In this document: in pieces, positions 1-64,000 of the stretch
How the letters are laid out: every line of letters starts with the position of its first letter
How positions within the stretch are numbered: position 1 is the stretch's first letter
Translations under genes and position numbers: made by a program
Notes under the pieces: generated by a model
What the model was told of the DNA's origin: nothing
The model's database searches: none
The model's input: the letters and a program-made list of their open reading frames with translations, nothing else
Assembly: GCA_964492225.1 (NCBI GenBank)
Contig: CAZBJM010000001.1
Coordinates: 30,599-94,598, forward strand
Length of the DNA: 64,000 nucleotides
Direction of reading: 5' to 3'
Source: an uncultured Methanosarcinales archaeon
GTDB taxonomy: Archaea; Halobacteriota; Methanosarcinia; Methanosarcinales; Methanosarcinaceae

Positions 1-1
1 C

Positions 2-496
2 TCAGCTGCTTCTCCCTTTGAATCAAAACCGATGATGCCTAATTTCAATGTAGCTGCTACCCCAGTTGCATCAAATCCGGTGATGCCTGATTTCAATATG
101 GGGAAAGACACCCCATCAGACGGGAACCCCCCGATATTAAAACTTCATGAGATGCCGGATATGGCGATGGCAGATAAGGCAGCTCCATTCATTGCACCTT
201 CCATGCCTGAGAATACTTCTGGTGCAGGGAATATGCAGATGCCTTTCATGGGCAATCAACGGAATGACAATGCCAGTGGGAAGCAAAAGCAAAATAACGC
301 AAAACCTGGAAAACTGGAAGGGAACATACTTATGTATATGCCAAGGGGAGCTAAGGTAAAAAAGGCCATAATCAAAAGCCTGGTATCAAAACAGTTCTCA
401 GATGCTGAGATCGACTCAAAGTTGAACGAGATGCTATCTTCGGGAGTGCTGTCCATGGATACTGATAATGGTGAACAGTATCTTGTACGCCGCTAA
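2..496 (+). CDS. hypothetical protein, probably 5'-truncated by the window edge (Met/Pro/Asn-rich low-complexity region plus a small C-terminal domain)
   Basis: The frame is open from base 2 with no stop before the first ATG at 32. No catalytic motif recognised. Confidence 0.45.
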   Translation, partial: SAASPFESKPMMPNFNVAATPVASNPVMPDFNMGKDTPSDGNPPILKLHEMPDMAMADKAAPFIAPSMPENTSGAGNMQMPFMGNQRNDNASGKQKQNNAKPGKLEGNILMYMPRGAKVKKAIIKSLVSKQFSDAEIDSKLNEMLSSGVLSMDTDNGEQYLVRR

Positions 497-690
497 TTAT
501 AGGTAGATGTTCTTTCTCAGTTCCTGGGAAGGGGTGTGCCGGGTCATGCATCTGAGGCATGCCTGGCGCGGTATGTCATAACAGGTTTTGCAGACAAGTG
601 CTCCGCATAATGTGCATGTATGCATCATCCCTGCCTTTGCACAGATAGTGCACAAGCCTGTTATGTTCATATTTCCCTCCAGTTTGGCAC

Positions 691-2352
691 TTATTCGATT
701 ATTGCGCCTTTACTTGCGGAACTGACAAGTCTACGATACTTTGCCAGGTATCCTGTAGTTGGTTTTATCTTCGGGGTGAAGGACTCCCTGCGTCTTTGCA
801 ACTCTTCCGGAGAGACCTTCAGGTCCAGTTTCCTTCCGGGAATATCTATCTCTATGATGTCCCCCTCTTTTACAAGGGCGATAGGCCCTCCTTCCTGGGC
901 TTCTGGGGAAATGTGCCCTATACATGGACCCCGGGTGCCACCTGAGAACCTTCCATCGGTCACCAGGGCAACGGATTCAATGAGGCCTATACCAGCTATG
1001 GCCGATGTAGGGGAAAGCATCTCCCTCATCCCTGGCCCTCCCTGGGGTCCTTCATAGCGTATTACCACAACATCGCCGGCTACTATGCCACCTTTCAATA
1101 TGGTCTGCATTGCATCCTCCTCGCTGTCGAACACACGGGCAGGACCGGCGTGCCTGAGCATTTTAGGACTTACGGCTACCTGCTTGACCACAGACCCCTC
1201 CGGTGCAAGGCTACCTTTGAGTACTGCTATGCCGCCCTCCTCATGGATGGGTCTTTCCAGAGTGCTTATCACTTCTGCATGCTTCTTTGGATTCTCGATA
1301 CGAAGCGCATCGATGTTCATAGCAACGGTCTTCCCGTTCACCGTCCTTTGTCCAAGGTGCAACTTGGGCTTAAGTCGCTGCATTATTGCCTGTATCCCCC
1401 CAGCCCTGTCAAAGTCGAGCATATAGTAGGTACCTCCGGGCTTTAGGGATATGATATGGGGTGTGGTCCTGCTCAGTCTATCGAAGCTGTCAAGGCTTAG
1501 GTCAATTCCAAAGGCATGTGCAATTGCAGGAAGGTGCAGGGTGGTATTTGTACTGCCTCCTATTGCCAGGTCTACCATAATAGCATTCTCAAAGGATTCC
1601 CGTGTTACTACTTTCCTGGAGCTCAGGCCTTCATGTACCATTGCGACGATGCGTTCCCCAGACTGCTTTGCAAGACGTATCTTCTTTGCATCCACTGCAT
1701 GGGCTGTGGCACAACCTGGTAGGCTTAGGCCAAGTGCTTCGGTCATACATGCCATTGTGTTGGCGGTATACATTCCTGCACATGAACCGGCACCTGAACA
1801 TGAGCAATCTTCCAGTTGCTTTAATTTATCTTCGGAGACCTTGGAAGCCATGCATCCACCGACTCCCTCAAATACCGATATAAGGTCATGATATCCGTCA
1901 TCTGTAAAACCAGGCATCATGGGACCCCCTGTCACTACTATGGAGGGAATGTCCAGTCTGCCTGCAGCCATCAGATGTCCAGGTACTATCTTATCACATG
2001 ATGCTATCAACACCATTCCGTCAAGCTGATGCCCCTGCAGGACCAGTTCTATGGAGTCAGCTATGATCTCTCGGCTTGGAAGGGAATATTTCATGCCTTC
2101 ATGTCCCATGGCTATCCCATCACATACTCCAATGGTATGGAACTCAAAGGCCACTCCTCCAGCAGCTACTATCCCTGTCCTTACGGCATCAGCTATCTTA
2201 TCAAGATGGATGTGCCCCGGTATCAGTTCATTGTATGAATTGACCACTGCTATGAAGGGCTTTCTCATTTCACTATCTGTCAATCCTGTAGCCTTCAAAA
2301 GCGAGCGGTTTGCGGCGCGCTCAAATCCATTCTTGGTTTTATCACTTCTCAT
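691..2352 (-). CDS. ilvD: dihydroxy-acid dehydratase
   Basis: IlvD/Edd signatures run through the ORF ([41 protein letters not shown]). The ORF is open to 2514, but the conserved N-terminus [19 protein letters not shown] starts at the ATG at 2352 (checked), giving 553 aa. Confidence 0.93.
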
Positions 2353-2796
2353 TTCGACCCTCTTTTGTTTGGTGTCTGTCGTTTTGAATTGACTTCTTAA
2401 TAGAAAAAGGTATGTTTCATACCAATCATACAATTCATACACCCGCTGATACGTAGCTTTATGAACTTGCATACGTGGCATCATTGTATGCTTTGTAAGT
2501 TGTGGTAATACCATATCACACCATGACCCTTATGAAATAGCATACTAGAATATGGGTGCTAGCATGCTGTCAGCTTTGAGGTCACTGCATCTGTTTATCA
2601 CAACTATGGACTTCAAATCCCCCAGTTCTGGTCCCTATTCAGGCATAGATACGATCAAATATAGCGATCTTAAGATGGTCAAAAAAATATGTACATAAGT
2701 TTATAGATCATCATGTTTCTTTACTTCTTTATCTTCATTCTGTTACAAACATTTCGACCTATGCATTACGACCTATGCATTCAAATATGTCTTTTT

Positions 2797-3810
2797 TCAT
2801 ATATGGACAACCTTACTCCCAATAACACGACCTATCCTTGATACCTCAGGCTGGTGCAACATCCTATATAGAAGGAAAGGAAGACCTGAGCCTGATATTT
2901 GTTTAAAGAACCCCTTTGCAATGCCTCCAACAAGCGGGCTTTTTTCATTTAGGTCACCAGCAATGAGATCGACCATCTTGTCAAAAACACCTACCCCAGT
3001 AGTAAAAGCCTCCTCACGGACATCCCTGTCCATATCGAAAGCAAGCTCCACCCAGGCATTCAGTTCCCATGTGATGTGCTTCCATATGGGAGCATCTATT
3101 ACCATATAGGAATTACCTTTGCTCACATTGGCAAAATACTCCTCAAAACTATCTCCTTTGGCAATAGTATACACCTTACCAATGCTACCTGTATGACTAT
3201 CCGATGTGACCGCCATCCCTTTTCCATATCGTTGCGCAAGTACCGCTGCAAATAGGTTCTTTTGCTTCAGGTCCTGCATATTGTATTCTATTACCGGGAA
3301 ATACCTTGCGAGCTCTGGGATAGCAAAAATGTTTGGTTTATCTCCCACCTCAAACCAAAATGGATGATTATAGGTATAAGCCAGTCCATGGCTCTTGAAA
3401 TAATCAATGGCACCATATATATCATGGTCCTCACGGGCTATTTTGTCAAATTCAGCATATTGCTGCTTGTCAAAACCAAATACATTGATGTGCACTGTGT
3501 GTCCCACATTTTGGGTATCCTTCAATGATAGCTCAACACCAGACACAAGGTCCTCTTTGTTCCAACCAAGGATATCGTAGGCCTTTACAGTATCGTGGTC
3601 TGTGAAGGTGATATGGTCAAATCCCGCAGCCTTTGCCTTCTTGAATAGGTTCTCAGGTCTCATGGAAGCAGCCGGGGGAACATCATGCGAACAGCAGGTG
3701 TGCACGTGCATATCTGCTTTGCGCCAGCCTCTTTCAAGAAGAATGGCAGCCTTTTCAGAAGAGATTATCTTCGGTGTACTATTATGTGTTCTAAGTTTCA
3801 GGACCTTCAC
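2797..3810 (-). CDS. PHP-domain metal-dependent phosphoesterase
   Basis: N-terminal HVHTCCSHD PHP-type His motif. 337 aa. Confidence 0.7.
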   Translation of the reverse strand: MKVLKLRTHNSTPKIISSEKAAILLERGWRKADMHVHTCCSHDVPPAASMRPENLFKKAKAAGFDHITFTDHDTVKAYDILGWNKEDLVSGVELSLKDTQNVGHTVHINVFGFDKQQYAEFDKIAREDHDIYGAIDYFKSHGLAYTYNHPFWFEVGDKPNIFAIPELARYFPVIEYNMQDLKQKNLFAAVLAQRYGKGMAVTSDSHTGSIGKVYTIAKGDSFEEYFANVSKGNSYMVIDAPIWKHITWELNAWVELAFDMDRDVREEAFTTGVGVFDKMVDLIAGDLNEKSPLVGGIAKGFFKQISGSGLPFLLYRMLHQPEVSRIGRVIGSKVVHI

Positions 3811-3989
3811 TCCTTTTTGTTGGTCTTGCTTAGCTTAAACTACAAATAACAGTATAGTTCATGAAAAGTAAATACTTTATCTATGCAATCTATATTTAAT
3901 GTCATAATCTATATATGAACTACTTTCAAACCCAAGGATGCGATTTCCTGCAAATTACTCCAGAATTTGTTCGTTTAACCTTGATCCAT

Positions 3990-4110
3990 AAAAATAATGT
4001 GCATCTGTCAAATTTACAAGCCCTGCCGTAAAAACCTGATCAGTCTACTGGCGCCCATCACATTTACGCGCGCGATGTCTGCCGCCTGGTGTGGCGATAC
4101 ATTGACCGGG
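3990..4110 (+). repeat. degenerate fragment resembling the right end of the MITE-like element plus a second GC-box
   Basis: 4028-4049 gtaaaaacctgatcagtctact resembles the consensus right end gtaaaattctgatcagacaaact. It is followed by acgcgcgcgatg (4066-4077) and ttgaccggg (4102-4110), as in the modules after copies B and C. Similarity is weak. Confidence 0.3.
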
Positions 4111-4368
4111 ACCCATGACAGAAAATGGAAAAAGGGCAAAAAGAGCTATCGATCAATGATACTGATCTTTGAGACTTGCATGTTACTTATTTTGTCGTAT
4201 GCCCATGTACCAAGCGCTTTTGCCCGTGCCCCGAGGAGTGGTCCTCCTTTGAGTACACATATACCTTGTTAACCAGTCGTGTCGCTTCACGTGTGCATGA
4301 AGAGTTATAAAAACAAAAACAAAAGAGATGCACGCTTGAAAGCTGCATTACGAAAGAACAAGACAGAT

Positions 4369-5010
4369 TCAGTGTTCAAGCGCCTTTAGATATGCAATGA
4401 GCTCTGTGTGGTCATTCAGTATCATATCAGCTTGTTTCAGAAGTGATGCATCCACATAGGTAGGCAGTCCTATACAAAAGATCCCAGCACCCTTTGCTGA
4501 CTCCACGCCAAGCGGTGCGTTCTCTATCACTATGCATTCCTCCTTTGGAAGACCTAGTAGCTCCACGGCCTTTATGTATGGTTCAGGAGATGGTTTCCCC
4601 ATGACCACATCATTACCACTGATCATGACATCGAACACATCAGGATAGAAACGCTGTACCATTGCTTCCACGGTGCTCCGGTTCGAGCCTGAGACCAGTG
4701 CAGTAGAAAAATGCTTATGCAATTCAGAGACACAGGCTTCCATCCCTGGGAATGCCTGCACGAGGTCAGCATTGAAAAGAGCATGCTTTTTTGCAGATAC
4801 GGATGGATATATCTCTTCAAGATCATGACCAGGTTTTTTCTGAAGCACCCTTTCTATGACACCGCGGTCATTTGACCCTTCCAATTCCAGGATATCCGAC
4901 AGGACGATATCTATTCCCACTTCTCCAAAGGCATTTCTCCATGCCCAGGCGTGAAGATGCATTGAATCTACCAATACACCGTCCATATCAAAAATAATTC
5001 CTTTCTTCAT
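4369..5010 (-). CDS. HAD-superfamily hydrolase (beta-phosphoglucomutase-like subfamily IA)
   Basis: HAD motif I FDMDGVLVDS, motif II LVSGS, C-terminal ENAPLGVESAKGAG. Confidence 0.8.
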   Translation of the reverse strand: MKKGIIFDMDGVLVDSMHLHAWAWRNAFGEVGIDIVLSDILELEGSNDRGVIERVLQKKPGHDLEEIYPSVSAKKHALFNADLVQAFPGMEACVSELHKHFSTALVSGSNRSTVEAMVQRFYPDVFDVMISGNDVVMGKPSPEPYIKAVELLGLPKEECIVIENAPLGVESAKGAGIFCIGLPTYVDASLLKQADMILNDHTELIAYLKALEH

Positions 5011-5267
5011 GTGCCTAAAATGTATTTATTTCTATATCTATTAATCGGACCATATATCCAACCATTAGTTGACCAGCTGAAATGAAAATATATTATATCC
5101 ATCCATCCCCGCAAAAGGCCATGAATAGCAGAACTGGAACATATACTTTAGATGAAAAAGAAGTATAAAAGTATTATATAAGTACTTTATAAAATACCAA
5201 TATTGAATTGTAGAAATAAACAGATAATTAGATAAATATATATAGATTATTAGCTATATACCTACAT

Positions 5268-6422
5268 ATGCAAGTAGCAAAAAGGATCGTGTTCAAAATA
5301 ACTGACCCCGATGCTGACCTGGATGCTACTATGCAAGCCTATTCCAAAGGGATGAATTTCACCTCCCGGGTTGTTTTCAGGAACAAGGCACCAATGTCTG
5401 CCGAGCAGTTACACCAAGAGGTCTACGGATATCTGAAAGGACTTGGCCTAAGGGCTCAACAGTGTAGGGGCATCATTGATCGGGTTGCAGGCAAATATCA
5501 AGCACTGAAGGGAAGGAAGTCCGATAAAAAAGGTTGGCTTTACCTAAAATTCAAACCTGGCACCATGATGATGGCCTATAAAAAGGAGTTTCGCATCGAT
5601 AAAGATACCATAAAGATAACTTCACTGACTAGCGGACGTAAACGATACAATATTGGGATATACAGTTATGCAAGGAGGTATTTTGATGGGACCTGGCAAT
5701 ATATAGCCTCGCAGATCCGCAGGCATAAGGATAATAGCTACTATTTCCAGCTTGAGCTAACAAAAGATGTTCCAAATACAAAGATAACGCATACATCCTC
5801 ATGCATGGGGATAGATGTGGGATTCAATAACTATGCTGTAGCGTCGACCAGTGACAATAAGTGCAGGTTCTTTGCAGCGGGTATAGTAAAGGACATGCGT
5901 AATAAGTACTGGTCATTGAGGAAGCGGTTGGAGCTGAAAGGAACTTCGTCTGCAAAAAGGATGATAGAGCACCTGGCAGGCAAAGAGAAACGTCTGATGC
6001 AGCATATCAACCACAAGATATCCAAAGAGATAATCAGCTTTGCATTGGGGAACAATGTCCGGGTTATAGCTCTGGAAGACCTTTATGGGATAGCAAGCAT
6101 CCCATTCGACCATCAAATGGAATTCAATTCAGAAGACTGGTTCCATCGCAAGCTTCAGATATATATCCAATATAAAGCTGCAGAGGTTGGGATACATACA
6201 ATATATGTCGACCCCTGCAATACATCACAGACATGCTCCTCGTGTGGATATATATCGAGAGATAACCGGGACAGACTTAAGTTCAAATGTATATCATGCG
6301 GCTACGAGAACAATGCCGATCTTAATGCTGCAATGAACATTTGGGCCAAGGTCAGGGATAGGAGGCAAGACCTGTTATCCCTGGGGCGCGGTCAACCGCC
6401 CAGACGAGTATGTAATGTCTAA
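5268..6422 (+). CDS. tnpB: TnpB / OrfB RNA-guided endonuclease (IS200/IS605 family transposase accessory protein)
   Basis: RuvC-I GIDVGFNN, RuvC-II RVIALEDL, zinc ribbon CSSCGY...CISCGY, RuvC-III NADLNAAMNI. All catalytic residues present. 384 aa. Confidence 0.9.
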   Translation: MQVAKRIVFKITDPDADLDATMQAYSKGMNFTSRVVFRNKAPMSAEQLHQEVYGYLKGLGLRAQQCRGIIDRVAGKYQALKGRKSDKKGWLYLKFKPGTMMMAYKKEFRIDKDTIKITSLTSGRKRYNIGIYSYARRYFDGTWQYIASQIRRHKDNSYYFQLELTKDVPNTKITHTSSCMGIDVGFNNYAVASTSDNKCRFFAAGIVKDMRNKYWSLRKRLELKGTSSAKRMIEHLAGKEKRLMQHINHKISKEIISFALGNNVRVIALEDLYGIASIPFDHQMEFNSEDWFHRKLQIYIQYKAAEVGIHTIYVDPCNTSQTCSSCGYISRDNRDRLKFKCISCGYENNADLNAAMNIWAKVRDRRQDLLSLGRGQPPRRVCNV

Positions 6423-6528
6423 TCCACTTATATGCTCAAGACCCATGCCAACCCCTTATTGTGGGTTTTCCCTCACCCACGTGGTAGGGTTGTTGACTAT
6501 CCCTCCCTACTGCTCTTTGTTGCAGGCC
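6423..6528 (+). ncRNA. candidate right-end / omega-RNA scaffold region of the tnpB element
   Basis: By analogy with characterised TnpB systems, the guide RNA scaffold spans the tnpB 3' end and the right end. Hairpins: aaccc/gggtt (6449-6468) and ccctcacc..ggtaggg (6470-6489). No transcript evidence and the ends are not defined. Confidence 0.3.
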
Positions 6529-6533
6529 CTATC

Positions 6534-6686
6534 GAGATCGTCTAATTAGCTCATATTTCCTCCATTTCTGATCAGTTTACAATAAACGCGTGCGAAACAT
6601 ATAACGAAAACCGCGGCACCTTCTTACATTCCAACCCCCGGCACGCTGCCACTCGCGCGCGTTTTTCCCGAGGGGCGGACATTATC
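6534..6686 (+). repeat. MITE-like repeat, copy A (short form lacking the right half)
   Basis: The first ~42 nt are identical to copy E (gagatcgtctaattagctcatatttcctccatttctgatcag). It has the GC-box ctcgcgcgcgttttt. Homology ends near 6686. The pentamer CTATC occurs at 6529-6533 and again at 6687-6691. Confidence 0.8.
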
Positions 6687-6820
6687 CTATCCAAATAACT
6701 TTTCCCTCAAACTGTGCCTCTATACAATGGGTCACCTCATCTTCTGTGACAGACATTTCCAAAGAGATGGTCGGATCAAATGAAATAATTTATATGCAAG
6801 TACAGTTTTAAAGGCACTCC

Positions 6821-7387
6821 ATGAAGAGAAATTACCAATTGATACAAATGTGCCTTATAATGTCGATAATAATGTCATTTGTACTTGTGAGCGGATGCCT
6901 TTCCCAAAGTGAAAAAGGCGATGTAGTGGTGAAGAAAGGTGACATGGTATCAGTCAACTATATAGGCAAGTTGCAGGATGGAAGTGTTTTTGATACATCT
7001 ATCAAAGAAGTGGCACAAGATGCTGGGATCTATAACCCGGGCAGAAAATATGAGCCCTTGAGCTTTGTCACAGGACAAGGTATGATGATAGCAGGGTTCG
7101 ATGAAGCGGTCATTGGGATGCGCGTAGGGGAAAACAAAACGGTCACGATCCCCCCTGAAATGGCCTATGGTTACCATTCAGAAGAGAAAGTGATGGTGCG
7201 GCCAGCTGAAGATTTTGTTAAGGCTAACATCACCCCAAAGATCGGTGAAATGGTTTCCGATAATTATGGAAGGCCCTGGAAAATAACCAAGATCAATGCA
7301 GAGAATGTCACCCTCGACTGCAACCACGACCTTGTAGAAAAGACCTTGGTCTTCACGATAGAGATAGTATCGATCAGCAATAAATGA
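6821..7387 (+). CDS. FKBP-type peptidyl-prolyl cis-trans isomerase, probable lipoprotein
   Basis: FKBP domain (VNYIGKLQDGSVFDTS, MIAGFDEAVIGMRVGE). N-terminal hydrophobic signal ending in LVSGC. Confidence 0.85.
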   Translation: MKRNYQLIQMCLIMSIIMSFVLVSGCLSQSEKGDVVVKKGDMVSVNYIGKLQDGSVFDTSIKEVAQDAGIYNPGRKYEPLSFVTGQGMMIAGFDEAVIGMRVGENKTVTIPPEMAYGYHSEEKVMVRPAEDFVKANITPKIGEMVSDNYGRPWKITKINAENVTLDCNHDLVEKTLVFTIEIVSISNK

Positions 7388-7426
7388 TCTAGACAGGAAG
7401 AAGAACAAGGAGTAAGAGGGTATTCT

Positions 7427-7816
7427 ATGGAAAAGGAAGAAAAGATAGTGCTGGTCTTGCTTGCAATGCTCCTCTGCTCCATATCGATCGCATATGTGAC
7501 ATTCTTCACAGGCGATGGAGGAGATATAGCTGAATTCTCCATGCAGTCCAACGTGGGGGAAAAGGTAGTACTTGAGGGTAGCGTTCTGAGCAAGAGGATG
7601 ACCAATACCGGGGGACATCTACTAATGACCGTGGACTCCAGTGCAGGTCCGGTAAAGGTTTTTGTGCCATCGAAAAATGGTGCACAGGATATGGCCGATA
7701 TACTAGAGAAGAAGGACGTCATCCGTGTTGTTGGGACCGTTGATATGTACCAGAGGGAAAAAGAAGTTGTGGTCCATAACAAAGACGATGTAAGCATCGT
7801 AAAAGGCGCATGCTGA
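7427..7816 (+). CDS. membrane-anchored hypothetical protein (possible OB-fold domain)
   Basis: One N-terminal TM helix followed by a ~90-aa beta-rich domain. The OB-fold assignment is only a resemblance. Confidence 0.45.
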   Translation: MEKEEKIVLVLLAMLLCSISIAYVTFFTGDGGDIAEFSMQSNVGEKVVLEGSVLSKRMTNTGGHLLMTVDSSAGPVKVFVPSKNGAQDMADILEKKDVIRVVGTVDMYQREKEVVVHNKDDVSIVKGAC

Positions 7817-7890
7817 TCAGGGATCGCATGGTCCAATGAAAATAAAAGCTTATCGCTAGAGCTTTAAACAAATACACCCTCATGTAATGT

Positions 7891-9051
7891 ATGAAGGCCT
7901 GTATTATGTGCGGAGGAGAGGGGACAAGGCTACGTCCTCTTACATTCGAGCGACCGAAACCAAACATCCCAATACTTAATAAACCTTCTGTTGTGCATCT
8001 GATAGAGCACCTGGCAAAGGAAGGTTTCAATTCAATTGTTATTACCTTGGGGTATATGGCAGAGAAAATTGAGGAAGAGCTTGGAGATGGGCGCATATTT
8101 GGAGTACATATCGATTATGTATACGAGAAGGAGAAACTGGGTACAGCAGGCGGCGTAAAGAACGCTGAAAAATATTTGGGGGACGAGCCATTCCTAGTAC
8201 TTGGTGGCGACCATGTACTAAACCTCGACCTTCGGGAAATGCATCGTTTCCACGAGAAGGGCGGCACCCTGGTAACAATAGGTCTTCTTTCCATAGATGA
8301 CCCCAGGGAATTTGGTATAGCAGATATGGATGTCAATAACCAGATCCGTCGCTTCCTTGAAAAACCCGGACCTGGAGAGATATTCAGCAACCTTGCAAGT
8401 ACAGGTATATACATGTGTGACCCGGAAATATTCAAATGGATACCGGCAAACACTAAATATGATTTTGCCAAGGACCTTTTCCCTGCAATGCTTGCAAAGA
8501 ACAGCAGGATAAACGGAATACTGGCCCGTGGAAAGTGGACAGATGTCGGAAATGCGACAGCCTACAGATATGCGCAAAGATGGATGCTGGAAGATCTATC
8601 CGTGACAAGCATCGTAGGTCATTTCAGTAGCAAGAATGCCCGCCTTACAGGACCTCTCCAGATAGGACACAATGTATCCGTTGGTTGCAATTCATCCATC
8701 GTGGGCCCTGTAGTGATAGGAGAGAACACAAAGATCGGGAACGATGTGCTTATCGGACCATACACGACCATAGGATCGAACTGCGTCATCAATGATGAAT
8801 CCAGGATACTATCCTCTTACATATTCAATGATATAACGATTGGAAAGAACTGCAATGTATCAGGTTCCATTATTGATAACAGAGCAAAGGTCTCCGATAA
8901 TAGTTGCCTTGAAAATGGCACGGTCATCGGCCCAGGTGTCACCATAGGAGAGAACAGTACTGTCCACTCGAACATAAAGATATGGCCTGACCTTGTCATA
9001 CCACCCGGCACAAGTGTTAAACATGATACAATAAATGAATCGTACATTTAA
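7891..9051 (+). CDS. sugar-1-phosphate nucleotidyltransferase with C-terminal left-handed beta-helix domain
   Basis: N-terminal CGGEGTRLRPLT nucleotidyltransferase motif. The C-terminal third consists of hexapeptide repeats (VSVGCNSSIVGPVVIGENTKIGNDVLIG...). Confidence 0.85.
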   Translation: MKACIMCGGEGTRLRPLTFERPKPNIPILNKPSVVHLIEHLAKEGFNSIVITLGYMAEKIEEELGDGRIFGVHIDYVYEKEKLGTAGGVKNAEKYLGDEPFLVLGGDHVLNLDLREMHRFHEKGGTLVTIGLLSIDDPREFGIADMDVNNQIRRFLEKPGPGEIFSNLASTGIYMCDPEIFKWIPANTKYDFAKDLFPAMLAKNSRINGILARGKWTDVGNATAYRYAQRWMLEDLSVTSIVGHFSSKNARLTGPLQIGHNVSVGCNSSIVGPVVIGENTKIGNDVLIGPYTTIGSNCVINDESRILSSYIFNDITIGKNCNVSGSIIDNRAKVSDNSCLENGTVIGPGVTIGENSTVHSNIKIWPDLVIPPGTSVKHDTINESYI

Positions 9052-9089
9052 GGACACGTCTAGACCTGTCCCAATGGCTTTGGACGCAA

Positions 9090-9122
9090 GCATCAGTATT
9101 AAATACTGATGCCATCTTTTTT
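9090..9122 (+). terminator. hairpin plus T-run after the nucleotidyltransferase gene
   Basis: gcatcagtat (9090-9099) pairs perfectly with atactgatgc (9103-9112), followed by tttttt (9115-9122). Confidence 0.5.
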
Positions 9123-9134
9123 AGCGGGGTGTGC

Positions 9135-10166
9135 ATGAATAAAATTAAAAAATGGATATATATTTCCTTGCTCATAAGCATGGTATCCGGAATATTTGTC
9201 CTTGCACTCACCTTTGACCCCTGCACGATACATGGTCTACGCTCTGTGAAGCATGAATATATCGTTGCTGCGATATGCATCCACGCATTATCCTTTCTAG
9301 TCTGGGCCATGCGCCTACGTGGTCTGTGTAAGACCTTTGGGTATGACCTGCGCATAAAAAGAGCACTTGAGATCGTGGCTTCAAGCATCCTGGTTGCAGC
9401 CATCACCCCCTCCTCCATGGGCGGCGAACCCCTACGGATACACCTACTGCACAAAGATGATGTGCCACTGGGAGTAGCATCTGCTGTGGTCATTGTAGAA
9501 CGACTGTTGGATGCTGTATTGATATTGTCGATCGCTCCAGCATCCCTTTTTGTGTACAGGCACGTATTGGATGACCCTGTACTCGACAACGTATTGGCCA
9601 TGACCGCTTTCCTTCTGATACTTGTGCTGGCATTGGTATTCTACGCAATATGGCAGCCACAGGCTACACGCAAACTGATAATGTTCTTTGTAAAAAGAAT
9701 GGCACCCGTATTTGGTGCCAGAACAGATGCAAGGCTTGAGAGCATCACAAAGAGGATCGATACAGAGCTTGAGAACTTCCATGGAAGCATGTTCCAGTTC
9801 ATGAGAAAGGAAAAACGTAAAGGTCTTATCATAGGGATGTTCAATACGATACTATATTGGGGCGTGGAGTTTTCCATGCTCTATGTCATCCTTCTTGGCC
9901 TAAACCAACATCCCAGCATCATACTCCTTGTAGCAGCCCAGGTGATAGTTTCACTGCTCATGGTATTGCCCACAACACCAGGTGCAAGCGGCGTTGCTGA
10001 ACTGAGTGCAACGACGGTCTTCTCAGTATTCGTGTGCCCTTCACTGTTGGGTGTGACTGTTGTGGTCTGGAGGGCCCTGAGCTTTTACATGAACCTTCTA
10101 GTAGGTGGTTTTGTAAGCTTTAAAATCATGAAGGATACAGAAATGATGAAAAAGCTCTTGCGCTAA
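9135..10166 (+). CDS. polytopic membrane protein, flippase-like / lysylphosphatidylglycerol-synthase TM-region family
   Basis: Multiple TM helices; family resemblance only. The track ORF starts at GTG 9129; ATG 9135 (MNKIKKW) is preferred. Confidence 0.6.
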   Translation: MNKIKKWIYISLLISMVSGIFVLALTFDPCTIHGLRSVKHEYIVAAICIHALSFLVWAMRLRGLCKTFGYDLRIKRALEIVASSILVAAITPSSMGGEPLRIHLLHKDDVPLGVASAVVIVERLLDAVLILSIAPASLFVYRHVLDDPVLDNVLAMTAFLLILVLALVFYAIWQPQATRKLIMFFVKRMAPVFGARTDARLESITKRIDTELENFHGSMFQFMRKEKRKGLIIGMFNTILYWGVEFSMLYVILLGLNQHPSIILLVAAQVIVSLLMVLPTTPGASGVAELSATTVFSVFVCPSLLGVTVVVWRALSFYMNLLVGGFVSFKIMKDTEMMKKLLR

Positions 10167-10238
10167 AAACAAAAAGTTTGTTTTTGTTGAACTGCCTCTC
10201 TCTTCTTTGGTTTCATCCAAGTTCGCCTTCTTTATCTT

Positions 10239-10463
10239 GAGATAGCCTAATTAGTTCATATTTCCTCCATTCTGATCAGATGAACAATTAACAATAAACG
10301 CGTGCTACATCTATAACAAAAATGCGGCACCTTTTTACATTCCAACCCCCCGGCTCATCGCCAATCGCGCGCGTTTTTTCCCAGGGGCGGATAGCATATA
10401 GGAATGGAGTATGCTTAAAAAAAGCGATAAGAATATAAAGTGAATTTCTGATTAGACAAACTC
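10239..10463 (+). repeat. MITE-like repeat, copy B (full length, 225 bp) with 5-bp target-site duplication
   Basis: Flanked by ATCTT at 10234-10238 and 10464-10468. Termini gagatagcctaattag / ctgattagacaaactc. GC-box atcgcgcgcgtttttt. Confidence 0.85.
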
Positions 10464-10484
10464 ATCTTATTTTTCAGATATCGT

Positions 10485-10584
10485 TCAAAGTATCACCTAA
10501 TGGTATGCTTTGTGCAGTTTGAACCATATGGGGGGAAATCGTGCGCGTGAGGCAATGGATGGCAGTTGACCAGTTAGATAGAGG
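10485..10584 (+). repeat. second repeat module (GC-box 2 / GTTGAC box), copy after MITE B
   Basis: By eye ~65-70 percent similar to 19311-19414: tcaaagtat..ttgaacc..cgtgcgcgtgaggcaatggatgg..gttgacc. Confidence 0.45.
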
Positions 10585-10646
10585 GGTGCATTTTATGAGA
10601 TACAGGACAGTACCAATATAAAGGAATAATAGCTGTCAAACTTGGG

Positions 10647-10726
10647 ATGAACCTTCTAGTAGGTGGTTTTGTAAGCTTTAAGATCCTGAAAGGTACAGAA
10701 ATGATGAAAAAGCTCTTGCGCTAAAA
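10647..10726 (+). pseudogene. duplicated 3'-terminal fragment (last 25 codons plus stop) of the upstream membrane-protein gene
   Basis: 76/80 nt identical to 10089-10168. Reads MNLLVGGFVSFKILKGTEMMKKLLR* versus MNLLVGGFVSFKIMKDTEMMKKLLR* at the end of the real gene. Confidence 0.75.
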
Positions 10727-10739
10727 CCATAGAAGCTTG

Positions 10740-12470
10740 TCATAACCTCTCAGATGCCTGGTCAAATCTAAGAAGGGTTACCACTTGTTCTGCATAATTG
10801 GCCTTGGAAAGTCCCATCCTTCCCAGAAAATCATCCTTATCCTGAAAAGGCAACATGCTCCTTATAATAGCTGCCTGGTCCTTTCCCACCCCTGGCAATT
10901 CCTTGATAAGTGTAAGAGAAGCATTATTGATATCAAGAGGAAAAGGGATCCCCGTGATGGAACGATGACCATGGCCGGTTACCACTAGGTCCGTGAAACT
11001 TCCAAGTAACATCGGCGAGGGTATACCTGCAAGTAGTGGATATGAACCCATTTGTCTTGCAAAACAGATCCCTCCATCGTTCACCTCACACAACATATCC
11101 CTTAGAACTGTGCCAATTGGTACCAGCTTACGGAGCATGGGAAGGTCAATATCCCTTCTTACATTCTCTTTGTATCGCAGGAATTGTTTTTTGTGCTTTG
11201 CAACCAGTTCATCTTTTCCATACATAGATGTCCCTGGGAAAGCCATGACCTGTCGGATGTTTATACGTCTGAGGAGCAGGTCCGCATCAAGTACCTGCCT
11301 GAGGAAATCATAGTTGAGCTCAAAGGTCTTCTTGGTTTCACCCTTAAGACCATGCACAAAGTTCAGACCTGGAAGCAACTCCGGCATTCCATTGGCTCCC
11401 CTTCTCCGTCCTATCTCATTTATAAGAGCAATGGCATTGAACACCTCATCAGGCATGGCTTTCAGGTCATTGGCTCGGATCACCGCCGGGTCAGCACTCT
11501 CCATTCCCATGGCTGCAACATCCCCTGGAGTATGATACTGTACAATGGTCCTGAGTATGGCCTCACACTGATCGGGATATGCGGCAATTGTTCCGGGATT
11601 GGCATTATCCATATGTAAGAGCTTAAGTTCCGGGGCAACTGTACGAATACCCTTGTAAAGAGACAGCAAAGCCTCAGGAGAAGGTTCTGGGGTATCTCCC
11701 CCGGTATCCTTTGCATGGTAGCTGAATATATCGGGCTGACGTCCTATCCTGAAATACCGTGCACCATTAGCGTAGAGGGCTGCTACTTCCCCAATTACGT
11801 TCTCAACAGGCCTATAGTCCGAAAGACCATAGAAGGATTCAGTACAGAACGAGCAATGCACCTTACGCCCACAGCCCCGGTATGTCTCCAATTCACACAC
11901 GACCCTTGGATAGTCCGGATGCTTCTTTATGATAAAGGACCCTTTTGTGCTCCATCGGCCTATTTCACTGACTGTCCTAAACCTATGGACACAAGCATCT
12001 GCATCCTTCATGGTAGTGCTATCACTGAGTACATCAAAGACGAAAGCTTCGATATCTCCCTTTGAGAGATACATGTTCTCTCCGGTTATACCATGTGCAC
12101 GGGCCGCCTTGCCCCCCTCATAGCTAAAACCCAGACGGATAGGTCCTCCAAGCACTTTGAGTCCAGGTGATGCATTGAATATGCTCTCTATCTCCCCAGG
12201 ACCAATAGGAGTTGAACGCAGATATTTTCCAGGAACCGTCATCCCTGCCACTATAATAACAATATCTGCTTTTGCTGCCAGTCCCGCTACACTGCGCGGG
12301 TCCTTCCTGACAGAATCAATTGTGAAATAATCTATCCGCTCCTCAGTGAACCCTCTTTCCCTGAGTGCTCCAGCTATGTATCTTATATATGGTGAAATAT
12401 AGGGCGGAACCCCAAAACACGCGGGCTCGTCGACATATCCATCAATGATGAGTGCACTGGTATCTTTCAT
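10740..12470 (-). CDS. radical SAM-like protein with N-terminal flavodoxin/B12-binding-like domain
   Basis: Cys cluster YRGCGRKVHCSFCTE (CX5CX2C variant). 576 aa. Specific function not recognisable. Confidence 0.7.
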   Translation of the reverse strand: MKDTSALIIDGYVDEPACFGVPPYISPYIRYIAGALRERGFTEERIDYFTIDSVRKDPRSVAGLAAKADIVIIVAGMTVPGKYLRSTPIGPGEIESIFNASPGLKVLGGPIRLGFSYEGGKAARAHGITGENMYLSKGDIEAFVFDVLSDSTTMKDADACVHRFRTVSEIGRWSTKGSFIIKKHPDYPRVVCELETYRGCGRKVHCSFCTESFYGLSDYRPVENVIGEVAALYANGARYFRIGRQPDIFSYHAKDTGGDTPEPSPEALLSLYKGIRTVAPELKLLHMDNANPGTIAAYPDQCEAILRTIVQYHTPGDVAAMGMESADPAVIRANDLKAMPDEVFNAIALINEIGRRRGANGMPELLPGLNFVHGLKGETKKTFELNYDFLRQVLDADLLLRRINIRQVMAFPGTSMYGKDELVAKHKKQFLRYKENVRRDIDLPMLRKLVPIGTVLRDMLCEVNDGGICFARQMGSYPLLAGIPSPMLLGSFTDLVVTGHGHRSITGIPFPLDINNASLTLIKELPGVGKDQAAIIRSMLPFQDKDDFLGRMGLSKANYAEQVVTLLRFDQASERL

Positions 12471-12811
12471 AGGACTTCGTTCAATTGAACTTACACTTAA
12501 AATACTTATCCTTGATTTACAAGATGAAAACTCATTTCAAAGACCATGTTCAGCCTATCTTCTTCAAAGGTCATCATCGAATTCCTTTACCACTGTCACG
12601 TTTATGGAATACGGAACGGGAAAGGTTTGTTTTATAAGAGGAATATGAAGTATATCCCTTCATACCCCAGTAATTTATAATGTTTTATAATGAGTACTTA
12701 TTTATATTTATACAAGACATATTAAGATAAATATATTTATTTATGATTTGTCCTTATGGACATGAGCTAGCATGGAAAAAGTGTAAAAATATCATCATAC
12801 GGGTGTGTTCA

Positions 12812-13609
12812 ATGACTTCAAAAGTAATTACAATAATATCCGGAAAGGGTGGGACAGGTTCTACCACTTCAGCAATCAATATCGGAGCTGCACTTGCGGG
12901 TTTCGCTAAAAAGACCCTTCTCATCGACGCAGATCTAGGAATGCCGACAATTGGCCTGATGCTCGGTATCGATACATCCAAGGCCACACTACACGATGTC
13001 CTTGGCGGTACTGCCGAACCTGCCGATGCATTATATGACGGACCCAATAATATGAAGGTCATGCCAGGGAGCATATCACTCCAGAGTTTCATGAATACTG
13101 ACCCTGATAAACTGCAAGGTCTTGTTGAAAGCTTCAGAGGTCACTTCGATTTTATCATAATAGATTCTCCCACAGGCATCACCAGGAATTCCATCAGTGC
13201 TATCTCACTGGCCGATGAATTGATACATGTCCTGAACCCAGACATCGCTTCCCTTGCAGGTGCAATGAAAGTCAAGGCCATTGCAGCATCCATGGACAAG
13301 CAATTCATGGGTTCCCTTATCAACCGTACAGGAGTAACTTCCAATGAGCTCAGTGCAGAACGGATACAAAGCTCCCTTGGGTCCAATGTGCTTGAGACCC
13401 TTCAAGAGGATGCGAACGTCAAGAACTCTATGGCATTCAAAGCACCAGTTGTCGCAAAATATCCCGGTTCTCCTGTATCTGTAGGATTTAACCGTCTTTC
13501 AGCATCACTCGCAGGAATTAAGGTCCCGGCAGTTGAAACCTTTGAAGATGATAAGAAGAGATTAAAGAAGGGAAAAAGGCTCTCCCTTACTAAAAACATG
13601 AGCGACTGA
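12812..13609 (+). CDS. MinD/ParA-family P-loop ATPase (TadZ-like position in the filament operon)
   Basis: Deviant Walker A SGKGGTGSTT directly after the ATG at 12812 (MTSKVITIISGKGG). The track ORF start at 12743 adds 23 unlikely residues. Confidence 0.85.
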   Translation: MTSKVITIISGKGGTGSTTSAINIGAALAGFAKKTLLIDADLGMPTIGLMLGIDTSKATLHDVLGGTAEPADALYDGPNNMKVMPGSISLQSFMNTDPDKLQGLVESFRGHFDFIIIDSPTGITRNSISAISLADELIHVLNPDIASLAGAMKVKAIAASMDKQFMGSLINRTGVTSNELSAERIQSSLGSNVLETLQEDANVKNSMAFKAPVVAKYPGSPVSVGFNRLSASLAGIKVPAVETFEDDKKRLKKGKRLSLTKNMSD

Positions 13610-13630
13610 ACAGTTCTGGGGTTGATTTGA

Positions 13631-15580
13631 ATGGAACAAGGTTCGGACAAACATGGTCTTGTGCAAAGAAAAGCTCCTACATCTATTGAAAAGGACCTTG
13701 ATATGGAAAGTGAGATATGGATAGAAGATCTGGCCGATGACAGTACCAGTGAATTCGTACCCCGTATCAATGAAGACACTTTCGTTGATGAGCTCGCAAG
13801 TCTTATCCTGCCAGCCGATGAAATTGTAAGCATAGAGGAACTGAAAAGTAAGATCGATGTCCCCTATGAGAAATTCCATTACCAAGAGGAGATTACTGAA
13901 GAAAAGGAGACACATTGGGGCCTCGTCCTGAAAGAGATATTAGAGATAACTCCAGTAGAAACTGTAGTTTCAGATGAAGAGGATGAGAAAGAAAGTTTCA
14001 AGGACCGCATAAGCAAGTTATTTGCACAAAAAAAGATCAACACCGAAGCATACAATATGATCATGCATGGCCCTATTGTCGATTTCACAATACCGGCCGA
14101 TAGCCCATATAGAGAGGTAGAACTGTATGAGGTAAATGCACCTTATGCATATGTGCGTATAGCATACAATCCAAGCTCCCATGAATTCCAGTATCAGACC
14201 ATGGAACCTAAACTATCCCAGAAGGAACAGGAGCTTTTGAACGCAATTAAGACCAAGTTCATTGAAACACTTGACCTTGACCTTAATTCAGTATCAAGGA
14301 GCAATGCTGAGAACTTCTTAAGGGAAAAGGTGATGGAATACCTCCAAGAGTACCAGATCGACATATCTCCAAAGAAACGTGAAAAGATCATGTACTTCAT
14401 TGTCCGCAACTTTGTGGGCTACGGTGAAATAGATGTGTTCATGAGGGACCCAAACCTTGAGGACGTATCGTGTGATGGACCAAACACACCTATCTACATC
14501 TATCATAAAGTATACAACTCCATCCCGGCAAATGTAGAGTTTACCAGTGATGAAGAGGTAGATTCTTTTGCTATCAAGGTGGCACAGGTCTGTGGACGGC
14601 ATATATCCATAGCAAACCCACTTCTGGATGCTACCCTGCCCGATGGTTCCCGTATACAGCTCACCCTGGGTCGGGAAGTGACTACCAGAGGAAGTACTTT
14701 TACCATCAGGAGGTTCAAGGATAATCCAATCACACCTGCAAACCTTATCGACTATCACACATTCTCCACAGCAATGCTGGCTTATCTCTGGCTTGCGGTG
14801 GACTCCAACAAGAGCCTTATCTTTGCAGGGGGCACAGCTTCAGGTAAGACCACAGCAATGAACGCAGTATCCCTTTTCATCCAGCCGGAGATGAAGATAG
14901 TATCGATAGAAGATACCAGGGAGCTTAACCTCTCACACCCGAACTGGATCCCAGGTGTTACAAGACATTCGTTTGGAGGCTCAGATAAGGGTTCCATTGA
15001 GATGTACGAATTGCTCAGGGCTTCTTTGAGACAAAGGCCAGAATACATAATAGTAGGTGAGGTGCGTGGAGTTGAGGCACTGACACTTTTCCAGGCAATG
15101 TCCACAGGTCACACCACCTTTTCCACGATGCACGCAGATTCAGTGGCTTCGGCCATACACAGGCTGGAGAACCCACCCATCAATGTCCCAAGGATCATGA
15201 TACAAGCACTGGACCTCATCGCTATCCAGGTTCAGGTGAGGGTAGGAGATAAGCGCGTCAGGAGATGTAAAGTGCTCACTGAGGTGATAGGTGTCGACCC
15301 AAGGACGGGTGAATTGCTGACAAATGAGGTCTTTATGTGGGACCCAGTAAAGGATATGTTCCAATATTCCGGGCGGTCATATGTAATTGAAAGTATTGCA
15401 GATAGTCGAGGCTGGACCGATGAGAGGGTACGTGAGGAACTGAAGCGTCGTCAGGAGATCCTTGAATGGACCAGACATAAGAAGATCATCCATTTCAGAG
15501 ACTTCTCAAAGATCGTGGTTGCATATAACCGTGAACCCGAAACTGTAATGAAGATGGTGAGGCAGGATATGCATGTCTAA
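13631..15580 (+). CDS. type IV filament / type II-IV secretion ATPase (FlaI/TadA/VirB11 family)
   Basis: Walker A GGTASGKTT, Walker B region RQRPEYIIVGEVRG, His box TGHTTFSTMHA. Carries a ~200-aa acidic N-terminal extension. Confidence 0.9.
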   Translation: MEQGSDKHGLVQRKAPTSIEKDLDMESEIWIEDLADDSTSEFVPRINEDTFVDELASLILPADEIVSIEELKSKIDVPYEKFHYQEEITEEKETHWGLVLKEILEITPVETVVSDEEDEKESFKDRISKLFAQKKINTEAYNMIMHGPIVDFTIPADSPYREVELYEVNAPYAYVRIAYNPSSHEFQYQTMEPKLSQKEQELLNAIKTKFIETLDLDLNSVSRSNAENFLREKVMEYLQEYQIDISPKKREKIMYFIVRNFVGYGEIDVFMRDPNLEDVSCDGPNTPIYIYHKVYNSIPANVEFTSDEEVDSFAIKVAQVCGRHISIANPLLDATLPDGSRIQLTLGREVTTRGSTFTIRRFKDNPITPANLIDYHTFSTAMLAYLWLAVDSNKSLIFAGGTASGKTTAMNAVSLFIQPEMKIVSIEDTRELNLSHPNWIPGVTRHSFGGSDKGSIEMYELLRASLRQRPEYIIVGEVRGVEALTLFQAMSTGHTTFSTMHADSVASAIHRLENPPINVPRIMIQALDLIAIQVQVRVGDKRVRRCKVLTEVIGVDPRTGELLTNEVFMWDPVKDMFQYSGRSYVIESIADSRGWTDERVREELKRRQEILEWTRHKKIIHFRDFSKIVVAYNREPETVMKMVRQDMHV

Positions 15581-16496
15581 TATCTATTTCACCTTCGCAT
15601 TCAATGTCTTTGGTAAATATTATACAAAAAGACGATCAGAGTACTTTAGCTTGCGTCATGACCTGATGAAGAATCGCATGAGGTTTGCATATGATACATA
15701 CCTATCAGGTGCACTACTTAGTGCTATAATTTGTTCAGTGGTCGCACTTTTAGGATTCACCCTAACTGTCATGCTACTTGGCGTACCTGATATCAAGGCC
15801 ACAAGACTTATGTTGCCTATATGGATGGCCCCATATCTAGTATTTAAACCATTGATCATCGCTTTGGTAGGAGCTCTACTTTTTGTAGGAGTGGTTTTCT
15901 TTGTGGTCTATAAAGGATTCATGCTCTATCCTTCAATAATGGCAGGTGACAGGAGGAGAAATATAGATACCATGCTTCCATATGCTGTGAACTACATGTC
16001 AGCAATGTCTGGCGCAGGTGTTCTCCCAGTGGACCTTTTCCGATCCCTTGCAAAGAACAGTATCTATGGACAGGTATCCGTTGAATTTAGGTATCTGGTG
16101 CGTGACCTTGAAGTGTTGGGTGCTGACCTTGTTACAGCGATGAAGAGCCTTTCCATGACCACGCCTTCTGAGATGTTGCAGGATTTCCTTCAGGGCGCCA
16201 TCACGGTTGTAACATCCGGTGGTCAGCTGGAAACATACTTCCAGGTCAAGGCAGACCAATATCTCCAGGAGAACAGGCAGACCCAGAAAGAGTTCCTTGA
16301 GACCCTGGGACTTTTGGGTGAAACCTATGTGACAGCGTTTGTGGCTGGTCCACTTTTCCTTATCGTGGTGATGTCCATAATGTCAATAATGGGTAGTGCT
16401 CAAATGGTATTCCTTTATCTGATCATCTATGCCCTGGTCCCGATCGGGAGTATCATGTATGTTATCCTCATAAGCAGTCTGACCCCGGAGGCATAA
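15573..16496 (+). CDS. type II secretion system F-domain membrane protein (FlaJ/TadB-like)
   Basis: Polytopic protein with a cytoplasmic T2SF-like domain. Its start overlaps the ATPase stop (ATG 15573, TAA 15578-15580). Confidence 0.8.
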   Translation: MSNIYFTFAFNVFGKYYTKRRSEYFSLRHDLMKNRMRFAYDTYLSGALLSAIICSVVALLGFTLTVMLLGVPDIKATRLMLPIWMAPYLVFKPLIIALVGALLFVGVVFFVVYKGFMLYPSIMAGDRRRNIDTMLPYAVNYMSAMSGAGVLPVDLFRSLAKNSIYGQVSVEFRYLVRDLEVLGADLVTAMKSLSMTTPSEMLQDFLQGAITVVTSGGQLETYFQVKADQYLQENRQTQKEFLETLGLLGETYVTAFVAGPLFLIVVMSIMSIMGSAQMVFLYLIIYALVPIGSIMYVILISSLTPEA

Positions 16497-16498
16497 TA

Positions 16499-17497
16499 AT
16501 GCTGGACAAATTGATAAAAAGAAGTTTCAAAAAGGAAGCTGTGCAGGATGTGACCTTAACTGAAGAGGAGCTGTGCAGGCTAGAAGATGAGATGATAAGT
16601 GCCAGGATGGAGGAGGCGGGAAAGAACACATTCATCAAGAATTTCTTCAAGGACCCAGGAGAGATATTCCATTCTAATCCAGAATTTACACTTATCTTCA
16701 GTTTTCCTTTGGGCATACTTGTCTTTATGCTTTGCATGGGAATACCCTGGATCACTCATTATATAGATGACCTGGTAATATTCACAGTCCTCATTATTGT
16801 ATCTCCTCCGGCTGTCGCCTATCATAGGAAGTTTACCCGTATCGATAAGGTGGAGGAGTACCTTCCAACTTTCCTGAGGGACCTTTCTGAACTTAGCAGA
16901 GCAGGCCTAACTCTTTCAAAGGCAGTTAACACTGTTGCAAAGGGTGAGTATGGAGCACTGACAAACGAGGTCGAACAAATGGACAGGTCCATGACATGGG
17001 GTATATCCTTCGAACAGGCACTGAACAATTTTGCAAACAGGGTACCAACCCCTGTAATAGCAAGGTCTGTCTCCCTCATCAATCAAGCAAGCAGGGCTGG
17101 AGGACGTGTCTCCTCTGTACTTGAAGCTGCCGCCAGGGACGCCCGTGAAGTAAAGATGCTTGAGCGGGAGAGAAGGGGAAATATGATGGTATACGTGGTG
17201 ATAAGCTACATGTCCTTCTTTGTCTTTATCTTTGTGATAGCTATGTTGACCTCGACCTTTGTTCCAACTATGGCAGAGGCTGCAAAGGCTGCGCAAAGCT
17301 CAGGAGCAGGGGCTGGATTCATAAAATCCTTTAACCCAGCAGAGTATACCCGGCTTATGATGCATGCGGCTGTCATCCAGGGTTTCATGAGTGGACTGGT
17401 TGCAGGACAGATGGGTGAAGGAGCGGTGACACAGGGTCTGAAGCATTCGGTCATCCTGACCGTGATAGCTTGGGTCGTGTTCACCCTTATAATCTAA
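16499..17497 (+). CDS. type II secretion system F-domain membrane protein (FlaJ/TadC-like)
   Basis: Second T2SF-like protein (TFLRDLSELSRAGLTLSKAV motif region), starting 2 nt after the previous stop. Confidence 0.8.
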   Translation: MLDKLIKRSFKKEAVQDVTLTEEELCRLEDEMISARMEEAGKNTFIKNFFKDPGEIFHSNPEFTLIFSFPLGILVFMLCMGIPWITHYIDDLVIFTVLIIVSPPAVAYHRKFTRIDKVEEYLPTFLRDLSELSRAGLTLSKAVNTVAKGEYGALTNEVEQMDRSMTWGISFEQALNNFANRVPTPVIARSVSLINQASRAGGRVSSVLEAAARDAREVKMLERERRGNMMVYVVISYMSFFVFIFVIAMLTSTFVPTMAEAAKAAQSSGAGAGFIKSFNPAEYTRLMMHAAVIQGFMSGLVAGQMGEGAVTQGLKHSVILTVIAWVVFTLII

Positions 17498-18068
17498 GGC
17501 CGGAGAAATTACTCCTGGCCTTCTCTTCTGTCTTTTTAAATAGGTCGTTGCCCTTTGCGTCTATACCGACGACCAATGGGCCAAGATCCTTTACCACTAA
17601 CTCCCATACGGCCTCGGCCATCCCAAAATCAGGCCAGTGCATTGTTCTTACCTGTATGATATGTTCTGCTGCAAGGGCTGCACAACCGCCTGTGAATGCG
17701 AGGTACACACATCTGCCTTTCATGACCTCCGTAAGGTTTTGCATGCCACCTTTTCCTATCAAGGCTGTCACGTCAAATCTATCAAGCAATGCAGGTGTCA
17801 TCTTTGACATCCGTGCACTGGTAGTGGGGCCTGCGGCAAGAGCGATCCATCTTGTTCCTTGTTGTTGCATCAGCGGACCACAGTGATAGATGGCTGTGGC
17901 CTCCAGGTCAAAGGGAAGCTTTTCCCCCTTTGCACCAAGCTCAAGTATACGGGCATGGGCCTCATCCCTGGCAGTGAGGATGGTCCCGCTAAGATACACC
18001 AGGTCCCCTGCCGTGAGTTGCATGACATCCTCCTTTTTCAGGGGCAGCTCAAAATGGAATTGTGCCAT
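17487..18068 (-). CDS. class I (Fe-S) fumarate hydratase, beta subunit (C-terminal domain type)
   Basis: AAGPTTSARMSK and GKGGM motifs of the FumB/TtdB family. ATG 18068 shares one base with the alpha-subunit stop (TGATG). Confidence 0.85.
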   Translation of the reverse strand: MAQFHFELPLKKEDVMQLTAGDLVYLSGTILTARDEAHARILELGAKGEKLPFDLEATAIYHCGPLMQQQGTRWIALAAGPTTSARMSKMTPALLDRFDVTALIGKGGMQNLTEVMKGRCVYLAFTGGCAALAAEHIIQVRTMHWPDFGMAEAVWELVVKDLGPLVVGIDAKGNDLFKKTEEKARSNFSGLRL

Positions 18069-18913
18069 CACTTATCCCCCAGTGTCACCGATGCATGCCG
18101 ATTAGCCCAGCATTGTATATTGATAGCCACTGGCAGGGATGCTGTATGGCAATATGCTTTTTTGATATGCAAGGCAAGTGCGGTGGTATCTCCCCCCAGG
18201 CCCATCGGACCTATTCCCAGGGTGTTGATATCGTGCAATATGCCCCTTTCAAATCCATCCATGTTATCTGTAGGTTCCAGAAGGGCAAGTTTGGCAAGAC
18301 GTGCAGCCTTATCAAAGGAACCTCCAATACCAACCCCAAGGATAACAGGGGGACAGGGTCTCCCACCGGCATTGAGCACGGTCTCGATTATAAGCTCGGG
18401 TATGCGGTCAACCTCCGTGGGGTTTAGCATCTTTATCACGCTCATGTTCTCAGAGCCAGCTCCTTTTGGGGCAACGGTTATCTTTAGTTGCCTTCCTTCA
18501 ACGAGCTCATATTTTATATCAGGGATGCCGTCCCCGATATTCGTGCCGGAATTATGCCGTGTGAGGGGATCGACAGCATTTGGACGCAGAGGAATGCATT
18601 CTGTGGCAAGCTCCACTCCTTTTGCAATAGCTGCCCCAATATCGAAGTCGAGTTTCAGGTCCCTGCCTATATCTACAAAAAAGATGAGGATCCCGGTGTC
18701 CTGACAGATGGGTATTTGTTTTTCAGAAGCTATCTCGATATTCCGGAGTATGGCATCCAGTTGCTCCCGCGCAAGTTGGGAACTTTCCTGTGCCCTTGCG
18801 TTCTTCAAGGCAACCACCACATCCTGCGGCAGGCTCGTCTGGGCCTTTCTCAGTATATCGACAACAGAGTCCACCACCTTAGTATAAGAAATGTCCCCTG
18901 ACAAAAAGATCAC
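18068..18913 (-). CDS. class I (Fe-S) fumarate hydratase, alpha subunit (N-terminal domain type)
   Basis: PICQDTGI motif of the FumA/TtdA family. The start is GTG at 18913, or possibly TTG at 18904. L-tartrate dehydratase cannot be excluded from sequence alone. Confidence 0.8.
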   Translation of the reverse strand: MIFLSGDISYTKVVDSVVDILRKAQTSLPQDVVVALKNARAQESSQLAREQLDAILRNIEIASEKQIPICQDTGILIFFVDIGRDLKLDFDIGAAIAKGVELATECIPLRPNAVDPLTRHNSGTNIGDGIPDIKYELVEGRQLKITVAPKGAGSENMSVIKMLNPTEVDRIPELIIETVLNAGGRPCPPVILGVGIGGSFDKAARLAKLALLEPTDNMDGFERGILHDINTLGIGPMGLGGDTTALALHIKKAYCHTASLPVAINIQCWANRHASVTLGDK

Positions 18914-18922
18914 CTTATATGA

Positions 18923-19005
18923 TGCGGGAGAAGGGATTCGAACCCCCGAACGCCTGCGCGAGAAGATCTTGAGTCTACCACCGTTGGCCGCTTGGTTACT
19001 CCCGC
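18923..19005 (-). tRNA. tRNA-Leu (anticodon CAA), type II with long variable arm
   Basis: Acceptor stem GCGGGAG/CTCCCGC. 3-bp D stem. Anticodon loop CTCAAGA. Variable arm CGC-GCAG-GCG. T loop TTCGAAT. Discriminator A. CCA not encoded. One U-U mismatch in the anticodon stem. Confidence 0.85.
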
Positions 19006-19130
19006 AATATGATGCTGCGGTCTTTCTACATCGGTATTTATTATAAATCTATCTGTTGCCCCCCATACACAATACTATTGTCTATATGTACAGAAGCTTG
19101 TAGAACTCCTATGGGCACCAACAACCACCC

Positions 19131-19290
19131 AGAAGAACGATCTATTAACGCGTGCTAAACCTATAACGAAAGATGCGGCGCCCTGTTGCAGTCCAACCCC
19201 CGGCTCCCCACCTGTCGCGCGCGTTTTTCCCGAGGCGCGGATATTATATAAAAATGAACGTTAAAAGCGAATTTCTGATCAGACAAGCTC
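19131..19290 (+). repeat. MITE-like repeat, copy C (left ~45 bp missing, internal deletion in right half)
   Basis: taacgcgtgc..ccaacccccggc..gtcgcgcgcgttttt..gcgaatttctgatcagacaagctc aligns with copies B, D and E. Confidence 0.8.
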
Positions 19291-19310
19291 ATTGAAGCAT
19301 CCGACCTAGG

Positions 19311-19414
19311 TCAAAGTATAGAGCATAATAGGCATTGCTTGTGTTGCTTGGACCGTGGCGACCAACGTGCACGCATGCGAAAGGATGGTCACTGTGTTGA
19401 CGAACTATCTGTGG
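19311..19414 (+). repeat. second repeat module (GC-box 2 / GTTGAC box), copy after MITE C
   Basis: tcaaagtat..ttggacc..cgtgcacgcatgcgaaaggatgg..gttgacg, similar to 10485-10584. Confidence 0.45.
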
Positions 19415-19550
19415 CGACGCATAGATATTAAAGAACAATATAGCAATTTAGAACGTGCAGAATGTGAGATATAGATATTTCAGGGCACTATTTTATAGTC
19501 CAAGGCTCATACTGTATGACCTGATGATAGATGTTCTTCAGAGGTAATCG

Positions 19551-22500
19551 ATGGGCGAGATAATTGCAAGTGAAGCGATGTATGCTTATTTTGAAACACT
19601 TGAATCGGGGTTAGGGCGTGAGATAGAGATAGCCAATAGGGCACGCTCCAAAGGGAAGGACCCAAAGCCCCATGTTGAGATCCCCCTTGCAAAGGACCTT
19701 GCAGACCGGGTAGAGAACCTTATTGGCGTCAAGGGTGTAGCTGAGCAGATACGCATATTCGATCAGACCATGTCCCGGGAAGAGGGGGCGCTGGCAATTG
19801 GAAAAGCAGTAGCTGAAGGTGTCGTAGGCGAATTCCCATCAAGGGGTGCAGCTATCGAGGCTGCCATACGTGTCTCAGTTGCCATGCTCACAGAAGGTGT
19901 GGTAGCTGCACCCATTGAGGGCATAGACCGGGTCAGTATCAATAAGAACGATGATGGCACGGAATATATCAGTATTTTCTATGCTGGTCCCATACGTAGT
20001 GCCGGTGGTACGGCTCAGGCCCTCTCGGTGCTTGTGGGAGACTATGTAAGAAGGGCAGTGGGGATAGACAGGTACAAACCGCGTAAGGAAGAGGTTGAAA
20101 GATACGTGGAGGAGATCCTTCTCTACAGGCGTGTGGCGAATTTGCAGTACACACCTACAGAAGATGAAATAAAGATGATAGTGGAGAATTGCCCAGTGTG
20201 TATCGATGGGGAACCAACCGAGGCTGAAGAGGTGGAAGGACATCGTGATATGGAAAGGATACAGACCAACAGGGTCAGAGGAGGTATGGCCCTGGTACTT
20301 GCAGAAGGTCTTGCCCTGAAAGCCCCAAAGGTAGCAAAACATGTGACAAAACTGGAATTGGACGGCTGGGACTGGCTCAATAGGTTCATATCAGGTAACA
20401 AGGGCAATGATGAGGATAAGGCCATCAAGGGCATCAAACCAAAGGACAAGTATCTCACAGACCTTATTGCAGGCAGGCCCGTCTTCTCGCATCCCATGCG
20501 GCCCGGCGGTTTCAGGTTAAGGTATGGTAGGTCGCGGAACACATCCTTTGCCGCTGCCGGGATAAGTCCAGCAAGCATGGTAATATTAGATAGTTTCATA
20601 GTTGCAGGCACTCAGCTTAAGGTAGAACGTCCAGGCAAAGCTGCAGGCATGGCACCTGTTGATTCCCTTGAGGGTCCAACGGTGAGGCTAAGGTCTGGGG
20701 ATGTGCTTAGGATAGATGATGAGAAGACTGCATACGCATTGCATCCGGAAGTGGAATATATCATTGACATAGGTGAGATCCTGATAAACTACGGAGACTT
20801 CCTGGAGAACAATCACCCCCTAATTCCTGCGTCCTACTGTTTTGAATGGTGGATACAGGAATACAGGAAGAACGAAAGGACCCTGGCTTTTGGTCATGAG
20901 ATGCCGGCCCTCCTTGATCCCTCCCAGGAACTTGTGCTGGAGATCTGTAGTGTAGGTGTACCCCTGCATCCGAAGTTCACATATCTGTGGCATGATATCT
21001 CATTGAGGGAGTTCACAGACCTTGCATCCTTTGTATCTGAACATGGTGTTGCCGGTGAAGAGCTACGCTTGCCCCTTGGACTGGCCCAGGATCATGGCAT
21101 CAAGGATATCCTTGAGATACTGCTGGTACACCATAAAGTTACAGATGATATGCTGGTCATCCAAGGACCAAGGCCGTTCATACGTTGCCTTGGCCTGGAC
21201 ATGGACCTCAAAAGGTCATGGGATGAGCTATCGTCCATGGAAGCCTTGGATGCTGTCAATCAGGTCAGTGGGTTCCAGGTCCGTGCCCGTGCTCCCATGC
21301 GAATTGGGGCAAGGATGGGGAGGCCTGAGAAGTCCAATAAAAGGAAGATGTCCCCTGCCCCACATGCACTCTTCCCCATTGGGGATACCGGTGGTATCAC
21401 CCGTAAAATGGAGACAGCTGCAAACCATAAGGAATCCATGAATGAGAAGATAGGCCTCATACGTGTGGAAATAGGCAACAGGCTGTGTCCGGCCTGCAAC
21501 ACCCAGACCTATGAATATCGTTGCGCTTGTGGAGAGTTCACTATACCAAGGTTGTCCTGCCCCAGATGTGGTATATCTGTGCAGAAGGAAGAATGTCCCA
21601 AATGTGGTGCCAAGACCACGTGTGTAAAGATGCAGGCCATAGACTTCAAGGGCATATACCAGGGAGCCTTTGAAAGACTTGGCGAGCGGGACACCAATAT
21701 CGAACTTAAGGGTGTGAAACGTATGATGTCCAAGGACATGACCCCAGAGCCCCTTGAGAAAGGCATCCTGCGTGCAAAGTACGACATATTCACATTTAAG
21801 GATGGAACTGTCCGCTATGATATGTCCGATATCCCATTGACCCATATACGAGCGGATGAGCTTGGTATCACTGTTGATATGCTGCATGGGCTCGGTTATA
21901 CCGAGGACATCTATGGCGAGCCTATTGTGAGGGAGGACCAGGTCATATGCCTTAAGGTCCAGGACCTGGTGGTATCCTACGATTGTGCAGAATACATGTT
22001 GCGCACCAGTAAATATATCGACGACCTGCTTGTGAAGTATTATAAAGAGGAAGCTTTCTACAATGCTGAGACCATAGAGGACCTTGTTGGCACACTGATG
22101 ATGGGTCTGGCTCCGCATACCTCTGCAGGTGTCCTGGGCAGACTTGTGGGTTTTACAAAGGCTTCAGTGGGTTACGCCCACCCCTTCTTCCATGCTGCAA
22201 AGAGACGTAACTGTGATGGTGATGAGGATTGTGTCATGTTGCTCATGGATGGTTTGCTCAATTTCTCCCGTGATTATCTCCCGGATCGCAGGGGCGGTAA
22301 GATGGACGCACCTTTGGTGCTCACCACAAGACTTGACCCAAGCGAGGTGGACAAAGAGGCTCACAATATAGATGTGTGTGACCATTATCCCCTGGAATTC
22401 TATGAAGCCACCCTTGATTATCCAAATCCCAGGGAACTTGAGAAGAGCATAGACCTTGTGAGCCGTAGACTTGGTACACCTTTGCAGTACGATGCTTTTA

Positions 22501-22964
22501 TGTTCACCCACGATACCAGTGATATTGCAGCCGGTCCTTTGAACTGTGCCTATAAGACATTGGGTAGCATGGTCGAGAAAATGGATGCCCAGCTTGCTCT
22601 GGCTGATAAATTGCGGGCCGTGGATGCAGGCGATGTGGCAGAAAGGGTGCTGACATCACATTTCCTGCCGGACATGTTTGGCAACCTCAGGGCATTTTCC
22701 AGGCAGGGTACAAGGTGCATGAAGTGTGCAGCCAAGTTCAGGCGTCCTCCTTTGACAGGTACATGCCCAAAATGCGGAGGTAATGTTATCCTGACCGTAC
22801 ATGAGGGTGCGGTGAAGAAATATCTCGAGGTCTCAAAGAGGGTCGCTGAGAAGTACAATGTGTCCAGCTACACCAAGCAGAGGATAGAGTTGCTGGGCCT
22901 GGACATGAAGTCCCTGTTCGAGAACGACCGGTCCAGGCAATTGGGCCTTTCTGAGTTCATGTGA
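19551..22964 (+). CDS. polC: DNA polymerase II (PolD) large subunit DP2
   Basis: 1137 aa. Archaeal DP2 hallmarks, including Cys clusters CPACN..CACG and CPRCG..CPKCG and the C-terminal [22 protein letters not shown] zinc motif. No intein. Confidence 0.92.
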
Positions 22965-22973
22965 GGTGCACTA

Positions 22974-24209
22974 TCATCTTTTTACAGGGAGACCAATGGC
23001 ATTTATTTCCCTGATGAGCTCTGTGAACTGGGTTATCTCAAAGCTTAGGACCGCTTCTTTTGTCATGCCTATGGACATTTCACCGTCATAGCTAAGCATA
23101 TCCGGACCACGGCGAACGAAGCGATCGATACCATCCCTTGAAAGCACAGTCTTTGCTTCGGGGTCATGGACGAAGGCCCTGCCGGGGATGATGACCGTTT
23201 CCTTTACCTGGGAGAGGTCAAGGGCCTTGAGGTCATCGATGGTGATGAGGCATCCGATGTCTTTGTTCACTGGGAGCACATTGACATTGCTGTTCAGCTT
23301 GCAGAATATTTCAGCAAGACGCGGCGCTGCAGCTCTGCTTGTCAGTATTGTTGCATCCTTTGTGATGATTGGTAGTTGCCCCATTGCAGTTTCATCCAAC
23401 CTGATGGCAAAGGGTGAGCCTATGAGGGGATCTTCTAGGGGTGTGCCTGTGATGCGCAGCTTGTATCGTTTTGCAGCCTGTCGGACTATGTCAGCAAAAC
23501 CTTCTATGCTGTGGCTTGTCATATTTTCCATGACAGGTGCGTTGCCAAGTATGAGCCCTTCCTCATAAGTATTGGCAAAACGCATCAGTATAGCACCCTT
23601 TGCTCCCATCATTTCCAGGTCATAAAGGGTCTTGTCAAGCATTTCCCCATCATTTATACCGGGCATCAGGACGATTGCTGCATATACATCACATGCGGCA
23701 CAGAAGTCCCTGAGCACCTTTAGAGAGGCTTCAGGGTGCTGGTCATGCATGTATTTTCCGCGCAGGGCGGGGTCTGTACTGAAGACCGTAAAGGAAACTT
23801 CGGTCACACCATAGTTAATGAAGAACTCAGCCTCGTTACCTTCACTGAAACCTTTGCCACTGGTATAGCCAAGGTGTATCGGCAGACCAAACTGTGACAG
23901 GTTGGCAACAAGCGGCATAAGTTCGGGGTAACAACTTACATCTCCGCCACCACTAATGGTTATCTTGTCTATATCACCTTGGTCAAAGCGCAACCTCTGA
24001 GCCACTTCCATGAACACGAACTCTGCAGGTTTGAACCCGGAGTATGATTCTCTTACTCCACGTGTGCAGTAATTGCAACCTTTAGTAAATGGTAGGCAGT
24101 ATTTGCATCCAAGTGCCTGTATCTGTTTTACTTTTTTGAAATAACAATAACTACAAAATCCTTTGCAATCGACCCCGGGATTACCACCTACATCTGCAAT
24201 TATCTCCAT
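22974..24209 (-). CDS. mmp10: methanogenesis marker protein 10 (radical SAM, McrA arginine C-methyltransferase family)
   Basis: N-terminal [15 protein letters not shown] (CX3CX2C). ~411 aa. Divergent neighbour of mcrB, the position described for mmp10 in Methanosarcina. Confidence 0.8.
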
Positions 24210-24534
24210 GAGGGCTTAAGACATTATATTTGATATTTATAGTTATGCGGTGTATTTTTATATAGCAAGATTGTATAAAAAGCCGTATCACAATATATAT
24301 AAATAAAGTATACCTTTAGTATAATTATTATAAAACATGTGTTACTGAAGCCAGGTGATTGCGGGAATTATAGAAAAAGGATGCAAAGGTTTAAACACCT
24401 TCATTACTTAACTAGTCCTGAGAATTCCCGATGGAACTTTTTAGTGCAGGTATTTTTGGCATAGAGTAACAATTGGTCCGCCTGTACATTCCTTCGGGTG
24501 ATTTCTGAATACGAATAATAGGAGGAAAATAGAC

Positions 24535-25839
24535 GTGTCTGATAAAATAGACATTTACGACGACAGAGGTAAATTGCTGGCAAGTGGTGCTGATCTTCTA
24601 GACATTTCGCCAACAAGGAACGCAGCGATCCAACACATAATCAGGGACACTAAAAGAACCGTTGCAGTTAACCTTGCTGGTATCGAAAAGGCCCTTGAAA
24701 GTGGAAAGATGGGTGGTCTTGGCCGTAAGATCCTTGGCCGCGAGCTCAAGTACGATATCGTTGCCAACGCTGGTGCAATACAGGATGCGATCACCGGTTT
24801 CATCAAGACCAAAGATGGCGATGACACCAATGTGAAGCAATTGGCAGGCGGCAAGCAGCTCCTTGTACAGATCCCAAGTGCAAGGACCATGATAGGCGCT
24901 GACTACATATCCGCAAGCACTGTCACCGGTGCAGCAGTGGTCCAGGCCATTATCGATATGTACAAGACAGATATGTTCGATGCACCCATTGTTAAGTCTG
25001 CTGTATGGGGAAGCTACCCACAGACCATGGACATGATGGGAGGTAACATTGCATCCATCCTCAGTATCCCACAGAACAACGAAGGTCTCGGATACTCCCT
25101 GAGGAACATCACTACAAATCACATTGCAGCCATCACCGGCAAGAAGGCAATGAACGCAGCAGCACTGTCATCCATTTTCGAGCAGACTGCTATGTATGAG
25201 ATGGGTAACGCCGTTGGTCCATTCGAGAGGCACCAGCTGCTTGGTCTTGCATACCAGGGTCTCAATGCAGGCAACTTTGTCTATGATATCGTTAAGGAGA
25301 ATGGTAAGAACGGTACAATTGGCAGTGTTGTCCAGTCAGTAGTCGGAAGGGCACTCGAGAAAGGTATCATATCTGTTGACAAGACAGCCCCATCCGGATA
25401 CAAGTTCTACAAGGCAAATGACGTTTCCATGTGGAATGCATGTGCAGCAGTAGGACAGCTTGCAGCTACCATGGTGAACTGTGGTGCAGGCAGAGCAGCA
25501 CAGAACGTATCATCAACACTCCTGTACTTCAACGACATCCTTGAGAAGGAAACAGGCCTTCCAGGCTGTGACATGGGAAGATCACAGGGTACTGCAGTAG
25601 GTTTCTCCTTCTTCAGCCACTCTATCTATGGTGGAGGCGGACCAGGTATCTTCAACGGTAACCACGTTGTGACCAGACACTCAAGAGGTTTTGCTATCCC
25701 TTGTGTTTGTGCAGGATGCGCGCTCGATGCAGGTACACAGATGTTCACAATTGAGAAGACATCTGCACTTGTTGGCAGTGTGTTTGGGTCAATACCAGAC
25801 TTCAAGGAGCCTATCAAGGCAGTGGCAGGAGTTCTCTGA
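24535..25839 (+). CDS. mcrB: methyl-coenzyme M reductase beta subunit
   Basis: 434 aa, first gene of the mcrBDCGA order. GTG start at 24535 preceded by AGGAGG. Confidence 0.93.
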
Positions 25840-25875
25840 AGACCAGCCCAATAGAATATCGAAGGTCAGACAAAC

Positions 25876-26370
25876 ATGCCAGAATCTATTACAGATACAG
25901 GATACCTGCAACTTGAAATATTCCCAGGCAGGCTGCTTGGCCCGGATACTGCCGAGGCTTTGCTAAATGAGATAGCCGGTCTTGAGGGTGTCATCAGGTT
26001 GTTCGTACATGGCCCCAGGCTCCCTGCAACAGTGCCTTATGGTCCAGCGACCGGTATGGCTGTCCATCATCCTGGTAAAAGGGTGATAATGGTAGCTGGT
26101 CAGGAAGTGGATCTCGAGGTCAGTGTGGGTGGTATTCGTCTGGAGGTCACCGATGCCGATGTCAAGGAGTACATAAGGGACATTTGTGACAGATTGTTCA
26201 ATTTTCCTTATGAGTTCAGGGAAGGTATGTTCATTCCTACACAACAAACCGTTTCTGATTACGCCAAGCGCGGACCGGATGCGGACCCTATGTTGACGGG
26301 CATGAGCGATCCAAAAGGTAAACTGAGCAAAAAACCTGTCTGTATACTTTCAAAGCGTAAAGAAGAGTGA
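25876..26370 (+). CDS. mcrD: methyl-coenzyme M reductase operon protein D
   Basis: 164 aa, in the position and of the size expected for McrD. Confidence 0.88.
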   Translation: MPESITDTGYLQLEIFPGRLLGPDTAEALLNEIAGLEGVIRLFVHGPRLPATVPYGPATGMAVHHPGKRVIMVAGQEVDLEVSVGGIRLEVTDADVKEYIRDICDRLFNFPYEFREGMFIPTQQTVSDYAKRGPDADPMLTGMSDPKGKLSKKPVCILSKRKEE

Positions 26371-26374
26371 TAGA

Positions 26375-26986
26375 ATGTTCGACCGGGAAACACAGGTTGT
26401 AGATTGTAGGCACGGTATGGGTCTTGGCCGTGGAGGAGGACTTGCACAGCGCGGTACCCTTTCGGAAGCCGTTCGCCCAGATGTCATCACAGTTGCAATG
26501 AGCCCCGGAAGAAGGCATATCACAAAACCGGTATGTGAACTTACCTATGGTATGCGCCGTGAGGATATACAGGTCAGTGTGCTGGTCCTGGACACAGGTT
26601 CAGGGGTTCCTGACACTCTTATGGGTGGATCGGGTTCCTTTGGCATAAATCCAACAGAGGTAGCCCAGATAAACCGGCATAAAGTAGCAGTTATCCATAC
26701 AGGTAATGTAAGGGACCATGTGGTAAGGAAAGTAAGAGTGATTCTGGAAGAAGCAGATGTTCCTGCTATAGTTGTATGCCAGGCCCTTGTTGATTTTGAG
26801 GACCTCGCAGCAGCTGGTGTCAGGACAAGGCTTGTGATGCCTGATGAGAAAGATATTCAGACTAAGGGAAAGGTAATGGAGATCGTGACAGGAATAGCAC
26901 GAGGCGAATCATGTTCAAGGGAAAAACTGAACGAGCTCGTGAAAGCTGTAAAGGTCACTATGAGAACAATAGAGAATAAGGAGTGA
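26375..26986 (+). CDS. mcrC: methyl-coenzyme M reductase operon protein C
   Basis: 203 aa, in the position and of the size expected for McrC. Confidence 0.88.
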   Translation: MFDRETQVVDCRHGMGLGRGGGLAQRGTLSEAVRPDVITVAMSPGRRHITKPVCELTYGMRREDIQVSVLVLDTGSGVPDTLMGGSGSFGINPTEVAQINRHKVAVIHTGNVRDHVVRKVRVILEEADVPAIVVCQALVDFEDLAAAGVRTRLVMPDEKDIQTKGKVMEIVTGIARGESCSREKLNELVKAVKVTMRTIENKE

Positions 26987-26991
26987 ATATT

Positions 26992-27747
26992 ATGGTATAT
27001 AAACCACAGTTTTATCCAGGTGCAACATCCGTTGCAGTTAACAGAAGGAAGCACATGTCAGGTAAAGTGGAGAAGCTTAGGGATGTCTCCGACGATGACC
27101 TGACAATGATACTTGGTCACCGCGCACCAGGCAGTGACTACCCAAGCACTCACCCACCACTTGCAGAAATGGGTGAGCCTGACTGCTCTGTCAGACAGTT
27201 GGTCGATGCAACCCCAGGCGCAAAGGCCGGTGACAGGGTAAGGTATGTACAGTTCGTAGACTCAATGTATAATGGTCCATCCGTTCCATATTTCAGGTCC
27301 TACGCAGCAGCTATCAACTATAGAGGTGTTGACCCAGGTACACTTTCCGGTCGTCAGGTCGTTGAGGCCCGTGAGAGGGACATGGAACAGATTGCAAGGT
27401 TCCAGCTTGAAACTGAGATGACCTGTCCTGCACTTGCAAGCCTTAGGGGCGCAACTGTGCACGGTCACTCCCTCAGGCTCCCCGAGGATGGTGTGATGTT
27501 CGACATGTTGGACAGATGCAGAAAGGAAGGTGACGTGATCATAATGCACAAGGACCAGGTAGGCAGACCAATAGACAAGAAGGTCAACCTTGGTAAGCCA
27601 ATGTCTGAGGCAGAGGCAGCAAAGAGGACCACGATCTACCGTGTTGACAATGTGTCATTCAGAAGTGACAAAGAAGTCATTGAATGGGTGCACAGGGTGT
27701 TCGATCAGAGGACTACCTATGGTTTCAAGCCAGAGAGCAAGAGGTGA
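26992..27747 (+). CDS. mcrG: methyl-coenzyme M reductase gamma subunit
   Basis: The conserved N-terminus [10 protein letters not shown] starts at ATG 26992 (AAGGAG upstream). The track start at 26983 is a GTG overlapping the mcrC stop. Confidence 0.92.
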
Positions 27748-27752
27748 TGATA

Positions 27753-29471
<1,719 letters not shown>

Positions 29472-29493
29472 ATTCCATAAACATCGAATGAAT

Positions 29494-29525
29494 GCAGGCA
29501 TTTTGCCTGCTACCCTATTTTTTTA
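29494..29525 (+). terminator. hairpin plus T-run after mcrA
   Basis: gcaggca (29494-29500) pairs with tgcctgc (29504-29510), followed by a T-run at 29518-29524. Confidence 0.55.
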
Positions 29526-29709
29526 CTTCTTTTACAGTACACTGGCACGGAATATTGCTGTTATCCGCGTCACCTGAGCTCATTTGTACGCATCGTTGAA
29601 AAGACTGATAAAGAATGACCATACCTCTGGTAATACTTAAATGCAGTAAGGACCTCTTTTAGAAAAGTGATAGGTCTTTTCGATAGCTATTACTCAGAGG
29701 AGGTTCCAA

Positions 29710-31761
29710 ATGCAATACAGTCTTGGAATAGATGCAGGCGGCACTTATACCGATGCCGTCATCGTTCGCGATAAAGATGGCGTGATAATGGAGTCAGGGA
29801 AGGTGCTTACAAGCTATCCGGACCCCATAGAGGGCATAAGGAAAGTAATAGACGGGCTGACACCTGAATATGTGAGGGATGTCAGGCTGGTGTGCATATC
29901 GACTACCCTTTCCACAAATGCCATACTGGAGAATACTGGTTTTCCTGTGGGTGTGATCCTGGTCGGGGACTATGTCATTCCAGCAGAGGGCTTTCCTTCA
30001 AAGTACTATGTGCAGCTAAAGGGAGGGCATACCAGCAATGGGGAGGAGGAGGCCCCCCTGGATGAAGAGGGAGTGCTAAACTTTGCAAAAGAGGTGAAGA
30101 ACAAAGTAGCCGCTTTTGCGGTCTCTTCTTTTTTCAGCAATAGGAACTCCGACCATGAACTGAGGGTCCGTAAGATAGTGCGGGACCTCACTGGATTGCC
30201 TGTGGTATGTGGACATGAACTGTCCCAGGAACTGGGTGCCTATGACCGTTCAATAACTGCATATCTGAATGCACAACTGCTTCCCATTACCCACAAGTTC
30301 ATCGGTTCTGTCATGCAGGATATACGGTCAAGGGGCATCAATGCCAGTTTGCTCATGCTGAAATGTGATGGTTCGGTCATTGCTATGGAGGAAGCCCTTG
30401 AAAGACCCATAGAGTCTATATTTTCCGGCCCGGCTGCCAGTCTTGCAGGCGCATCATATTTGACAGGATATGATACCTGTATCATGGTGGATGTCGGGGG
30501 TACGAGCACAGATGTTGCACTGATCCACAACGGGGTCCCAAAGCTCAGCGACCACGGGGCCATTGTTGGCGGCTGGAAGACCATGGTAAAGGCCATAAGG
30601 ATGGAAACCATCGCAACCGGCGGGGACAGCCATGTATGGATAGATGATGGAAAGATGTACATCGGTCCAAGGCGTGTCATTCCTCTTTGTCGTGCAGTGC
30701 AGGAGCATCCTGGTCTTATGGCCAGTTTACAGCAATGCAAGGCACCCTCCAGAAAGTCCTTAAGTGAACATGTACAACCAGCCAGCTTCTTTGTCAGGAC
30801 AAATACCCAGCCAATGGAACTCAGTGCCTCAGAGGAGGAAATATACGATGCCATACACAAGATACCTATATCTTATCAAGACCTTGTCCAGCGGCTTGAA
30901 AAACAACCTCTTCTCCGGTCCCTTGAGGGTCTTATCCAGAAACGCCTCATTCAGATGATAGCCTTTACTCCCACCGACGCTCTGCATGTATTGGGCGAGT
31001 TCTCTCTCTGGGACAGTGAAGCTTCCAAAGTGGGGGCTGAGAAGCTTTCCAGGGTCCTTGGCATGTCACCCGGTGACTTCTGTCAGGATATCCGTCGAAG
31101 GGTTGCAAGGAACATGGCCCATGCCCTCATTTCCTATCTGGTGGAAGACATCCCGACATCCGTGATCAACCGGGTACTATCTGGTGAAAACTTCACCCGC
31201 TTCAAACTGGAGGTACCGGTAGTGCTTATAGGTGGTCCTGTAGCTGCCTTTAGGGAGGAGATGGGAAAGTTACTTGATGCAGAACTGATAGTCCCGGAAC
31301 ACTCCGACGTAGGCAACGCCGTGGGTGCACTTGCAGGAAAAGGTATCAAGCGCGTGGAGGTTCTTATAAAGAGGCATTTTGCTCCGGTGACCGGTGAGGA
31401 TGTCACCCTAGAGGAGCTCAAACATCTCAAGGAGCAAGAGAAGTACTTTGTCTTCACTCCCAAAGGAAGGCACGTGTTCCAGGACTTCTCCCAAGCGCTG
31501 GAATTTGCCACAGAAAGAGCCAGAAGTGAAGTTATGGAACATATGCGCACAACAGGTCATTCTCCCGATGATGTAGACCTGGAAGTGATGCGCAAGGATA
31601 TGGTCCTCAGTGAAGGAGAAGGTCCCGTGGAAACAAGGATAGTAGCTGTGGGAATAGCCAGCTCGCGCACTGAGATAAAAAAGAACATCATCCCGGACTA
31701 TATGAGCAAGAAGGCCATTGGCTGCAACCGCTTTTCCGATGGACCATATGCAGATAAATGA
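29710..31761 (+). CDS. hydantoinase/oxoprolinase-family protein (hydantoinase A-like ATPase fold)
   Basis: N-terminal GIDAGGTYTDAV and a second VDVGGTSTDV ASKHA-type phosphate motif. 683 aa. Confidence 0.75.
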   Translation: MQYSLGIDAGGTYTDAVIVRDKDGVIMESGKVLTSYPDPIEGIRKVIDGLTPEYVRDVRLVCISTTLSTNAILENTGFPVGVILVGDYVIPAEGFPSKYYVQLKGGHTSNGEEEAPLDEEGVLNFAKEVKNKVAAFAVSSFFSNRNSDHELRVRKIVRDLTGLPVVCGHELSQELGAYDRSITAYLNAQLLPITHKFIGSVMQDIRSRGINASLLMLKCDGSVIAMEEALERPIESIFSGPAASLAGASYLTGYDTCIMVDVGGTSTDVALIHNGVPKLSDHGAIVGGWKTMVKAIRMETIATGGDSHVWIDDGKMYIGPRRVIPLCRAVQEHPGLMASLQQCKAPSRKSLSEHVQPASFFVRTNTQPMELSASEEEIYDAIHKIPISYQDLVQRLEKQPLLRSLEGLIQKRLIQMIAFTPTDALHVLGEFSLWDSEASKVGAEKLSRVLGMSPGDFCQDIRRRVARNMAHALISYLVEDIPTSVINRVLSGENFTRFKLEVPVVLIGGPVAAFREEMGKLLDAELIVPEHSDVGNAVGALAGKGIKRVEVLIKRHFAPVTGEDVTLEELKHLKEQEKYFVFTPKGRHVFQDFSQALEFATERARSEVMEHMRTTGHSPDDVDLEVMRKDMVLSEGEGPVETRIVAVGIASSRTEIKKNIIPDYMSKKAIGCNRFSDGPYADK

Positions 31762-31769
31762 TATAAAGA

Positions 31770-31819
31770 AAAAAAATAAGTGGCACCAGCGACCTATATC
31801 ATATCGGTCTTTTGGTGCC
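31770..31819 (-). terminator. hairpin plus T-run (on minus strand) after the CBS-domain gene
   Basis: ggcaccag (31782-31789) pairs with ttggtgcc (31812-31819). An A8 run at 31770-31777 gives T8 on the minus strand. Confidence 0.45.
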
Positions 31820-31869
31820 TACATTCATGGGGTTACAGGCATGTGATACAATGCCGAAACCTTTTTTGC

Positions 31870-32778
31870 TCACTTATATGCGGCTCTCAGGAAATCCCTT
31901 TCTGTGATTATCCCTACAAGGACACCCTTATCCATCACAGGCATGGACCCTATATGTTTCTCGAGCATCATTTTAGCAGCTTCACCAATGTTCTTATCTG
32001 GACCTATGCTGATAACTTCCTTTGTTGAAACAATGGTGGCAACAGACTCATCAAAGGCCTCATGGATATTGCCTGTGAAAAGTTTCTCAAAGGCCTTACC
32101 CTTACCTAGGTAATACATGATATCTGATGCTGTGATCAGACCAACAAGCTTTCCATCTTCGATAATAGGAAGTCTTCTGAACCCTCTACTTAACATGAGA
32201 CTTGCTGCTTCACCAATTTTCATTTCATAGGATGCGGTCTCTACACCCTTGCTCATGTATTCATATACTTGCTCATTGGTCCTGTGACCTGCCAGAAAGC
32301 GCATAATGTCCTTTTCAGTGCATATGGCTATGGCCCTGTCATCCTTGTCCACCACAGGCAGACCACTTACGTGGTGCTCACGCATCAATTTTATGGCTTC
32401 GTCAACTGTAGCGGTCTCATTGACGCTTATCACCTTATGTTCCATTATCTCGCGCACAGGAGCATTTATTGCAGAGAACAGGTTACCTTTGTGACCTTCA
32501 ACTATGAACTTACTTTTACTTCCACCACCAAGAAGATCGATGATATCCAATGAGGTGATCATACCCTCAAGCTTCTTTGTACCTCCATGGGCAATAGGGA
32601 TACGCCTGAACCCTTTAGAGGTCATGGTCTTAATGGCCTCGATTATGGGGGTAGTCGGTGACATGGTAAGGACTTCCTTGCTTGCCACTGCCATGATATT
32701 AGCATTATGTCTTGCTGTTGTCTCTTCCCTGGGTTTTACCTCGTTGGAAGCACCTTTTGACTTGTTTGTTTTGCTCAA
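31870..32778 (-). CDS. CBS-domain protein (two CBS pairs) with basic N-terminal tail
   Basis: Four CBS-type repeats (e.g. RRIPI, GLPVVD, RRLPII, SMPVMD cores). Confidence 0.8.
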   Translation of the reverse strand: MSKTNKSKGASNEVKPREETTARHNANIMAVASKEVLTMSPTTPIIEAIKTMTSKGFRRIPIAHGGTKKLEGMITSLDIIDLLGGGSKSKFIVEGHKGNLFSAINAPVREIMEHKVISVNETATVDEAIKLMREHHVSGLPVVDKDDRAIAICTEKDIMRFLAGHRTNEQVYEYMSKGVETASYEMKIGEAASLMLSRGFRRLPIIEDGKLVGLITASDIMYYLGKGKAFEKLFTGNIHEAFDESVATIVSTKEVISIGPDKNIGEAAKMMLEKHIGSMPVMDKGVLVGIITERDFLRAAYK

Positions 32779-33004
32779 TAAATCACCTTTATATTAATCT
32801 CTTAATATAGCTGCTCTATTTAATAAGATTATCCAGGTCCTTGTTAAGGTCCAGTGATCACAGCAGTCAGGACTGCCAAGTGTACATATACATCATGACC
32901 AATCTAAATGATGAGGACAAAACTATTTAAAGCCAGCCCTGTCGTTTAAAGGATTAAAAACATGAACATTAGATGGCATGTTTTGCATGTACAGCATTGT
33001 GGTA

Positions 33005-33200
33005 GAGATCGTCTTATTGAATCATATTTCATCAATTTCTGATCGGACGCTCTTTCTATATTTCAAAACGCGTGCACTTTATAGTCAAACACGGACCCTT
33101 CGCCACATGCGCGCGCGTTTTGATCGGGCAACTCAATTATACTATTGAAGTGGCCGCAAAAATCCAAACCCTTTTATATCTATTGTATCGGTGAATAAAG
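33005..33200 (+). repeat. MITE-like repeat, divergent subfamily, copy F (right end degraded)
   Basis: gagatcgtcttattgaatcatatttcatcaatttctgatc..aaaacgcgtgca..catgcgcgcgcgtttt. Matches the reverse complement of 63652-63860. Confidence 0.7.
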
Positions 33201-33463
33201 TTTTCAAATGGGGGGAGGATATTTGGCTTAAAAGAGGAATGCCTAGCCGCACGCTGTTGGATGCTGCCTCATCTTGTTTTTGTCTCAAAAACAATCAAAT
33301 TGCTTGCTTTCCGACCAGAAAGGTCTGGTCAAAAGAGCTGACATGGTCTCCTGCCGCGCGCGCAGGTGATGGACGGTGTTACTTTATAAATGACGGAGGC
33401 TCGTTCTTCATTTAAAAGACAATTGACTACCGTGCATGGGTCCGCACGGCGGTCATTTGTGGT

Positions 33464-33868
33464 TCATTCTATGTCCCTTATTCCTGTAACCTTTGCCCCT
33501 TTGGCACTGGATGCAACGACTTCAAAATCCTTGAATGCAGCTACACCTGTACCATTGGTATCTTCAGGCACAAGGGCATTGCACCACGGACTGTCCACCA
33601 TGAAGGCAATTCCAGTATGAGCTTCTTCATATCCAGAAAGCATGGCTTTAACAATGACCTTTCCCCAGTTGTTCTTCAGGATGAGCGTATCCCCATCCTT
33701 TATCACCAATTTTGCAATATCCTTAGCATCGAGTCTTACCACTGCAGAAAGATGTTGGTATTCTTCCCCAAAGATAGAGCTCATTTTTGCAGTTTCCTGA
33801 AATGTATCCCGGTGTGTAACTATCCTCAGCTTCAGTTCAGGTGCAGCAAGGAATTGACCAAAACCCAT
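33464..33868 (-). CDS. formylmethanofuran dehydrogenase subunit D-like (molybdopterin dinucleotide-binding barrel)
   Basis: 134 aa. Follows the subunit B gene with a TAATG overlap. Confidence 0.8.
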   Translation of the reverse strand: MGFGQFLAAPELKLRIVTHRDTFQETAKMSSIFGEEYQHLSAVVRLDAKDIAKLVIKDGDTLILKNNWGKVIVKAMLSGYEEAHTGIAFMVDSPWCNALVPEDTNGTGVAAFKDFEVVASSAKGAKVTGIRDIE

Positions 33869-35127
33869 TATAGTGCCTCCCCTATCCTCTTTACTATCTC
33901 TTCATCCGAAAGTAGTTCAGTTTCAACTATCTGCTTTAATCGTACCTCAACACCATCCATACGGATAGCAGTACCACCAGCCTCCACTCCTGTAAGTGCA
34001 CAGGGTAAGCTCACGGTGGCCTTTTCATAAGTAAGGGTCCGATCATGGTCAATGACCACAAGTGGAATTTCTCCTAGGTACCTGGCGATAGAGCGTGGGA
34101 AGCTTGAGAAGGGGTCAGCCCCGATGATCAATGCCGCATCCACTGTTCTTTGCCTTAAGACCTCCAATACAGAACATTCCGGACCATGGGATAATTCCTG
34201 TCCATTGAACCTGACCCGATCGATATGACCGGTATCAGAGAAGAGCTTCTTATTGAAGCCACGCATGTTATAATGTCCTATCATTGGGATAAGATGGAAA
34301 TTGGATACAGAATTAAGCTTGTCCATAAGTCTGAAAAGAGTTTCATTCTCCTCCAGGGAATAGACCATTCCAAGACCTGCAAAGATCACACCGAACTTTG
34401 CCTTCTTCAATATGTTTGCAAGTTCTATCAGGCGTTTTGTATCAAAACCATAGGATGTCTTTGGTACCTTACCTGAAAGTGCACTCACCAATGCGTCCAT
34501 GAATTCAGTATCCCCTTTTACCGGGATCTGGTAGAATCCATTCTTTTTACATACTGCTGCTGTATCCGACCTTCGAACATCGATACAAATAGCAGTGCGG
34601 TCCTCCTCCCAGCCCCGCTGGCGCTCCTTGCCCCTGGGGAAATATGAATAACGCGACATATGCCTGGGATGTGAGTTAGCCGGGTCTGCACCCCAGAATA
34701 CGATCACGTCTGCCTTGTGGCGTACATCATCAAGGGTACATGTCTTTAACCTTTCATCAAAGAGAGCTTGCACCAGGGGCCCATGACCGAAGGATGAGAC
34801 ATCATCAATTACTCCATTGGTCCTTCTGGCAAGGTCGATTATCCTCTGCTGTGCCTCAGAGCTCGAGTTTGCATGACCAAATATTAGAGGGCTTTTTGCA
34901 TTTTTAAGTATATGGGCAGCTTCCTTTATGGCTGTCTCCACGTCTGAGACCTTACCATGCACCCTGCATTCCAAGGTATCTTTGCTACCCTTCATGAATG
35001 CTACACCTTTTCTGCATGCAGTGTGGACCTTTGTCAGCTCAGTACCTTCTACCTCCACACAGATATCATCACAAAGAAGCGCACAGCCTGTGCATACATA
35101 TTGCTCCTTGTCCATTTCATCCTCCAT
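33868..35127 (-). CDS. formylmethanofuran dehydrogenase subunit B-like (molybdopterin oxidoreductase)
   Basis: N-terminal CTGCALLCDD Fe-S motif and a molybdopterin oxidoreductase fold. Paralogous to 42801-44123. Confidence 0.85.
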   Translation of the reverse strand: MEDEMDKEQYVCTGCALLCDDICVEVEGTELTKVHTACRKGVAFMKGSKDTLECRVHGKVSDVETAIKEAAHILKNAKSPLIFGHANSSSEAQQRIIDLARRTNGVIDDVSSFGHGPLVQALFDERLKTCTLDDVRHKADVIVFWGADPANSHPRHMSRYSYFPRGKERQRGWEEDRTAICIDVRRSDTAAVCKKNGFYQIPVKGDTEFMDALVSALSGKVPKTSYGFDTKRLIELANILKKAKFGVIFAGLGMVYSLEENETLFRLMDKLNSVSNFHLIPMIGHYNMRGFNKKLFSDTGHIDRVRFNGQELSHGPECSVLEVLRQRTVDAALIIGADPFSSFPRSIARYLGEIPLVVIDHDRTLTYEKATVSLPCALTGVEAGGTAIRMDGVEVRLKQIVETELLSDEEIVKRIGEAL

Positions 35128-35172
35128 TTCTATCCTTTCCTATAAAAAAGAGCCTTGTCCAGTACAGGGCGC

Positions 35173-35634
35173 TCATACGAACTCTATTGCCTTTGTCGGG
35201 CAGGTATCGATACAGGCAACACAAAGTATCCTGTTTGCACCAAAGCGCCGGCATTCCTTCACATTTACAGCCCTGACAATGCCATCTTCTACACTAAATA
35301 TCACCTTATCACTGGTTGGAGCCTTCCCGCTACCTGCGCCCAGGGGGTCTGCTGCCACATTCACAGGACATGCCACTACACAATTGCCACAACCGATGCA
35401 CTTCTCCTCATGCACGATCAACCCTGTCTCTGTGACATCACCCACGGGAGTGAACATCCCCGAAAGCTTCTGGTGATTGCTCTTGTATCTTTCCTCCCTG
35501 ACAAGAGGGATACATTCTCCTACTTGGACCTTGCGGGACAGAAGTTCAACTGCAAAGACCATACAGGTACTTTTACCACACTCTTTGCAATTTGTCTTTG
35601 GTAACAACTGATATATTTCCATTACATTTGCCAT
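35173..35634 (-). CDS. 2x[4Fe-4S] ferredoxin with N-terminal RnfB/CdhE-type Fe-S motif (FwdG-like position)
   Basis: LLPKTNCKECGKSTC plus CIGCGNCVVACP and CVACIDTCP. ATG 35634 preceded by GGAGA is preferred over GTG 35646. Confidence 0.7.
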   Translation of the reverse strand: MANVMEIYQLLPKTNCKECGKSTCMVFAVELLSRKVQVGECIPLVREERYKSNHQKLSGMFTPVGDVTETGLIVHEEKCIGCGNCVVACPVNVAADPLGAGSGKAPTSDKVIFSVEDGIVRAVNVKECRRFGANRILCVACIDTCPTKAIEFV

Positions 35635-35667
35635 GTCTTTCTCCACGGTGGGTCTTATCCCACGATA

Positions 35668-35946
35668 TCAGGGACCGAAGAACAAAGAACAATGGCAGCT
35701 ACCATTCTCCTTTATCTCTTCATGATGATAGGCACAGGGACATATGATCTTGCGGTCATGTTCTGGGTCACCAGTGACTATACGACAGGGGCAATATCGC
35801 TTTCCTGTCTCCTCAGTGTTCTTTGCAAGCCCTCCTATAACGAGCTGTAGCATCTCAGCATCAGGATTCAATTTATAGCCATTCTTTGCTGCATACGCTT
35901 CAGCCCATGCATATGTTCTATCCATAATGGATCTGGTGTCCGTCAT
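35668..35946 (-). CDS. ferredoxin:thioredoxin reductase catalytic-subunit-like protein
   Basis: CPCR..CPC..CHC motif set. Start moved to ATG 35946, which has AAGGAG 6 nt upstream. Confidence 0.7.
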   Translation of the reverse strand: MTDTRSIMDRTYAWAEAYAAKNGYKLNPDAEMLQLVIGGLAKNTEETGKRYCPCRIVTGDPEHDRKIICPCAYHHEEIKENGSCHCSLFFGP

Positions 35947-36060
35947 AAAAGTCTCCTTCATCAACCCTATATAAACATTTGACTTTGGATGTATATTACT
36001 TAATTACATTAATCTATTTTCCTCAAAAAAAATGGAAAATAAAGAAATGCCCCTTTGCTA

Positions 36061-36399
36061 TCAAAGCATCCTTGTGTGTTCGATAGGACGAGGCACCTTT
36101 ACAACGAGAAAGCGAAAAGTGCTCTTGCCTTCATTCATCAGCCGATGTGGTATCTTTGCAGGGCTCTCAACAAGCATGTCCCTTGAGACCGCATGTTGCT
36201 CCTCTCCTATCTCAACGATACCCTCGCCTTCCAGCACATAGAAAAAGACATCGACAGGTGTCACATGCTTTTTGAGCTTCTCCCCGGGTTTGAGTTCTAT
36301 GTGCATCACTTGGGCATTTTCATTATCATAGAGTCTTTTTACTGACACACCATGAGGGTTCTCTCTATCCTGCTCATTGACAAAAGATGTTATCTTCAT
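36061..36399 (-). CDS. cupin-domain protein
   Basis: 112 aa with a single cupin barrel (GEKLKKHVTPVDVFFYVLEGEG). Confidence 0.65.
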   Translation of the reverse strand: MKITSFVNEQDRENPHGVSVKRLYDNENAQVMHIELKPGEKLKKHVTPVDVFFYVLEGEGIVEIGEEQHAVSRDMLVESPAKIPHRLMNEGKSTFRFLVVKVPRPIEHTRML

Positions 36400-36487
36400 A
36401 TATGTTTGCTCCTATTGAATTATAGCCGTACCCATGTGCTCTGACAGGGTACAGCTCCCAAATCGTTAAACTTTGTTCAAATGTCGT

Positions 36488-38122
36488 TCAAAGAAGGACC
36501 TTGAGGTCTTCTTCAACTGTTGAGTTTGGCATTATATTGAAATTGTCTACCAATACCTTTAGCACGTTTGGAGATACAAATGCAGGTAATGTTGGCCCCA
36601 GCATAATGTTCCTTACTCCAAGGCTCAGCAGTGCAAGCAGAACGAGTACTGCCTTTTGCTCATACCAGGCAATGTTATAGGACACTGGAAGTTCATTGAT
36701 GTCCTTAAGACCAAAGGCTTGCGCTAGTTTTTGTGCTATCAGCACCAATGAATATGAATCATTGCACTGGCCAGCATCAAGGACCCGCGGGATACCTCCT
36801 ATATTACCAAGGTCAAGCTTGTTGTATCTGTATTTTGCACAACCCGCCGTAAGGATCACAGTATCATCCGGAAGTGCCCGGGCGAATTCATTGTAATAGG
36901 TCCGCTCCTTATGTCTTCCATCACAACCTGCCATAACAACGAACCTGCGTATATGGCCTCCTTTGATGGCCTCGATGATCTTATCCGCGACCGAGAGCAC
37001 AGCAACATGTGCAAAGCCACCCATTATACTACCTTCATCCAGTTGCTTGGGTGCTTGGCATATCTTTGCCTGCTCTATCATGGCTGAGAAGTCCTTTGTA
37101 CCATCATCGTTTGCATCAATATGGACAAGCCCATCAAAACCAGCAACACCTGTCGTATATATCCTGTTAGCGTAAGAGCTTTTGGGAGCTACGATGCAAT
37201 TTGTGGTCATAAGTATGGGTCCGTTGAACATCTCAAACTCCTCTTTCTGCAACCACCACGCGCTACCATAGTTTCCCACAAGGTTGTCATATTCCTTGAA
37301 TGCAGGATAGGAGTTTGCAGGCAACATCTCCCCATGCGTATATACATCCACACCTGTACCTTTTGTCTGCTCAAGGAGCTGGGCAAGGTCATGCAGGTCA
37401 TGACCACTTATGAGTATTCCTGGATTGTTTCGGACCCCAATATTGACCGAAGTAGGTTCAGGATGCCCGTATGTGGATGTATTGGCCTTATCAAGCAGTG
37501 CAAGTGTATCCACTCCCACAGATCCACATTCCAGTACAAGTGAGATGAGTTCACTTTGACCTAGTTTGTCATCCATTGTATCCAGCAAAGCCTTCTCAAT
37601 GAAAAGATCTATCTTCTCATCACGATATCCCAGGACGCTGGCATGGTGAGCGTATGCTGCCATTCCTTTGAGCCCATATGTAATTAATGCCCTCAGAGAA
37701 CGAATATCCTCATTTTCAGTTGCTAGTACACCAGTGTCTACCTTGTCCAAGTCTTCCTTAGTAAGGTTTTCCATGACCCAGGAAGGAAGGGCTGAAGGAC
37801 CATTTTTATGGGGCAAGCATTCACGGTCAATTGTCTTTTTAATATCCTTTGCAAGCTTAAGGCCCTCAGTGATGAGCTCCCCTATATTGTCGCTACTGAA
37901 GTTGGTGTTGGTGATAGTGGCAAAAAGCCCGTCAAGGATAAAGTCCCCGCTTTCCTGAACCTTGATGCCGTATGACCTTGCCTTTGAACTATAGAATGCT
38001 ATGTTCTTCAGCACATAGATGAGGTCATCCTGAAGGTCGGCAACTTCTCCTTTCTTTCCACAGATGCCATTCCTTGTGCACCCGCTCCCATTTAAGGTTT
38101 CTTCGCATTGGTAACAGAACAT
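36488..38122 (-). CDS. hcp: hybrid-cluster protein / hydroxylamine reductase
   Basis: N-terminal [23 protein letters not shown] Cys cluster. 544 aa, typical Hcp layout. Confidence 0.9.
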
Positions 38123-38273
38123 TGGTATACACTTCCTTTACAAGTATCTTTTTAATACTTATTTCCTAGATGCGTTTTTTATATATATACAAACCAGTTT
38201 CCAACCAGATACCCCTCAATCCAAAACATATATCTTCCACTAGGTCATCCTTCCTGCAAAGGAAGCCACTAAA

Positions 38274-40628
38274 ATGCGTATTGGAGTATACATCTGCCAC
38301 TGTGGACTAAACATTGCCCATACTATCAATGTCAGTTCCCTTAAGGAGAAAGCTGGTGACTTTGACGATGTTATCGTTGCCAAGGACATGCAGTTCATGT
38401 GCTCAGACTCCGGTCAGGAAGCTATCATCGGAGATATAAAAGAAAACAGGCTTGACAGGATACTTGTAGCTGCCTGCTCACCTCATTTGCATGAACCAAC
38501 CTTTAAGAGAGTGCTTTCAAAGGCCGGGCTCAATCCATTCATGTTTGAAATGGCAAACATACGGGAGCAGTGCTCATGGGTGCATCAGGAACAATCACAG
38601 CTGGCAACCCAGAAAGCCCTGGACCTTATAAGGATGGGATTGGCCAGATTAAGGCAACTTGACCCCCTGCAGGTCAAGAAGGTCCCGATCATAAAAGATG
38701 TGCTTGTAATAGGTGGAGGTGTTGCAGGTATCGAGGCGGCACTTACCCTTGCAGATTCAGGATATCATGTGCATATGGTGGAAAAGGAACCAACCATTGG
38801 AGGGAAGATGGCACTGCTAAACGAGGTCTTTCCAACCAACGATTGTTCCATATGTGTGCTGGCCCCAAAGATGACAGATGTGCAAAACCACCCAGGCATC
38901 AGTCTTATCACAATGGGTGAGGTCAGTGAGCTAAGTGGTTCAGTGGGCAATTTCCAGGTCAAGGTAAAAAAAAGGCCCAGATACGTGATAGAGAGCAAAT
39001 GTAAAGGTTGTGTGGATGAGTGTGGGCGTGTCTGTCCCATAGATATAGCAAACAGATTCGATTGCGGGCTTGGAAAGACAAAGGCCATCAATATGCCCAT
39101 CCCCCAAGCAGTCCCTCAGGTAGTCTACATCGACCCTGATTTCTGTATAGGCTGTGGTCTGTGTCAACAGGCATGTCCGGCAGATGCGATTGATTATACC
39201 CAGAAGGAGGAGATGATCGATATTGAAGTAGGCGCTATCATCCTGGCAACTGGATACAGTCATTTCGATGCTAGGCGCAAACCCGAATATGGTTATGGGA
39301 TATATCCGGATGTCATTACTAATATGGAACTTGAGCGTCTGCTCAATGCCGCAGGTCCTACCAAGGGAAGACCCGTTGTACCCTCTACCGGTCAAATTCC
39401 CAAAAAAGTAGTCTTTATCCAGTGTGTAGGTTCAAGGGACGAAAAGGTAGGCAATCCATATTGTTCCAGGATATGTTGCATGGCAAGTATGAAGAATGCC
39501 CAATTGCTCAAAGAACGCTATCATGATATGGACATCAGTATCCACTACATTGACATCCGTGCAGCCGGTGAGATGTATGAGGAATACTATATGCGTACAC
39601 AGTCCATGGGCATCGACTTCGTTCGGGGCAGGGTAGCAGAGGTTATGCGGAACCTTGATGGCCGATTATACTTGCGCTATGAGGATACACTGGCTGCGGA
39701 GATCCATGAGGAAGCATGCGACCTTGTGGTATTATCAACGGGCTTTGAGAATGTGCCCGAGGCTGACAAGCTTTCAAGGGTGTTGAACCTTTCCAGACGC
39801 CCTGACCGTTTCTTCTCTATAGCCCACCCCAAGATGAAGCCGGTGGATTCTCATGTAAGAGGCATATATATAGCCGGTTGTGCCTCAGGACCAAAGGAGA
39901 TACAGGTATCCATAGCCCAAGGCAGTGCTGCAGCAGCAAAGGCAATGCAACTCCTCTCCAAGGGAGAGATAGAAGCTGACCCACTCAGTGCACATGTGGT
40001 GCCCGATGCCTGTATCGGATGTGGTATATGTGCCAATGTATGTGAGTTCAAGAAAATAGAAATGATAGCACACAAGGCAGTGGTGGATGAATTATCGTGT
40101 ATGGGTTGTGGTGCATGCAGTGCTGCTTGTCCCACCGACGCCATCACAATGAACAACAGTACAGATGCTCAGATAATGGCCCAGATCCATGCAGCTACAG
40201 AGATCAGGTCAGAGTTCCCCTACATCGTTGCCTTCCTGTGCAATTGGTGTAGTTATACCTGTGCGGATCTGGCGGGTACCTCCAGGATACAATATCCCAC
40301 AAATATCAGGACCATCAGGGTTGCCTGTGCAGGACGCGTCGATCCTTCCTTTGTGCTTGAGGCATTGGGAAGGGGAGCCGATGGCGTGCTAGTTGCCGGA
40401 TGTCGCCTGGGTGAATGTCATTATGTGTTTGCGAACTATAATGCCAAACACAGGATGGAAGCCCTTCATGAAATGCTGGGTGAGGCGGGTATTGACCCTG
40501 GTCGTCTGCGTGTTGAGTGGATATCCGCGGCTGAGGGTGAAAGGTTTGCCGACTCCATCAAGAGCTTTGTGGAATACCTTGAAAGGATAGGTCCCATCGG
40601 CTCAGAACTACAGGGGGATAGGCAATGA
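38274..40628 (+). CDS. hdrA: heterodisulfide reductase subunit A fused to an MvhD-like domain
   Basis: MRIGVYICHCG start, FAD motif VIGGGVAGIEAAL, several CxxCxxCxxxCP motifs. The C-terminal FLCNWCSY...AGCRLGECHY is MvhD/FlpD-like. Confidence 0.88.
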   Translation: MRIGVYICHCGLNIAHTINVSSLKEKAGDFDDVIVAKDMQFMCSDSGQEAIIGDIKENRLDRILVAACSPHLHEPTFKRVLSKAGLNPFMFEMANIREQCSWVHQEQSQLATQKALDLIRMGLARLRQLDPLQVKKVPIIKDVLVIGGGVAGIEAALTLADSGYHVHMVEKEPTIGGKMALLNEVFPTNDCSICVLAPKMTDVQNHPGISLITMGEVSELSGSVGNFQVKVKKRPRYVIESKCKGCVDECGRVCPIDIANRFDCGLGKTKAINMPIPQAVPQVVYIDPDFCIGCGLCQQACPADAIDYTQKEEMIDIEVGAIILATGYSHFDARRKPEYGYGIYPDVITNMELERLLNAAGPTKGRPVVPSTGQIPKKVVFIQCVGSRDEKVGNPYCSRICCMASMKNAQLLKERYHDMDISIHYIDIRAAGEMYEEYYMRTQSMGIDFVRGRVAEVMRNLDGRLYLRYEDTLAAEIHEEACDLVVLSTGFENVPEADKLSRVLNLSRRPDRFFSIAHPKMKPVDSHVRGIYIAGCASGPKEIQVSIAQGSAAAAKAMQLLSKGEIEADPLSAHVVPDACIGCGICANVCEFKKIEMIAHKAVVDELSCMGCGACSAACPTDAITMNNSTDAQIMAQIHAATEIRSEFPYIVAFLCNWCSYTCADLAGTSRIQYPTNIRTIRVACAGRVDPSFVLEALGRGADGVLVAGCRLGECHYVFANYNAKHRMEALHEMLGEAGIDPGRLRVEWISAAEGERFADSIKSFVEYLERIGPIGSELQGDRQ

Positions 40629-41920
40629 GCTCAGTAGAAGAGGGGCGCAACTTCCAGGTATCTCGGGATATGGATGTCAATGGACATTGTTTTGTATTCC
40701 GTCAGATGACCGACAGAACGGTAAAGCTCCTTGAATATGATTATAAACGCTGCGTTGGATGTGGCATATGTGTTGGGATTTGCCCCACAAAGGCTCTCGA
40801 GCTTGGGCCTATCAAGGAGATAGCTACTGGTCTTGATGCACCTCCTGTGATGATGGACCTTGAGAAATGCACATTTTGTTCCATGTGTGCAAGCTTCTGC
40901 CCTCTTGATGCCTTCAGGATGAGCTCTCAAGGTGATATTGCTGAGAAGATGCCTGAACTTGAGACATATGTCCGCATGAACGAAAAATGTCTTCCCTGTG
41001 CCATATGTGCTGCAGCGTGCCCCAAAGAGGCCATAGACCTCGTTTTCACCTTCCAGAAAAAAGAGGAGATAGCTCCCTTCCTGGCAAAGGAGGAAAGGGG
41101 ATTTGAAGGTGAGATCGCTATCGATACAGAGAAATGCAACCTATGTGGCATATGTGCAGAGTTCTGTGATGCCTTCCTTCTGGTTGGCAAAGAGATGAAG
41201 CCCGATAGTCCAAACCCGTTTGAGCTTTTGCTGGTGGACGAGGATAAATGCGACTACTGTGTGCTGTGTCAGGATATCTGCCCTGAAGAGGCTATCCTTG
41301 TCAAGGGGGAAAGAAGAGGGGAGGCACCAGTACCTGAGGGACACCTTAGGGTGGATGAGCAAAAATGCACACGATGCACATGGTGTCAGGTCCTATGCCC
41401 ATATGAGGCTGTGGACATTAAAAAACCCTTTGCAGGGGAGATAAAGCTCAAGAGTGCAAATATCAGTGCATGTGACCCCCAGGGTTGCCATGCATGTTTC
41501 AATATATGTCCCTCAAAGCTCTGGTATGTGCCACAGGACAGTGATGCAAAGATAGCCATAATGGAGAGCTATTGTACCTATTGTGGTGCCTGTGTCAATG
41601 CATGTCCAAAAGATGTGATGGAGGTCTTACGTACCGATGTATCACATACTGTTATACCCGATGCGCCCTGGGCTTACCAATGGAAGGATGCTGTCAATGC
41701 GATAAAAACAGGCAAGCGCCAATATCCTGATACTTCCCGGACCCTTGCTATTGATAATGAGGTACCAGCAGGGTATGTTGAAGTTACGATGCCTGATATC
41801 GATCCATCATATCTGGAAGCTGCAAAGAAGCGCCTGGAAGATGTAGGGAAGCAGCTCATGCGTCCCAAGTATAGAAAGGATGTAGAAGCGAGGAGCGCTG
41901 GTCCGCAGACGAAGGAATGA
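40625..41920 (+). CDS. polyferredoxin (FwdF/MvhB-like, many 4Fe-4S motifs)
   Basis: About ten CxxCxxCxxxCP-type motifs. The start overlaps the hdrA stop (ATGA). Confidence 0.85.
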   Translation: MSSVEEGRNFQVSRDMDVNGHCFVFRQMTDRTVKLLEYDYKRCVGCGICVGICPTKALELGPIKEIATGLDAPPVMMDLEKCTFCSMCASFCPLDAFRMSSQGDIAEKMPELETYVRMNEKCLPCAICAAACPKEAIDLVFTFQKKEEIAPFLAKEERGFEGEIAIDTEKCNLCGICAEFCDAFLLVGKEMKPDSPNPFELLLVDEDKCDYCVLCQDICPEEAILVKGERRGEAPVPEGHLRVDEQKCTRCTWCQVLCPYEAVDIKKPFAGEIKLKSANISACDPQGCHACFNICPSKLWYVPQDSDAKIAIMESYCTYCGACVNACPKDVMEVLRTDVSHTVIPDAPWAYQWKDAVNAIKTGKRQYPDTSRTLAIDNEVPAGYVEVTMPDIDPSYLEAAKKRLEDVGKQLMRPKYRKDVEARSAGPQTKE

Positions 41921-42036
41921 GTGTTCTTTTGATGCAATGATAATTGCAACATATGCATGATACTTGCCAGTGTATTCTAAAACAGACCGAAGCGTCTAAA
42001 CTAGAAAACATATCAACAATGGCAGTACCTGATAAT

Positions 42037-42277
42037 GAGCTTGTCTGATCAAAATTTTGCTTTATATCCTTATAGCTTTTTTTAAGAAGCATACTCCATT
42101 TTAACGTTAATTCCTATAAACTGTCCGCTCCTCGGGAAGAACGCGCGCGATTGGCGGGGAGCCGGGGGTTGGACTGCAAAAAGGGGCCGCGTCTTTCGTT
42201 TTAGACCTAGCATGTGTTTATTGTTAACTGATCATCTTATCAAAAATGGAGAAATATGAGCTAATTAGACAACCACG
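42037..42277 (-). repeat. MITE-like repeat, copy D (full length, 241 bp, more diverged) with 5-bp target-site duplication
   Basis: Flanked on the plus strand by ATAAT at 42032-42036 and 42278-42282. Reverse complement aligns with copies B and E end to end. Confidence 0.85.
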
Positions 42278-42425
42278 ATAATGATGTGTCCTATCCATAC
42301 TAAGTCTTATATATAGGAATACTAAACACATACCGTTATGTTTTTAAAACCATATCAGTATTGATGCTACATAATTGCTAAATAAAAGATTTCCACAGTC
42401 TGGAGGGATGTAAATTAAACTAAAA

Positions 42426-42794
42426 GTGAACCTTATATCGGGAAGGACGGCAAAACAGGGTGCAAACCTAGAAGCTAAGACATACCGATCATATTTTGAA
42501 GCCTGCAGTTACTGTGAGCTTAGATCAAAGGACCTTGATGTACTGGGAGCAATGGAGGGAGATAGCCTGAAGGTCACAACGGATTTTGGGGAAGTCGTTG
42601 TATCTGCAAAGGTCAATGAGGGTAATCCCGAAGGACTCGCTTTCATTCCAATGGGTCCTTGGGCCAATGCAGTATTGAACCCAGATACCCACGGTTGCGG
42701 GATGCCTGGTTTTAAAGGTGTGCTAGCGGAGGTAGAGATCACTGCCGAAAGACCCCTGGATATGAGATCTCTAATGAAGAAATATTTGGAATGA
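42426..42794 (+). CDS. fwdD: formylmethanofuran dehydrogenase subunit D
   Basis: 122 aa molybdopterin dinucleotide-binding barrel. GTG start. First gene of a D-B-A-C order. Mo versus W type cannot be told from sequence. Confidence 0.82.
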   Translation: MNLISGRTAKQGANLEAKTYRSYFEACSYCELRSKDLDVLGAMEGDSLKVTTDFGEVVVSAKVNEGNPEGLAFIPMGPWANAVLNPDTHGCGMPGFKGVLAEVEITAERPLDMRSLMKKYLE

Positions 42795-42800
42795 AAAAAC

Positions 42801-44123
42801 ATGCAAGAAATTAAAGATGTGGTTTGTTCCTTATGTGGGTGCCTTTGTGATGATATTACGGTCTGTGTAGAGGAAAATAAGATATGTGATGTAAAAAATG
42901 CATGTATCCTTGGACAGAGCAAGTTTGTTGGATTATTTGAGCACGACAGAATAGAATTTCCTATGGTCAGAAAGAACGGAGAACTTGTTCCTGTCCCTTA
43001 TGAGGAAGCTATTGAAGCAGCCGCAAAGATCCTGTCAGGTTCCCGTAGGGCTCTTTTTTACGGGTGGTGTTCAACTTCATGCGAAGCCATCAGCGCTGCA
43101 ATACAGCTTGCAGAAGAAACGGGTTCTGTCATAGATTCTACAGCAAACGTGTGCCATGGACCATCTGCCCTTGCAGCCCAAGAAAAAGGCTCTCCTTCTG
43201 CATCTTTGGGTGAGATAAAAAATAGGGCGGATGTTGTTGTATTCTGGGGTTGCAACCCCATGCATGCCCACCCCAGGCATATGAGTCGCTACTCAAGTTT
43301 CTCAAAGGGCTTCTTTACTGAAAGAGGCAGGGATGACAGGACAATGGTAGTTGTCGATGTCAGAAAGACCGATACAGCAAAAATGGCAGATGCATATGTG
43401 GAGATAGAGCAGGGTGCGGATCTGCTCCTTGTAACTGCTCTGCGTTCTGTGATAAACGGACATGGGGATATAGTACCCACGACAGTGGCCGGTATTCCTA
43501 AGGCCCAGGTCTTTGAAGTTGCAAAGGTACTCAAGAACGCAAAATTCGTATGTATCTTTTTTGGAATGGGAGTCACACAATCAAGGTCCAAGTACAAGAA
43601 TGGCGATGCTGTATCATCCCTTGTTTCTGACCTTAACCAACACACAAAGGCCGTTATGATTGGAATGCGTGGCCATTATAATGTTACAGGTTTTGGACAG
43701 GTGGCTACATGGGAAACAGGATTCCCAATGGCTATTGACTTTTCCAAAGGATATCCCTATTACAATCCCGGTGAAACAGGAGCAAACGACCTGCTTATAC
43801 GCGAAGAGCCAGATGCTGCTATCATAGCTGCAGCAGACCCTGGAGCACACTTCCCTCAAAAAGCGGTCAGACATCTTGCAAGGATCCCTTTGGTCCAGAT
43901 AGATCCCTATGCAAATCCTACTACCGAGCTTGCAGATGTGGTGATCCCATCAGCAATAGTAGGAATTGAAGCGGAAGGAACAGCCTACCGTATGGATGTA
44001 GTTTCCCTGCGTATGAAAAAACTGATTGACACGAGTTTCAAGACCGATGAAGAGATTGTAAAGGACCTGACGCAAAAAGTAAGAGAGTTAAAGGGAGGAA
44101 GAGTGGAATGTCAGAGATCCTGA
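42801..44123 (+). CDS. fwdB: formylmethanofuran dehydrogenase subunit B
   Basis: CSLCGCLCDD motif and a molybdopterin oxidoreductase fold. 440 aa. Confidence 0.88.
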   Translation: MQEIKDVVCSLCGCLCDDITVCVEENKICDVKNACILGQSKFVGLFEHDRIEFPMVRKNGELVPVPYEEAIEAAAKILSGSRRALFYGWCSTSCEAISAAIQLAEETGSVIDSTANVCHGPSALAAQEKGSPSASLGEIKNRADVVVFWGCNPMHAHPRHMSRYSSFSKGFFTERGRDDRTMVVVDVRKTDTAKMADAYVEIEQGADLLLVTALRSVINGHGDIVPTTVAGIPKAQVFEVAKVLKNAKFVCIFFGMGVTQSRSKYKNGDAVSSLVSDLNQHTKAVMIGMRGHYNVTGFGQVATWETGFPMAIDFSKGYPYYNPGETGANDLLIREEPDAAIIAAADPGAHFPQKAVRHLARIPLVQIDPYANPTTELADVVIPSAIVGIEAEGTAYRMDVVSLRMKKLIDTSFKTDEEIVKDLTQKVRELKGGRVECQRS

Positions 44124-45823
44124 TCAAAAACGCCAGTGTATGTGACCCAATTCAAGGGATAGACTGCGAGAAGATGGATATTTGCATAAAGGATGGGAAA
44201 ATTGTGGAAACGGTGTCCTCTTATGCAACTCAGATAGATGCAGGTGGCAGGCTCACGATGGCAGGAGCTATAGATGGACATACTCACAGTGCTGGTAAGA
44301 TCAATGCTGGACGATTTATGAACCCAAATGATGCCAGGATTAATCTCGTGCAGGGTCTTTCAGGTCCGGAGGCCCGTACAGATAGAACAAGGGCTCAGGT
44401 CGGCTACAACACACCAAATACATACGCAATTGGTTACAGGTACGCCAAATTGGGTTATACCACTATATGTGAAGCTGCGATGCCACCCCTTACAGCACGA
44501 CATACCCATGAAGAGTTCAAGGAGATACCTATTTTAGATAAAATGGGCCTTACTCTTTTTGGAAGTAACTGGCAGGTAATGGAATATATCCGGGATAAAG
44601 AGCCAGAGAAACTTGCAGCCTATGTAGCTTGGGCCCTTAAGGCCTCAAGAGGTTATGGTATAAAGATAGTAAATGCAGGTGGTGGAGAAGCTTGGGGATG
44701 GGGTAGGAATGTCAGTGGACTTTACGACCATGTTCCATACTTTGATGTGACCCCGGCAGAGATACTGCAAGGTCTTGGAGAAGTAAATGAAAAGCTGGGT
44801 CTGCCCCATTCAGTACATGTTCACTGCAACAACCTTGGTCACCCTGGAAACTACAAGACCACTATTGAGAGCATGAAGCTATTTGAAAGGATAAGGACCA
44901 GACGTAACAGACAAAACCTGCATGTGACCCATGTCCAATTCAATGCTTATGCAGGTACTTCCTGGCGTGACTTTGAAACTGGTGCGCCTATGGTTGCTGA
45001 TTACATAAATAGTGTTGATCACCTTACTTTTGACCTAGGACAGCTTATTTTTGGTCCAGCTGTTACCATGACAGCCGACGGACCTGTGGAATATGCAAAC
45101 TCTAGGATGCTAAAGGAAAAGTGGAGTAACCAGGATGTGGAGCTGGAAGATGCATCCGGGGTGGTACCACTTAACTATTCCCCAAAGAGCTTTGTAAATG
45201 CTGTTCAGTGGGCGATAGGGCTTGAGCTCGGTCTGCTTGTAAAGGATCCATGGAAGGTCATGTTTGCAACCGATAGCCCAAACGGCGGGTCCTTTGTAAA
45301 CTATCCAGAGGCCTATACCTATCTTATGAGTGAAAAGAAGAGACAGCAAGTCATGTCGAGCTTTCCAGAGACCGCTTTTTCAAGAATGGTCCTTCCTGGT
45401 ATTGACAGAGAACTGAGCTTTTATGAGCTCGCAATTACAACAAGAAGTATTCAATCAAGGATGTATAGCAGACCTGAAAAAGGAAACCTTGCAGTTGGTG
45501 CAGATGCAGACATTGCCATATATGATATAAAACCCGATTCGATCGATCCTTCCATTGAGCATGAAAAGCTAAAAAAGGCATTCAGTGCTGCCACTTATAC
45601 CTTCAAGGATGGAAATGTAGTTGTCAAGGATGGGAACATCGAATCCACTCCCAAGGGCAGGACCTATTGGGTGAACGCAAAGGTTCCGGAAGATATCGAA
45701 AAAGCGATGCATGAGGACATTGACATCAAGTTCAGGAAATACTATACCGTGAGCAAATCCAACTATATGGTAGAGGATGTATATGTTCCCAGATCGGTCG
45801 AGGTAGAAGCGGGGTGGTCCTGA
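44108..45823 (+). CDS. fwdA: formylmethanofuran dehydrogenase subunit A (amidohydrolase)
   Basis: 571 aa amidohydrolase-fold protein (AIDGHTHS metal motif). Overlaps the fwdB end by 16 nt. Confidence 0.88.
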   Translation: MSEILIKNASVCDPIQGIDCEKMDICIKDGKIVETVSSYATQIDAGGRLTMAGAIDGHTHSAGKINAGRFMNPNDARINLVQGLSGPEARTDRTRAQVGYNTPNTYAIGYRYAKLGYTTICEAAMPPLTARHTHEEFKEIPILDKMGLTLFGSNWQVMEYIRDKEPEKLAAYVAWALKASRGYGIKIVNAGGGEAWGWGRNVSGLYDHVPYFDVTPAEILQGLGEVNEKLGLPHSVHVHCNNLGHPGNYKTTIESMKLFERIRTRRNRQNLHVTHVQFNAYAGTSWRDFETGAPMVADYINSVDHLTFDLGQLIFGPAVTMTADGPVEYANSRMLKEKWSNQDVELEDASGVVPLNYSPKSFVNAVQWAIGLELGLLVKDPWKVMFATDSPNGGSFVNYPEAYTYLMSEKKRQQVMSSFPETAFSRMVLPGIDRELSFYELAITTRSIQSRMYSRPEKGNLAVGADADIAIYDIKPDSIDPSIEHEKLKKAFSAATYTFKDGNVVVKDGNIESTPKGRTYWVNAKVPEDIEKAMHEDIDIKFRKYYTVSKSNYMVEDVYVPRSVEVEAGWS

Positions 45824-45824
45824 T

Positions 45825-46589
45825 ATGCAGATAATTACAATGTCCTTGAAAACACAGAACAAGATCCCTATAGAAGCTACTTCTATAAGTCCGGATAAAT
45901 TTGCCGGAAAGACCAATGATGCTATCAGAGCAATGCTACTGTGGTATGGGAATGAGCAATGTCCAATTGGGGACCTATTCAATGTAGATGTTGAAGGTAA
46001 CGATAGTGCTGAGAATACACGCATTGTGATCAATGGTGATGTTTCAAGGGTAAAACGCATTGGTCAGGATATGAGCTCAGGTGAGATAATGATCAATGGG
46101 AATGTAGACATGCATTGCGGTTCAAATATGAAAGGTGGAAGGATCGTGATAAACGGGAATGCAGATAGCTGGCTTGGTTGTGAGATGAAGGGTGGAGAGA
46201 TCATACTTAATGGAAATGGCGGCTACTATGTAGGAGGAGGATATCGCGGAGAAAGCTGTGGTATGAAGGGGGGTAGGATCATTGTAAATGGGAATGTTTT
46301 GGACTATCTAGGAGAGCACATGTGTGGAGGGGAGATCCATGTGACAGGTAATGCCGGTTTGCTTCCTGCTATCGCAAATAATGGAGGTACCATAACCATT
46401 GAAGGTGACACCGAAATGCCAGCAAGTGATATGAAAAAGGGCACTGTTATCATTAGAGGAGAGGTAAGGGATCTGTTACCATCCTATCGAATGGACGGAA
46501 GTGAAGAAATTGACGGAGCTATCTATCGTCGGTTCATAGGAGATGTCAATATAGGCGGAAAAGGTGTCCTTCTAATAAAGGAAGTATAA
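45825..46589 (+). CDS. fwdC: formylmethanofuran dehydrogenase subunit C
   Basis: Repeated GG-I-ING-N beta-helix motif (GGRIVINGNA, GGEIILNGNG, GGRIIVNGNV). Confidence 0.88.
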   Translation: MQIITMSLKTQNKIPIEATSISPDKFAGKTNDAIRAMLLWYGNEQCPIGDLFNVDVEGNDSAENTRIVINGDVSRVKRIGQDMSSGEIMINGNVDMHCGSNMKGGRIVINGNADSWLGCEMKGGEIILNGNGGYYVGGGYRGESCGMKGGRIIVNGNVLDYLGEHMCGGEIHVTGNAGLLPAIANNGGTITIEGDTEMPASDMKKGTVIIRGEVRDLLPSYRMDGSEEIDGAIYRRFIGDVNIGGKGVLLIKEV

Positions 46590-46612
46590 GTTGAAGTGTA
46601 ATAGCTGGGTCA

Positions 46613-47836
46613 GTGCACCAAAATATTCAAAGGGAAATGTGCATGGATATGACATTGAATAAGAGATGTTCTATTGATGATGCTTTGAGATATTTTCTCA
46701 AGCATGTGCATCCTTTGATGAGGACAGAAGATATCCCACTTGAATTTTGTACGGATAGGGTAGTTGCAGAAAAAGTATCATCGAAAAGGGATGTACTCCA
46801 CTACCGGCGTGCTGCAATGGATGGTTATGCTGTATATGCGTCTGACACCGCAGGTGCTTCCCCGGATAGTCCTGTCTATTTGTACCTTTCAGATATGGTT
46901 TCTGTAGGACGTGTTGTTTGGGTACATACAGGAGACATAATGCCTACAGAGGCTGATGCTGTTGTTGTTGTAGAGGATACGGAGAGGGTTGGTGATATTA
47001 TCGAAGTATGCTCCCATGTGCATCCTGGTAAGAACGTGGCAGAAGTGGGAGAAGACATAAAAGAGGGGGACATGATATTTGAAAAGGGCCATCTTTTGCG
47101 TCCATGTGATGCAGCTGTGCTTGCTTCTATGGGACTAAATGTAGTTAATGTGTTTCAAAGACCAGTCATTGCAATAATCCCAACCGGAGATGAGTTGGTC
47201 AGCCGCGAAAAAGCAGGAGAGGTCCCTCCACCTGGGATGGTTCTTGAGACCAATGGACTGATGACCGCTCTCTATATAAGGAAATGGGGTGGGATCCCCC
47301 GATATAACCAGATAGTGCCCGATGAACCGGACTGTATTAAAAAGGCAATAGAGGCAAACCTTGATGCTGACATGATAATCCTTTCAGGAGGAACATCCGT
47401 TGGAAAAAGGGATCATGTACCGGATGTGGTGACATCGTTGGGAGAATTGCTTGTGCATGGTATCAAAGTAAGTCCAGGAAAACCTACTGCCCTTGGTATT
47501 GTAGATCAGAGACCTGTAGTTTGCCTCCCAGGTTATCCAGTAGCTGGATTTGTTGCTCTTTACTTTTTGGTCCGCCCCCTGATCAGGAGACTGGCATCCA
47601 TCAATTGCTCATCAATACCTATAGTAAAAAGGCCTCTGGCAACGAGGATTACCTCAAAGAAGGGGAATGCGAATTTCATTTGTGTTGCCTTCGATGGGAA
47701 AAAAGTGCATCCTTTTACAGGTGCAAAGGCTGGTTCCCTGAGCGTGGTTGCAAAGGCTGATGGTTTTTTTCTTGTACCTGAAAATGTGGAAGAGTATGAT
47801 GAGGGAGAAGAAGTGGATGTATTCTTGCTTGAATGA
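46613..47836 (+). CDS. moeA: molybdopterin molybdotransferase
   Basis: MoeA domains with [16 protein letters not shown]. The start is uncertain: GTG 46613, or ATG at 46637, 46643 or 46649. Confidence 0.85.
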
Positions 47837-47956
47837 TGTTTTGGGGAAAATATTCCAAGATGATTCGATTTGTTAAATGTCACAAAGATAGACACCCTGT
47901 TTAAAAAATAGGGTTTCCAGCCCTGTCCATAGAAGGACCAGGGCTACAACTCAAGC

Positions 47957-48538
47957 TCAAAGGGAACCATTGTCCGACCGAAGCACTGCATCCATGAACC
48001 TCTTGAGTATATCCACCGGACATATGCCTACATTGGGCAGGTCAACATTTCCAGGGGCCACTTTTACAACGATCACACCATAGTGAACACTTTCAATGAG
48101 TAAAATGAATTGCTCAAGGTCATTGGCCTCATACACTGCCCTGTTCCCAGCTCCTTTTGCTATCTGCGCAAGATCACTGCAATTGGCTGTTGCAGTGCTC
48201 TGATCACCAGTGGAACCATAGGAACCATTGTCGATGACCACAAGAAGGAGATTATCCGGAGAACGTGTGGCTATGCTTGCCAGACTGCCCAGATTCATGA
48301 GCATTGAACCATCACCTTCAATGACCATGACATCCCTATCTGGCTTAGAAAGCGCAAGACCAAAGCCTATTGATGATGCAAGTCCCATAGAGCCAAGCAT
48401 ATAGAAATTACCTGGGGCGTCGTACATACTATATAGTTCCTTGCATGGTATGCCTATATTACAGATAAGAAATGCACCAGTCTGCTTTGCCCTTTCAGCA
48501 ATTACCCGGATGGCATCGATCCGCCGCATGTCTGTCAT
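47957..48538 (-). CDS. comE: sulfopyruvate decarboxylase beta subunit
   Basis: TPP-binding motif IEGDGSMLMNLGSL. ATG 48538 shares one base with the comD stop. Confidence 0.85.
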   Translation of the reverse strand: MTDMRRIDAIRVIAERAKQTGAFLICNIGIPCKELYSMYDAPGNFYMLGSMGLASSIGFGLALSKPDRDVMVIEGDGSMLMNLGSLASIATRSPDNLLLVVIDNGSYGSTGDQSTATANCSDLAQIAKGAGNRAVYEANDLEQFILLIESVHYGVIVVKVAPGNVDLPNVGICPVDILKRFMDAVLRSDNGSL

Positions 48539-49059
48539 CAACTCCTCCAGAAAACTATAGGCAAAAGCACAGCAACCGGCTTTTTTTCAAGTTCTGCCCT
48601 TTTCCATGCCTGACAGATGTGTTCGCAAGCCTTATCTTTATTGACAATGATGGAATATGGGATGCTAAGAACATCCAGAAGACCGGGGGTTAGCTCTCCC
48701 ATTGGGACCTGGGCACAAATGGATTCACCTTCCACTCCTCTGTGACTGATGATCATTAAAAGTGGTATCCCATATAGAATGTTCAATGAAGCAAGGGCAT
48801 TTATCGAATTTCCAAGACCAGAGTTCTGCATGAGCATTGCCGGTCTTTTGCCCCCCATATAAGCTCCTGCACATATTCCCACCCCTTCCTCTTCACGGGT
48901 CACCGGTACATGGATGATGGTCGGGTCCTGGGCAACAAGTGGAATGAGCTCCTTTAGATTTATGCAAGGCACGCTGACAATAAGATCGATGCCTGCATTC
49001 CTTATACCTTGGTACACTGCTTTTGTTGGTGTGACCGTGTCTATCATTATATTCACCAT
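48538..49059 (-). CDS. comD: sulfopyruvate decarboxylase alpha subunit
   Basis: 173 aa TPP-enzyme N-terminal (pyrimidine-binding) domain, immediately upstream of comE. Confidence 0.85.
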
Positions 49060-49718
49060 ACCTTGAGGTCTATGGCCTCGATACGCACGTCTTTCCCCTC
49101 TGAGCTAACAAGCACTCCCGAGTGTACCTTCTGCATCATACAATACTCAGGAATGAACTTGACCGTCTGCCCTATCTTTGGCAACTTCCCCCGGGAAATT
49201 TTGCCTTCAAAGGCCAGTATCATGCATAGACCTAACTCTTTGAATGTGATACCCTCAACGCCCAAGCGATGTATAGGGCCTACAATGTGTATCGTATAGA
49301 TACCTGCAGCCAAGTCTATCACCCTGCCAAAATGTGTAATTGGGCAAGCAAGTGGTCTGTAGCGGACCAGGTCCCCTATCTGTGCACTGGCATTTGCATC
49401 AAAGGGGTGGATGAGCTCCCTGCAAGAGCATTCACCCTTCAGGGGAGCAAGTACAAGATCCGCATCGACATTATCGATCACTCCTGTTATCCTTTCCTCT
49501 GTACATGGGGCAGTGCTTAGAAGCAAGGATAGACGTTCTCTCTTTTCTGCGAAAATGTCCCTTGAGAGAAAAGGACACTTAACAAGGTCCTCGGGGTCTT
49601 TTATTTGTGCCGCAAAATCCCTACATTGTCTGAAACCACAGCTACCGCAATTATATCCCGGAAGGAGAGTATGCAGATCGAAGCTCACATCACTCACCCC
49701 TGTACTCCATAAAACCAT
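49053..49718 (-). CDS. uncharacterised protein with RnfB/CdhE-type N-terminal Fe-S motif
   Basis: [19 protein letters not shown] resembles LLPKTNCKECGKSTCMVFA of ORF 35173-35634. ~220 aa. Start is ATG 49718 or GTG 49697; both overlap the upstream gene, and the stop overlaps the comD start. Confidence 0.6.
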
Positions 49719-50388
49719 CAAGCTGTCTGAGCACACCCATGTGATGCTTGCGGGATACACGGCTTTCTCCAGTGCACAGGGTGCATATAGCAAGTGGAGG
49801 GTTATAGCGCAAGACCATATTATCGGATACATCGGGACCTTTCATGACCAGATCAGCAAGTTCAAAGCTACCTTTTCCAGTAAGACCATTTGCCTCTACA
49901 ATGGTGCATTCCGTGTTGACATCAAGGACTCGTTCCCTGAACACCTCTCTTTCTGCCTGGGACACAAGGTCACCCTTTGTCATAACGACAATATCGGCTG
50001 TCGTAAGCAAAGGTCCTACTTTCAAAGGCGTGTTGGGACCCGTTGTGACATCGATGACACAAATGGCAAGACAATCGTTGGGATATGGAGCACAACGCAA
50101 GCAAAGTCCTGCTGTTTCATTGAGCACTATGTCAGCACCATGTTCAAGGCCCCAACTTAACATACTATCGGTATTGTAGATCGTGAAATGGTCTGGGCAC
50201 ATGTCTTTTGCAAGTCCTACATGTACTGGTATATCGAGTTTGCGGAAGCGCTGGTCGTCATCTGTCCAAAGGCAATCTACTTTGACCACAGCAGGTTTCT
50301 TTCCATCTCTTATGAGGGCCTTTATAGTATGCATCAGCACCGAGGTCTTGCCAGAACCGGGGGTGCCTGCAAGTATTACCAGTTTCAT
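49690..50388 (-). CDS. G3E-family (HypB/UreG/CobW-like) P-loop NTPase
   Basis: Walker A GTPGSGKTS, LNETAGL switch region, TKGD (NKxD-like). ATG 50388 forms an ATGA overlap with the upstream stop. Confidence 0.65.
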   Translation of the reverse strand: MKLVILAGTPGSGKTSVLMHTIKALIRDGKKPAVVKVDCLWTDDDQRFRKLDIPVHVGLAKDMCPDHFTIYNTDSMLSWGLEHGADIVLNETAGLCLRCAPYPNDCLAICVIDVTTGPNTPLKVGPLLTTADIVVMTKGDLVSQAEREVFRERVLDVNTECTIVEANGLTGKGSFELADLVMKGPDVSDNMVLRYNPPLAICTLCTGESRVSRKHHMGVLRQLDGFMEYRGE

Positions 50389-51149
50389 GCCAGCTTCTCG
50401 ATGGTCTCTCCCTTGCGGATACTTTCCCTTAGGGATAATAGCCATTCATCTGCCTGGACGATGCGCTCATATACGACCTTCTCCTCAATACTTGTCGTGA
50501 TGATATCTACCATTGCCCCGTTGCGTATAACAACTCGGCGGGATGCCATTAGGGCCAGGACTGGATCATGGGTGACAACAATGACTATCTTCCCCTCTCC
50601 CGTAAGTAAATTGAGGGCCTCCTGTTTCTTGATACCTGCATTCTCTATCTCATCAATGAGCACCACTGGTGAATCACTTATGACTGCTATATCTGCGGTC
50701 ATCAGGGAACGGGACTGTCCTCCGCTTAGCACTGTAAGAGCTTGCTGTGGATAGATGGGCTCCCCTGTGAGGGTGTTGGCAAGTGCTATGACCCTTTCCA
50801 CAAGATCTGGCCCTTTTCCTCTGCTACGAGCGTGCATTTGTAGGAAATCCATAACGGTCATGTCTGCAAGAAAATGCATCTTCTGGGATAGCTGGGCCAC
50901 AAGTTTCCTTCGTGGATCTGCCCTGATGGATGCATCCGGGATCTTTCCATTGATAAGTATGCATCTGCCTGTGGGAGTATCACCTCTGGCAAGCTGTTCT
51001 ATATCGTCGATGAGAGTGCTTTTGCCTGAACCGGTTGGTCCAACTATCCCTATTATCTCACCTGTGCTTATGTTCAGATAGGGTACAGGTTCAGCTATCC
51101 CATCCTTATCCACACCACCCAATATGGTCAGTGTCATTACATTCTTCAT
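50385..51149 (-). CDS. stand-alone ABC-type ATPase (no permease partner nearby)
   Basis: Walker A GPTGSGKS, signature LSGGQ, Walker B VVLIDE. ATG 51149 lies 1 nt after the upstream stop (TGA 51153-51151). Confidence 0.8.
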   Translation of the reverse strand: MKNVMTLTILGGVDKDGIAEPVPYLNISTGEIIGIVGPTGSGKSTLIDDIEQLARGDTPTGRCILINGKIPDASIRADPRRKLVAQLSQKMHFLADMTVMDFLQMHARSRGKGPDLVERVIALANTLTGEPIYPQQALTVLSGGQSRSLMTADIAVISDSPVVLIDEIENAGIKKQEALNLLTGEGKIVIVVTHDPVLALMASRRVVIRNGAMVDIITTSIEEKVVYERIVQADEWLLSLRESIRKGETIEKLA

Positions 51150-51150
51150 A

Positions 51151-52398
51151 TCATACACCAAACCTTCTATGGACCATTGCTATTATTTCAGCCTCAGCAT
51201 CCTTATCTTTACCAGATACATGTAGATCTGGAATAATAGGCCACACAGGCATATCCTGCCTCAGCTTCTTCTGGCCACCGCCGGTTATGTTCAGGACTAT
51301 GCGTTCATCTGCTGACACACTCCCATCCTCTACTGCCTTTATCAATGCTGCAATGGCCACCGCTGCTGCTGGATCGAGATCGATCTCTTCTTGCTCTTCA
51401 AATAGGGAACGGGCCCTTGAGGCTTCTTCATTGCTCATTGCATACATAGTGCCCCTTGTAGCCACAAGCGCATCCCGTACACCGCCTTGTATCGTATATG
51501 GAGCTTTGCGGTTGAACAGCACGTCATCGTACATCCCTTGTGGACATGATGATGCAAAAGTATCGGTCCCATGCCAGAGGGAGTAAAGAGGAGCACAGGG
51601 AAGGTTCTGTGCCAGATGGAGACGTGGAAGCTTAGACCCGAACCTAGTATCGGCAATGAGTCTTATTGAAGCTTCCCATGCGGATATTCCTCCAGTGCCA
51701 CTCCCCACTGCTTGGAAATAGTGATCAGGAAGTGAGCCTGAACTAAGTACGGCATCCAGCATCACCGTAGCCATACCATCCCTTCTGGCAACATTACGTG
51801 CCCCTCCTTCGTTTACAAACCCAATGCCAGATGCGATCTTTCCAGCAAGGGTAATGGTATCGGTATAATCACCATCCACTGTCACAAGACAAACAGATGG
51901 CCGATTGGGTAAAATGGTCCATAGACGATGCACGCTTTCCGCAGGGACCATGAGCAACAATGGCTGACCTGTGATACTGCATACATGGGCAAAGGCCCTT
52001 GCTGTATTACCAGCGGATGCTACGACCATTATCCTATCATCGTTCTGCTCTTTCAGACACTGCATTGTAGGGAAGGATTCCAGGTCCTTGAAGGTGCAGG
52101 TCATCAAAAATGCATTCCTTCGGGGCCAATATCCATTAAAGGCGACCCATAGGTCATTTAGTCCCAACTGTGAAGCAAATGCCTCACTTTTGTAGGTAAC
52201 CGTTCTTCCTGACCCTTCAATGATACCACTGACAGGCAACCAGTTCTTATATCTCCATATTCCAGGTAGGTCCGTAGGCTCAAGCTGCACCGATGGATAA
52301 TCAGTGGCCAGAAGTGCATCATGACCCATCCTGCAATTTAAAGAGAATGGACCGTGGATCTCTCCACAGTGCAAACACCTGATACTATATTGAGTCAT
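51151..52398 (-). CDS. cysteate synthase-like PLP enzyme (threonine synthase homologue)
   Basis: Threonine-synthase fold with an N-terminal CLHCGE zinc-ribbon-like motif, TFKDLE lysine region and GGARNVARRDGM..PDHYFQAVGSGTGGISAWEAS. The operon link to comDE favours cysteate synthase over threonine synthase. Confidence 0.72.
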   Translation of the reverse strand: MTQYSIRCLHCGEIHGPFSLNCRMGHDALLATDYPSVQLEPTDLPGIWRYKNWLPVSGIIEGSGRTVTYKSEAFASQLGLNDLWVAFNGYWPRRNAFLMTCTFKDLESFPTMQCLKEQNDDRIMVVASAGNTARAFAHVCSITGQPLLLMVPAESVHRLWTILPNRPSVCLVTVDGDYTDTITLAGKIASGIGFVNEGGARNVARRDGMATVMLDAVLSSGSLPDHYFQAVGSGTGGISAWEASIRLIADTRFGSKLPRLHLAQNLPCAPLYSLWHGTDTFASSCPQGMYDDVLFNRKAPYTIQGGVRDALVATRGTMYAMSNEEASRARSLFEEQEEIDLDPAAAVAIAALIKAVEDGSVSADERIVLNITGGGQKKLRQDMPVWPIIPDLHVSGKDKDAEAEIIAMVHRRFGV

Positions 52399-52932
52399 CC
52401 TTCTATGGTGAACAAAAGTATGTTATAAATTTTTCCTTTATTGAGAGCATTATTGCCTTATTAGGGGAATAATACACACTTTAATGTACAATAAGGAAAA
52501 ATTAATAAATTATAATAAATATACTGTATAATCAAAAGACACTATGAGACCTTTGACATAAATGTTTGGTCCATATCTTGTATCCAAGGTTCACAGTTTC
52601 ACTTATGCTCTGCCAGAAGGAGCAACTGAAAAGCAAGCTCTTTTTAGAGCCTTGCATAACATTGAGGAACACATAGCAAAAAAAGATGCGATAGACTATA
52701 GAAAGTAGAGTATGAGCGGGTTGGGGGTGGGGGGTTATTGTCAAAATATAGATAGCCCGCTCATCTACAACACATATTGTTGACGTTTATATTTATATTT
52801 AGTGGTGTTCATCATCATAATGATGATAATAACATATTTAATATATAATGTACTGATTAGATATAAAAGAACCATGCTTCAATAAAGAAAATGCTAAATA
52901 CAACCTAGCCCCCTTATTTACGTGGTGAAATA

Positions 52933-53166
52933 ATGATAATAGGAGTTACAATGGTCAACGTGCTACCTGGCAAGGAACGCATGACCTATAACGAACTGCA
53001 CAGGATAGAAGGCATCAAGGATATCTATCATGTATTTGGAGAATATGATTTTGTGATCATTATAGAGGTTGGAGACCTTGGTCGCCTTAATAATATAGTA
53101 GACCATATACGTGGGACAGAGAATGTGATCTCGACACAGACCATAGTTGGTGCTGAGCTCAAATGA
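52933..53166 (+). CDS. stand-alone Lrp/AsnC-type ligand-binding (RAM) domain protein
   Basis: 77 aa with a beta-alpha-beta-beta-alpha-beta pattern (VFGEYDFVIIIEV). Confidence 0.65.
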   Translation: MIIGVTMVNVLPGKERMTYNELHRIEGIKDIYHVFGEYDFVIIIEVGDLGRLNNIVDHIRGTENVISTQTIVGAELK

Positions 53167-53283
53167 GCTTCATAGCTCTTTTTTACTTCATGCATTTGTG
53201 ATAGGGTACTTATTATATAATACCCGTTATTTATTTATGATAGTACTTTGATGTTCTTAGCAAATTGAAGAGGAAGATAAAAT

Positions 53284-55152
53284 ATGGCAACACCCATTGC
53301 AGAAGAACTTGCAAAGAACCAAAAATCCATCAGTGTTGCGGAATTCTTTGAAAAGAATCGGCAGATACTAGGTTTTGACTCCGCGCCCCGCAGTCTGATA
53401 ACAACCGTAAAGGAAGCTGTGGACAATGCCCTTGATGCCTGTGAGGAGGCTCAGATATTGCCCAATATACTCTTGCACGTGGAACGCTCCGGGAAGGATA
53501 ACGTAATCGTGATCATAGAAGACAATGGACCTGGTATCGTGAAGGAACAGATACCAAAAGTGTTTGCAAAGCTCCTCTATGGTTCAAGGTTCCATGCCCT
53601 AAGACAAAGCCGGGGACAGCAAGGTATAGGCATATCAGCATCCGTCCTGTATGCACAACTCACATCCGGCAACCCTGTAAAGATTATCTCGAAGATCGGC
53701 TCGGATAAACCCGCCCATTACTATGAACTAATGATCAACACCAGTACCAACGAACCGGAGATCCTGCAGGATAAGGTCGTGGATTGGGGAAGACCACATG
53801 GTACCCGCATCGAACTAGAGATAGAGGCTTCCTATGTCAAAGGCCGGCGGCAATCCATCCACGAATACCTCAAAGCTACTGCCATTGTGAACCCCCACGC
53901 AAAGATAACATTATTTGAGCCTGATGGCAACGAGGTGGTCTTCGAGCGAGCTACCGATAAGATGCCAACCCCTGCAACAGAGATACTGCCACATCCCCAT
54001 GGCATTGAACTTGGTACCTTGATGAAGATGTTGCGCTATACCGAGCGACAGAAACTAGCCCCATTCCTACGTTATTCTTTTTCCAAGATAGGCCACCTGA
54101 CAGCAGAGGAGATATGCAAGGCCTCGGGCCTTGATCCTGAAATGCACCCCCATGAGCTCAGTCGCGACCAGGCAAAGAAGATACTCGATGCCTTCACAAA
54201 AGTAAAGATAATGGCCCCTCCAACAGACTGTCTCTCCCCAATAGGAGAGGAGCTCATCTACAAAGGACTTGAAAAAGAATACAATGTAGACTTCATTGCC
54301 ACCACAACCCGTGCACCCGCTGTATTTTCCGGCAATCCTTTCATTGTGGAAGTGGGTATCGCCTATGGAGGCGACCTGCATAAGGACGAACGTATAGAAA
54401 TGATGCGTTTTGCCAACCGTGTCCCTTTACTATACCAGCAAGGGGGATGTGTAACGACCCATGCCATTGAGTCCATAAAATGGAAACAATATGGACTTAA
54501 CCAGCCAGGAGGAGGTCTGCCCAGTGGACCTGTGGTAATGCTCATACACGTGGCATCCACAAACGTTCCCTTCACGTCGGAATCAAAGGACGCTATAGCA
54601 GATATACCAGAGATCCTGGATGAGATCGGACTTGCGATAAAGGAGGTGGCAAGAAAACTAAGCAGATACCTCAGTAAGCAAGATAATCTGAAGAAGCGCC
54701 GTGAGAAAGAGATAATCATTACCAAGGTATTGCCAAAACTTGCACAGAAACTTGCACAGACACTGGATAAGGAAACACCCGATATAGGACCTGTTGTTGC
54801 AAGGATAATGGGTAATCTGCTGGTGCACAGGATAGTGGAAAGCGATGGTAAGGGAGGGGTCAATGTGGCAATAAAAGTGAAGAACTTCTCAGCAAGGAAA
54901 TACGAGTTCAAGGTACACGACATGATCCCATACCAGATAGAAGGAGCTGCCCCACAGCCAAAAGTGATAGCAATGGGCAATGATTACGACTACATATGGG
55001 ACATTGCCATATCCCCTGATGCTTCAAAGGTCATAAGATACTCGATACCGACAATTAGTGATACCGAAGTATCGAAGCTACCTTCATTGATAGTTGAAGG
55101 TCTTGACGAGGAACTTGTCACAGGCTCCAAAGCCATAAGAGGGGTGAACTGA
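53284..55152 (+). CDS. top6B: DNA topoisomerase VI subunit B
   Basis: GHKL ATPase motifs [24 protein letters not shown]. 622 aa. Confidence 0.93.
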
Positions 55153-56261
55153 TGATAAGAGACATAACACAACGAAAGAAAGAGAACGATGCTCTGGCAA
55201 GTAGCCGCTTGCTTGGACTTGCAGAGGAGCTCTACAATCAATTCCTGGATGAGACCATACCCAACGTGAACCTGCCAACCCGCACAAAGAAGAACATCGA
55301 GTATTGCGACGATAGCGAGGTGTGGGTCTATGGTGACCGGGAGACCGAAAGGAGTGCAAAGACAGTAAAAGGGGCCTTCCAGCTCCTGAAGACAGCGCAT
55401 GTGGTGGACTTCCTTGTAAATAGCCACCTTGGTCAAAACCGTGGTTCAACATTGAGGGAATTGTATTATATATCAGAGAATTGGGACATAGCTAAATTCC
55501 GTGAACAGCCTGAGAGTGACAGACTTATCGAAGACCTTGAGGTAATATCCGGGCTACAGAGGGAGTATTTCCACATGCGTCCTGAAGAGGACGGTGCCAC
55601 CATGTTTGGTCCCCTGCGCATCCTCGAGGAGACAAATCGTGGCAGTAGAGTGATACATTGCCAGGAAGATATCGGAGAGAGTGGTTACCAGATACCTTTC
55701 AATGTGGAGAACATTAAATTCCAGGACCATGATGCAAAGTTCATTATTGCTGTGGAAACTGGTGGTATGTATGCCAGACTTATTGAAAACGGCTTTGATG
55801 AGAAGTATAATGCCATTCTTATCCATCTTAAGGGCCAACCTGCCCGCTCCAGTAGGCGCCTGATCAAGCGCATGAACGATGAACTAAAGCTACCTGTCGT
55901 GGTATTTACCGATGGTGACCCCTGGTCATATCGCATATTTGCATCTATTGCCTATGGTGCCATCAAAACTGCACACCTGTCCGAACATATGGCAACCCCC
56001 GGTGCCCAATTCATCGGTGTGCAACCTTCGGATATCGTTGAATATGAACTCTCCACCGACAAGCTGACAGAAAAGGACATTGCTGCACTGCGGAGTGAAC
56101 TCAGTGACCCACGCTTTGAAAGTGATTATTGGAAAGAGCAAATAAACCTCCAACTAGAAATAGGTAAAAAGGCTGAGCAGCAGGCCTTTGCAGGTAAGGG
56201 CTTGGATTTTGTGACAGATACATATCTACCCAACAGGCTCACAGAGCTTGGTATAATCTGA
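55152..56261 (+). CDS. top6A: DNA topoisomerase VI subunit A (Spo11 family)
   Basis: TLRELYY catalytic Tyr region. Toprim motifs AVETGGMY and [12 protein letters not shown] overlap with top6B. Confidence 0.93.
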
Positions 56262-56320
56262 ACTGGCCGCGTTTGTGCATGTGCAAGGACGGGCCATGGG
56301 TAAATGCAGAACACCGGGGC

Positions 56321-57088
56321 TTAGATACCTTTTTTTGGTTTGAAGTGCCCACATATTGCATTTAAAGAAACGGCCCTGCCCTTTGACCTCTTATGTCCGC
56401 AGACCCCGTTATGTTGGTTGATGCAAACTCCACAGCAATACACATGACGATCGAGTTTGTCCTTGATGGCCTTCTCCTTAATGAGGTCCTCACCAAACCC
56501 TTTATGATAATTGATATCACTGGGACTTGACCTCAAAGCATAGGAAAGTAGTGTCATTACCCCTGGTGGACGCCATTCATTGTACAGCTCGTTCACAGAG
56601 ATATCTGCAAGTCCAGCATAAGTGGATATAGTAGAACACGTCTTCCCTTCGGCCATTGTCTTAAGGAGCTTCTCATACTGCTCTTTTGCCCTCGCATTAT
56701 CAGGGTCAAAACTAAGGGCCTTTTTCATAAAGTTCAAAGCGCCTTCGTTATTACCAAGGGCCTGGAGTGCAAGGGATTTATTGAAGAGTACCGCTGCCCT
56801 GGACCTTACTTTATTCGTTGCATCTGCGTCTATCTCCGCACAGGTAGTATCTTCCGTACAAAGGATCCTGTCATAACATCGAATAGCCTCTTCAAAATCC
56901 CCTTTCTTATGATGTAGCATACCCTTTTGATTTAGTGCCACAGCGTCAAATGGATCAAGCTCCAATGCCAGAGAAAAGAAGAACATCTTCCTTCCAGGGT
57001 CGGTCTCACGAATAGCTTGCGCTGTCCATCTTTTTGCAGTCAACTTTTCTTCTTTTCCCATTAGCAAAGTAAAACAAAGCTTACACAT
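56321..57088 (-). CDS. TPR-repeat protein with C-terminal Cys/His-rich tail
   Basis: TPR-like helical repeats. C-terminal HVYCCGVCINQHNGVCGH..CGH. An alternative start is at 57061. Confidence 0.6.
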   Translation of the reverse strand: MCKLCFTLLMGKEEKLTAKRWTAQAIRETDPGRKMFFFSLALELDPFDAVALNQKGMLHHKKGDFEEAIRCYDRILCTEDTTCAEIDADATNKVRSRAAVLFNKSLALQALGNNEGALNFMKKALSFDPDNARAKEQYEKLLKTMAEGKTCSTISTYAGLADISVNELYNEWRPPGVMTLLSYALRSSPSDINYHKGFGEDLIKEKAIKDKLDRHVYCCGVCINQHNGVCGHKRSKGRAVSLNAICGHFKPKKGI

Positions 57089-57244
57089 AAAAACCCTATG
57101 CTTTTATGGATGAACAAATGGATCTGGCCAAGATGCCTACTGTTATTTTGGCATATATTGGAGTAAAATGATTGAAACTTGTTTATAGATGAAAGCAGTA
57201 TCTATCCAAGAAAGAACAGTAAACAGATATTCGGGAATTAATAT

Positions 57245-57787
57245 ATGGATACACCTGGAAATAGACCGGAAAGTGCGCAGGACCACTACGCAACTCTGGG
57301 AGTAAGCCGGGATGCCTCACCGGACGATATCAAGAAGAGCTACCGTGCCCTGATAACAAAATATCATCCGGATAGGAATCATGGACCGGACGCAGAATGG
57401 AAGACAAAGGAAATAAACGAGGCCTACAGCATCCTCTCAGACCCTGAGAAGAAAAGCAACTATGACCACCCCAGACCTCCTTCATACATGCATGACCATG
57501 ATGATCATGTAAGAGGGAAAGGATACCATAGTTCACAGGATGGTTATACATACAAGACCTACACATGGACCTATGGAGAGAACAAAAAAGCTGAAAACAA
57601 TGCTGATCCTGCAATGGCACAAATACTGCTGCGTATAGCCTTTAAAGTGATAGTATTGCTCATAGCATTGTGGCTTATATTGCATTTCTTTGTGCTGTTC
57701 ATCATTATAGTTTTCATTGTGATGCTGATATACCTTGCATCACAGGTAATGGGACAGATAGTTGGTTTCTTCTTTAACCGACGCTAG
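57245..57787 (+). CDS. J-domain (DnaJ-like) protein with C-terminal TM helices
   Basis: [24 protein letters not shown] (HPD motif). Hydrophobic C-terminal ~60 aa. Confidence 0.8.
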
Positions 57788-57877
57788 CCCATATTCCAGC
57801 CGATGCATTTTGAAAGATAGGAAAATTGAAGCGTTATCGAAATAGAACACAAGAACTACCATTTTGGATCGATATTT

Positions 57878-58417
57878 ATGGATAGAACTATGAGTGGATG
57901 TTTGCAGTTCCGAGAGGAGCAGAGATTTGATCTGTGGATACGGGTAATGACATTCCTATCGGCTATACTAATATGGACCATCTCGATAGGGCGCTTTGTA
58001 TATGAGCAAACGTGGGGAAATGGACCTATGCCCGATGGGGCATTAATACTTCTTTTACTTGTCCTTGGGATAGCTATTCCCGCATTGTTCGCATATGCAC
58101 GCCTTATAACTGAAGTCCGCAACGATGGATTATATGTCCAGTTCTATCCCTTCCACAGGACATATAGACATTTTCCATTCGAACGCATTAAAACTTGTAC
58201 TGCACAGACATATCGACCAATAAGGGACTATGGAGGATGGGGCATTCGCTATGGACAAAAAGGGAGTGCATACAACATCAGTGGCAACCGAGGAATAATG
58301 CTGAAGTTCACAGATGGCAATGAATTGATGATAGGTTCTCAAAGAGCAGATGAACTTGCCAACTTCGTGGAATGCAGACTGAAGCAAGCGGATAAGAGCA
58401 ACAAAAATGGCCTGTAA
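57878..58417 (+). CDS. hypothetical membrane protein
   Basis: Two N-terminal TM helices followed by a soluble domain. No motif recognised. Confidence 0.5.
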   Translation: MDRTMSGCLQFREEQRFDLWIRVMTFLSAILIWTISIGRFVYEQTWGNGPMPDGALILLLLVLGIAIPALFAYARLITEVRNDGLYVQFYPFHRTYRHFPFERIKTCTAQTYRPIRDYGGWGIRYGQKGSAYNISGNRGIMLKFTDGNELMIGSQRADELANFVECRLKQADKSNKNGL

Positions 58418-58687
58418 GCCATGGCATCTGTAGAACATATCCATCGAGGGTCATGGATGACCTACAGTGTATACTTTTTCTTATATATGAGAATATATGA
58501 CCATAAGAAGACCTGTAATATAATATATATTTATAGATAGATACACCAGTAAATCAACTTCTATCACTCCCATCCAACATTGCGCTTCTGGTCATTGCAA
58601 CTATGTGGTATCATTTGAACCATCGGCTCCCATATGATACGGACGGAGAACAGCACTTTTTATTTAGCGGACCAACTACTTTACAAT

Positions 58688-58998
58688 GAGATCGTCTAAT
58701 TAGCTCATATTTCCTCCATTTCTGATCAGATGATCAATTAACAATAAACGGGTGCCGGCTCTATAACGGAAGATGTGGTTGCGTCTTCTAACGAATACGC
58801 TGTTGCGTCTTCTAACGAATACGCTGTTGCGTCTTCTAACGAATACGCGGCACTTTTTTACATTCCAACCCCCGGCTCGCCGCCACCCGCGCGCGTTCTT
58901 CCCGAGGGTCGGACAGTATATAGGAATTAACGTGAAAAATAGAGTATGCTTAAAAAAAGCGATAAGAATATAAAGTAAAATTCTGATCAGACAAACTC
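58688..58998 (+). repeat. MITE-like repeat, copy E (full length, 311 bp including an internal 3x24-bp tandem array) with 5-bp target-site duplication
   Basis: Flanked by ACAAT at 58683-58687 and 58999-59003. The termini GAGATCGTCTAATTAGC and GAGTTTGTCTGATCAGA (right end, reverse complement) match 12/17. Confidence 0.88.
58778..58849 (+). repeat. three tandem 24-bp units gttgcgtcttctaacgaatacgc(t/g) inside copy E
   Basis: Units at 58778-58801, 58802-58825 and 58826-58849, identical except the last base. Other copies have a single related segment (ataacgaaagatgcgg). Confidence 0.9.
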
Positions 58999-59337
58999 AC
59001 AATGATAAGCTAGGTATATCATCATACATATCACACATGCACCCGCGCTTGTTATGCAAAATCATAAACCTGGTATATCCATTTTTCCAAATATAAGGAC
59101 AATAAATAATACAAATACCTGTGCTTATGTAAGAAACTTCATAAATACAATGACCAGTGAAGGACATGAGTGTATGAGATATCATACATGTATGATGTTT
59201 CACACTTGTATGAAACAACATAGAAATAGGACAGAGCATACATCGGAACCACATAAGATAGACATAAAAGGAGTAAAGCAAAAAAAAAGACCTGACACTG
59301 ATAGGTGCCAGGTCACCAATATCCAAATGGACTGGAT

Positions 59338-60198
59338 TTATGACTGTTTCTTAAAGCACATGAACCAATCGAGACAGTATTTCTCATCACCTGTGGATTC
59401 CATCCTCTCCTTTGCAGCACCACATGAACCTGGTGGAGGGATTATGACATCTTCGCCTGGTTGCCAGTTAGCTGGTGTGGCGATACCCTCAGCATCGGAT
59501 TTCTGCATGGCCAACAGCAACCTTTTGACCTCGTCCATGTTCCTGCCGTTTGAGAGCGGGTAGTACAATATGGACCTGATCTTTGCCTTTGGATCAATGA
59601 AGAACACTGCCCTTACAGCTTGAGTATCTGATGCACCTGGCTGAAGCATACCATACTTCTTTGCAACGGTCATCTTAAGGTCCTCGATGACAGGGAAGGT
59701 TACCTCCACGTCCTTCATACCCTTGTACTCTATCTTTTCTTTGATTGTGCGTAGCCATGCAATGTGTGCATAGATACTATCAATGGACAGACCTATAAGC
59801 TCACAGTTCAATGCCTTGAAATCGCCCTGCATGCTTGCAAAGGTCATGAACTCTGTGGTACACACGGGAGTAAAGTCTGCTGGGTGACTAAAAAGAATGA
59901 CCCATTTTCCTTTATAGTCCTTGGGGAAGTTAATTTCCCCAGCTGTAGTCACTGCTTTGAAGGAGGGAGCATCATCACCTATCAAAGGCATTGAGGTAAC
60001 ATGGGGTGCATCCTGTTCTTTTTCCCGGAAGCTCTCCTTTATCTTGTGAAGATTGGAATCCAGGTATTCAGATATTTCCTTTGTTTGCTTATCAAGCTCT
60101 TTTTCAAGCTCCATTTCCTTAATATTCTTTGTAAGGTTTTCCTTGAGTTCCTTGAATTGGTCTTCAATATATTTGCGTGTATCTTTTTTTTCGCCCAT
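59338..60198 (-). CDS. peroxiredoxin (Prx6-like/archaeal type) with 69-aa Lys/Glu-rich N-terminal extension
   Basis: DFTPVCTTE peroxidatic Cys motif. The canonical N-terminus MPLIGDDAPSF is at internal ATG 59991, but ATG 60198 has GGTGA 6 nt upstream and the internal ATG has no SD. Confidence 0.85.
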   Translation of the reverse strand: MGEKKDTRKYIEDQFKELKENLTKNIKEMELEKELDKQTKEISEYLDSNLHKIKESFREKEQDAPHVTSMPLIGDDAPSFKAVTTAGEINFPKDYKGKWVILFSHPADFTPVCTTEFMTFASMQGDFKALNCELIGLSIDSIYAHIAWLRTIKEKIEYKGMKDVEVTFPVIEDLKMTVAKKYGMLQPGASDTQAVRAVFFIDPKAKIRSILYYPLSNGRNMDEVKRLLLAMQKSDAEGIATPANWQPGEDVIIPPPGSCGAAKERMESTGDEKYCLDWFMCFKKQS

Positions 60199-60685
60199 TT
60201 TATATCACCTTTGACATAATGTGTGCAGTTCAGCAATAAAATGCAGCAACATGCAAGATGTTGACAGCTGAATTTTTCACATGTATAATATGTATATCAT
60301 GCTGATTAAATATACTTATCTATTTAGCAACACGGATAGAACAAATTGTGTGGAGAGGGAGTCCAGCCATCAGCAGAACTCCCCAAAAGTGGTGGGTCAA
60401 TGGAATAACTAGGTAGGAGGTAGTTGATGGAAATAGACCCAACACCACTGTATCTGAGCAATACTGATCACTCAGATCGATAGTGTACATGTAAACACGT
60501 ATATATAATGATTTCTCTTATAAATTATAAGAAGTTTCATAAAAAAAAACAAGAGAAATTGTGCTTTTTAAAAAAACATCAGATAAAGGCATCGTCAATT
60601 TAAAATTAAAAGATAGTATCATCAATTGTAGTGACCTTTGACAACTGCTTGCTAATATGACCATGAAATGGAGGGCACACGTCTT

Positions 60686-61552
60686 TTAGAGCCATGGTAA
60701 AACACTTATGATCCCATGGCAGTTGCAAGCCGTAGCAACAAAGAAGGCACCACTGATGTCACAAGACATTCGGCCTTTAGTGAAAGCACATGCGTGTGAC
60801 ATTGCACTAAGTAAGCCACCCCTGAGCTCTGAACCCCTTATACCCCCAATACCAGGTTCTAACTGGATGCTTTCAAAGACCCGACCTGGATATATCAAGG
60901 CAGCTTCCCGGGCATGGCTTGCAATGCTTAGTGGTTTTTTCCTTGCAAATGTAGGACAGTACCCTTCTGGCCCCGCACAGTTATCAGGACAGATCTCCCC
61001 GTTTTGCGCGTATGAAAGGAATATGGTGCCTTGTTCAGGACATGATCCAGCCATTATCTCCTTTGGAATGACCGATACAAGCTCTAAAAAGAGCTCGGAC
61101 CGCCTTCCATCACAGCGACCAATGGAACCCCCCTGTGCAAAGCCCCAAAGATCAGACCCAAGGGCCGAGACCACAATATCTGCCGCTGCGTGTGAAGGCA
61201 CAGCGGGTATGATATACTCTGGCAAACCATGCATAAGTAGTGAAAACACATCCGAGACATCCATTTGATGAAAATAAGAAAGGGGTACGGATGAAGCATG
61301 TGCCTGAGAGTGGGCAGAATCGATGATAGTTGCGAGAGTGTCCATATCAAAGATAGTCTCTAGATCGTTTGAGACCATTGCATCAGGATCCTTATCTATC
61401 ACTATCACAAGGGGAATACTCTTCTTTTTTGCATGTTTAAGGAAATTGTGCCCCACCTTTCCCCCACCAAGTACAAGAAAATATCCACGGACCACCGGTA
61501 ATGACTGTATGATATGCATCCTGTGTATCAGTTCTTCGGATGGGGAGTACAT
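60686..61552 (-). CDS. hypothetical protein with Rossmann-like N-terminal motif
   Basis: VLGGGKVGHNF..VIVIDKD and a Cys motif CPDNCAGPEGYCP. Family not recognised. Confidence 0.45.
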   Translation of the reverse strand: MYSPSEELIHRMHIIQSLPVVRGYFLVLGGGKVGHNFLKHAKKKSIPLVIVIDKDPDAMVSNDLETIFDMDTLATIIDSAHSQAHASSVPLSYFHQMDVSDVFSLLMHGLPEYIIPAVPSHAAADIVVSALGSDLWGFAQGGSIGRCDGRRSELFLELVSVIPKEIMAGSCPEQGTIFLSYAQNGEICPDNCAGPEGYCPTFARKKPLSIASHAREAALIYPGRVFESIQLEPGIGGIRGSELRGGLLSAMSHACAFTKGRMSCDISGAFFVATACNCHGIISVLPWL

Positions 61553-61583
61553 GCATACAGGTATATACCGCTATCTTAAATAT

Positions 61584-62375
61584 TTAATCCCGGCTCATCA
61601 CAAACGTATCCATATATCTTTTCAAATGGGCCCGAGCAGCTATAATTTGATCGTCCTGTGGAAGGAGTTGGGCAATGATGTCTATATAACCCCCATCGGC
61701 CACAAGGCGCATGGTAGATTGGAAATTTATGTCGAATACCCAGGAAAGTCTGGCAAGTCGCAGGTCATTGCATGTACGTATATTATTGATAGTAGCTACC
61801 CTTCCATTGAAGATATCGTCCAGAAGCTCATGGGAATATTCTGAAGTATCCGGTAAGCCCATATCCAGTGAGGAGATAGGAGAGGAACTTGTCCTGCTGT
61901 AGTTCTCGGACAGTATGCTCAATATATCAAGCTTATCTGCATCCCTCACAAGTCTTGTATGAAAAAGGCATCTACTGTCAAGACCATCTGGTACCTTATG
62001 TTTGTTATGATGTTCTATCGCCTGTAGGATCAGCTCCTGTTGCACAAAAGGTAAAATGGAAAGCACCCCGGCAGACCTCAGGACCTTCAAACCCAAGAGT
62101 GCATGGTCCTCTGATTCTGAATCCTTGAATGTCCTGTACCTTGTTATTTGCTCAAAGCGACCAGTATCATGTAACAGGGCGATGGTCATTGCAATATATC
62201 GCCCTTCATTGTCCAGTTTTTCAGAATCCGCTATGCATGCAGCATTCTGGCATACTCTCAGACTATGTGCCTCCTTTAGCTTGACATTTTTGAGAAGAAA
62301 ACAGTCCTCTGAATAGAAAGAACGTACATATTCCATGAACCATGCTTTGAATGTGGGAAATTGGGATATGATCAT
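61584..62375 (-). CDS. HD-domain phosphohydrolase-family protein
   Basis: H..HD motif (AHSLRV..ALLHDTGR) and a downstream DADKLD. Confidence 0.7.
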   Translation of the reverse strand: MIISQFPTFKAWFMEYVRSFYSEDCFLLKNVKLKEAHSLRVCQNAACIADSEKLDNEGRYIAMTIALLHDTGRFEQITRYRTFKDSESEDHALLGLKVLRSAGVLSILPFVQQELILQAIEHHNKHKVPDGLDSRCLFHTRLVRDADKLDILSILSENYSRTSSSPISSLDMGLPDTSEYSHELLDDIFNGRVATINNIRTCNDLRLARLSWVFDINFQSTMRLVADGGYIDIIAQLLPQDDQIIAARAHLKRYMDTFVMSRD

Positions 62376-62577
62376 TATGTGATTATTTGTGCGTATAAAT
62401 ATATTGGCTTTTCTATGTAGTCTTTAATGGCCAAGGAAACAGTATAAATTTGTGAATACCAAACGTATACATTATAACAGTATACAAAACAATACTTATA
62501 AATAACAGTAATATTAAAAGAATATAGGAAATATTCAAATGCCACTTAAAGGCATCATATAAAAATGGAGCTAAAAA

Positions 62578-63498
62578 ATGGATGGAACAACAGTACTAAG
62601 CAGCCTTTCTGGCGTAATAAATGGCATGTTGGCCTTTATCCCTATACTAATAGCAGTAATAGTCTTACTGTTCATAGGTTGGATAGCAGGCAAGAACATT
62701 GGCAAAATAGGGGCAAAGATGCTTGATAAGATAGGTCTTGATGACATCATCAACAAGACAGCTTTGGGGAAGATGATAGAAAGAACCGACTTCAGTGTCG
62801 TGCAGGTCTTTGAAGCAGTGATCAAGTGGTTCGTTTATCTTATCTTCGCAGTCATAATCATAGACCTTCTGAAGATCCAGATAGTTGCTTCCTTTATCAC
62901 AAGTATCATTACCTATATCCCCCTCATACTCTCTGCACTGGCGATATTGATAATAGGTCTATTGCTTGTTGATTTCTTTGCAGGCATAATAAAGAACCTG
63001 ATCATTGCAGCTGGTCTGGACGAGCGCATAGATAAAACCTCCATAGGCGTAGGTATGCGCAAGAGCAATATCAGCTTTTCAGGCATTATAGCGGGCATCG
63101 TAAAGATATTTGGATACCTTATGTTCATAATGGCAGCATTGGACATCCTGAACCTTACACTCATAGCGAGTATTGTTTCATCAATGATAGCCTATCTGCC
63201 CAATCTGTTTGCAGGTATCCTGATACTTGTCATAGGGCTTCTTGCCATCGATATGTTCGCAGACTACATAGGCGATCTTCTGAAGAATATGAAGGTCGAA
63301 GGCAGTGAGGTCATTTTGCCTGCTCTCAGGGGATTCCTTGCATTGGTAGTTGTATTGCTTGCCCTTGACACAATGCTCATCAATACGAGTATATTCTATA
63401 TCCTCCTCCAACCAATAGCATGGGGAATAGCCGTAGTGGTCGCATTCAGATGGGGCATAAAGGATGCTATTGTGGCATATGCCAAAGAGAGGAAGTAA
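62578..63498 (+). CDS. membrane protein built from repeated TM-helix pairs (conserved-TM-helix repeat type)
   Basis: Internal repeats, e.g. FIPILIAVIVLLFIGWIAGK, YIPLILSALAILIIGLLLVDFFAG, YLPNLFAGILILVIGLLAIDMFAD. Confidence 0.55.
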   Translation: MDGTTVLSSLSGVINGMLAFIPILIAVIVLLFIGWIAGKNIGKIGAKMLDKIGLDDIINKTALGKMIERTDFSVVQVFEAVIKWFVYLIFAVIIIDLLKIQIVASFITSIITYIPLILSALAILIIGLLLVDFFAGIIKNLIIAAGLDERIDKTSIGVGMRKSNISFSGIIAGIVKIFGYLMFIMAALDILNLTLIASIVSSMIAYLPNLFAGILILVIGLLAIDMFADYIGDLLKNMKVEGSEVILPALRGFLALVVVLLALDTMLINTSIFYILLQPIAWGIAVVVAFRWGIKDAIVAYAKERK

Positions 63499-63540
63499 AT
63501 AGAGGAACATGTGATTTGACCATTGTGGGTCAGATACACA

Positions 63541-63589
63541 ATACCGGATAAAGACAGTAGGGGAATATCCGGTATCTTTTTTATTTTTA
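63541..63589 (+). terminator. hairpin plus T-run after the membrane-protein gene
   Basis: ataccggat (63541-63549) pairs with atccggtat (63567-63575), followed by ttttttattttt. Confidence 0.5.
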
Positions 63590-63651
63590 CATAAGCTTCG
63601 TGTGGACTTAAATATTGATACTTTTACATGCCTTGGACCTTATTGGCGGGC

Positions 63652-63860
63652 ATGAATGTCTAATTAGAATTTCGCTTTATAACCTTTTCTCATTTCTTAG
63701 CATATCGGTCTTTTTGCGCCCATTTCAATAGTATTATTGAGCTGCCAATAAAAACGCGCGCGCATGTGACGAAGGGCCCTAGTTTGACTATAAATGTGCA
63801 CGCGGTTTTGAAGTTTAGAAAGATCGTCTGATCAGAAATTGATGAAATATGATACAACCC
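63652..63860 (-). repeat. MITE-like repeat, divergent subfamily, copy G
   Basis: Reverse complement reads atcatatttcatcaatttctgatcagacg..aaaaccgcgtgca..catgcgcgcgcgttttt..gcgaaattctaattagac. Matches copy F. No clear flanking duplication. Confidence 0.7.
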
Positions 63861-64000
63861 AAGTTTGACAGTTTCTACTCCTTGCAAAAGAGAATGTCCT
63901 CTATTTTCGCCCAAAATTTTCTTTTTTTTGTCAAGAAATCCAATTTGACAGTACAAACAATTTCACTTAAAATACTACGATTTTGACCATTTTTTCCTTA

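Follow-up and report, generated by a model that had tools for sequence, protein, structure and literature searches.

A cluster of three protein families that co-localise with coenzyme M (CoM) biosynthesis genes across several orders of methanogens has been reported by Chadwick, Williams, Shalvarjian & Nayak (2025; PLoS Genet 21:e1011695; PMC12068725), who assigned no role to it and named it in one sentence, in the legend of their Fig. 2B, as 'ATPase / Ni2+-binding GTPase / COG2000 Fe-S protein'. The same three families occur in the 64,000-nt stretch of DNA from an uncultured Methanosarcinales archaeon analysed here (the window), and the trio in the window is an instance of exactly that cluster. 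The co-localisation with CoM genes is thus already published and is not new here. The present analysis goes beyond Chadwick et al. in the position of the trio behind cysteate synthase (CS) or ComA, in its bacterial and mobile copies, and in the anatomy of its proteins. The sequence-only reading of this DNA did not recognise the trio as a characterised system, and in the literature on COG2000, on the Methanothermobacter genes beside comA, and on sulfite, GTPases, and CoM, the Chadwick legend was the only mention found.

The individual components have better-known relatives. The Ni-insertion GTPases UreG (with UreE/F/D) and HypB (with HypA) have the G3E P-loop fold in common with the trio GTPase; the CPH nickel site of UreG aligns with a Cys-Pro-(Asp)-His in the trio protein, which, like UreG and HypB, is encoded beside a small Cys/His-bearing partner. 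Unlike them, the trio GTPase is extended at its C-terminus by a conserved segment and has four extra invariant Cys; its Fe-S partner resembles neither UreE nor HypA. The set also differs from the urease and [NiFe]-hydrogenase systems in that it includes an ABC ATPase and lacks a urease or hydrogenase client. The N-terminal domain of AcsC/CdhE and RnfB (PF04060), a low-potential one-electron relay, has the identical four-Cys spacing to the trio Fe-S protein, which carries a novel duplicated beta-barrel instead of the corrinoid-binding part of the corrinoid Fe-S protein (CFeSP) or the polyferredoxin part of RnfB. MCR activation component A2 and SufC (SufBC2D) are, as in the trio, soluble ABC ATPases that act without a membrane partner and alongside Fe-S proteins, and they may be functional analogues of the trio ATPase. 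However, A2 consists of two fused nucleotide-binding domains, compared with the single domain of the trio ATPase, SufC requires SufB and SufD, and a G3E partner is missing from both; the trio ATPase showed no specific relationship to A2 or SufC at the sequence level. Finally, L-aspartate semialdehyde sulfurtransferase and MMP16 (COG1900 plus ferredoxin) carry out sulfur-handling steps of methanogen cofactor biosynthesis in which electrons are delivered by an Fe-S carrier, and the genes are sometimes adjacent. They have no homology with the trio, from which COG1900 is absent. No characterised system brings together a metallochaperone GTPase of the urease/hydrogenase type with a soluble ABC ATPase and an Fe-S protein of new fold.

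Biological methane formation always depends on CoM, as does the anaerobic oxidation of methane and alkanes, and the origin of the sulfite for its sulfonate group is among the last gaps of the pathway. The sequence-only reading had named sulfite supply and the final reductive thiolation as the least defined steps; the first is still an acknowledged gap in the literature, but the second is now assigned to MMP16/ComF. Methanogens live on sulfide and are poisoned by sulfite. Small sulfite reductases running in reverse have been proposed as the sulfite source and are absent from many methanogens. CS, which has a PLP fold, and ComA (phosphosulfolactate synthase, PF02679) are unrelated, and sulfite is the sole substrate that they have in common. 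Recombinant CS and ComA are reportedly active in vitro when sulfite is added; the trio is therefore dispensable for catalysis itself. Nor is it universally required, since Methanosarcina makes CoM via CS from an operon without the trio. In Methanosarcina acetivorans, MA3297 (cs), MA3298 (comDE), and MA3299 (MMP16) are consecutive in the literature, in agreement with the direct adjacency of cs and comDE given in the sequence-only reading, and no Methanosarcina protein was among the named trio matches.

The locus in the window comprises the following features:

51151..52398, minus strand: CS (cysteate synthase, which makes cysteate from phosphoserine and sulfite), first operon gene (TIGR03844, PF00291)
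50385..51149, minus strand: single-domain ABC ATPase, 254 aa (PF00005)
49690..50388, minus strand: G3E-family P-loop GTPase, 232 aa (PF02492)
49053..49697, minus strand: Fe-S protein, 214 aa, COG2000 family (PF04060)
48538..49059, minus strand: comD, sulfopyruvate decarboxylase alpha subunit (TIGR03845)
47957..48538, minus strand: comE, sulfopyruvate decarboxylase beta subunit, the last gene of the operon (TIGR03846, PF02775)
52423..52429, minus strand: TATA-box-like archaeal element TTTATAA, ~25-31 nt 5' of the CS ATG (read from sequence)
47900..47950, minus strand: imperfect hairpin CCCTGGTCC...GGACAGGG, then T-run TATTTTTT (read from sequence)

All six minus-strand open reading frames that had been described between 52398 and 47957, overlapping or spaced by 1 nt, were present at these coordinates. 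The CS stop codon (TGA, 51153-51151) is followed after a 1-nt spacer by the ABC ATPase ATG (51149), the ABC ATPase and GTPase genes overlap in an ATGA (50388-50385), and the GTPase gene, with its stop codon at 49692-49690, overlaps by 8 nt with an Fe-S gene that starts at GTG 49697. The Fe-S stop codon is at 49055-49053; comD starts at ATG 49059 (7-nt overlap) or alternatively at 49047, and its stop codon has one base in common with the comE ATG (TGATG, 48540-48536). The start first proposed for the Fe-S gene, ATG 49718, is possible, but the identical database protein (P0001, 214 aa) uses GTG 49697. GTG 49688 is a further possible start, and conservation among homologues begins at about residue 7 of the 214-aa form. 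The earlier reading of the trio as part of one operon with the CoM genes, and thus probably co-transcribed with them, is supported. CS scored 566 bits against the TIGR03844 cut-off of 324.9, ComD 227.5 bits against 148 (TIGR03845), and ComE 220 bits, marginally short of 221.5 (TIGR03846); the locus is an archaeal type-2 CoM biosynthesis operon (CS plus sulfopyruvate decarboxylase alpha and beta). The CS N-terminus carries C8-x2-C11...C22-x3-H26. No MMP16/ComF gene (COG1900) was found within the 64-kb window.

Profile-HMM assignment, which had been suggested as a check, placed the three trio proteins in PF00005, PF02492, and PF04060, all above the Pfam thresholds. The first protein is a member of the ABC superfamily (52.9 bits; threshold, 25) with a Walker A GPTGSGKS (G37-K43), Q-loop Q89, signature L141-SGGQ145, Walker B D166-E167, and H-loop H194, all invariant in 10 diverse homologues. 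Its closest PDB sequences are generic MacB-type nucleotide-binding domains, and although 153 NCBIfam equivalogs matched, none reached its cut-off (best, 55 bits versus 966). No ABC permease gene accompanied the ATPase gene, whose operon neighbours encode presumably soluble enzymes here and in 65 loci. With neither a cognate permease nor a transporter-ATPase equivalog match, assignment to an ABC importer or exporter was not supported.

The second protein belongs to the G3E family (PF02492, cobW/HypB/UreG; 48.4 bits; threshold, 20.7). Across 16 homologues, no variation was seen in its Walker A (G8-PGSGKT15), in E91-TAG94, or in T137-KGD140, nor in C96, C99, C202, C205, H216, or the C-terminal YxGE. 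The protein is neither HypB nor UreG, because its scores fall far short of both cut-offs (TIGR00073, 49.5 versus 121.2; TIGR00101, 31.3 versus 204.2). A COG0523/CobW-type Zn or Co chaperone was also rejected, as the CxCC motif is missing (GLCLRC instead) and the ZigA profile gave 16 bits versus 600. C64-P65-D66-H67 is invariant and aligns, with a one-residue insertion, with the UreG CP-H of 5xkt and 4hi0. Judged by its sequence, the protein represents a distinct G3E subfamily with a UreG-like candidate metal motif.

The third protein scored 37.2 bits against PF04060 (threshold, 23), and the domain spans the Cys motif noted in the sequence-only reading. C17, C20, C25, and C41 (CX2CX4CX15-16C) are invariant in 21 sequences, and the N-terminus is a CFeSP/RnfB-type four-Cys domain with a predicted cluster site. 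When the family profile was searched against PDB sequences, AcsC (4djd_C, E=3e-8) and RnfB were found, with the matches limited to the N-terminal cluster domain of CFeSP and RnfB. The protein is not a CFeSP gamma subunit proper (NF003195, 26.5 versus 306) or an RnfB proper (rnfB profile, 24.5 versus 68.7), both matches being limited to residues 13-65. A helix and a variable linker lead to a C-terminal domain with invariant C118-x3-H122 and C186-x5-H192, a Cys2His2 set. This domain is an internally duplicated beta-barrel, in which the two Cys...His hairpins are in register (hhalign P=0.027). The AlphaFold model was confident (pLDDT 92), and Foldseek returned no PDB match at E<0.001; weaker matches were to the N-domain of CFeSP and to generic small beta-barrels (the N-terminal barrel of ATP synthase B). 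A Rieske-type or other known Cys2His2 centre was rejected, as C-x3-H and C-x5-H lie 64 residues apart and PDB fold matches were all at E>0.01. Among distant homologues, no informative Rosetta-stone fusion was found, only repeated PF04060 domains or ferredoxins.

The gene order ABC-G3E-FeS was kept in 65 of 76 non-redundant homologous loci, a set biased towards relatives of the Methanosarcinales protein; the scan of genome contigs used one protein as query and gave mostly Methanolobus, and the metagenome scan used a narrow alignment as query. Among the 60 informative loci, the immediate upstream gene was CS (47) or ComA (4) in 51 (85%), with both neighbour identities above curated cut-offs. By contrast, comDE followed the trio in 21 loci, about a third, and MMP16 was directly adjacent in 2 of 65 non-redundant loci. 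The identical six-gene order was found in 21 genomes (Methanolobus, Methanosalsum, and Methanohalophilus). The image of a trio wedged between the first and third pathway enzymes turned out not to hold in every lineage: Methanothrix and Methanobacteriaceae have the trio behind CS or ComA (in Methanobacteriaceae, ComA and the ABC gene overlap by 1 nt), and comDE and MMP16 are both absent within 8 kb. The minimal conserved unit is therefore a sulfite-using enzyme plus the trio. Identity to Methanolobus was 80-88% for the GTPase and 74-83% for the ABC ATPase, compared with 62-73% for CS and 57-65% for ComE; by this measure, the constraint on the trio exceeds that on the flanking pathway enzymes. 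These results indicate that the three genes form a genuine module under strong conservation, in an arrangement far beyond chance, and the cross-order association with CoM biosynthesis that the survey was suggested to look for is strong. One locus (L050) has a 4-kb gap between comDE and the trio, and neither the genes in it nor the neighbours of a lone Fe-S gene (L092) were informative.

The trio also occurs elsewhere. In Methanoregula it stands alone, with no CoM gene nearby. In Bacteroidota it lies behind a two-component system, made up of a NarL-type regulator and a histidine kinase of the intramembrane-sensing type; one of these copies is carried by a conjugative element. In a Chloroflexia MAG it adjoins a short-chain dehydrogenase/reductase (SDR). 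No sulfite-related neighbour was seen in the Methanoregula and Bacteroidota loci, and the bacterial cassettes carry no gene for a known metalloenzyme client. In L024 an ArsR-type regulator is encoded near the trio; in the ANME-1 locus L030 the neighbours are a divergent HMA P-type ATPase, NifU, and a cysteine desulfurase. The SDR beside the trio in L024 and L034 was considered as a third sulfite user, UDP-sulfoquinovose synthase. This was unsupported: its NCBIfam score tied with dTDP-glucose dehydratase, far short of the UDP-sulfoquinovose synthase cut-off, SQD1 ranked ~39th among its PDB matches, and the L024 protein is without the catalytic Tyr. The trio is thus an autonomous module, also found without CoM genes and mobile in Bacteroidota. 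Contexts of the kind that would speak against a CoM role, therefore, do exist, but they are not the usual one. With its unprecedented composition and its spread to Bacteroidota, partly on mobile elements, the function of the trio is of wider interest.

The reading that we prefer, possible rather than probable, is that the trio is a self-contained NTP-driven metallo-redox module that would provide sulfite to the first CoM enzyme in methanogens; its functional basis is guilt by association. Between the two roles suggested earlier, sulfite supply or handling is favoured over the final thiolation because the conserved neighbour is the sulfite-using CS or ComA rather than comDE or MMP16. In the Fe-S protein, the proposed effector, electrons would pass between the low-potential [4Fe-4S] domain and a metal centre that the Cys2His2 set may hold at the interface of the two duplicated beta-barrels. 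The UreG/HypB-like GTPase would gate or load this centre, and an ABC ATPase dimer would perform ATP-driven conformational work, either in assembly or in gating of electron or substrate transfer. Sulfite might be formed from sulfur in a more reduced state, or be bound and passed on, and CS (ComA in other orders), encoded on the same mRNA, would consume it at once, so that toxic free sulfite would not build up. The four-Cys domain, the CP(D)H motif, and the Cys2His2 set fit a putative redox metalloprotein served by its own metal-handling GTPase. A more specific version, decidedly unlikely, makes the trio the sulfite source for sulfonates in strict anaerobes: a siroheme-free NTP-driven metalloenzyme that would convert reduced sulfur to sulfite and channel it to CS or ComA. 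Sulfide or persulfide could be oxidised to sulfite, with ATP and GTP hydrolysis paying for uphill electron transfer to a low-potential carrier, or thiosulfate could be cleaved reductively; the Bacteroidota cassette might do likewise for other sulfonates, e.g., cysteate-derived sulfonolipids. We know of no precedent for a sulfite-forming catalyst of 22 kDa without siroheme or molybdopterin. Several observations stand against a sulfite role: CS or ComA beside the trio could follow merely from a first-in-operon position, MMP16 is directly adjacent in L032 and L030, the Methanoregula and Bacteroidota trios have no CoM gene or sulfite-related neighbour, and the single metal-homeostasis neighbours (ArsR in L024, the P-type ATPase in L030) point to a more general metal role.

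That last role would be a metal-delivery or metallocentre-maintenance module whose client varies with lineage: the GTPase would chaperone Ni, Zn, Co, or Fe, the Fe-S protein would be an adaptor that senses redox state, and the ABC ATPase would serve as the motor; in methanogens the module would merely be co-expressed with CoM genes, e.g., because of the Cys/His-rich CS N-terminus. This account is unlikely. In its favour, the characterised G3E proteins (UreG, HypB, CobW, and MeaB) are metallochaperones, the UreG metal motif is kept, and in Bacteroidota the trio forms an independent, mobile unit that a two-component system controls. The CS motif described above, the ArsR regulator, and the P-type ATPase, NifU, and cysteine desulfurase genes agree with it, but ComA occupies the CS position without a comparable Cys motif, the metal-related neighbours are single cases, the bacterial cassettes lack a known metalloenzyme client, and a generic role is hard to square with 85% linkage to sulfite-using enzymes. 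That same coupling to CS or ComA is left unexplained if the trio instead helps the last step, by supplying the CoM synthase MMP16/ComF with sulfur or low-potential electrons or by maturing its metallocentre. Chadwick et al. came across these genes when they mapped the surroundings of MMP16. In L032, a true MMP16 gene (TIGR03287, 512 bits) overlaps the Fe-S gene and precedes CS and comDE; the trio is convergent with MMP16 in ANME-1; and in the Methanolobus group MMP16 is convergent right after comE. ComF, a COG1900 'metalloprotein' with ferredoxin domains, has no assigned sulfur donor or electron source, and a CFeSP-type cluster is a typical low-potential relay. Nevertheless, direct adjacency is confined to the two loci counted above, MMP16 is missing near the trio in Methanothrix and Methanobacteriaceae and from the window, it has its own ferredoxin domain, and that of M. 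acetivorans works without the trio, which makes this helper role rather unlikely.

A regulatory or protective device, i.e., an NTPase switch that would sense redox state or sulfite and either adjust CoM flux or guard against sulfite or oxidative stress, is very improbable. It would suit the bacterial sensor kinase and NarL-type regulator, carriage on a conjugative element (typical of resistance or stress traits), the frequent use of Fe-S domains as sensors, and the link between oxidative-stress resistance and CoM level in Methanosarcina. However, Pfam and NCBIfam revealed a DNA-binding or signalling output domain in none of the three proteins, high conservation and translational coupling within a biosynthetic operon better suit an enzyme or assembly role, and no precedent was found. 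Anti-phage defence, or other selfish cargo in the operon by accident, is hardly credible. The ABC ATPase gave weak, partial PADLOC matches (mad3, 57 bits; AriA, 40 bits), and the bacterial copy in the conjugative element lies near defence-type genes (AAA_21/RloB, PycTM); but those matches are confined to the P-loop region, none is to a full-length component, the Fe-S protein had none, and order and position conserved across archaeal orders at 80-88% identity are the opposite of defence-island behaviour, so that a defence identity is effectively refuted by conservation. Returning to sulfite provision, a conserved trio tied to both non-homologous sulfite-using entry enzymes makes the sulfite-source question directly testable by genetics and biochemistry. 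The trio is the best current candidate for sulfite acquisition in methanogens and a possible target for methanogenesis inhibition.

At the boundaries of the operon, TTTATAA (52423..52429) would act as the promoter, and the transcript likely ends at the hairpin and T-run (47900..47950). A simple terminator scan did not flag this hairpin and a bacterial-type promoter scan was uninformative; both use a bacterial consensus, which is not meaningful for an archaeal operon. Beyond the hairpin, a MoeA gene convergent with the operon ends at 47836.

The arrangement of the CoM operon was read from the sequence. At 52398-47957, six genes follow one another on the minus strand without intergenic space.

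Genes of the CoM operon in the window
52398 to 51151, minus strand: cysteate synthase (CS), stop TGA at 51153-51151; TIGR03844, 566 bits against a cut-off of 325
ATG at 51149, minus strand: ABC ATPase, separated from the CS stop by a 1-nt spacer; PF00005 match
ATGA at 50388-50385 (start, common to the ABC stop) to stop 49692-49690, minus strand: GTPase; PF02492 match
GTG at 49697 to stop 49055-49053, minus strand: Fe-S gene, 214-aa product; PF04060 match
Start at 49059 or 49047, minus strand: comD; TIGR03845, 227.5 bits against a cut-off of 148
Start overlapping the comD stop by one base (TGATG), minus strand: comE; TIGR03846, 220 bits against a cut-off of 221.5

These coordinates, the junctions, and the family searches bear out the proposal of the sequence-only reading that a six-gene CoM operon holds the trio of ABC ATPase, GTPase, and Fe-S protein. 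Its stop for the Fe-S gene (49053) was also retained. GTG 49697 is the most likely start and gives a 214-aa product identical to a database protein (P0001); the ATG at 49718 chosen in that reading is kept as an alternative, as is GTG 49688. An AT-rich stretch with TTTATAA precedes the CS start by ~28 nt, and a hairpin followed by a T-run is located 3' of comE, which suggests that the six genes form one transcription unit.

The survey covered 121 loci with a gene for an Fe-S protein homologue: 24 came from species-representative genomes, 80 from metagenomes, and 17 from exact look-up of distant members. The sample is weighted towards one clade. Loci 1-120 were annotated by tblastn with reference proteins, and the last (L121) was read separately. 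The Fe-S proteins were collapsed at 90% identity into 76 groups. In 65 of the 76 groups, the Fe-S gene is immediately preceded by ABC and then G3E, in that order, and a contig end cuts the locus in 6. Among the 5 deviant groups, the order is permuted in one (Fe-S, SDR, ABC, G3E), the Fe-S gene stands alone in three, and the last has a deletion.

Nearest upstream neighbour of the ABC gene (65 groups)
Cysteate synthase: 47 groups
Phosphosulfolactate synthase (ComA): 4 groups
Response regulator: 2 groups
SDR: 1 group
Something else: 6 groups
Contig end, gene unseen: 5 groups

The curated models confirm by sequence score that the CS neighbours (554-617 bits, cut-off 325), the ComA neighbours (TIGR03849, 332-341 bits, cut-off 280), and the neighbours assigned to the CoM synthase MMP16/ComF (TIGR03287, 512-527 bits, cut-off 364) are genuine. 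In the group of Methanolobus, Methanosalsum, and Methanohalophilus, the order is CS-trio-comDE with a convergent MMP16, while CS-trio only was observed in Methanothrix and ComA-trio only in Methanobacteriaceae, where ComA and ABC overlap by 1 nt. The order trio-MMP16-CS-comDE was observed in one uncultured archaeon, a trio convergent with MMP16 in ANME-1, and a trio alone in Methanoregula. By far most often, the trio has been recruited in methanogens and ANME to the beginning of the CoM pathway.

Several loci showed further peculiarities. In a Methanophagales (ANME-1) locus (L030, 1-11200), the trio has a divergent heavy-metal (HMA) P-type ATPase and a convergent MMP16-NadA as neighbours, and with NifU, cysteine desulfurase, and Thi4 nearby this is a neighbourhood of sulfur and metal handling. 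Three archaeal contigs (L081, L092, and L109) carry a lone Fe-S gene, with neither ABC nor G3E within 8 kb; it lies at 8001-8654 in L081 and L092, and a polyprenyl synthase adjoins it in L092. In a Methanolobus MAG (L023, 6456-7381), CS residues 1-188 are joined to Fe-S protein residues 89-214, so that ABC and G3E are gone, as is half of two genes, and in another Methanolobus MAG (L022, 5539-7608) the ABC, G3E, and Fe-S genes are frameshifted; both could be natural losses or assembly artefacts. A second, ORF-less Fe-S gene fragment ~1.2 kb downstream of the intact copy (L071, 6590-6979; L068, 2733-3215) looks like a decayed partial duplication.

The Fe-S protein family is small, with 134 representative clusters at 50% identity among 1.8 billion proteins, of which ~30 are full length, and it extends beyond archaea. 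A sizeable Bacteroidota clade (Maribellus, Mariniphaga, Mangrovibacterium, Draconibacterium, and Bacteroidales MAGs) carries a five-gene cassette, seen in L036, L037, L039, and L121, of a HisKA_3 histidine kinase with three membrane helices and no sensor domain, a NarL-type regulator, ABC, G3E, and the Fe-S protein. Mangrovibacterium marinum has two copies, one of which (L121, 6793-10657) is within a CTnDOT-like conjugative element. That copy lies between the coupling protein and the relaxase, near defence-type genes (AAA_21/RloB, PycTM). An extended-SDR protein is paired with the trio in a Chloroflexia MAG and another bacterial contig. The epimerase/dehydratase-like genes joined into the bacterial clusters L024 (4584-5546) and L034 (4757-5752) show no specific relationship to UDP-sulfoquinovose synthase; where the catalytic YxxxK is expected, the L024 protein lacks the Tyr and the L034 protein has YYHQK. 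No CoM genes were detected within 9-10 kb of the trio in any of these bacterial loci, and no link to sulfite was seen in their contexts. Because the bacterial copies sit without CoM genes, one of them on a conjugative element, the trio is an autonomous, transferable module.

We also analyzed the three proteins. The ABC protein has all catalytic motifs of an active nucleotide-binding domain; it has no permease partner and no specific relative (top NCBIfam score, 55 bits against a cut-off of 966), and the nearest PDB sequences are MacB-type domains. The GTPase is a G3E protein, by score neither HypB nor UreG. The CPH motif that binds nickel in UreG aligns with an invariant C64-P-D-H67 of this protein, and C96, C99, C202, C205, H216, and a C-terminal YxGE are likewise invariant across archaeal and bacterial members. 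In the Fe-S protein, the N-terminal four-Cys domain is a homologue of the [4Fe-4S] domain found in the corrinoid iron-sulfur protein (CFeSP) and in RnfB. After it come a helix, a variable linker, and an all-beta C-terminal domain, which was modelled with high confidence (pLDDT 92) and gave no significant structural match in the PDB. Profile-profile comparison of the halves of this domain aligned GxxVRYRPxxC118xxxH122 with GxTVKFxPxxC186xxxxxH192 (P=0.027), indicating an internal duplication. The invariant Cys and His residues of both halves thereby come to lie in corresponding hairpins, so that they probably form a pseudo-symmetric Cys2His2 metal site. The nearest relatives of the window's Fe-S protein are from Methanolobus (70% identity); by identity to the same genus, the GTPase (80-88%) and the ATPase (74-83%) are better conserved than CS (62-73%) and ComE (57-65%). 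CS residues 8-26 (window 52398-52320) hold a zinc-ribbon-like motif, C8-x2-C11 ... C22-x3-H26, a possible metal site that may have a bearing on the neighbouring GTPase.

The enzymes CS and ComA, which belong to the two CoM routes of archaea, are unrelated, and their reactions have only the co-substrate sulfite in common. Since the trio is near-constantly and translationally coupled behind one or the other, even far from other CoM genes, its position is most simply explained by a function tied to sulfite. How methanogens that grow on sulfide and are sensitive to sulfite obtain this sulfite is a recognised gap; small sulfite reductases run in reverse have been suggested as a source, and many methanogens are without them. 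Given this gap and the position behind sulfite users, we tentatively favour a model in which the trio makes sulfite or hands it over for the first CoM step. The Fe-S protein would be a redox metalloprotein, the GTPase would serve its metal site, the ATPase would provide conformational work, and jointly they would form sulfite or pass it on. By our own thermodynamic reasoning, energy would have to be spent if sulfide were oxidised to sulfite with low-potential carriers as electron acceptors, which would rationalise two NTPases. We regard this model as possible at best, because the evidence is positional, the survey leans on one clade, bacterial contexts show no connection with sulfite, Methanosarcina does without the trio, and we know of no precedent for such sulfite-forming chemistry.

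Other readings were weighed against the same data. A general metal-delivery module with clients differing by lineage, to be set beside the UreG-like motif on the one hand and the near-constant CS or ComA partner in archaea on the other, is unlikely. A role as helper of MMP16/ComF is distinctly unlikely: the gene 3' of the Fe-S gene is comD in 21 groups but MMP16 in just 2, most of the others having an unrelated gene there, and the whole 64-kb window contains no MMP16 or any other COG1900 gene. The kinase and regulator of the Bacteroidota cassette bear on a regulatory or protective switch, which we consider improbable. Defence or selfish cargo, despite the copy on a conjugative element, is effectively excluded by the conservation of the trio.

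The co-localisation of the trio genes with CoM genes had already been noticed, unexplained, by Chadwick, Williams, Shalvarjian & Nayak (2025, PLoS Genet 21:e1011695, PMC12068725) in the legend to their Fig. 2B, and our literature search found COG2000 or the trio genes in no other paper. The sequence-only reading is right in its observation and reasonable in its guilt-by-association argument, but the association itself is not new. Its statement that CS and comDE of M. acetivorans are adjacent without the trio agrees with the layout MA3297 (cs), MA3298 (comDE), and MA3299 (MMP16) (PMC12068725), and the final thiolation, which it counted among the least defined steps, is so no longer, being assigned to MMP16/ComF (PMC12068725). 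New here are the specific tie to both entry enzymes that use sulfite and the evidence that the module is autonomous and mobile, Bacteroidota copies included. The anatomy of the proteins is new as well: the GTPase has a metal motif like that of UreG, and in the Fe-S protein a CFeSP-type cluster domain is fused to a duplicated Cys2His2 domain of a novel kind. The parts are of known kinds (G3E metallochaperone, soluble ABC ATPase, PF04060 cluster domain), and their combination occurs in no characterised system. The trio offers a clearly defined lead, open to testing, on a genuine gap in knowledge; it is neither a first sighting nor yet a mechanism.

Outside the operon, the window carries mmp10, mcrBDCGA, hdrA2, hcp, fwdBAC, moeA, and topoisomerase VI, a gene content that marks a Methanosarcinaceae methylotroph. 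The site 3' of comE is occupied by moeA (46613-47836, plus strand) and fwdBAC (42801-46589, plus strand); at the same site in Methanolobus, Methanosalsum, and Methanohalophilus (L001-L022), a convergent MMP16/ComF directly follows comE. A second gene resembling formylmethanofuran dehydrogenase B lies at 33868-35127 (minus strand), a hybrid-cluster protein/hydroxylamine reductase at 36488-38122 (minus strand), and HdrA2 followed by a polyferredoxin at 38274-41920 (plus strand). The stretch 22974-29471 contains the methyl-CoM reductase operon mcrBDCGA, with the arginine methyltransferase gene mmp10 upstream and divergent, ~20 kb away from the CoM biosynthesis operon.

Follow-up and report, generated by a model that had tools for sequence, protein, structure and literature searches.

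Short non-coding repeats with imperfect inverted termini and flanking direct repeats in a member of the Methanosarcinaceae: a probable MITE family

The window (the whole 64-kb stretch of DNA that was analysed) belongs to a member of the Methanosarcinaceae; its gene content includes PolD and the fwd operon, and its FwdB shares 89% identity with the protein of a Methanomethylovorans MAG and 86% with that of Methanosarcina mazei. A family of short repeats is dispersed over the spacers of this window, including the copy found at 58688-58998 (copy E). The profile search proposed in a previous sequence-only reading of this DNA was run on the window: an nhmmer profile built from the full-length copies B, D and E matched seven places on both strands (E = 1e-7 to 7e-81), and a second profile was built from all seven copies. 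The repeat was also recovered at several sites, on both strands, by a repeat scan of the whole window. The copies, the features of copy E and two possible relics were as follows:

58688-58998, plus strand: copy E, full length, 311 nt (nhmmer E = 7e-80)
58683-58687: left target-site duplication of copy E, ACAAT, read from the sequence
58999-59003: right target-site duplication of copy E, ACAAT, read from the sequence
58778-58848, plus strand: perfect 3 x 24-nt tandem array in copy E, unit GTTGCGTCTTCTAACGAATACGCT (TRF, 100% matches), absent from the other copies
10239-10463, plus strand: copy B, full length, 225 nt (nhmmer E = 2e-73)
42037-42276, minus strand: copy D, full length, 240 nt (nhmmer E = 7e-81)
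6534-6686, plus strand: copy A, a short form spanning model positions 1-158, with the right third missing (nhmmer 6534-6684, E = 6e-39)
19131-19290, plus strand: copy C, 5'-truncated, model positions 42-237 (nhmmer 19133-19290, E = 8e-32)
33005-33203, plus strand: copy F, divergent subfamily, left terminus intact and right terminus missing
63652-63872, minus strand: copy G, divergent subfamily, right terminus recognisable and left terminus replaced
4030-4100, plus strand: possible degenerate relic carrying CTGATCAG, CCATCACAT and CGCGCGCG (motif match and alignment)
33330-33400, minus strand: possible degenerate relic carrying CCATCACCTGCGCGCGCG, tail-to-tail with copy F (subfamily nhmmer profile, E = 0.85)

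Pairwise identity was 75-88% within the main family, 79% between copies F and G, and 52-60% between the two subfamilies; the flanks of different copies are unrelated and do not align. Four of the seven copies are truncated, and copy C, whose right terminus is intact, has in addition lost a TATA-like block by internal deletion. The partial copies reported previously at 6534-6686 and 19131-19290 were both found again by nhmmer. The divergent subfamily reported at 33005-33200 and 63652-63860 was likewise recovered: the B/D/E profile covered 33005-33122 of copy F (E = 1e-7) and 63657-63852 of copy G (E = 8e-13), and the seven-copy profile extended these matches to 33203 and to 63654-63866, respectively, the outer ends now being placed at 33203 and 63872. 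The degenerate piece proposed near 3990-4110 fared less well, being undetected by the profiles even at E ≤ 10, but it does share with the family CTGATCAG, CGCGCGCG and a CCATCACNT motif, and only these. The density of clear copies (seven in 64 kb, i.e. one per 9 kb) agrees with the former estimate of one per 8-9 kb, its description as high being judged from one 64-kb window.

Copy E is longer (311 nt) than the other full-length copies because of its internal 3 x 24-nt tandem array, which is a recent internal expansion. Part of the array unit is an inverted copy of the adjoining sequence. In the contig of another sample (L082), copy E is 311 nt long as well.

Perfect direct repeats abut all three full-length copies, and their sequence differs from copy to copy. 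The junctions (slashes mark the element ends) read ACAAT/GAGATCGTC...CAAACTC/ACAAT in copy E, which starts with GAGATCGTCTAATTAG and ends with CTGATCAGACAAACTC; ATCTT/GAGATAGCC...CAAACTC/ATCTT in copy B, with the repeats at 10234-10238 and 10464-10468; and, on the minus strand, ATTATC/GTGGTTGTC...CAAGCTC/ATTATC in copy D, where the repeat is 6 bp long (GATAAT when read on the plus strand; positions 42031-42036 and 42277-42282) and abuts the 240-nt element. The 5-bp duplications claimed by the sequence-only reading for the three full-length copies are exact in B (ATCTT) and E (ACAAT), but the one in D is 6 bp long (ATTATC); the ATAAT reported for D is part of this same repeat, but was read with a shift of one base that put the element end at 42277 instead of 42276. 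The chance of identical 5-bp flanks in this window is 0.0013 per copy and about 2e-9 jointly for three copies, indicating that flank identity in three of three full-length copies is not due to chance. Besides these three, the duplications can be scored on the short copy A (3-4 copies overall), which is bracketed, as reported, by CTATC at 6529-6533 and 6687-6691; these flanks would fit a full-length insertion with a later loss of positions ~159-236 in which the last base was kept.

The termini form an imperfect inverted repeat of 16 nt (GAGNNNGTCTRATYAG), matching at 12/17 positions in copies B and E and at 11/17 in copy D (the chance of a match of at least 12/17 is 1.5e-4), and the previous description of imperfect inverted ends therefore stands. 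The same applies to the terminal palindromic decamers: TCTRATYAGA occurs seven times in the window, versus 0.36 expected, and is confined to the copies. The 16-nt terminal motif has 16 sites at two or fewer mismatches, versus 4.6 expected, located at the element ends and at a fixed internal position; this third copy of the motif is inverted, lies ~30-50 nt inside the left end, and is clearest in copies F and G (AAGAGCGTCCGATCAG and AAGATCGTCTGATCAG).

The absence of coding capacity was confirmed: the ORFs of the element are short (66 aa or less), frameshifted between copies and not conserved, and a pseudo-protein derived from the best-conserved frame had no match among 5.8 billion proteins. 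The gene calls also agree with the claim that every copy is intergenic, all of them being located in spacers between called genes. The neighbouring gene pairs are convergent, tandem or divergent, and the orientation of the copies toward the genes is inconsistent: copies B and E are each located between a convergent gene pair; copy C has a tRNA gene (18923-19005, minus strand) on one side and the PolD DP2 gene on the other; copy D is inside the fwd operon, between the polyferredoxin gene (40625-41920) and fwdD (42426-42794); copy A follows a tnpB gene; and copies F and G occupy other spacers. In the formylmethanofuran dehydrogenase cluster of the relatives, fwdD is preceded by a divergent enolase gene and there is no polyferredoxin gene at this place, so copy D marks a synteny breakpoint; the empty-site comparison at fwdD in the relatives yielded no empty site, this locus not being syntenic.

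Several ENA and Logan samples yielded, through exact-protein look-ups, contigs of this species with 98-100% identity to the window. Every strain contig reaching the site of a copy carries that copy at the same position (A, B, D, E and G), and neither an empty site nor a presence/absence polymorphism was observed among these contigs. Many of the short-read contigs end 27-31 nt inside the copies, indicating that the repeat is present elsewhere in the genome, and exact-protein look-ups aimed at extending outward from the window ends gave only contigs ending at or within the repeats. Neither a copy nor a single CGCGCGCG is present in the approximately 70 kb sampled from relatives (a Methanomethylovorans MAG, M. 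hollandica, two Logan relatives and a virus-like contig). Considering the occupancy in all the strain contigs and the absence from the relatives, the family looks lineage-specific, old and fixed.

Searches in wider collections gave no further members. The core pattern had five matches in a collection of species-representative genomes, all of them in GC-rich bacteria and all due to chance; CGCGCGCGTTYTTYCCSAGG had 63 matches in the JGI metagenome collection, none of which extends into the family according to the profile. The best of these metagenome matches (L045) was rejected as the end of a GC-rich coding region. Three scans of viral contigs, one each with the core and the two ends, gave nothing real, and BLAST of copy B against plasmid and phage collections gave no match. 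Neither the window and the strain contigs nor the genome, metagenome, viral, plasmid and phage collections yielded an autonomous element whose ends match, the source genome lying outside the searchable collections.

The small size, the dispersed intergenic copies in both orientations, the inverted termini, the 5-6 bp flanking repeats on all three full-length copies and the lack of a conserved ORF support the MITE-like nature proposed by the sequence-only reading. We consider it very probable that this repeat family is a MITE, i.e. a non-autonomous cut-and-paste DNA transposon of ~225-240 nt moved in trans. A putative DDE-type transposase encoded elsewhere in the genome would bind the terminal motifs and excise the element; re-insertion at AT-rich intergenic sites would take place through a 5-bp, occasionally 6-bp, staggered cut, and the repair of this cut would create the flanking direct repeats. 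We infer that a DDE-type enzyme acts in trans and that the decamers are transposase binding sites; the repeated 16-nt motif is likely to be a binding site for the transposase as well. The identities and truncations match the pattern of a decaying transposon family, and the family is probably old and no longer very active, as the copies are 75-88% identical, several of them are truncated, and two subfamilies and relics coexist.

Prokaryotic MITEs have been described in archaea (SM1-SM4 of Sulfolobus, and elements of Haloquadratum and Halobacterium) and in bacteria (Correia, ERIC and MITEAba12), and the methanogens of the Methanosarcinaceae are not among the archaeal hosts named in the review (PMC10969869). 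The family described here has in common with these elements its size range, non-coding nature, inverted termini, short and variable duplications, intergenic location and multiple copies, and it may have, as Correia does, a promoter-like block close to one of its ends. It differs from them in its Methanosarcinaceae host and in its sequence, which matches nothing in the collections searched; its own features are the third, internal terminal motif and the GC-rich core with the invariant CGCGCGCG. No described MITE of this kind from Methanosarcina or from methanogens was found in the literature. The family is a lineage-specific member of a well-known kind of element and otherwise ordinary mobile DNA. 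Archaeal MITEs are poorly catalogued, and a family with clear ends and duplications aids the annotation of MAGs in this lineage; it also accounts for the breaks of short-read contigs at the copies, and its 16-nt terminus is a handle for tracing the parent transposase.

Duplications of 4-5 bp are characteristic of ISH3 and duplications of 5-6 bp of IS1634; both families occur in archaea, and inverted termini of ~16 nt are typical of both. The lengths found here (5, 5 and 6 bp) fit these values, and we take ISH3 and IS1634 to be candidate parents on the basis of duplication length. In contrast to these families, no transposase was found with the repeat here, and its terminal triplet (GAG) is not known as the end of either family.

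The feature that fits least with the decay of a mobile element is the core. A 10-nt block (CGCGCGCGTT) is invariant in seven of seven copies despite the 52-60% identity between subfamilies, and CGCGCGCG occurs nine times in the window, versus 0.07 expected, being restricted to the seven copies and two relics. The two additional CGCGCGCG sites (4067 and 33355) have a CCATCACNT...GCGCGCG context in common with copies F and G and, judging from these shared motifs, look like relics of the family. The invariance of CGCGCGCGTT and the persistence of CGCGCGCG are not what neutral decay would leave of a dead transposon; transposition may depend on the block, or the block may have acquired a function in the host. 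There is a small chance that the MITE was co-opted, the GC-rich core (with CGCGCGCG in a minus-strand hairpin) being a functional module spread across intergenic sites. The module could serve as a small RNA, a terminator or a site bound by a protein of the host or the transposon, and, if the co-option were true, the core would form a dispersed regulatory network in the host methanogen. The strictly conserved CGCGCGCG core is the only feature that might repay more work.

The right end of the element may also carry regulatory signals. In both subfamilies an A-rich stretch followed by ATATAAAG or TTATAAAG is kept near this end, as are BRE/TATA-like blocks (AAAGCGATAAGAATATAAAG on the plus strand and CTTTATATT on the minus strand); the arrangement resembles an archaeal BRE/TATA pair, on whichever strand it is read. 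Outward firing of such a pair would place the transcription start at the extreme end of the element; the gene context gave no sign that this promoter-like block is in use.

The core and the right-end blocks are also the basis of the best-surviving alternative, according to which the repeats would be dispersed small non-coding RNA genes or cis-regulatory modules (promoter or terminator cassettes) under selection, with a functional core hairpin and CGCGCGCG, and with the ends and duplications being secondary or derived from an ancient exaptation. The CGCGCGCGTT block, invariant in both subfamilies and retained in the relics, argues for it, as may the conserved BRE/TATA-like blocks. It is also favoured by the minus strand, which forms a single local hairpin round the GC-rich core with 90% of the cells paired and four pairs changed on both sides, a covariation reached by at most 2 of 500 shuffles; the structure used to score this covariation came from the very alignment that was scored, all the double changes stem from a single split (main family versus F and G), and in the main family the 5' half of the stem has changes that are not compensated, the hairpin thus being a weak hint of a structured RNA. 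Against this alternative, Rfam gave no match at gathering thresholds in the window, nor at E ≤ 10 with copies E and A; whole copies folded no better than shuffled sequence on either strand (z from -1.78 to +0.40); and the plus-strand consensus structure is almost nil (-2.75 kcal/mol). The vertically inherited structured RNA gene that the sequence-only reading had named as its alternative is not supported by these same results. Selected RNA genes or regulatory cassettes would moreover leave unexplained the variable flanking duplications, and neither the inconsistent position and orientation of the copies with respect to genes, nor the truncation of four of the seven copies, nor the loss of the TATA-like block in copy C speaks for them; we regard this alternative as unlikely.

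Rather than being miniature elements in their own right, the repeats might be pieces of a larger mobile element (for example a provirus, an integrative element or a full-length IS), left as solo ends or after internal deletion. Several copies are truncated, the closest relative of the TnpB encoded next to copy A lies on a virus-like contig, and copy B is located in a segment that resembles an integration scar. However, three independent copies have the same two ends, the same organisation of 225-240 nt and duplications of their own; neither the window nor the strain contigs contained a longer version; and the viral, phage and plasmid collections contained no match, making this alternative very improbable. 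A longer element with these termini would be the parent of the MITE, and its existence would be compatible with the MITE reading.

The segment mentioned above is 475 nt long, holds copy B and is bracketed by an 83-nt direct repeat, 94% identical, at 10089-10171 and 10647-10729. This repeat duplicates the 3' end and stop codon of the LPG-synthase-TM gene (9129-10166), and has the appearance of either a local duplication or an att-type scar left by an integrated element. A weak second repeat, "repeat X" (10600-10649 versus the reverse complement of 63855-63904; 50 nt at 72%, or 29 nt at 83% with E = 0.009), ends in CTGTCAAACTTGGGWTG; at the locus of copy G it adjoins the truncated left end of the element, and at that of copy B the duplicated gene end. 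It could be the end of another element, and was set aside as too weak.

An intact tnpB gene (5268-6422, plus strand; 384 aa; Cas12f1-like_TNB domain, 4.4e-22, and OrfB_IS605 domain) is located upstream of copy A, which begins 112 nt downstream of the tnpB stop codon with its left terminus facing the gene. The sequence-only reading had stated that no transposase with matching ends lies in the window; none was found, but tnpB had been overlooked, although it is not of the type that makes inverted ends and duplications. This tnpB is single-copy in the species and occupies the same site in nine contigs from different samples; being single-copy, TnpB paralogues gave no route to other parts of the same genome. 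Its closest relative (59% identity) is encoded on L090 (GCA_029972165.1 JARKUL010001469.1, 1-19865). This contig is made up of about 40 small ORFs without Pfam hits, and resembles viral or plasmid DNA from a related archaeon. In the comparison of the tnpB 3' flank with this relative, the similarity ends inside the ORF, and the right end of the transposon was not defined in this way. The omega-RNA and guide of tnpB would be located in a span that reaches as far as the terminus of copy A; that the guide RNA is programmed against the MITE end is speculative.

Elements of the IS200/IS605 and IS607 types lack terminal inverted repeats, do not duplicate their target, and insert beside a fixed motif of 4-5 nt. 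The family resembles the palindrome-associated elements of IS200/IS605 and the omega-RNA right ends of TnpB in being short, non-coding and multi-copy, in having a central hairpin, and in the position of one copy immediately beside tnpB; a derivative of this type (a palindrome-associated element or a stray omega-RNA/right-end relic of this tnpB) is nevertheless the least probable of the alternatives, and a highly improbable one, as the repeats have inverted termini, 5-6 bp duplications varying by copy, left flanks that differ from copy to copy without any fixed target motif, and no subterminal end hairpins, while copy A presents its left end and core to tnpB rather than the expected outer right end, no terminal motif exists upstream of tnpB, and this gene is single-copy versus a multi-copy repeat whose other six copies have no tnpB nearby.

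Two of the strain contigs (L006, 1-4733, and L007, 1-3195) are at least 99.7% identical inside the window and 94-96% identical just left of it. The divergence left of the window includes indels of ~70 and ~240 nt, and one of the two contigs has there an ORF of 486 aa without Pfam hits.
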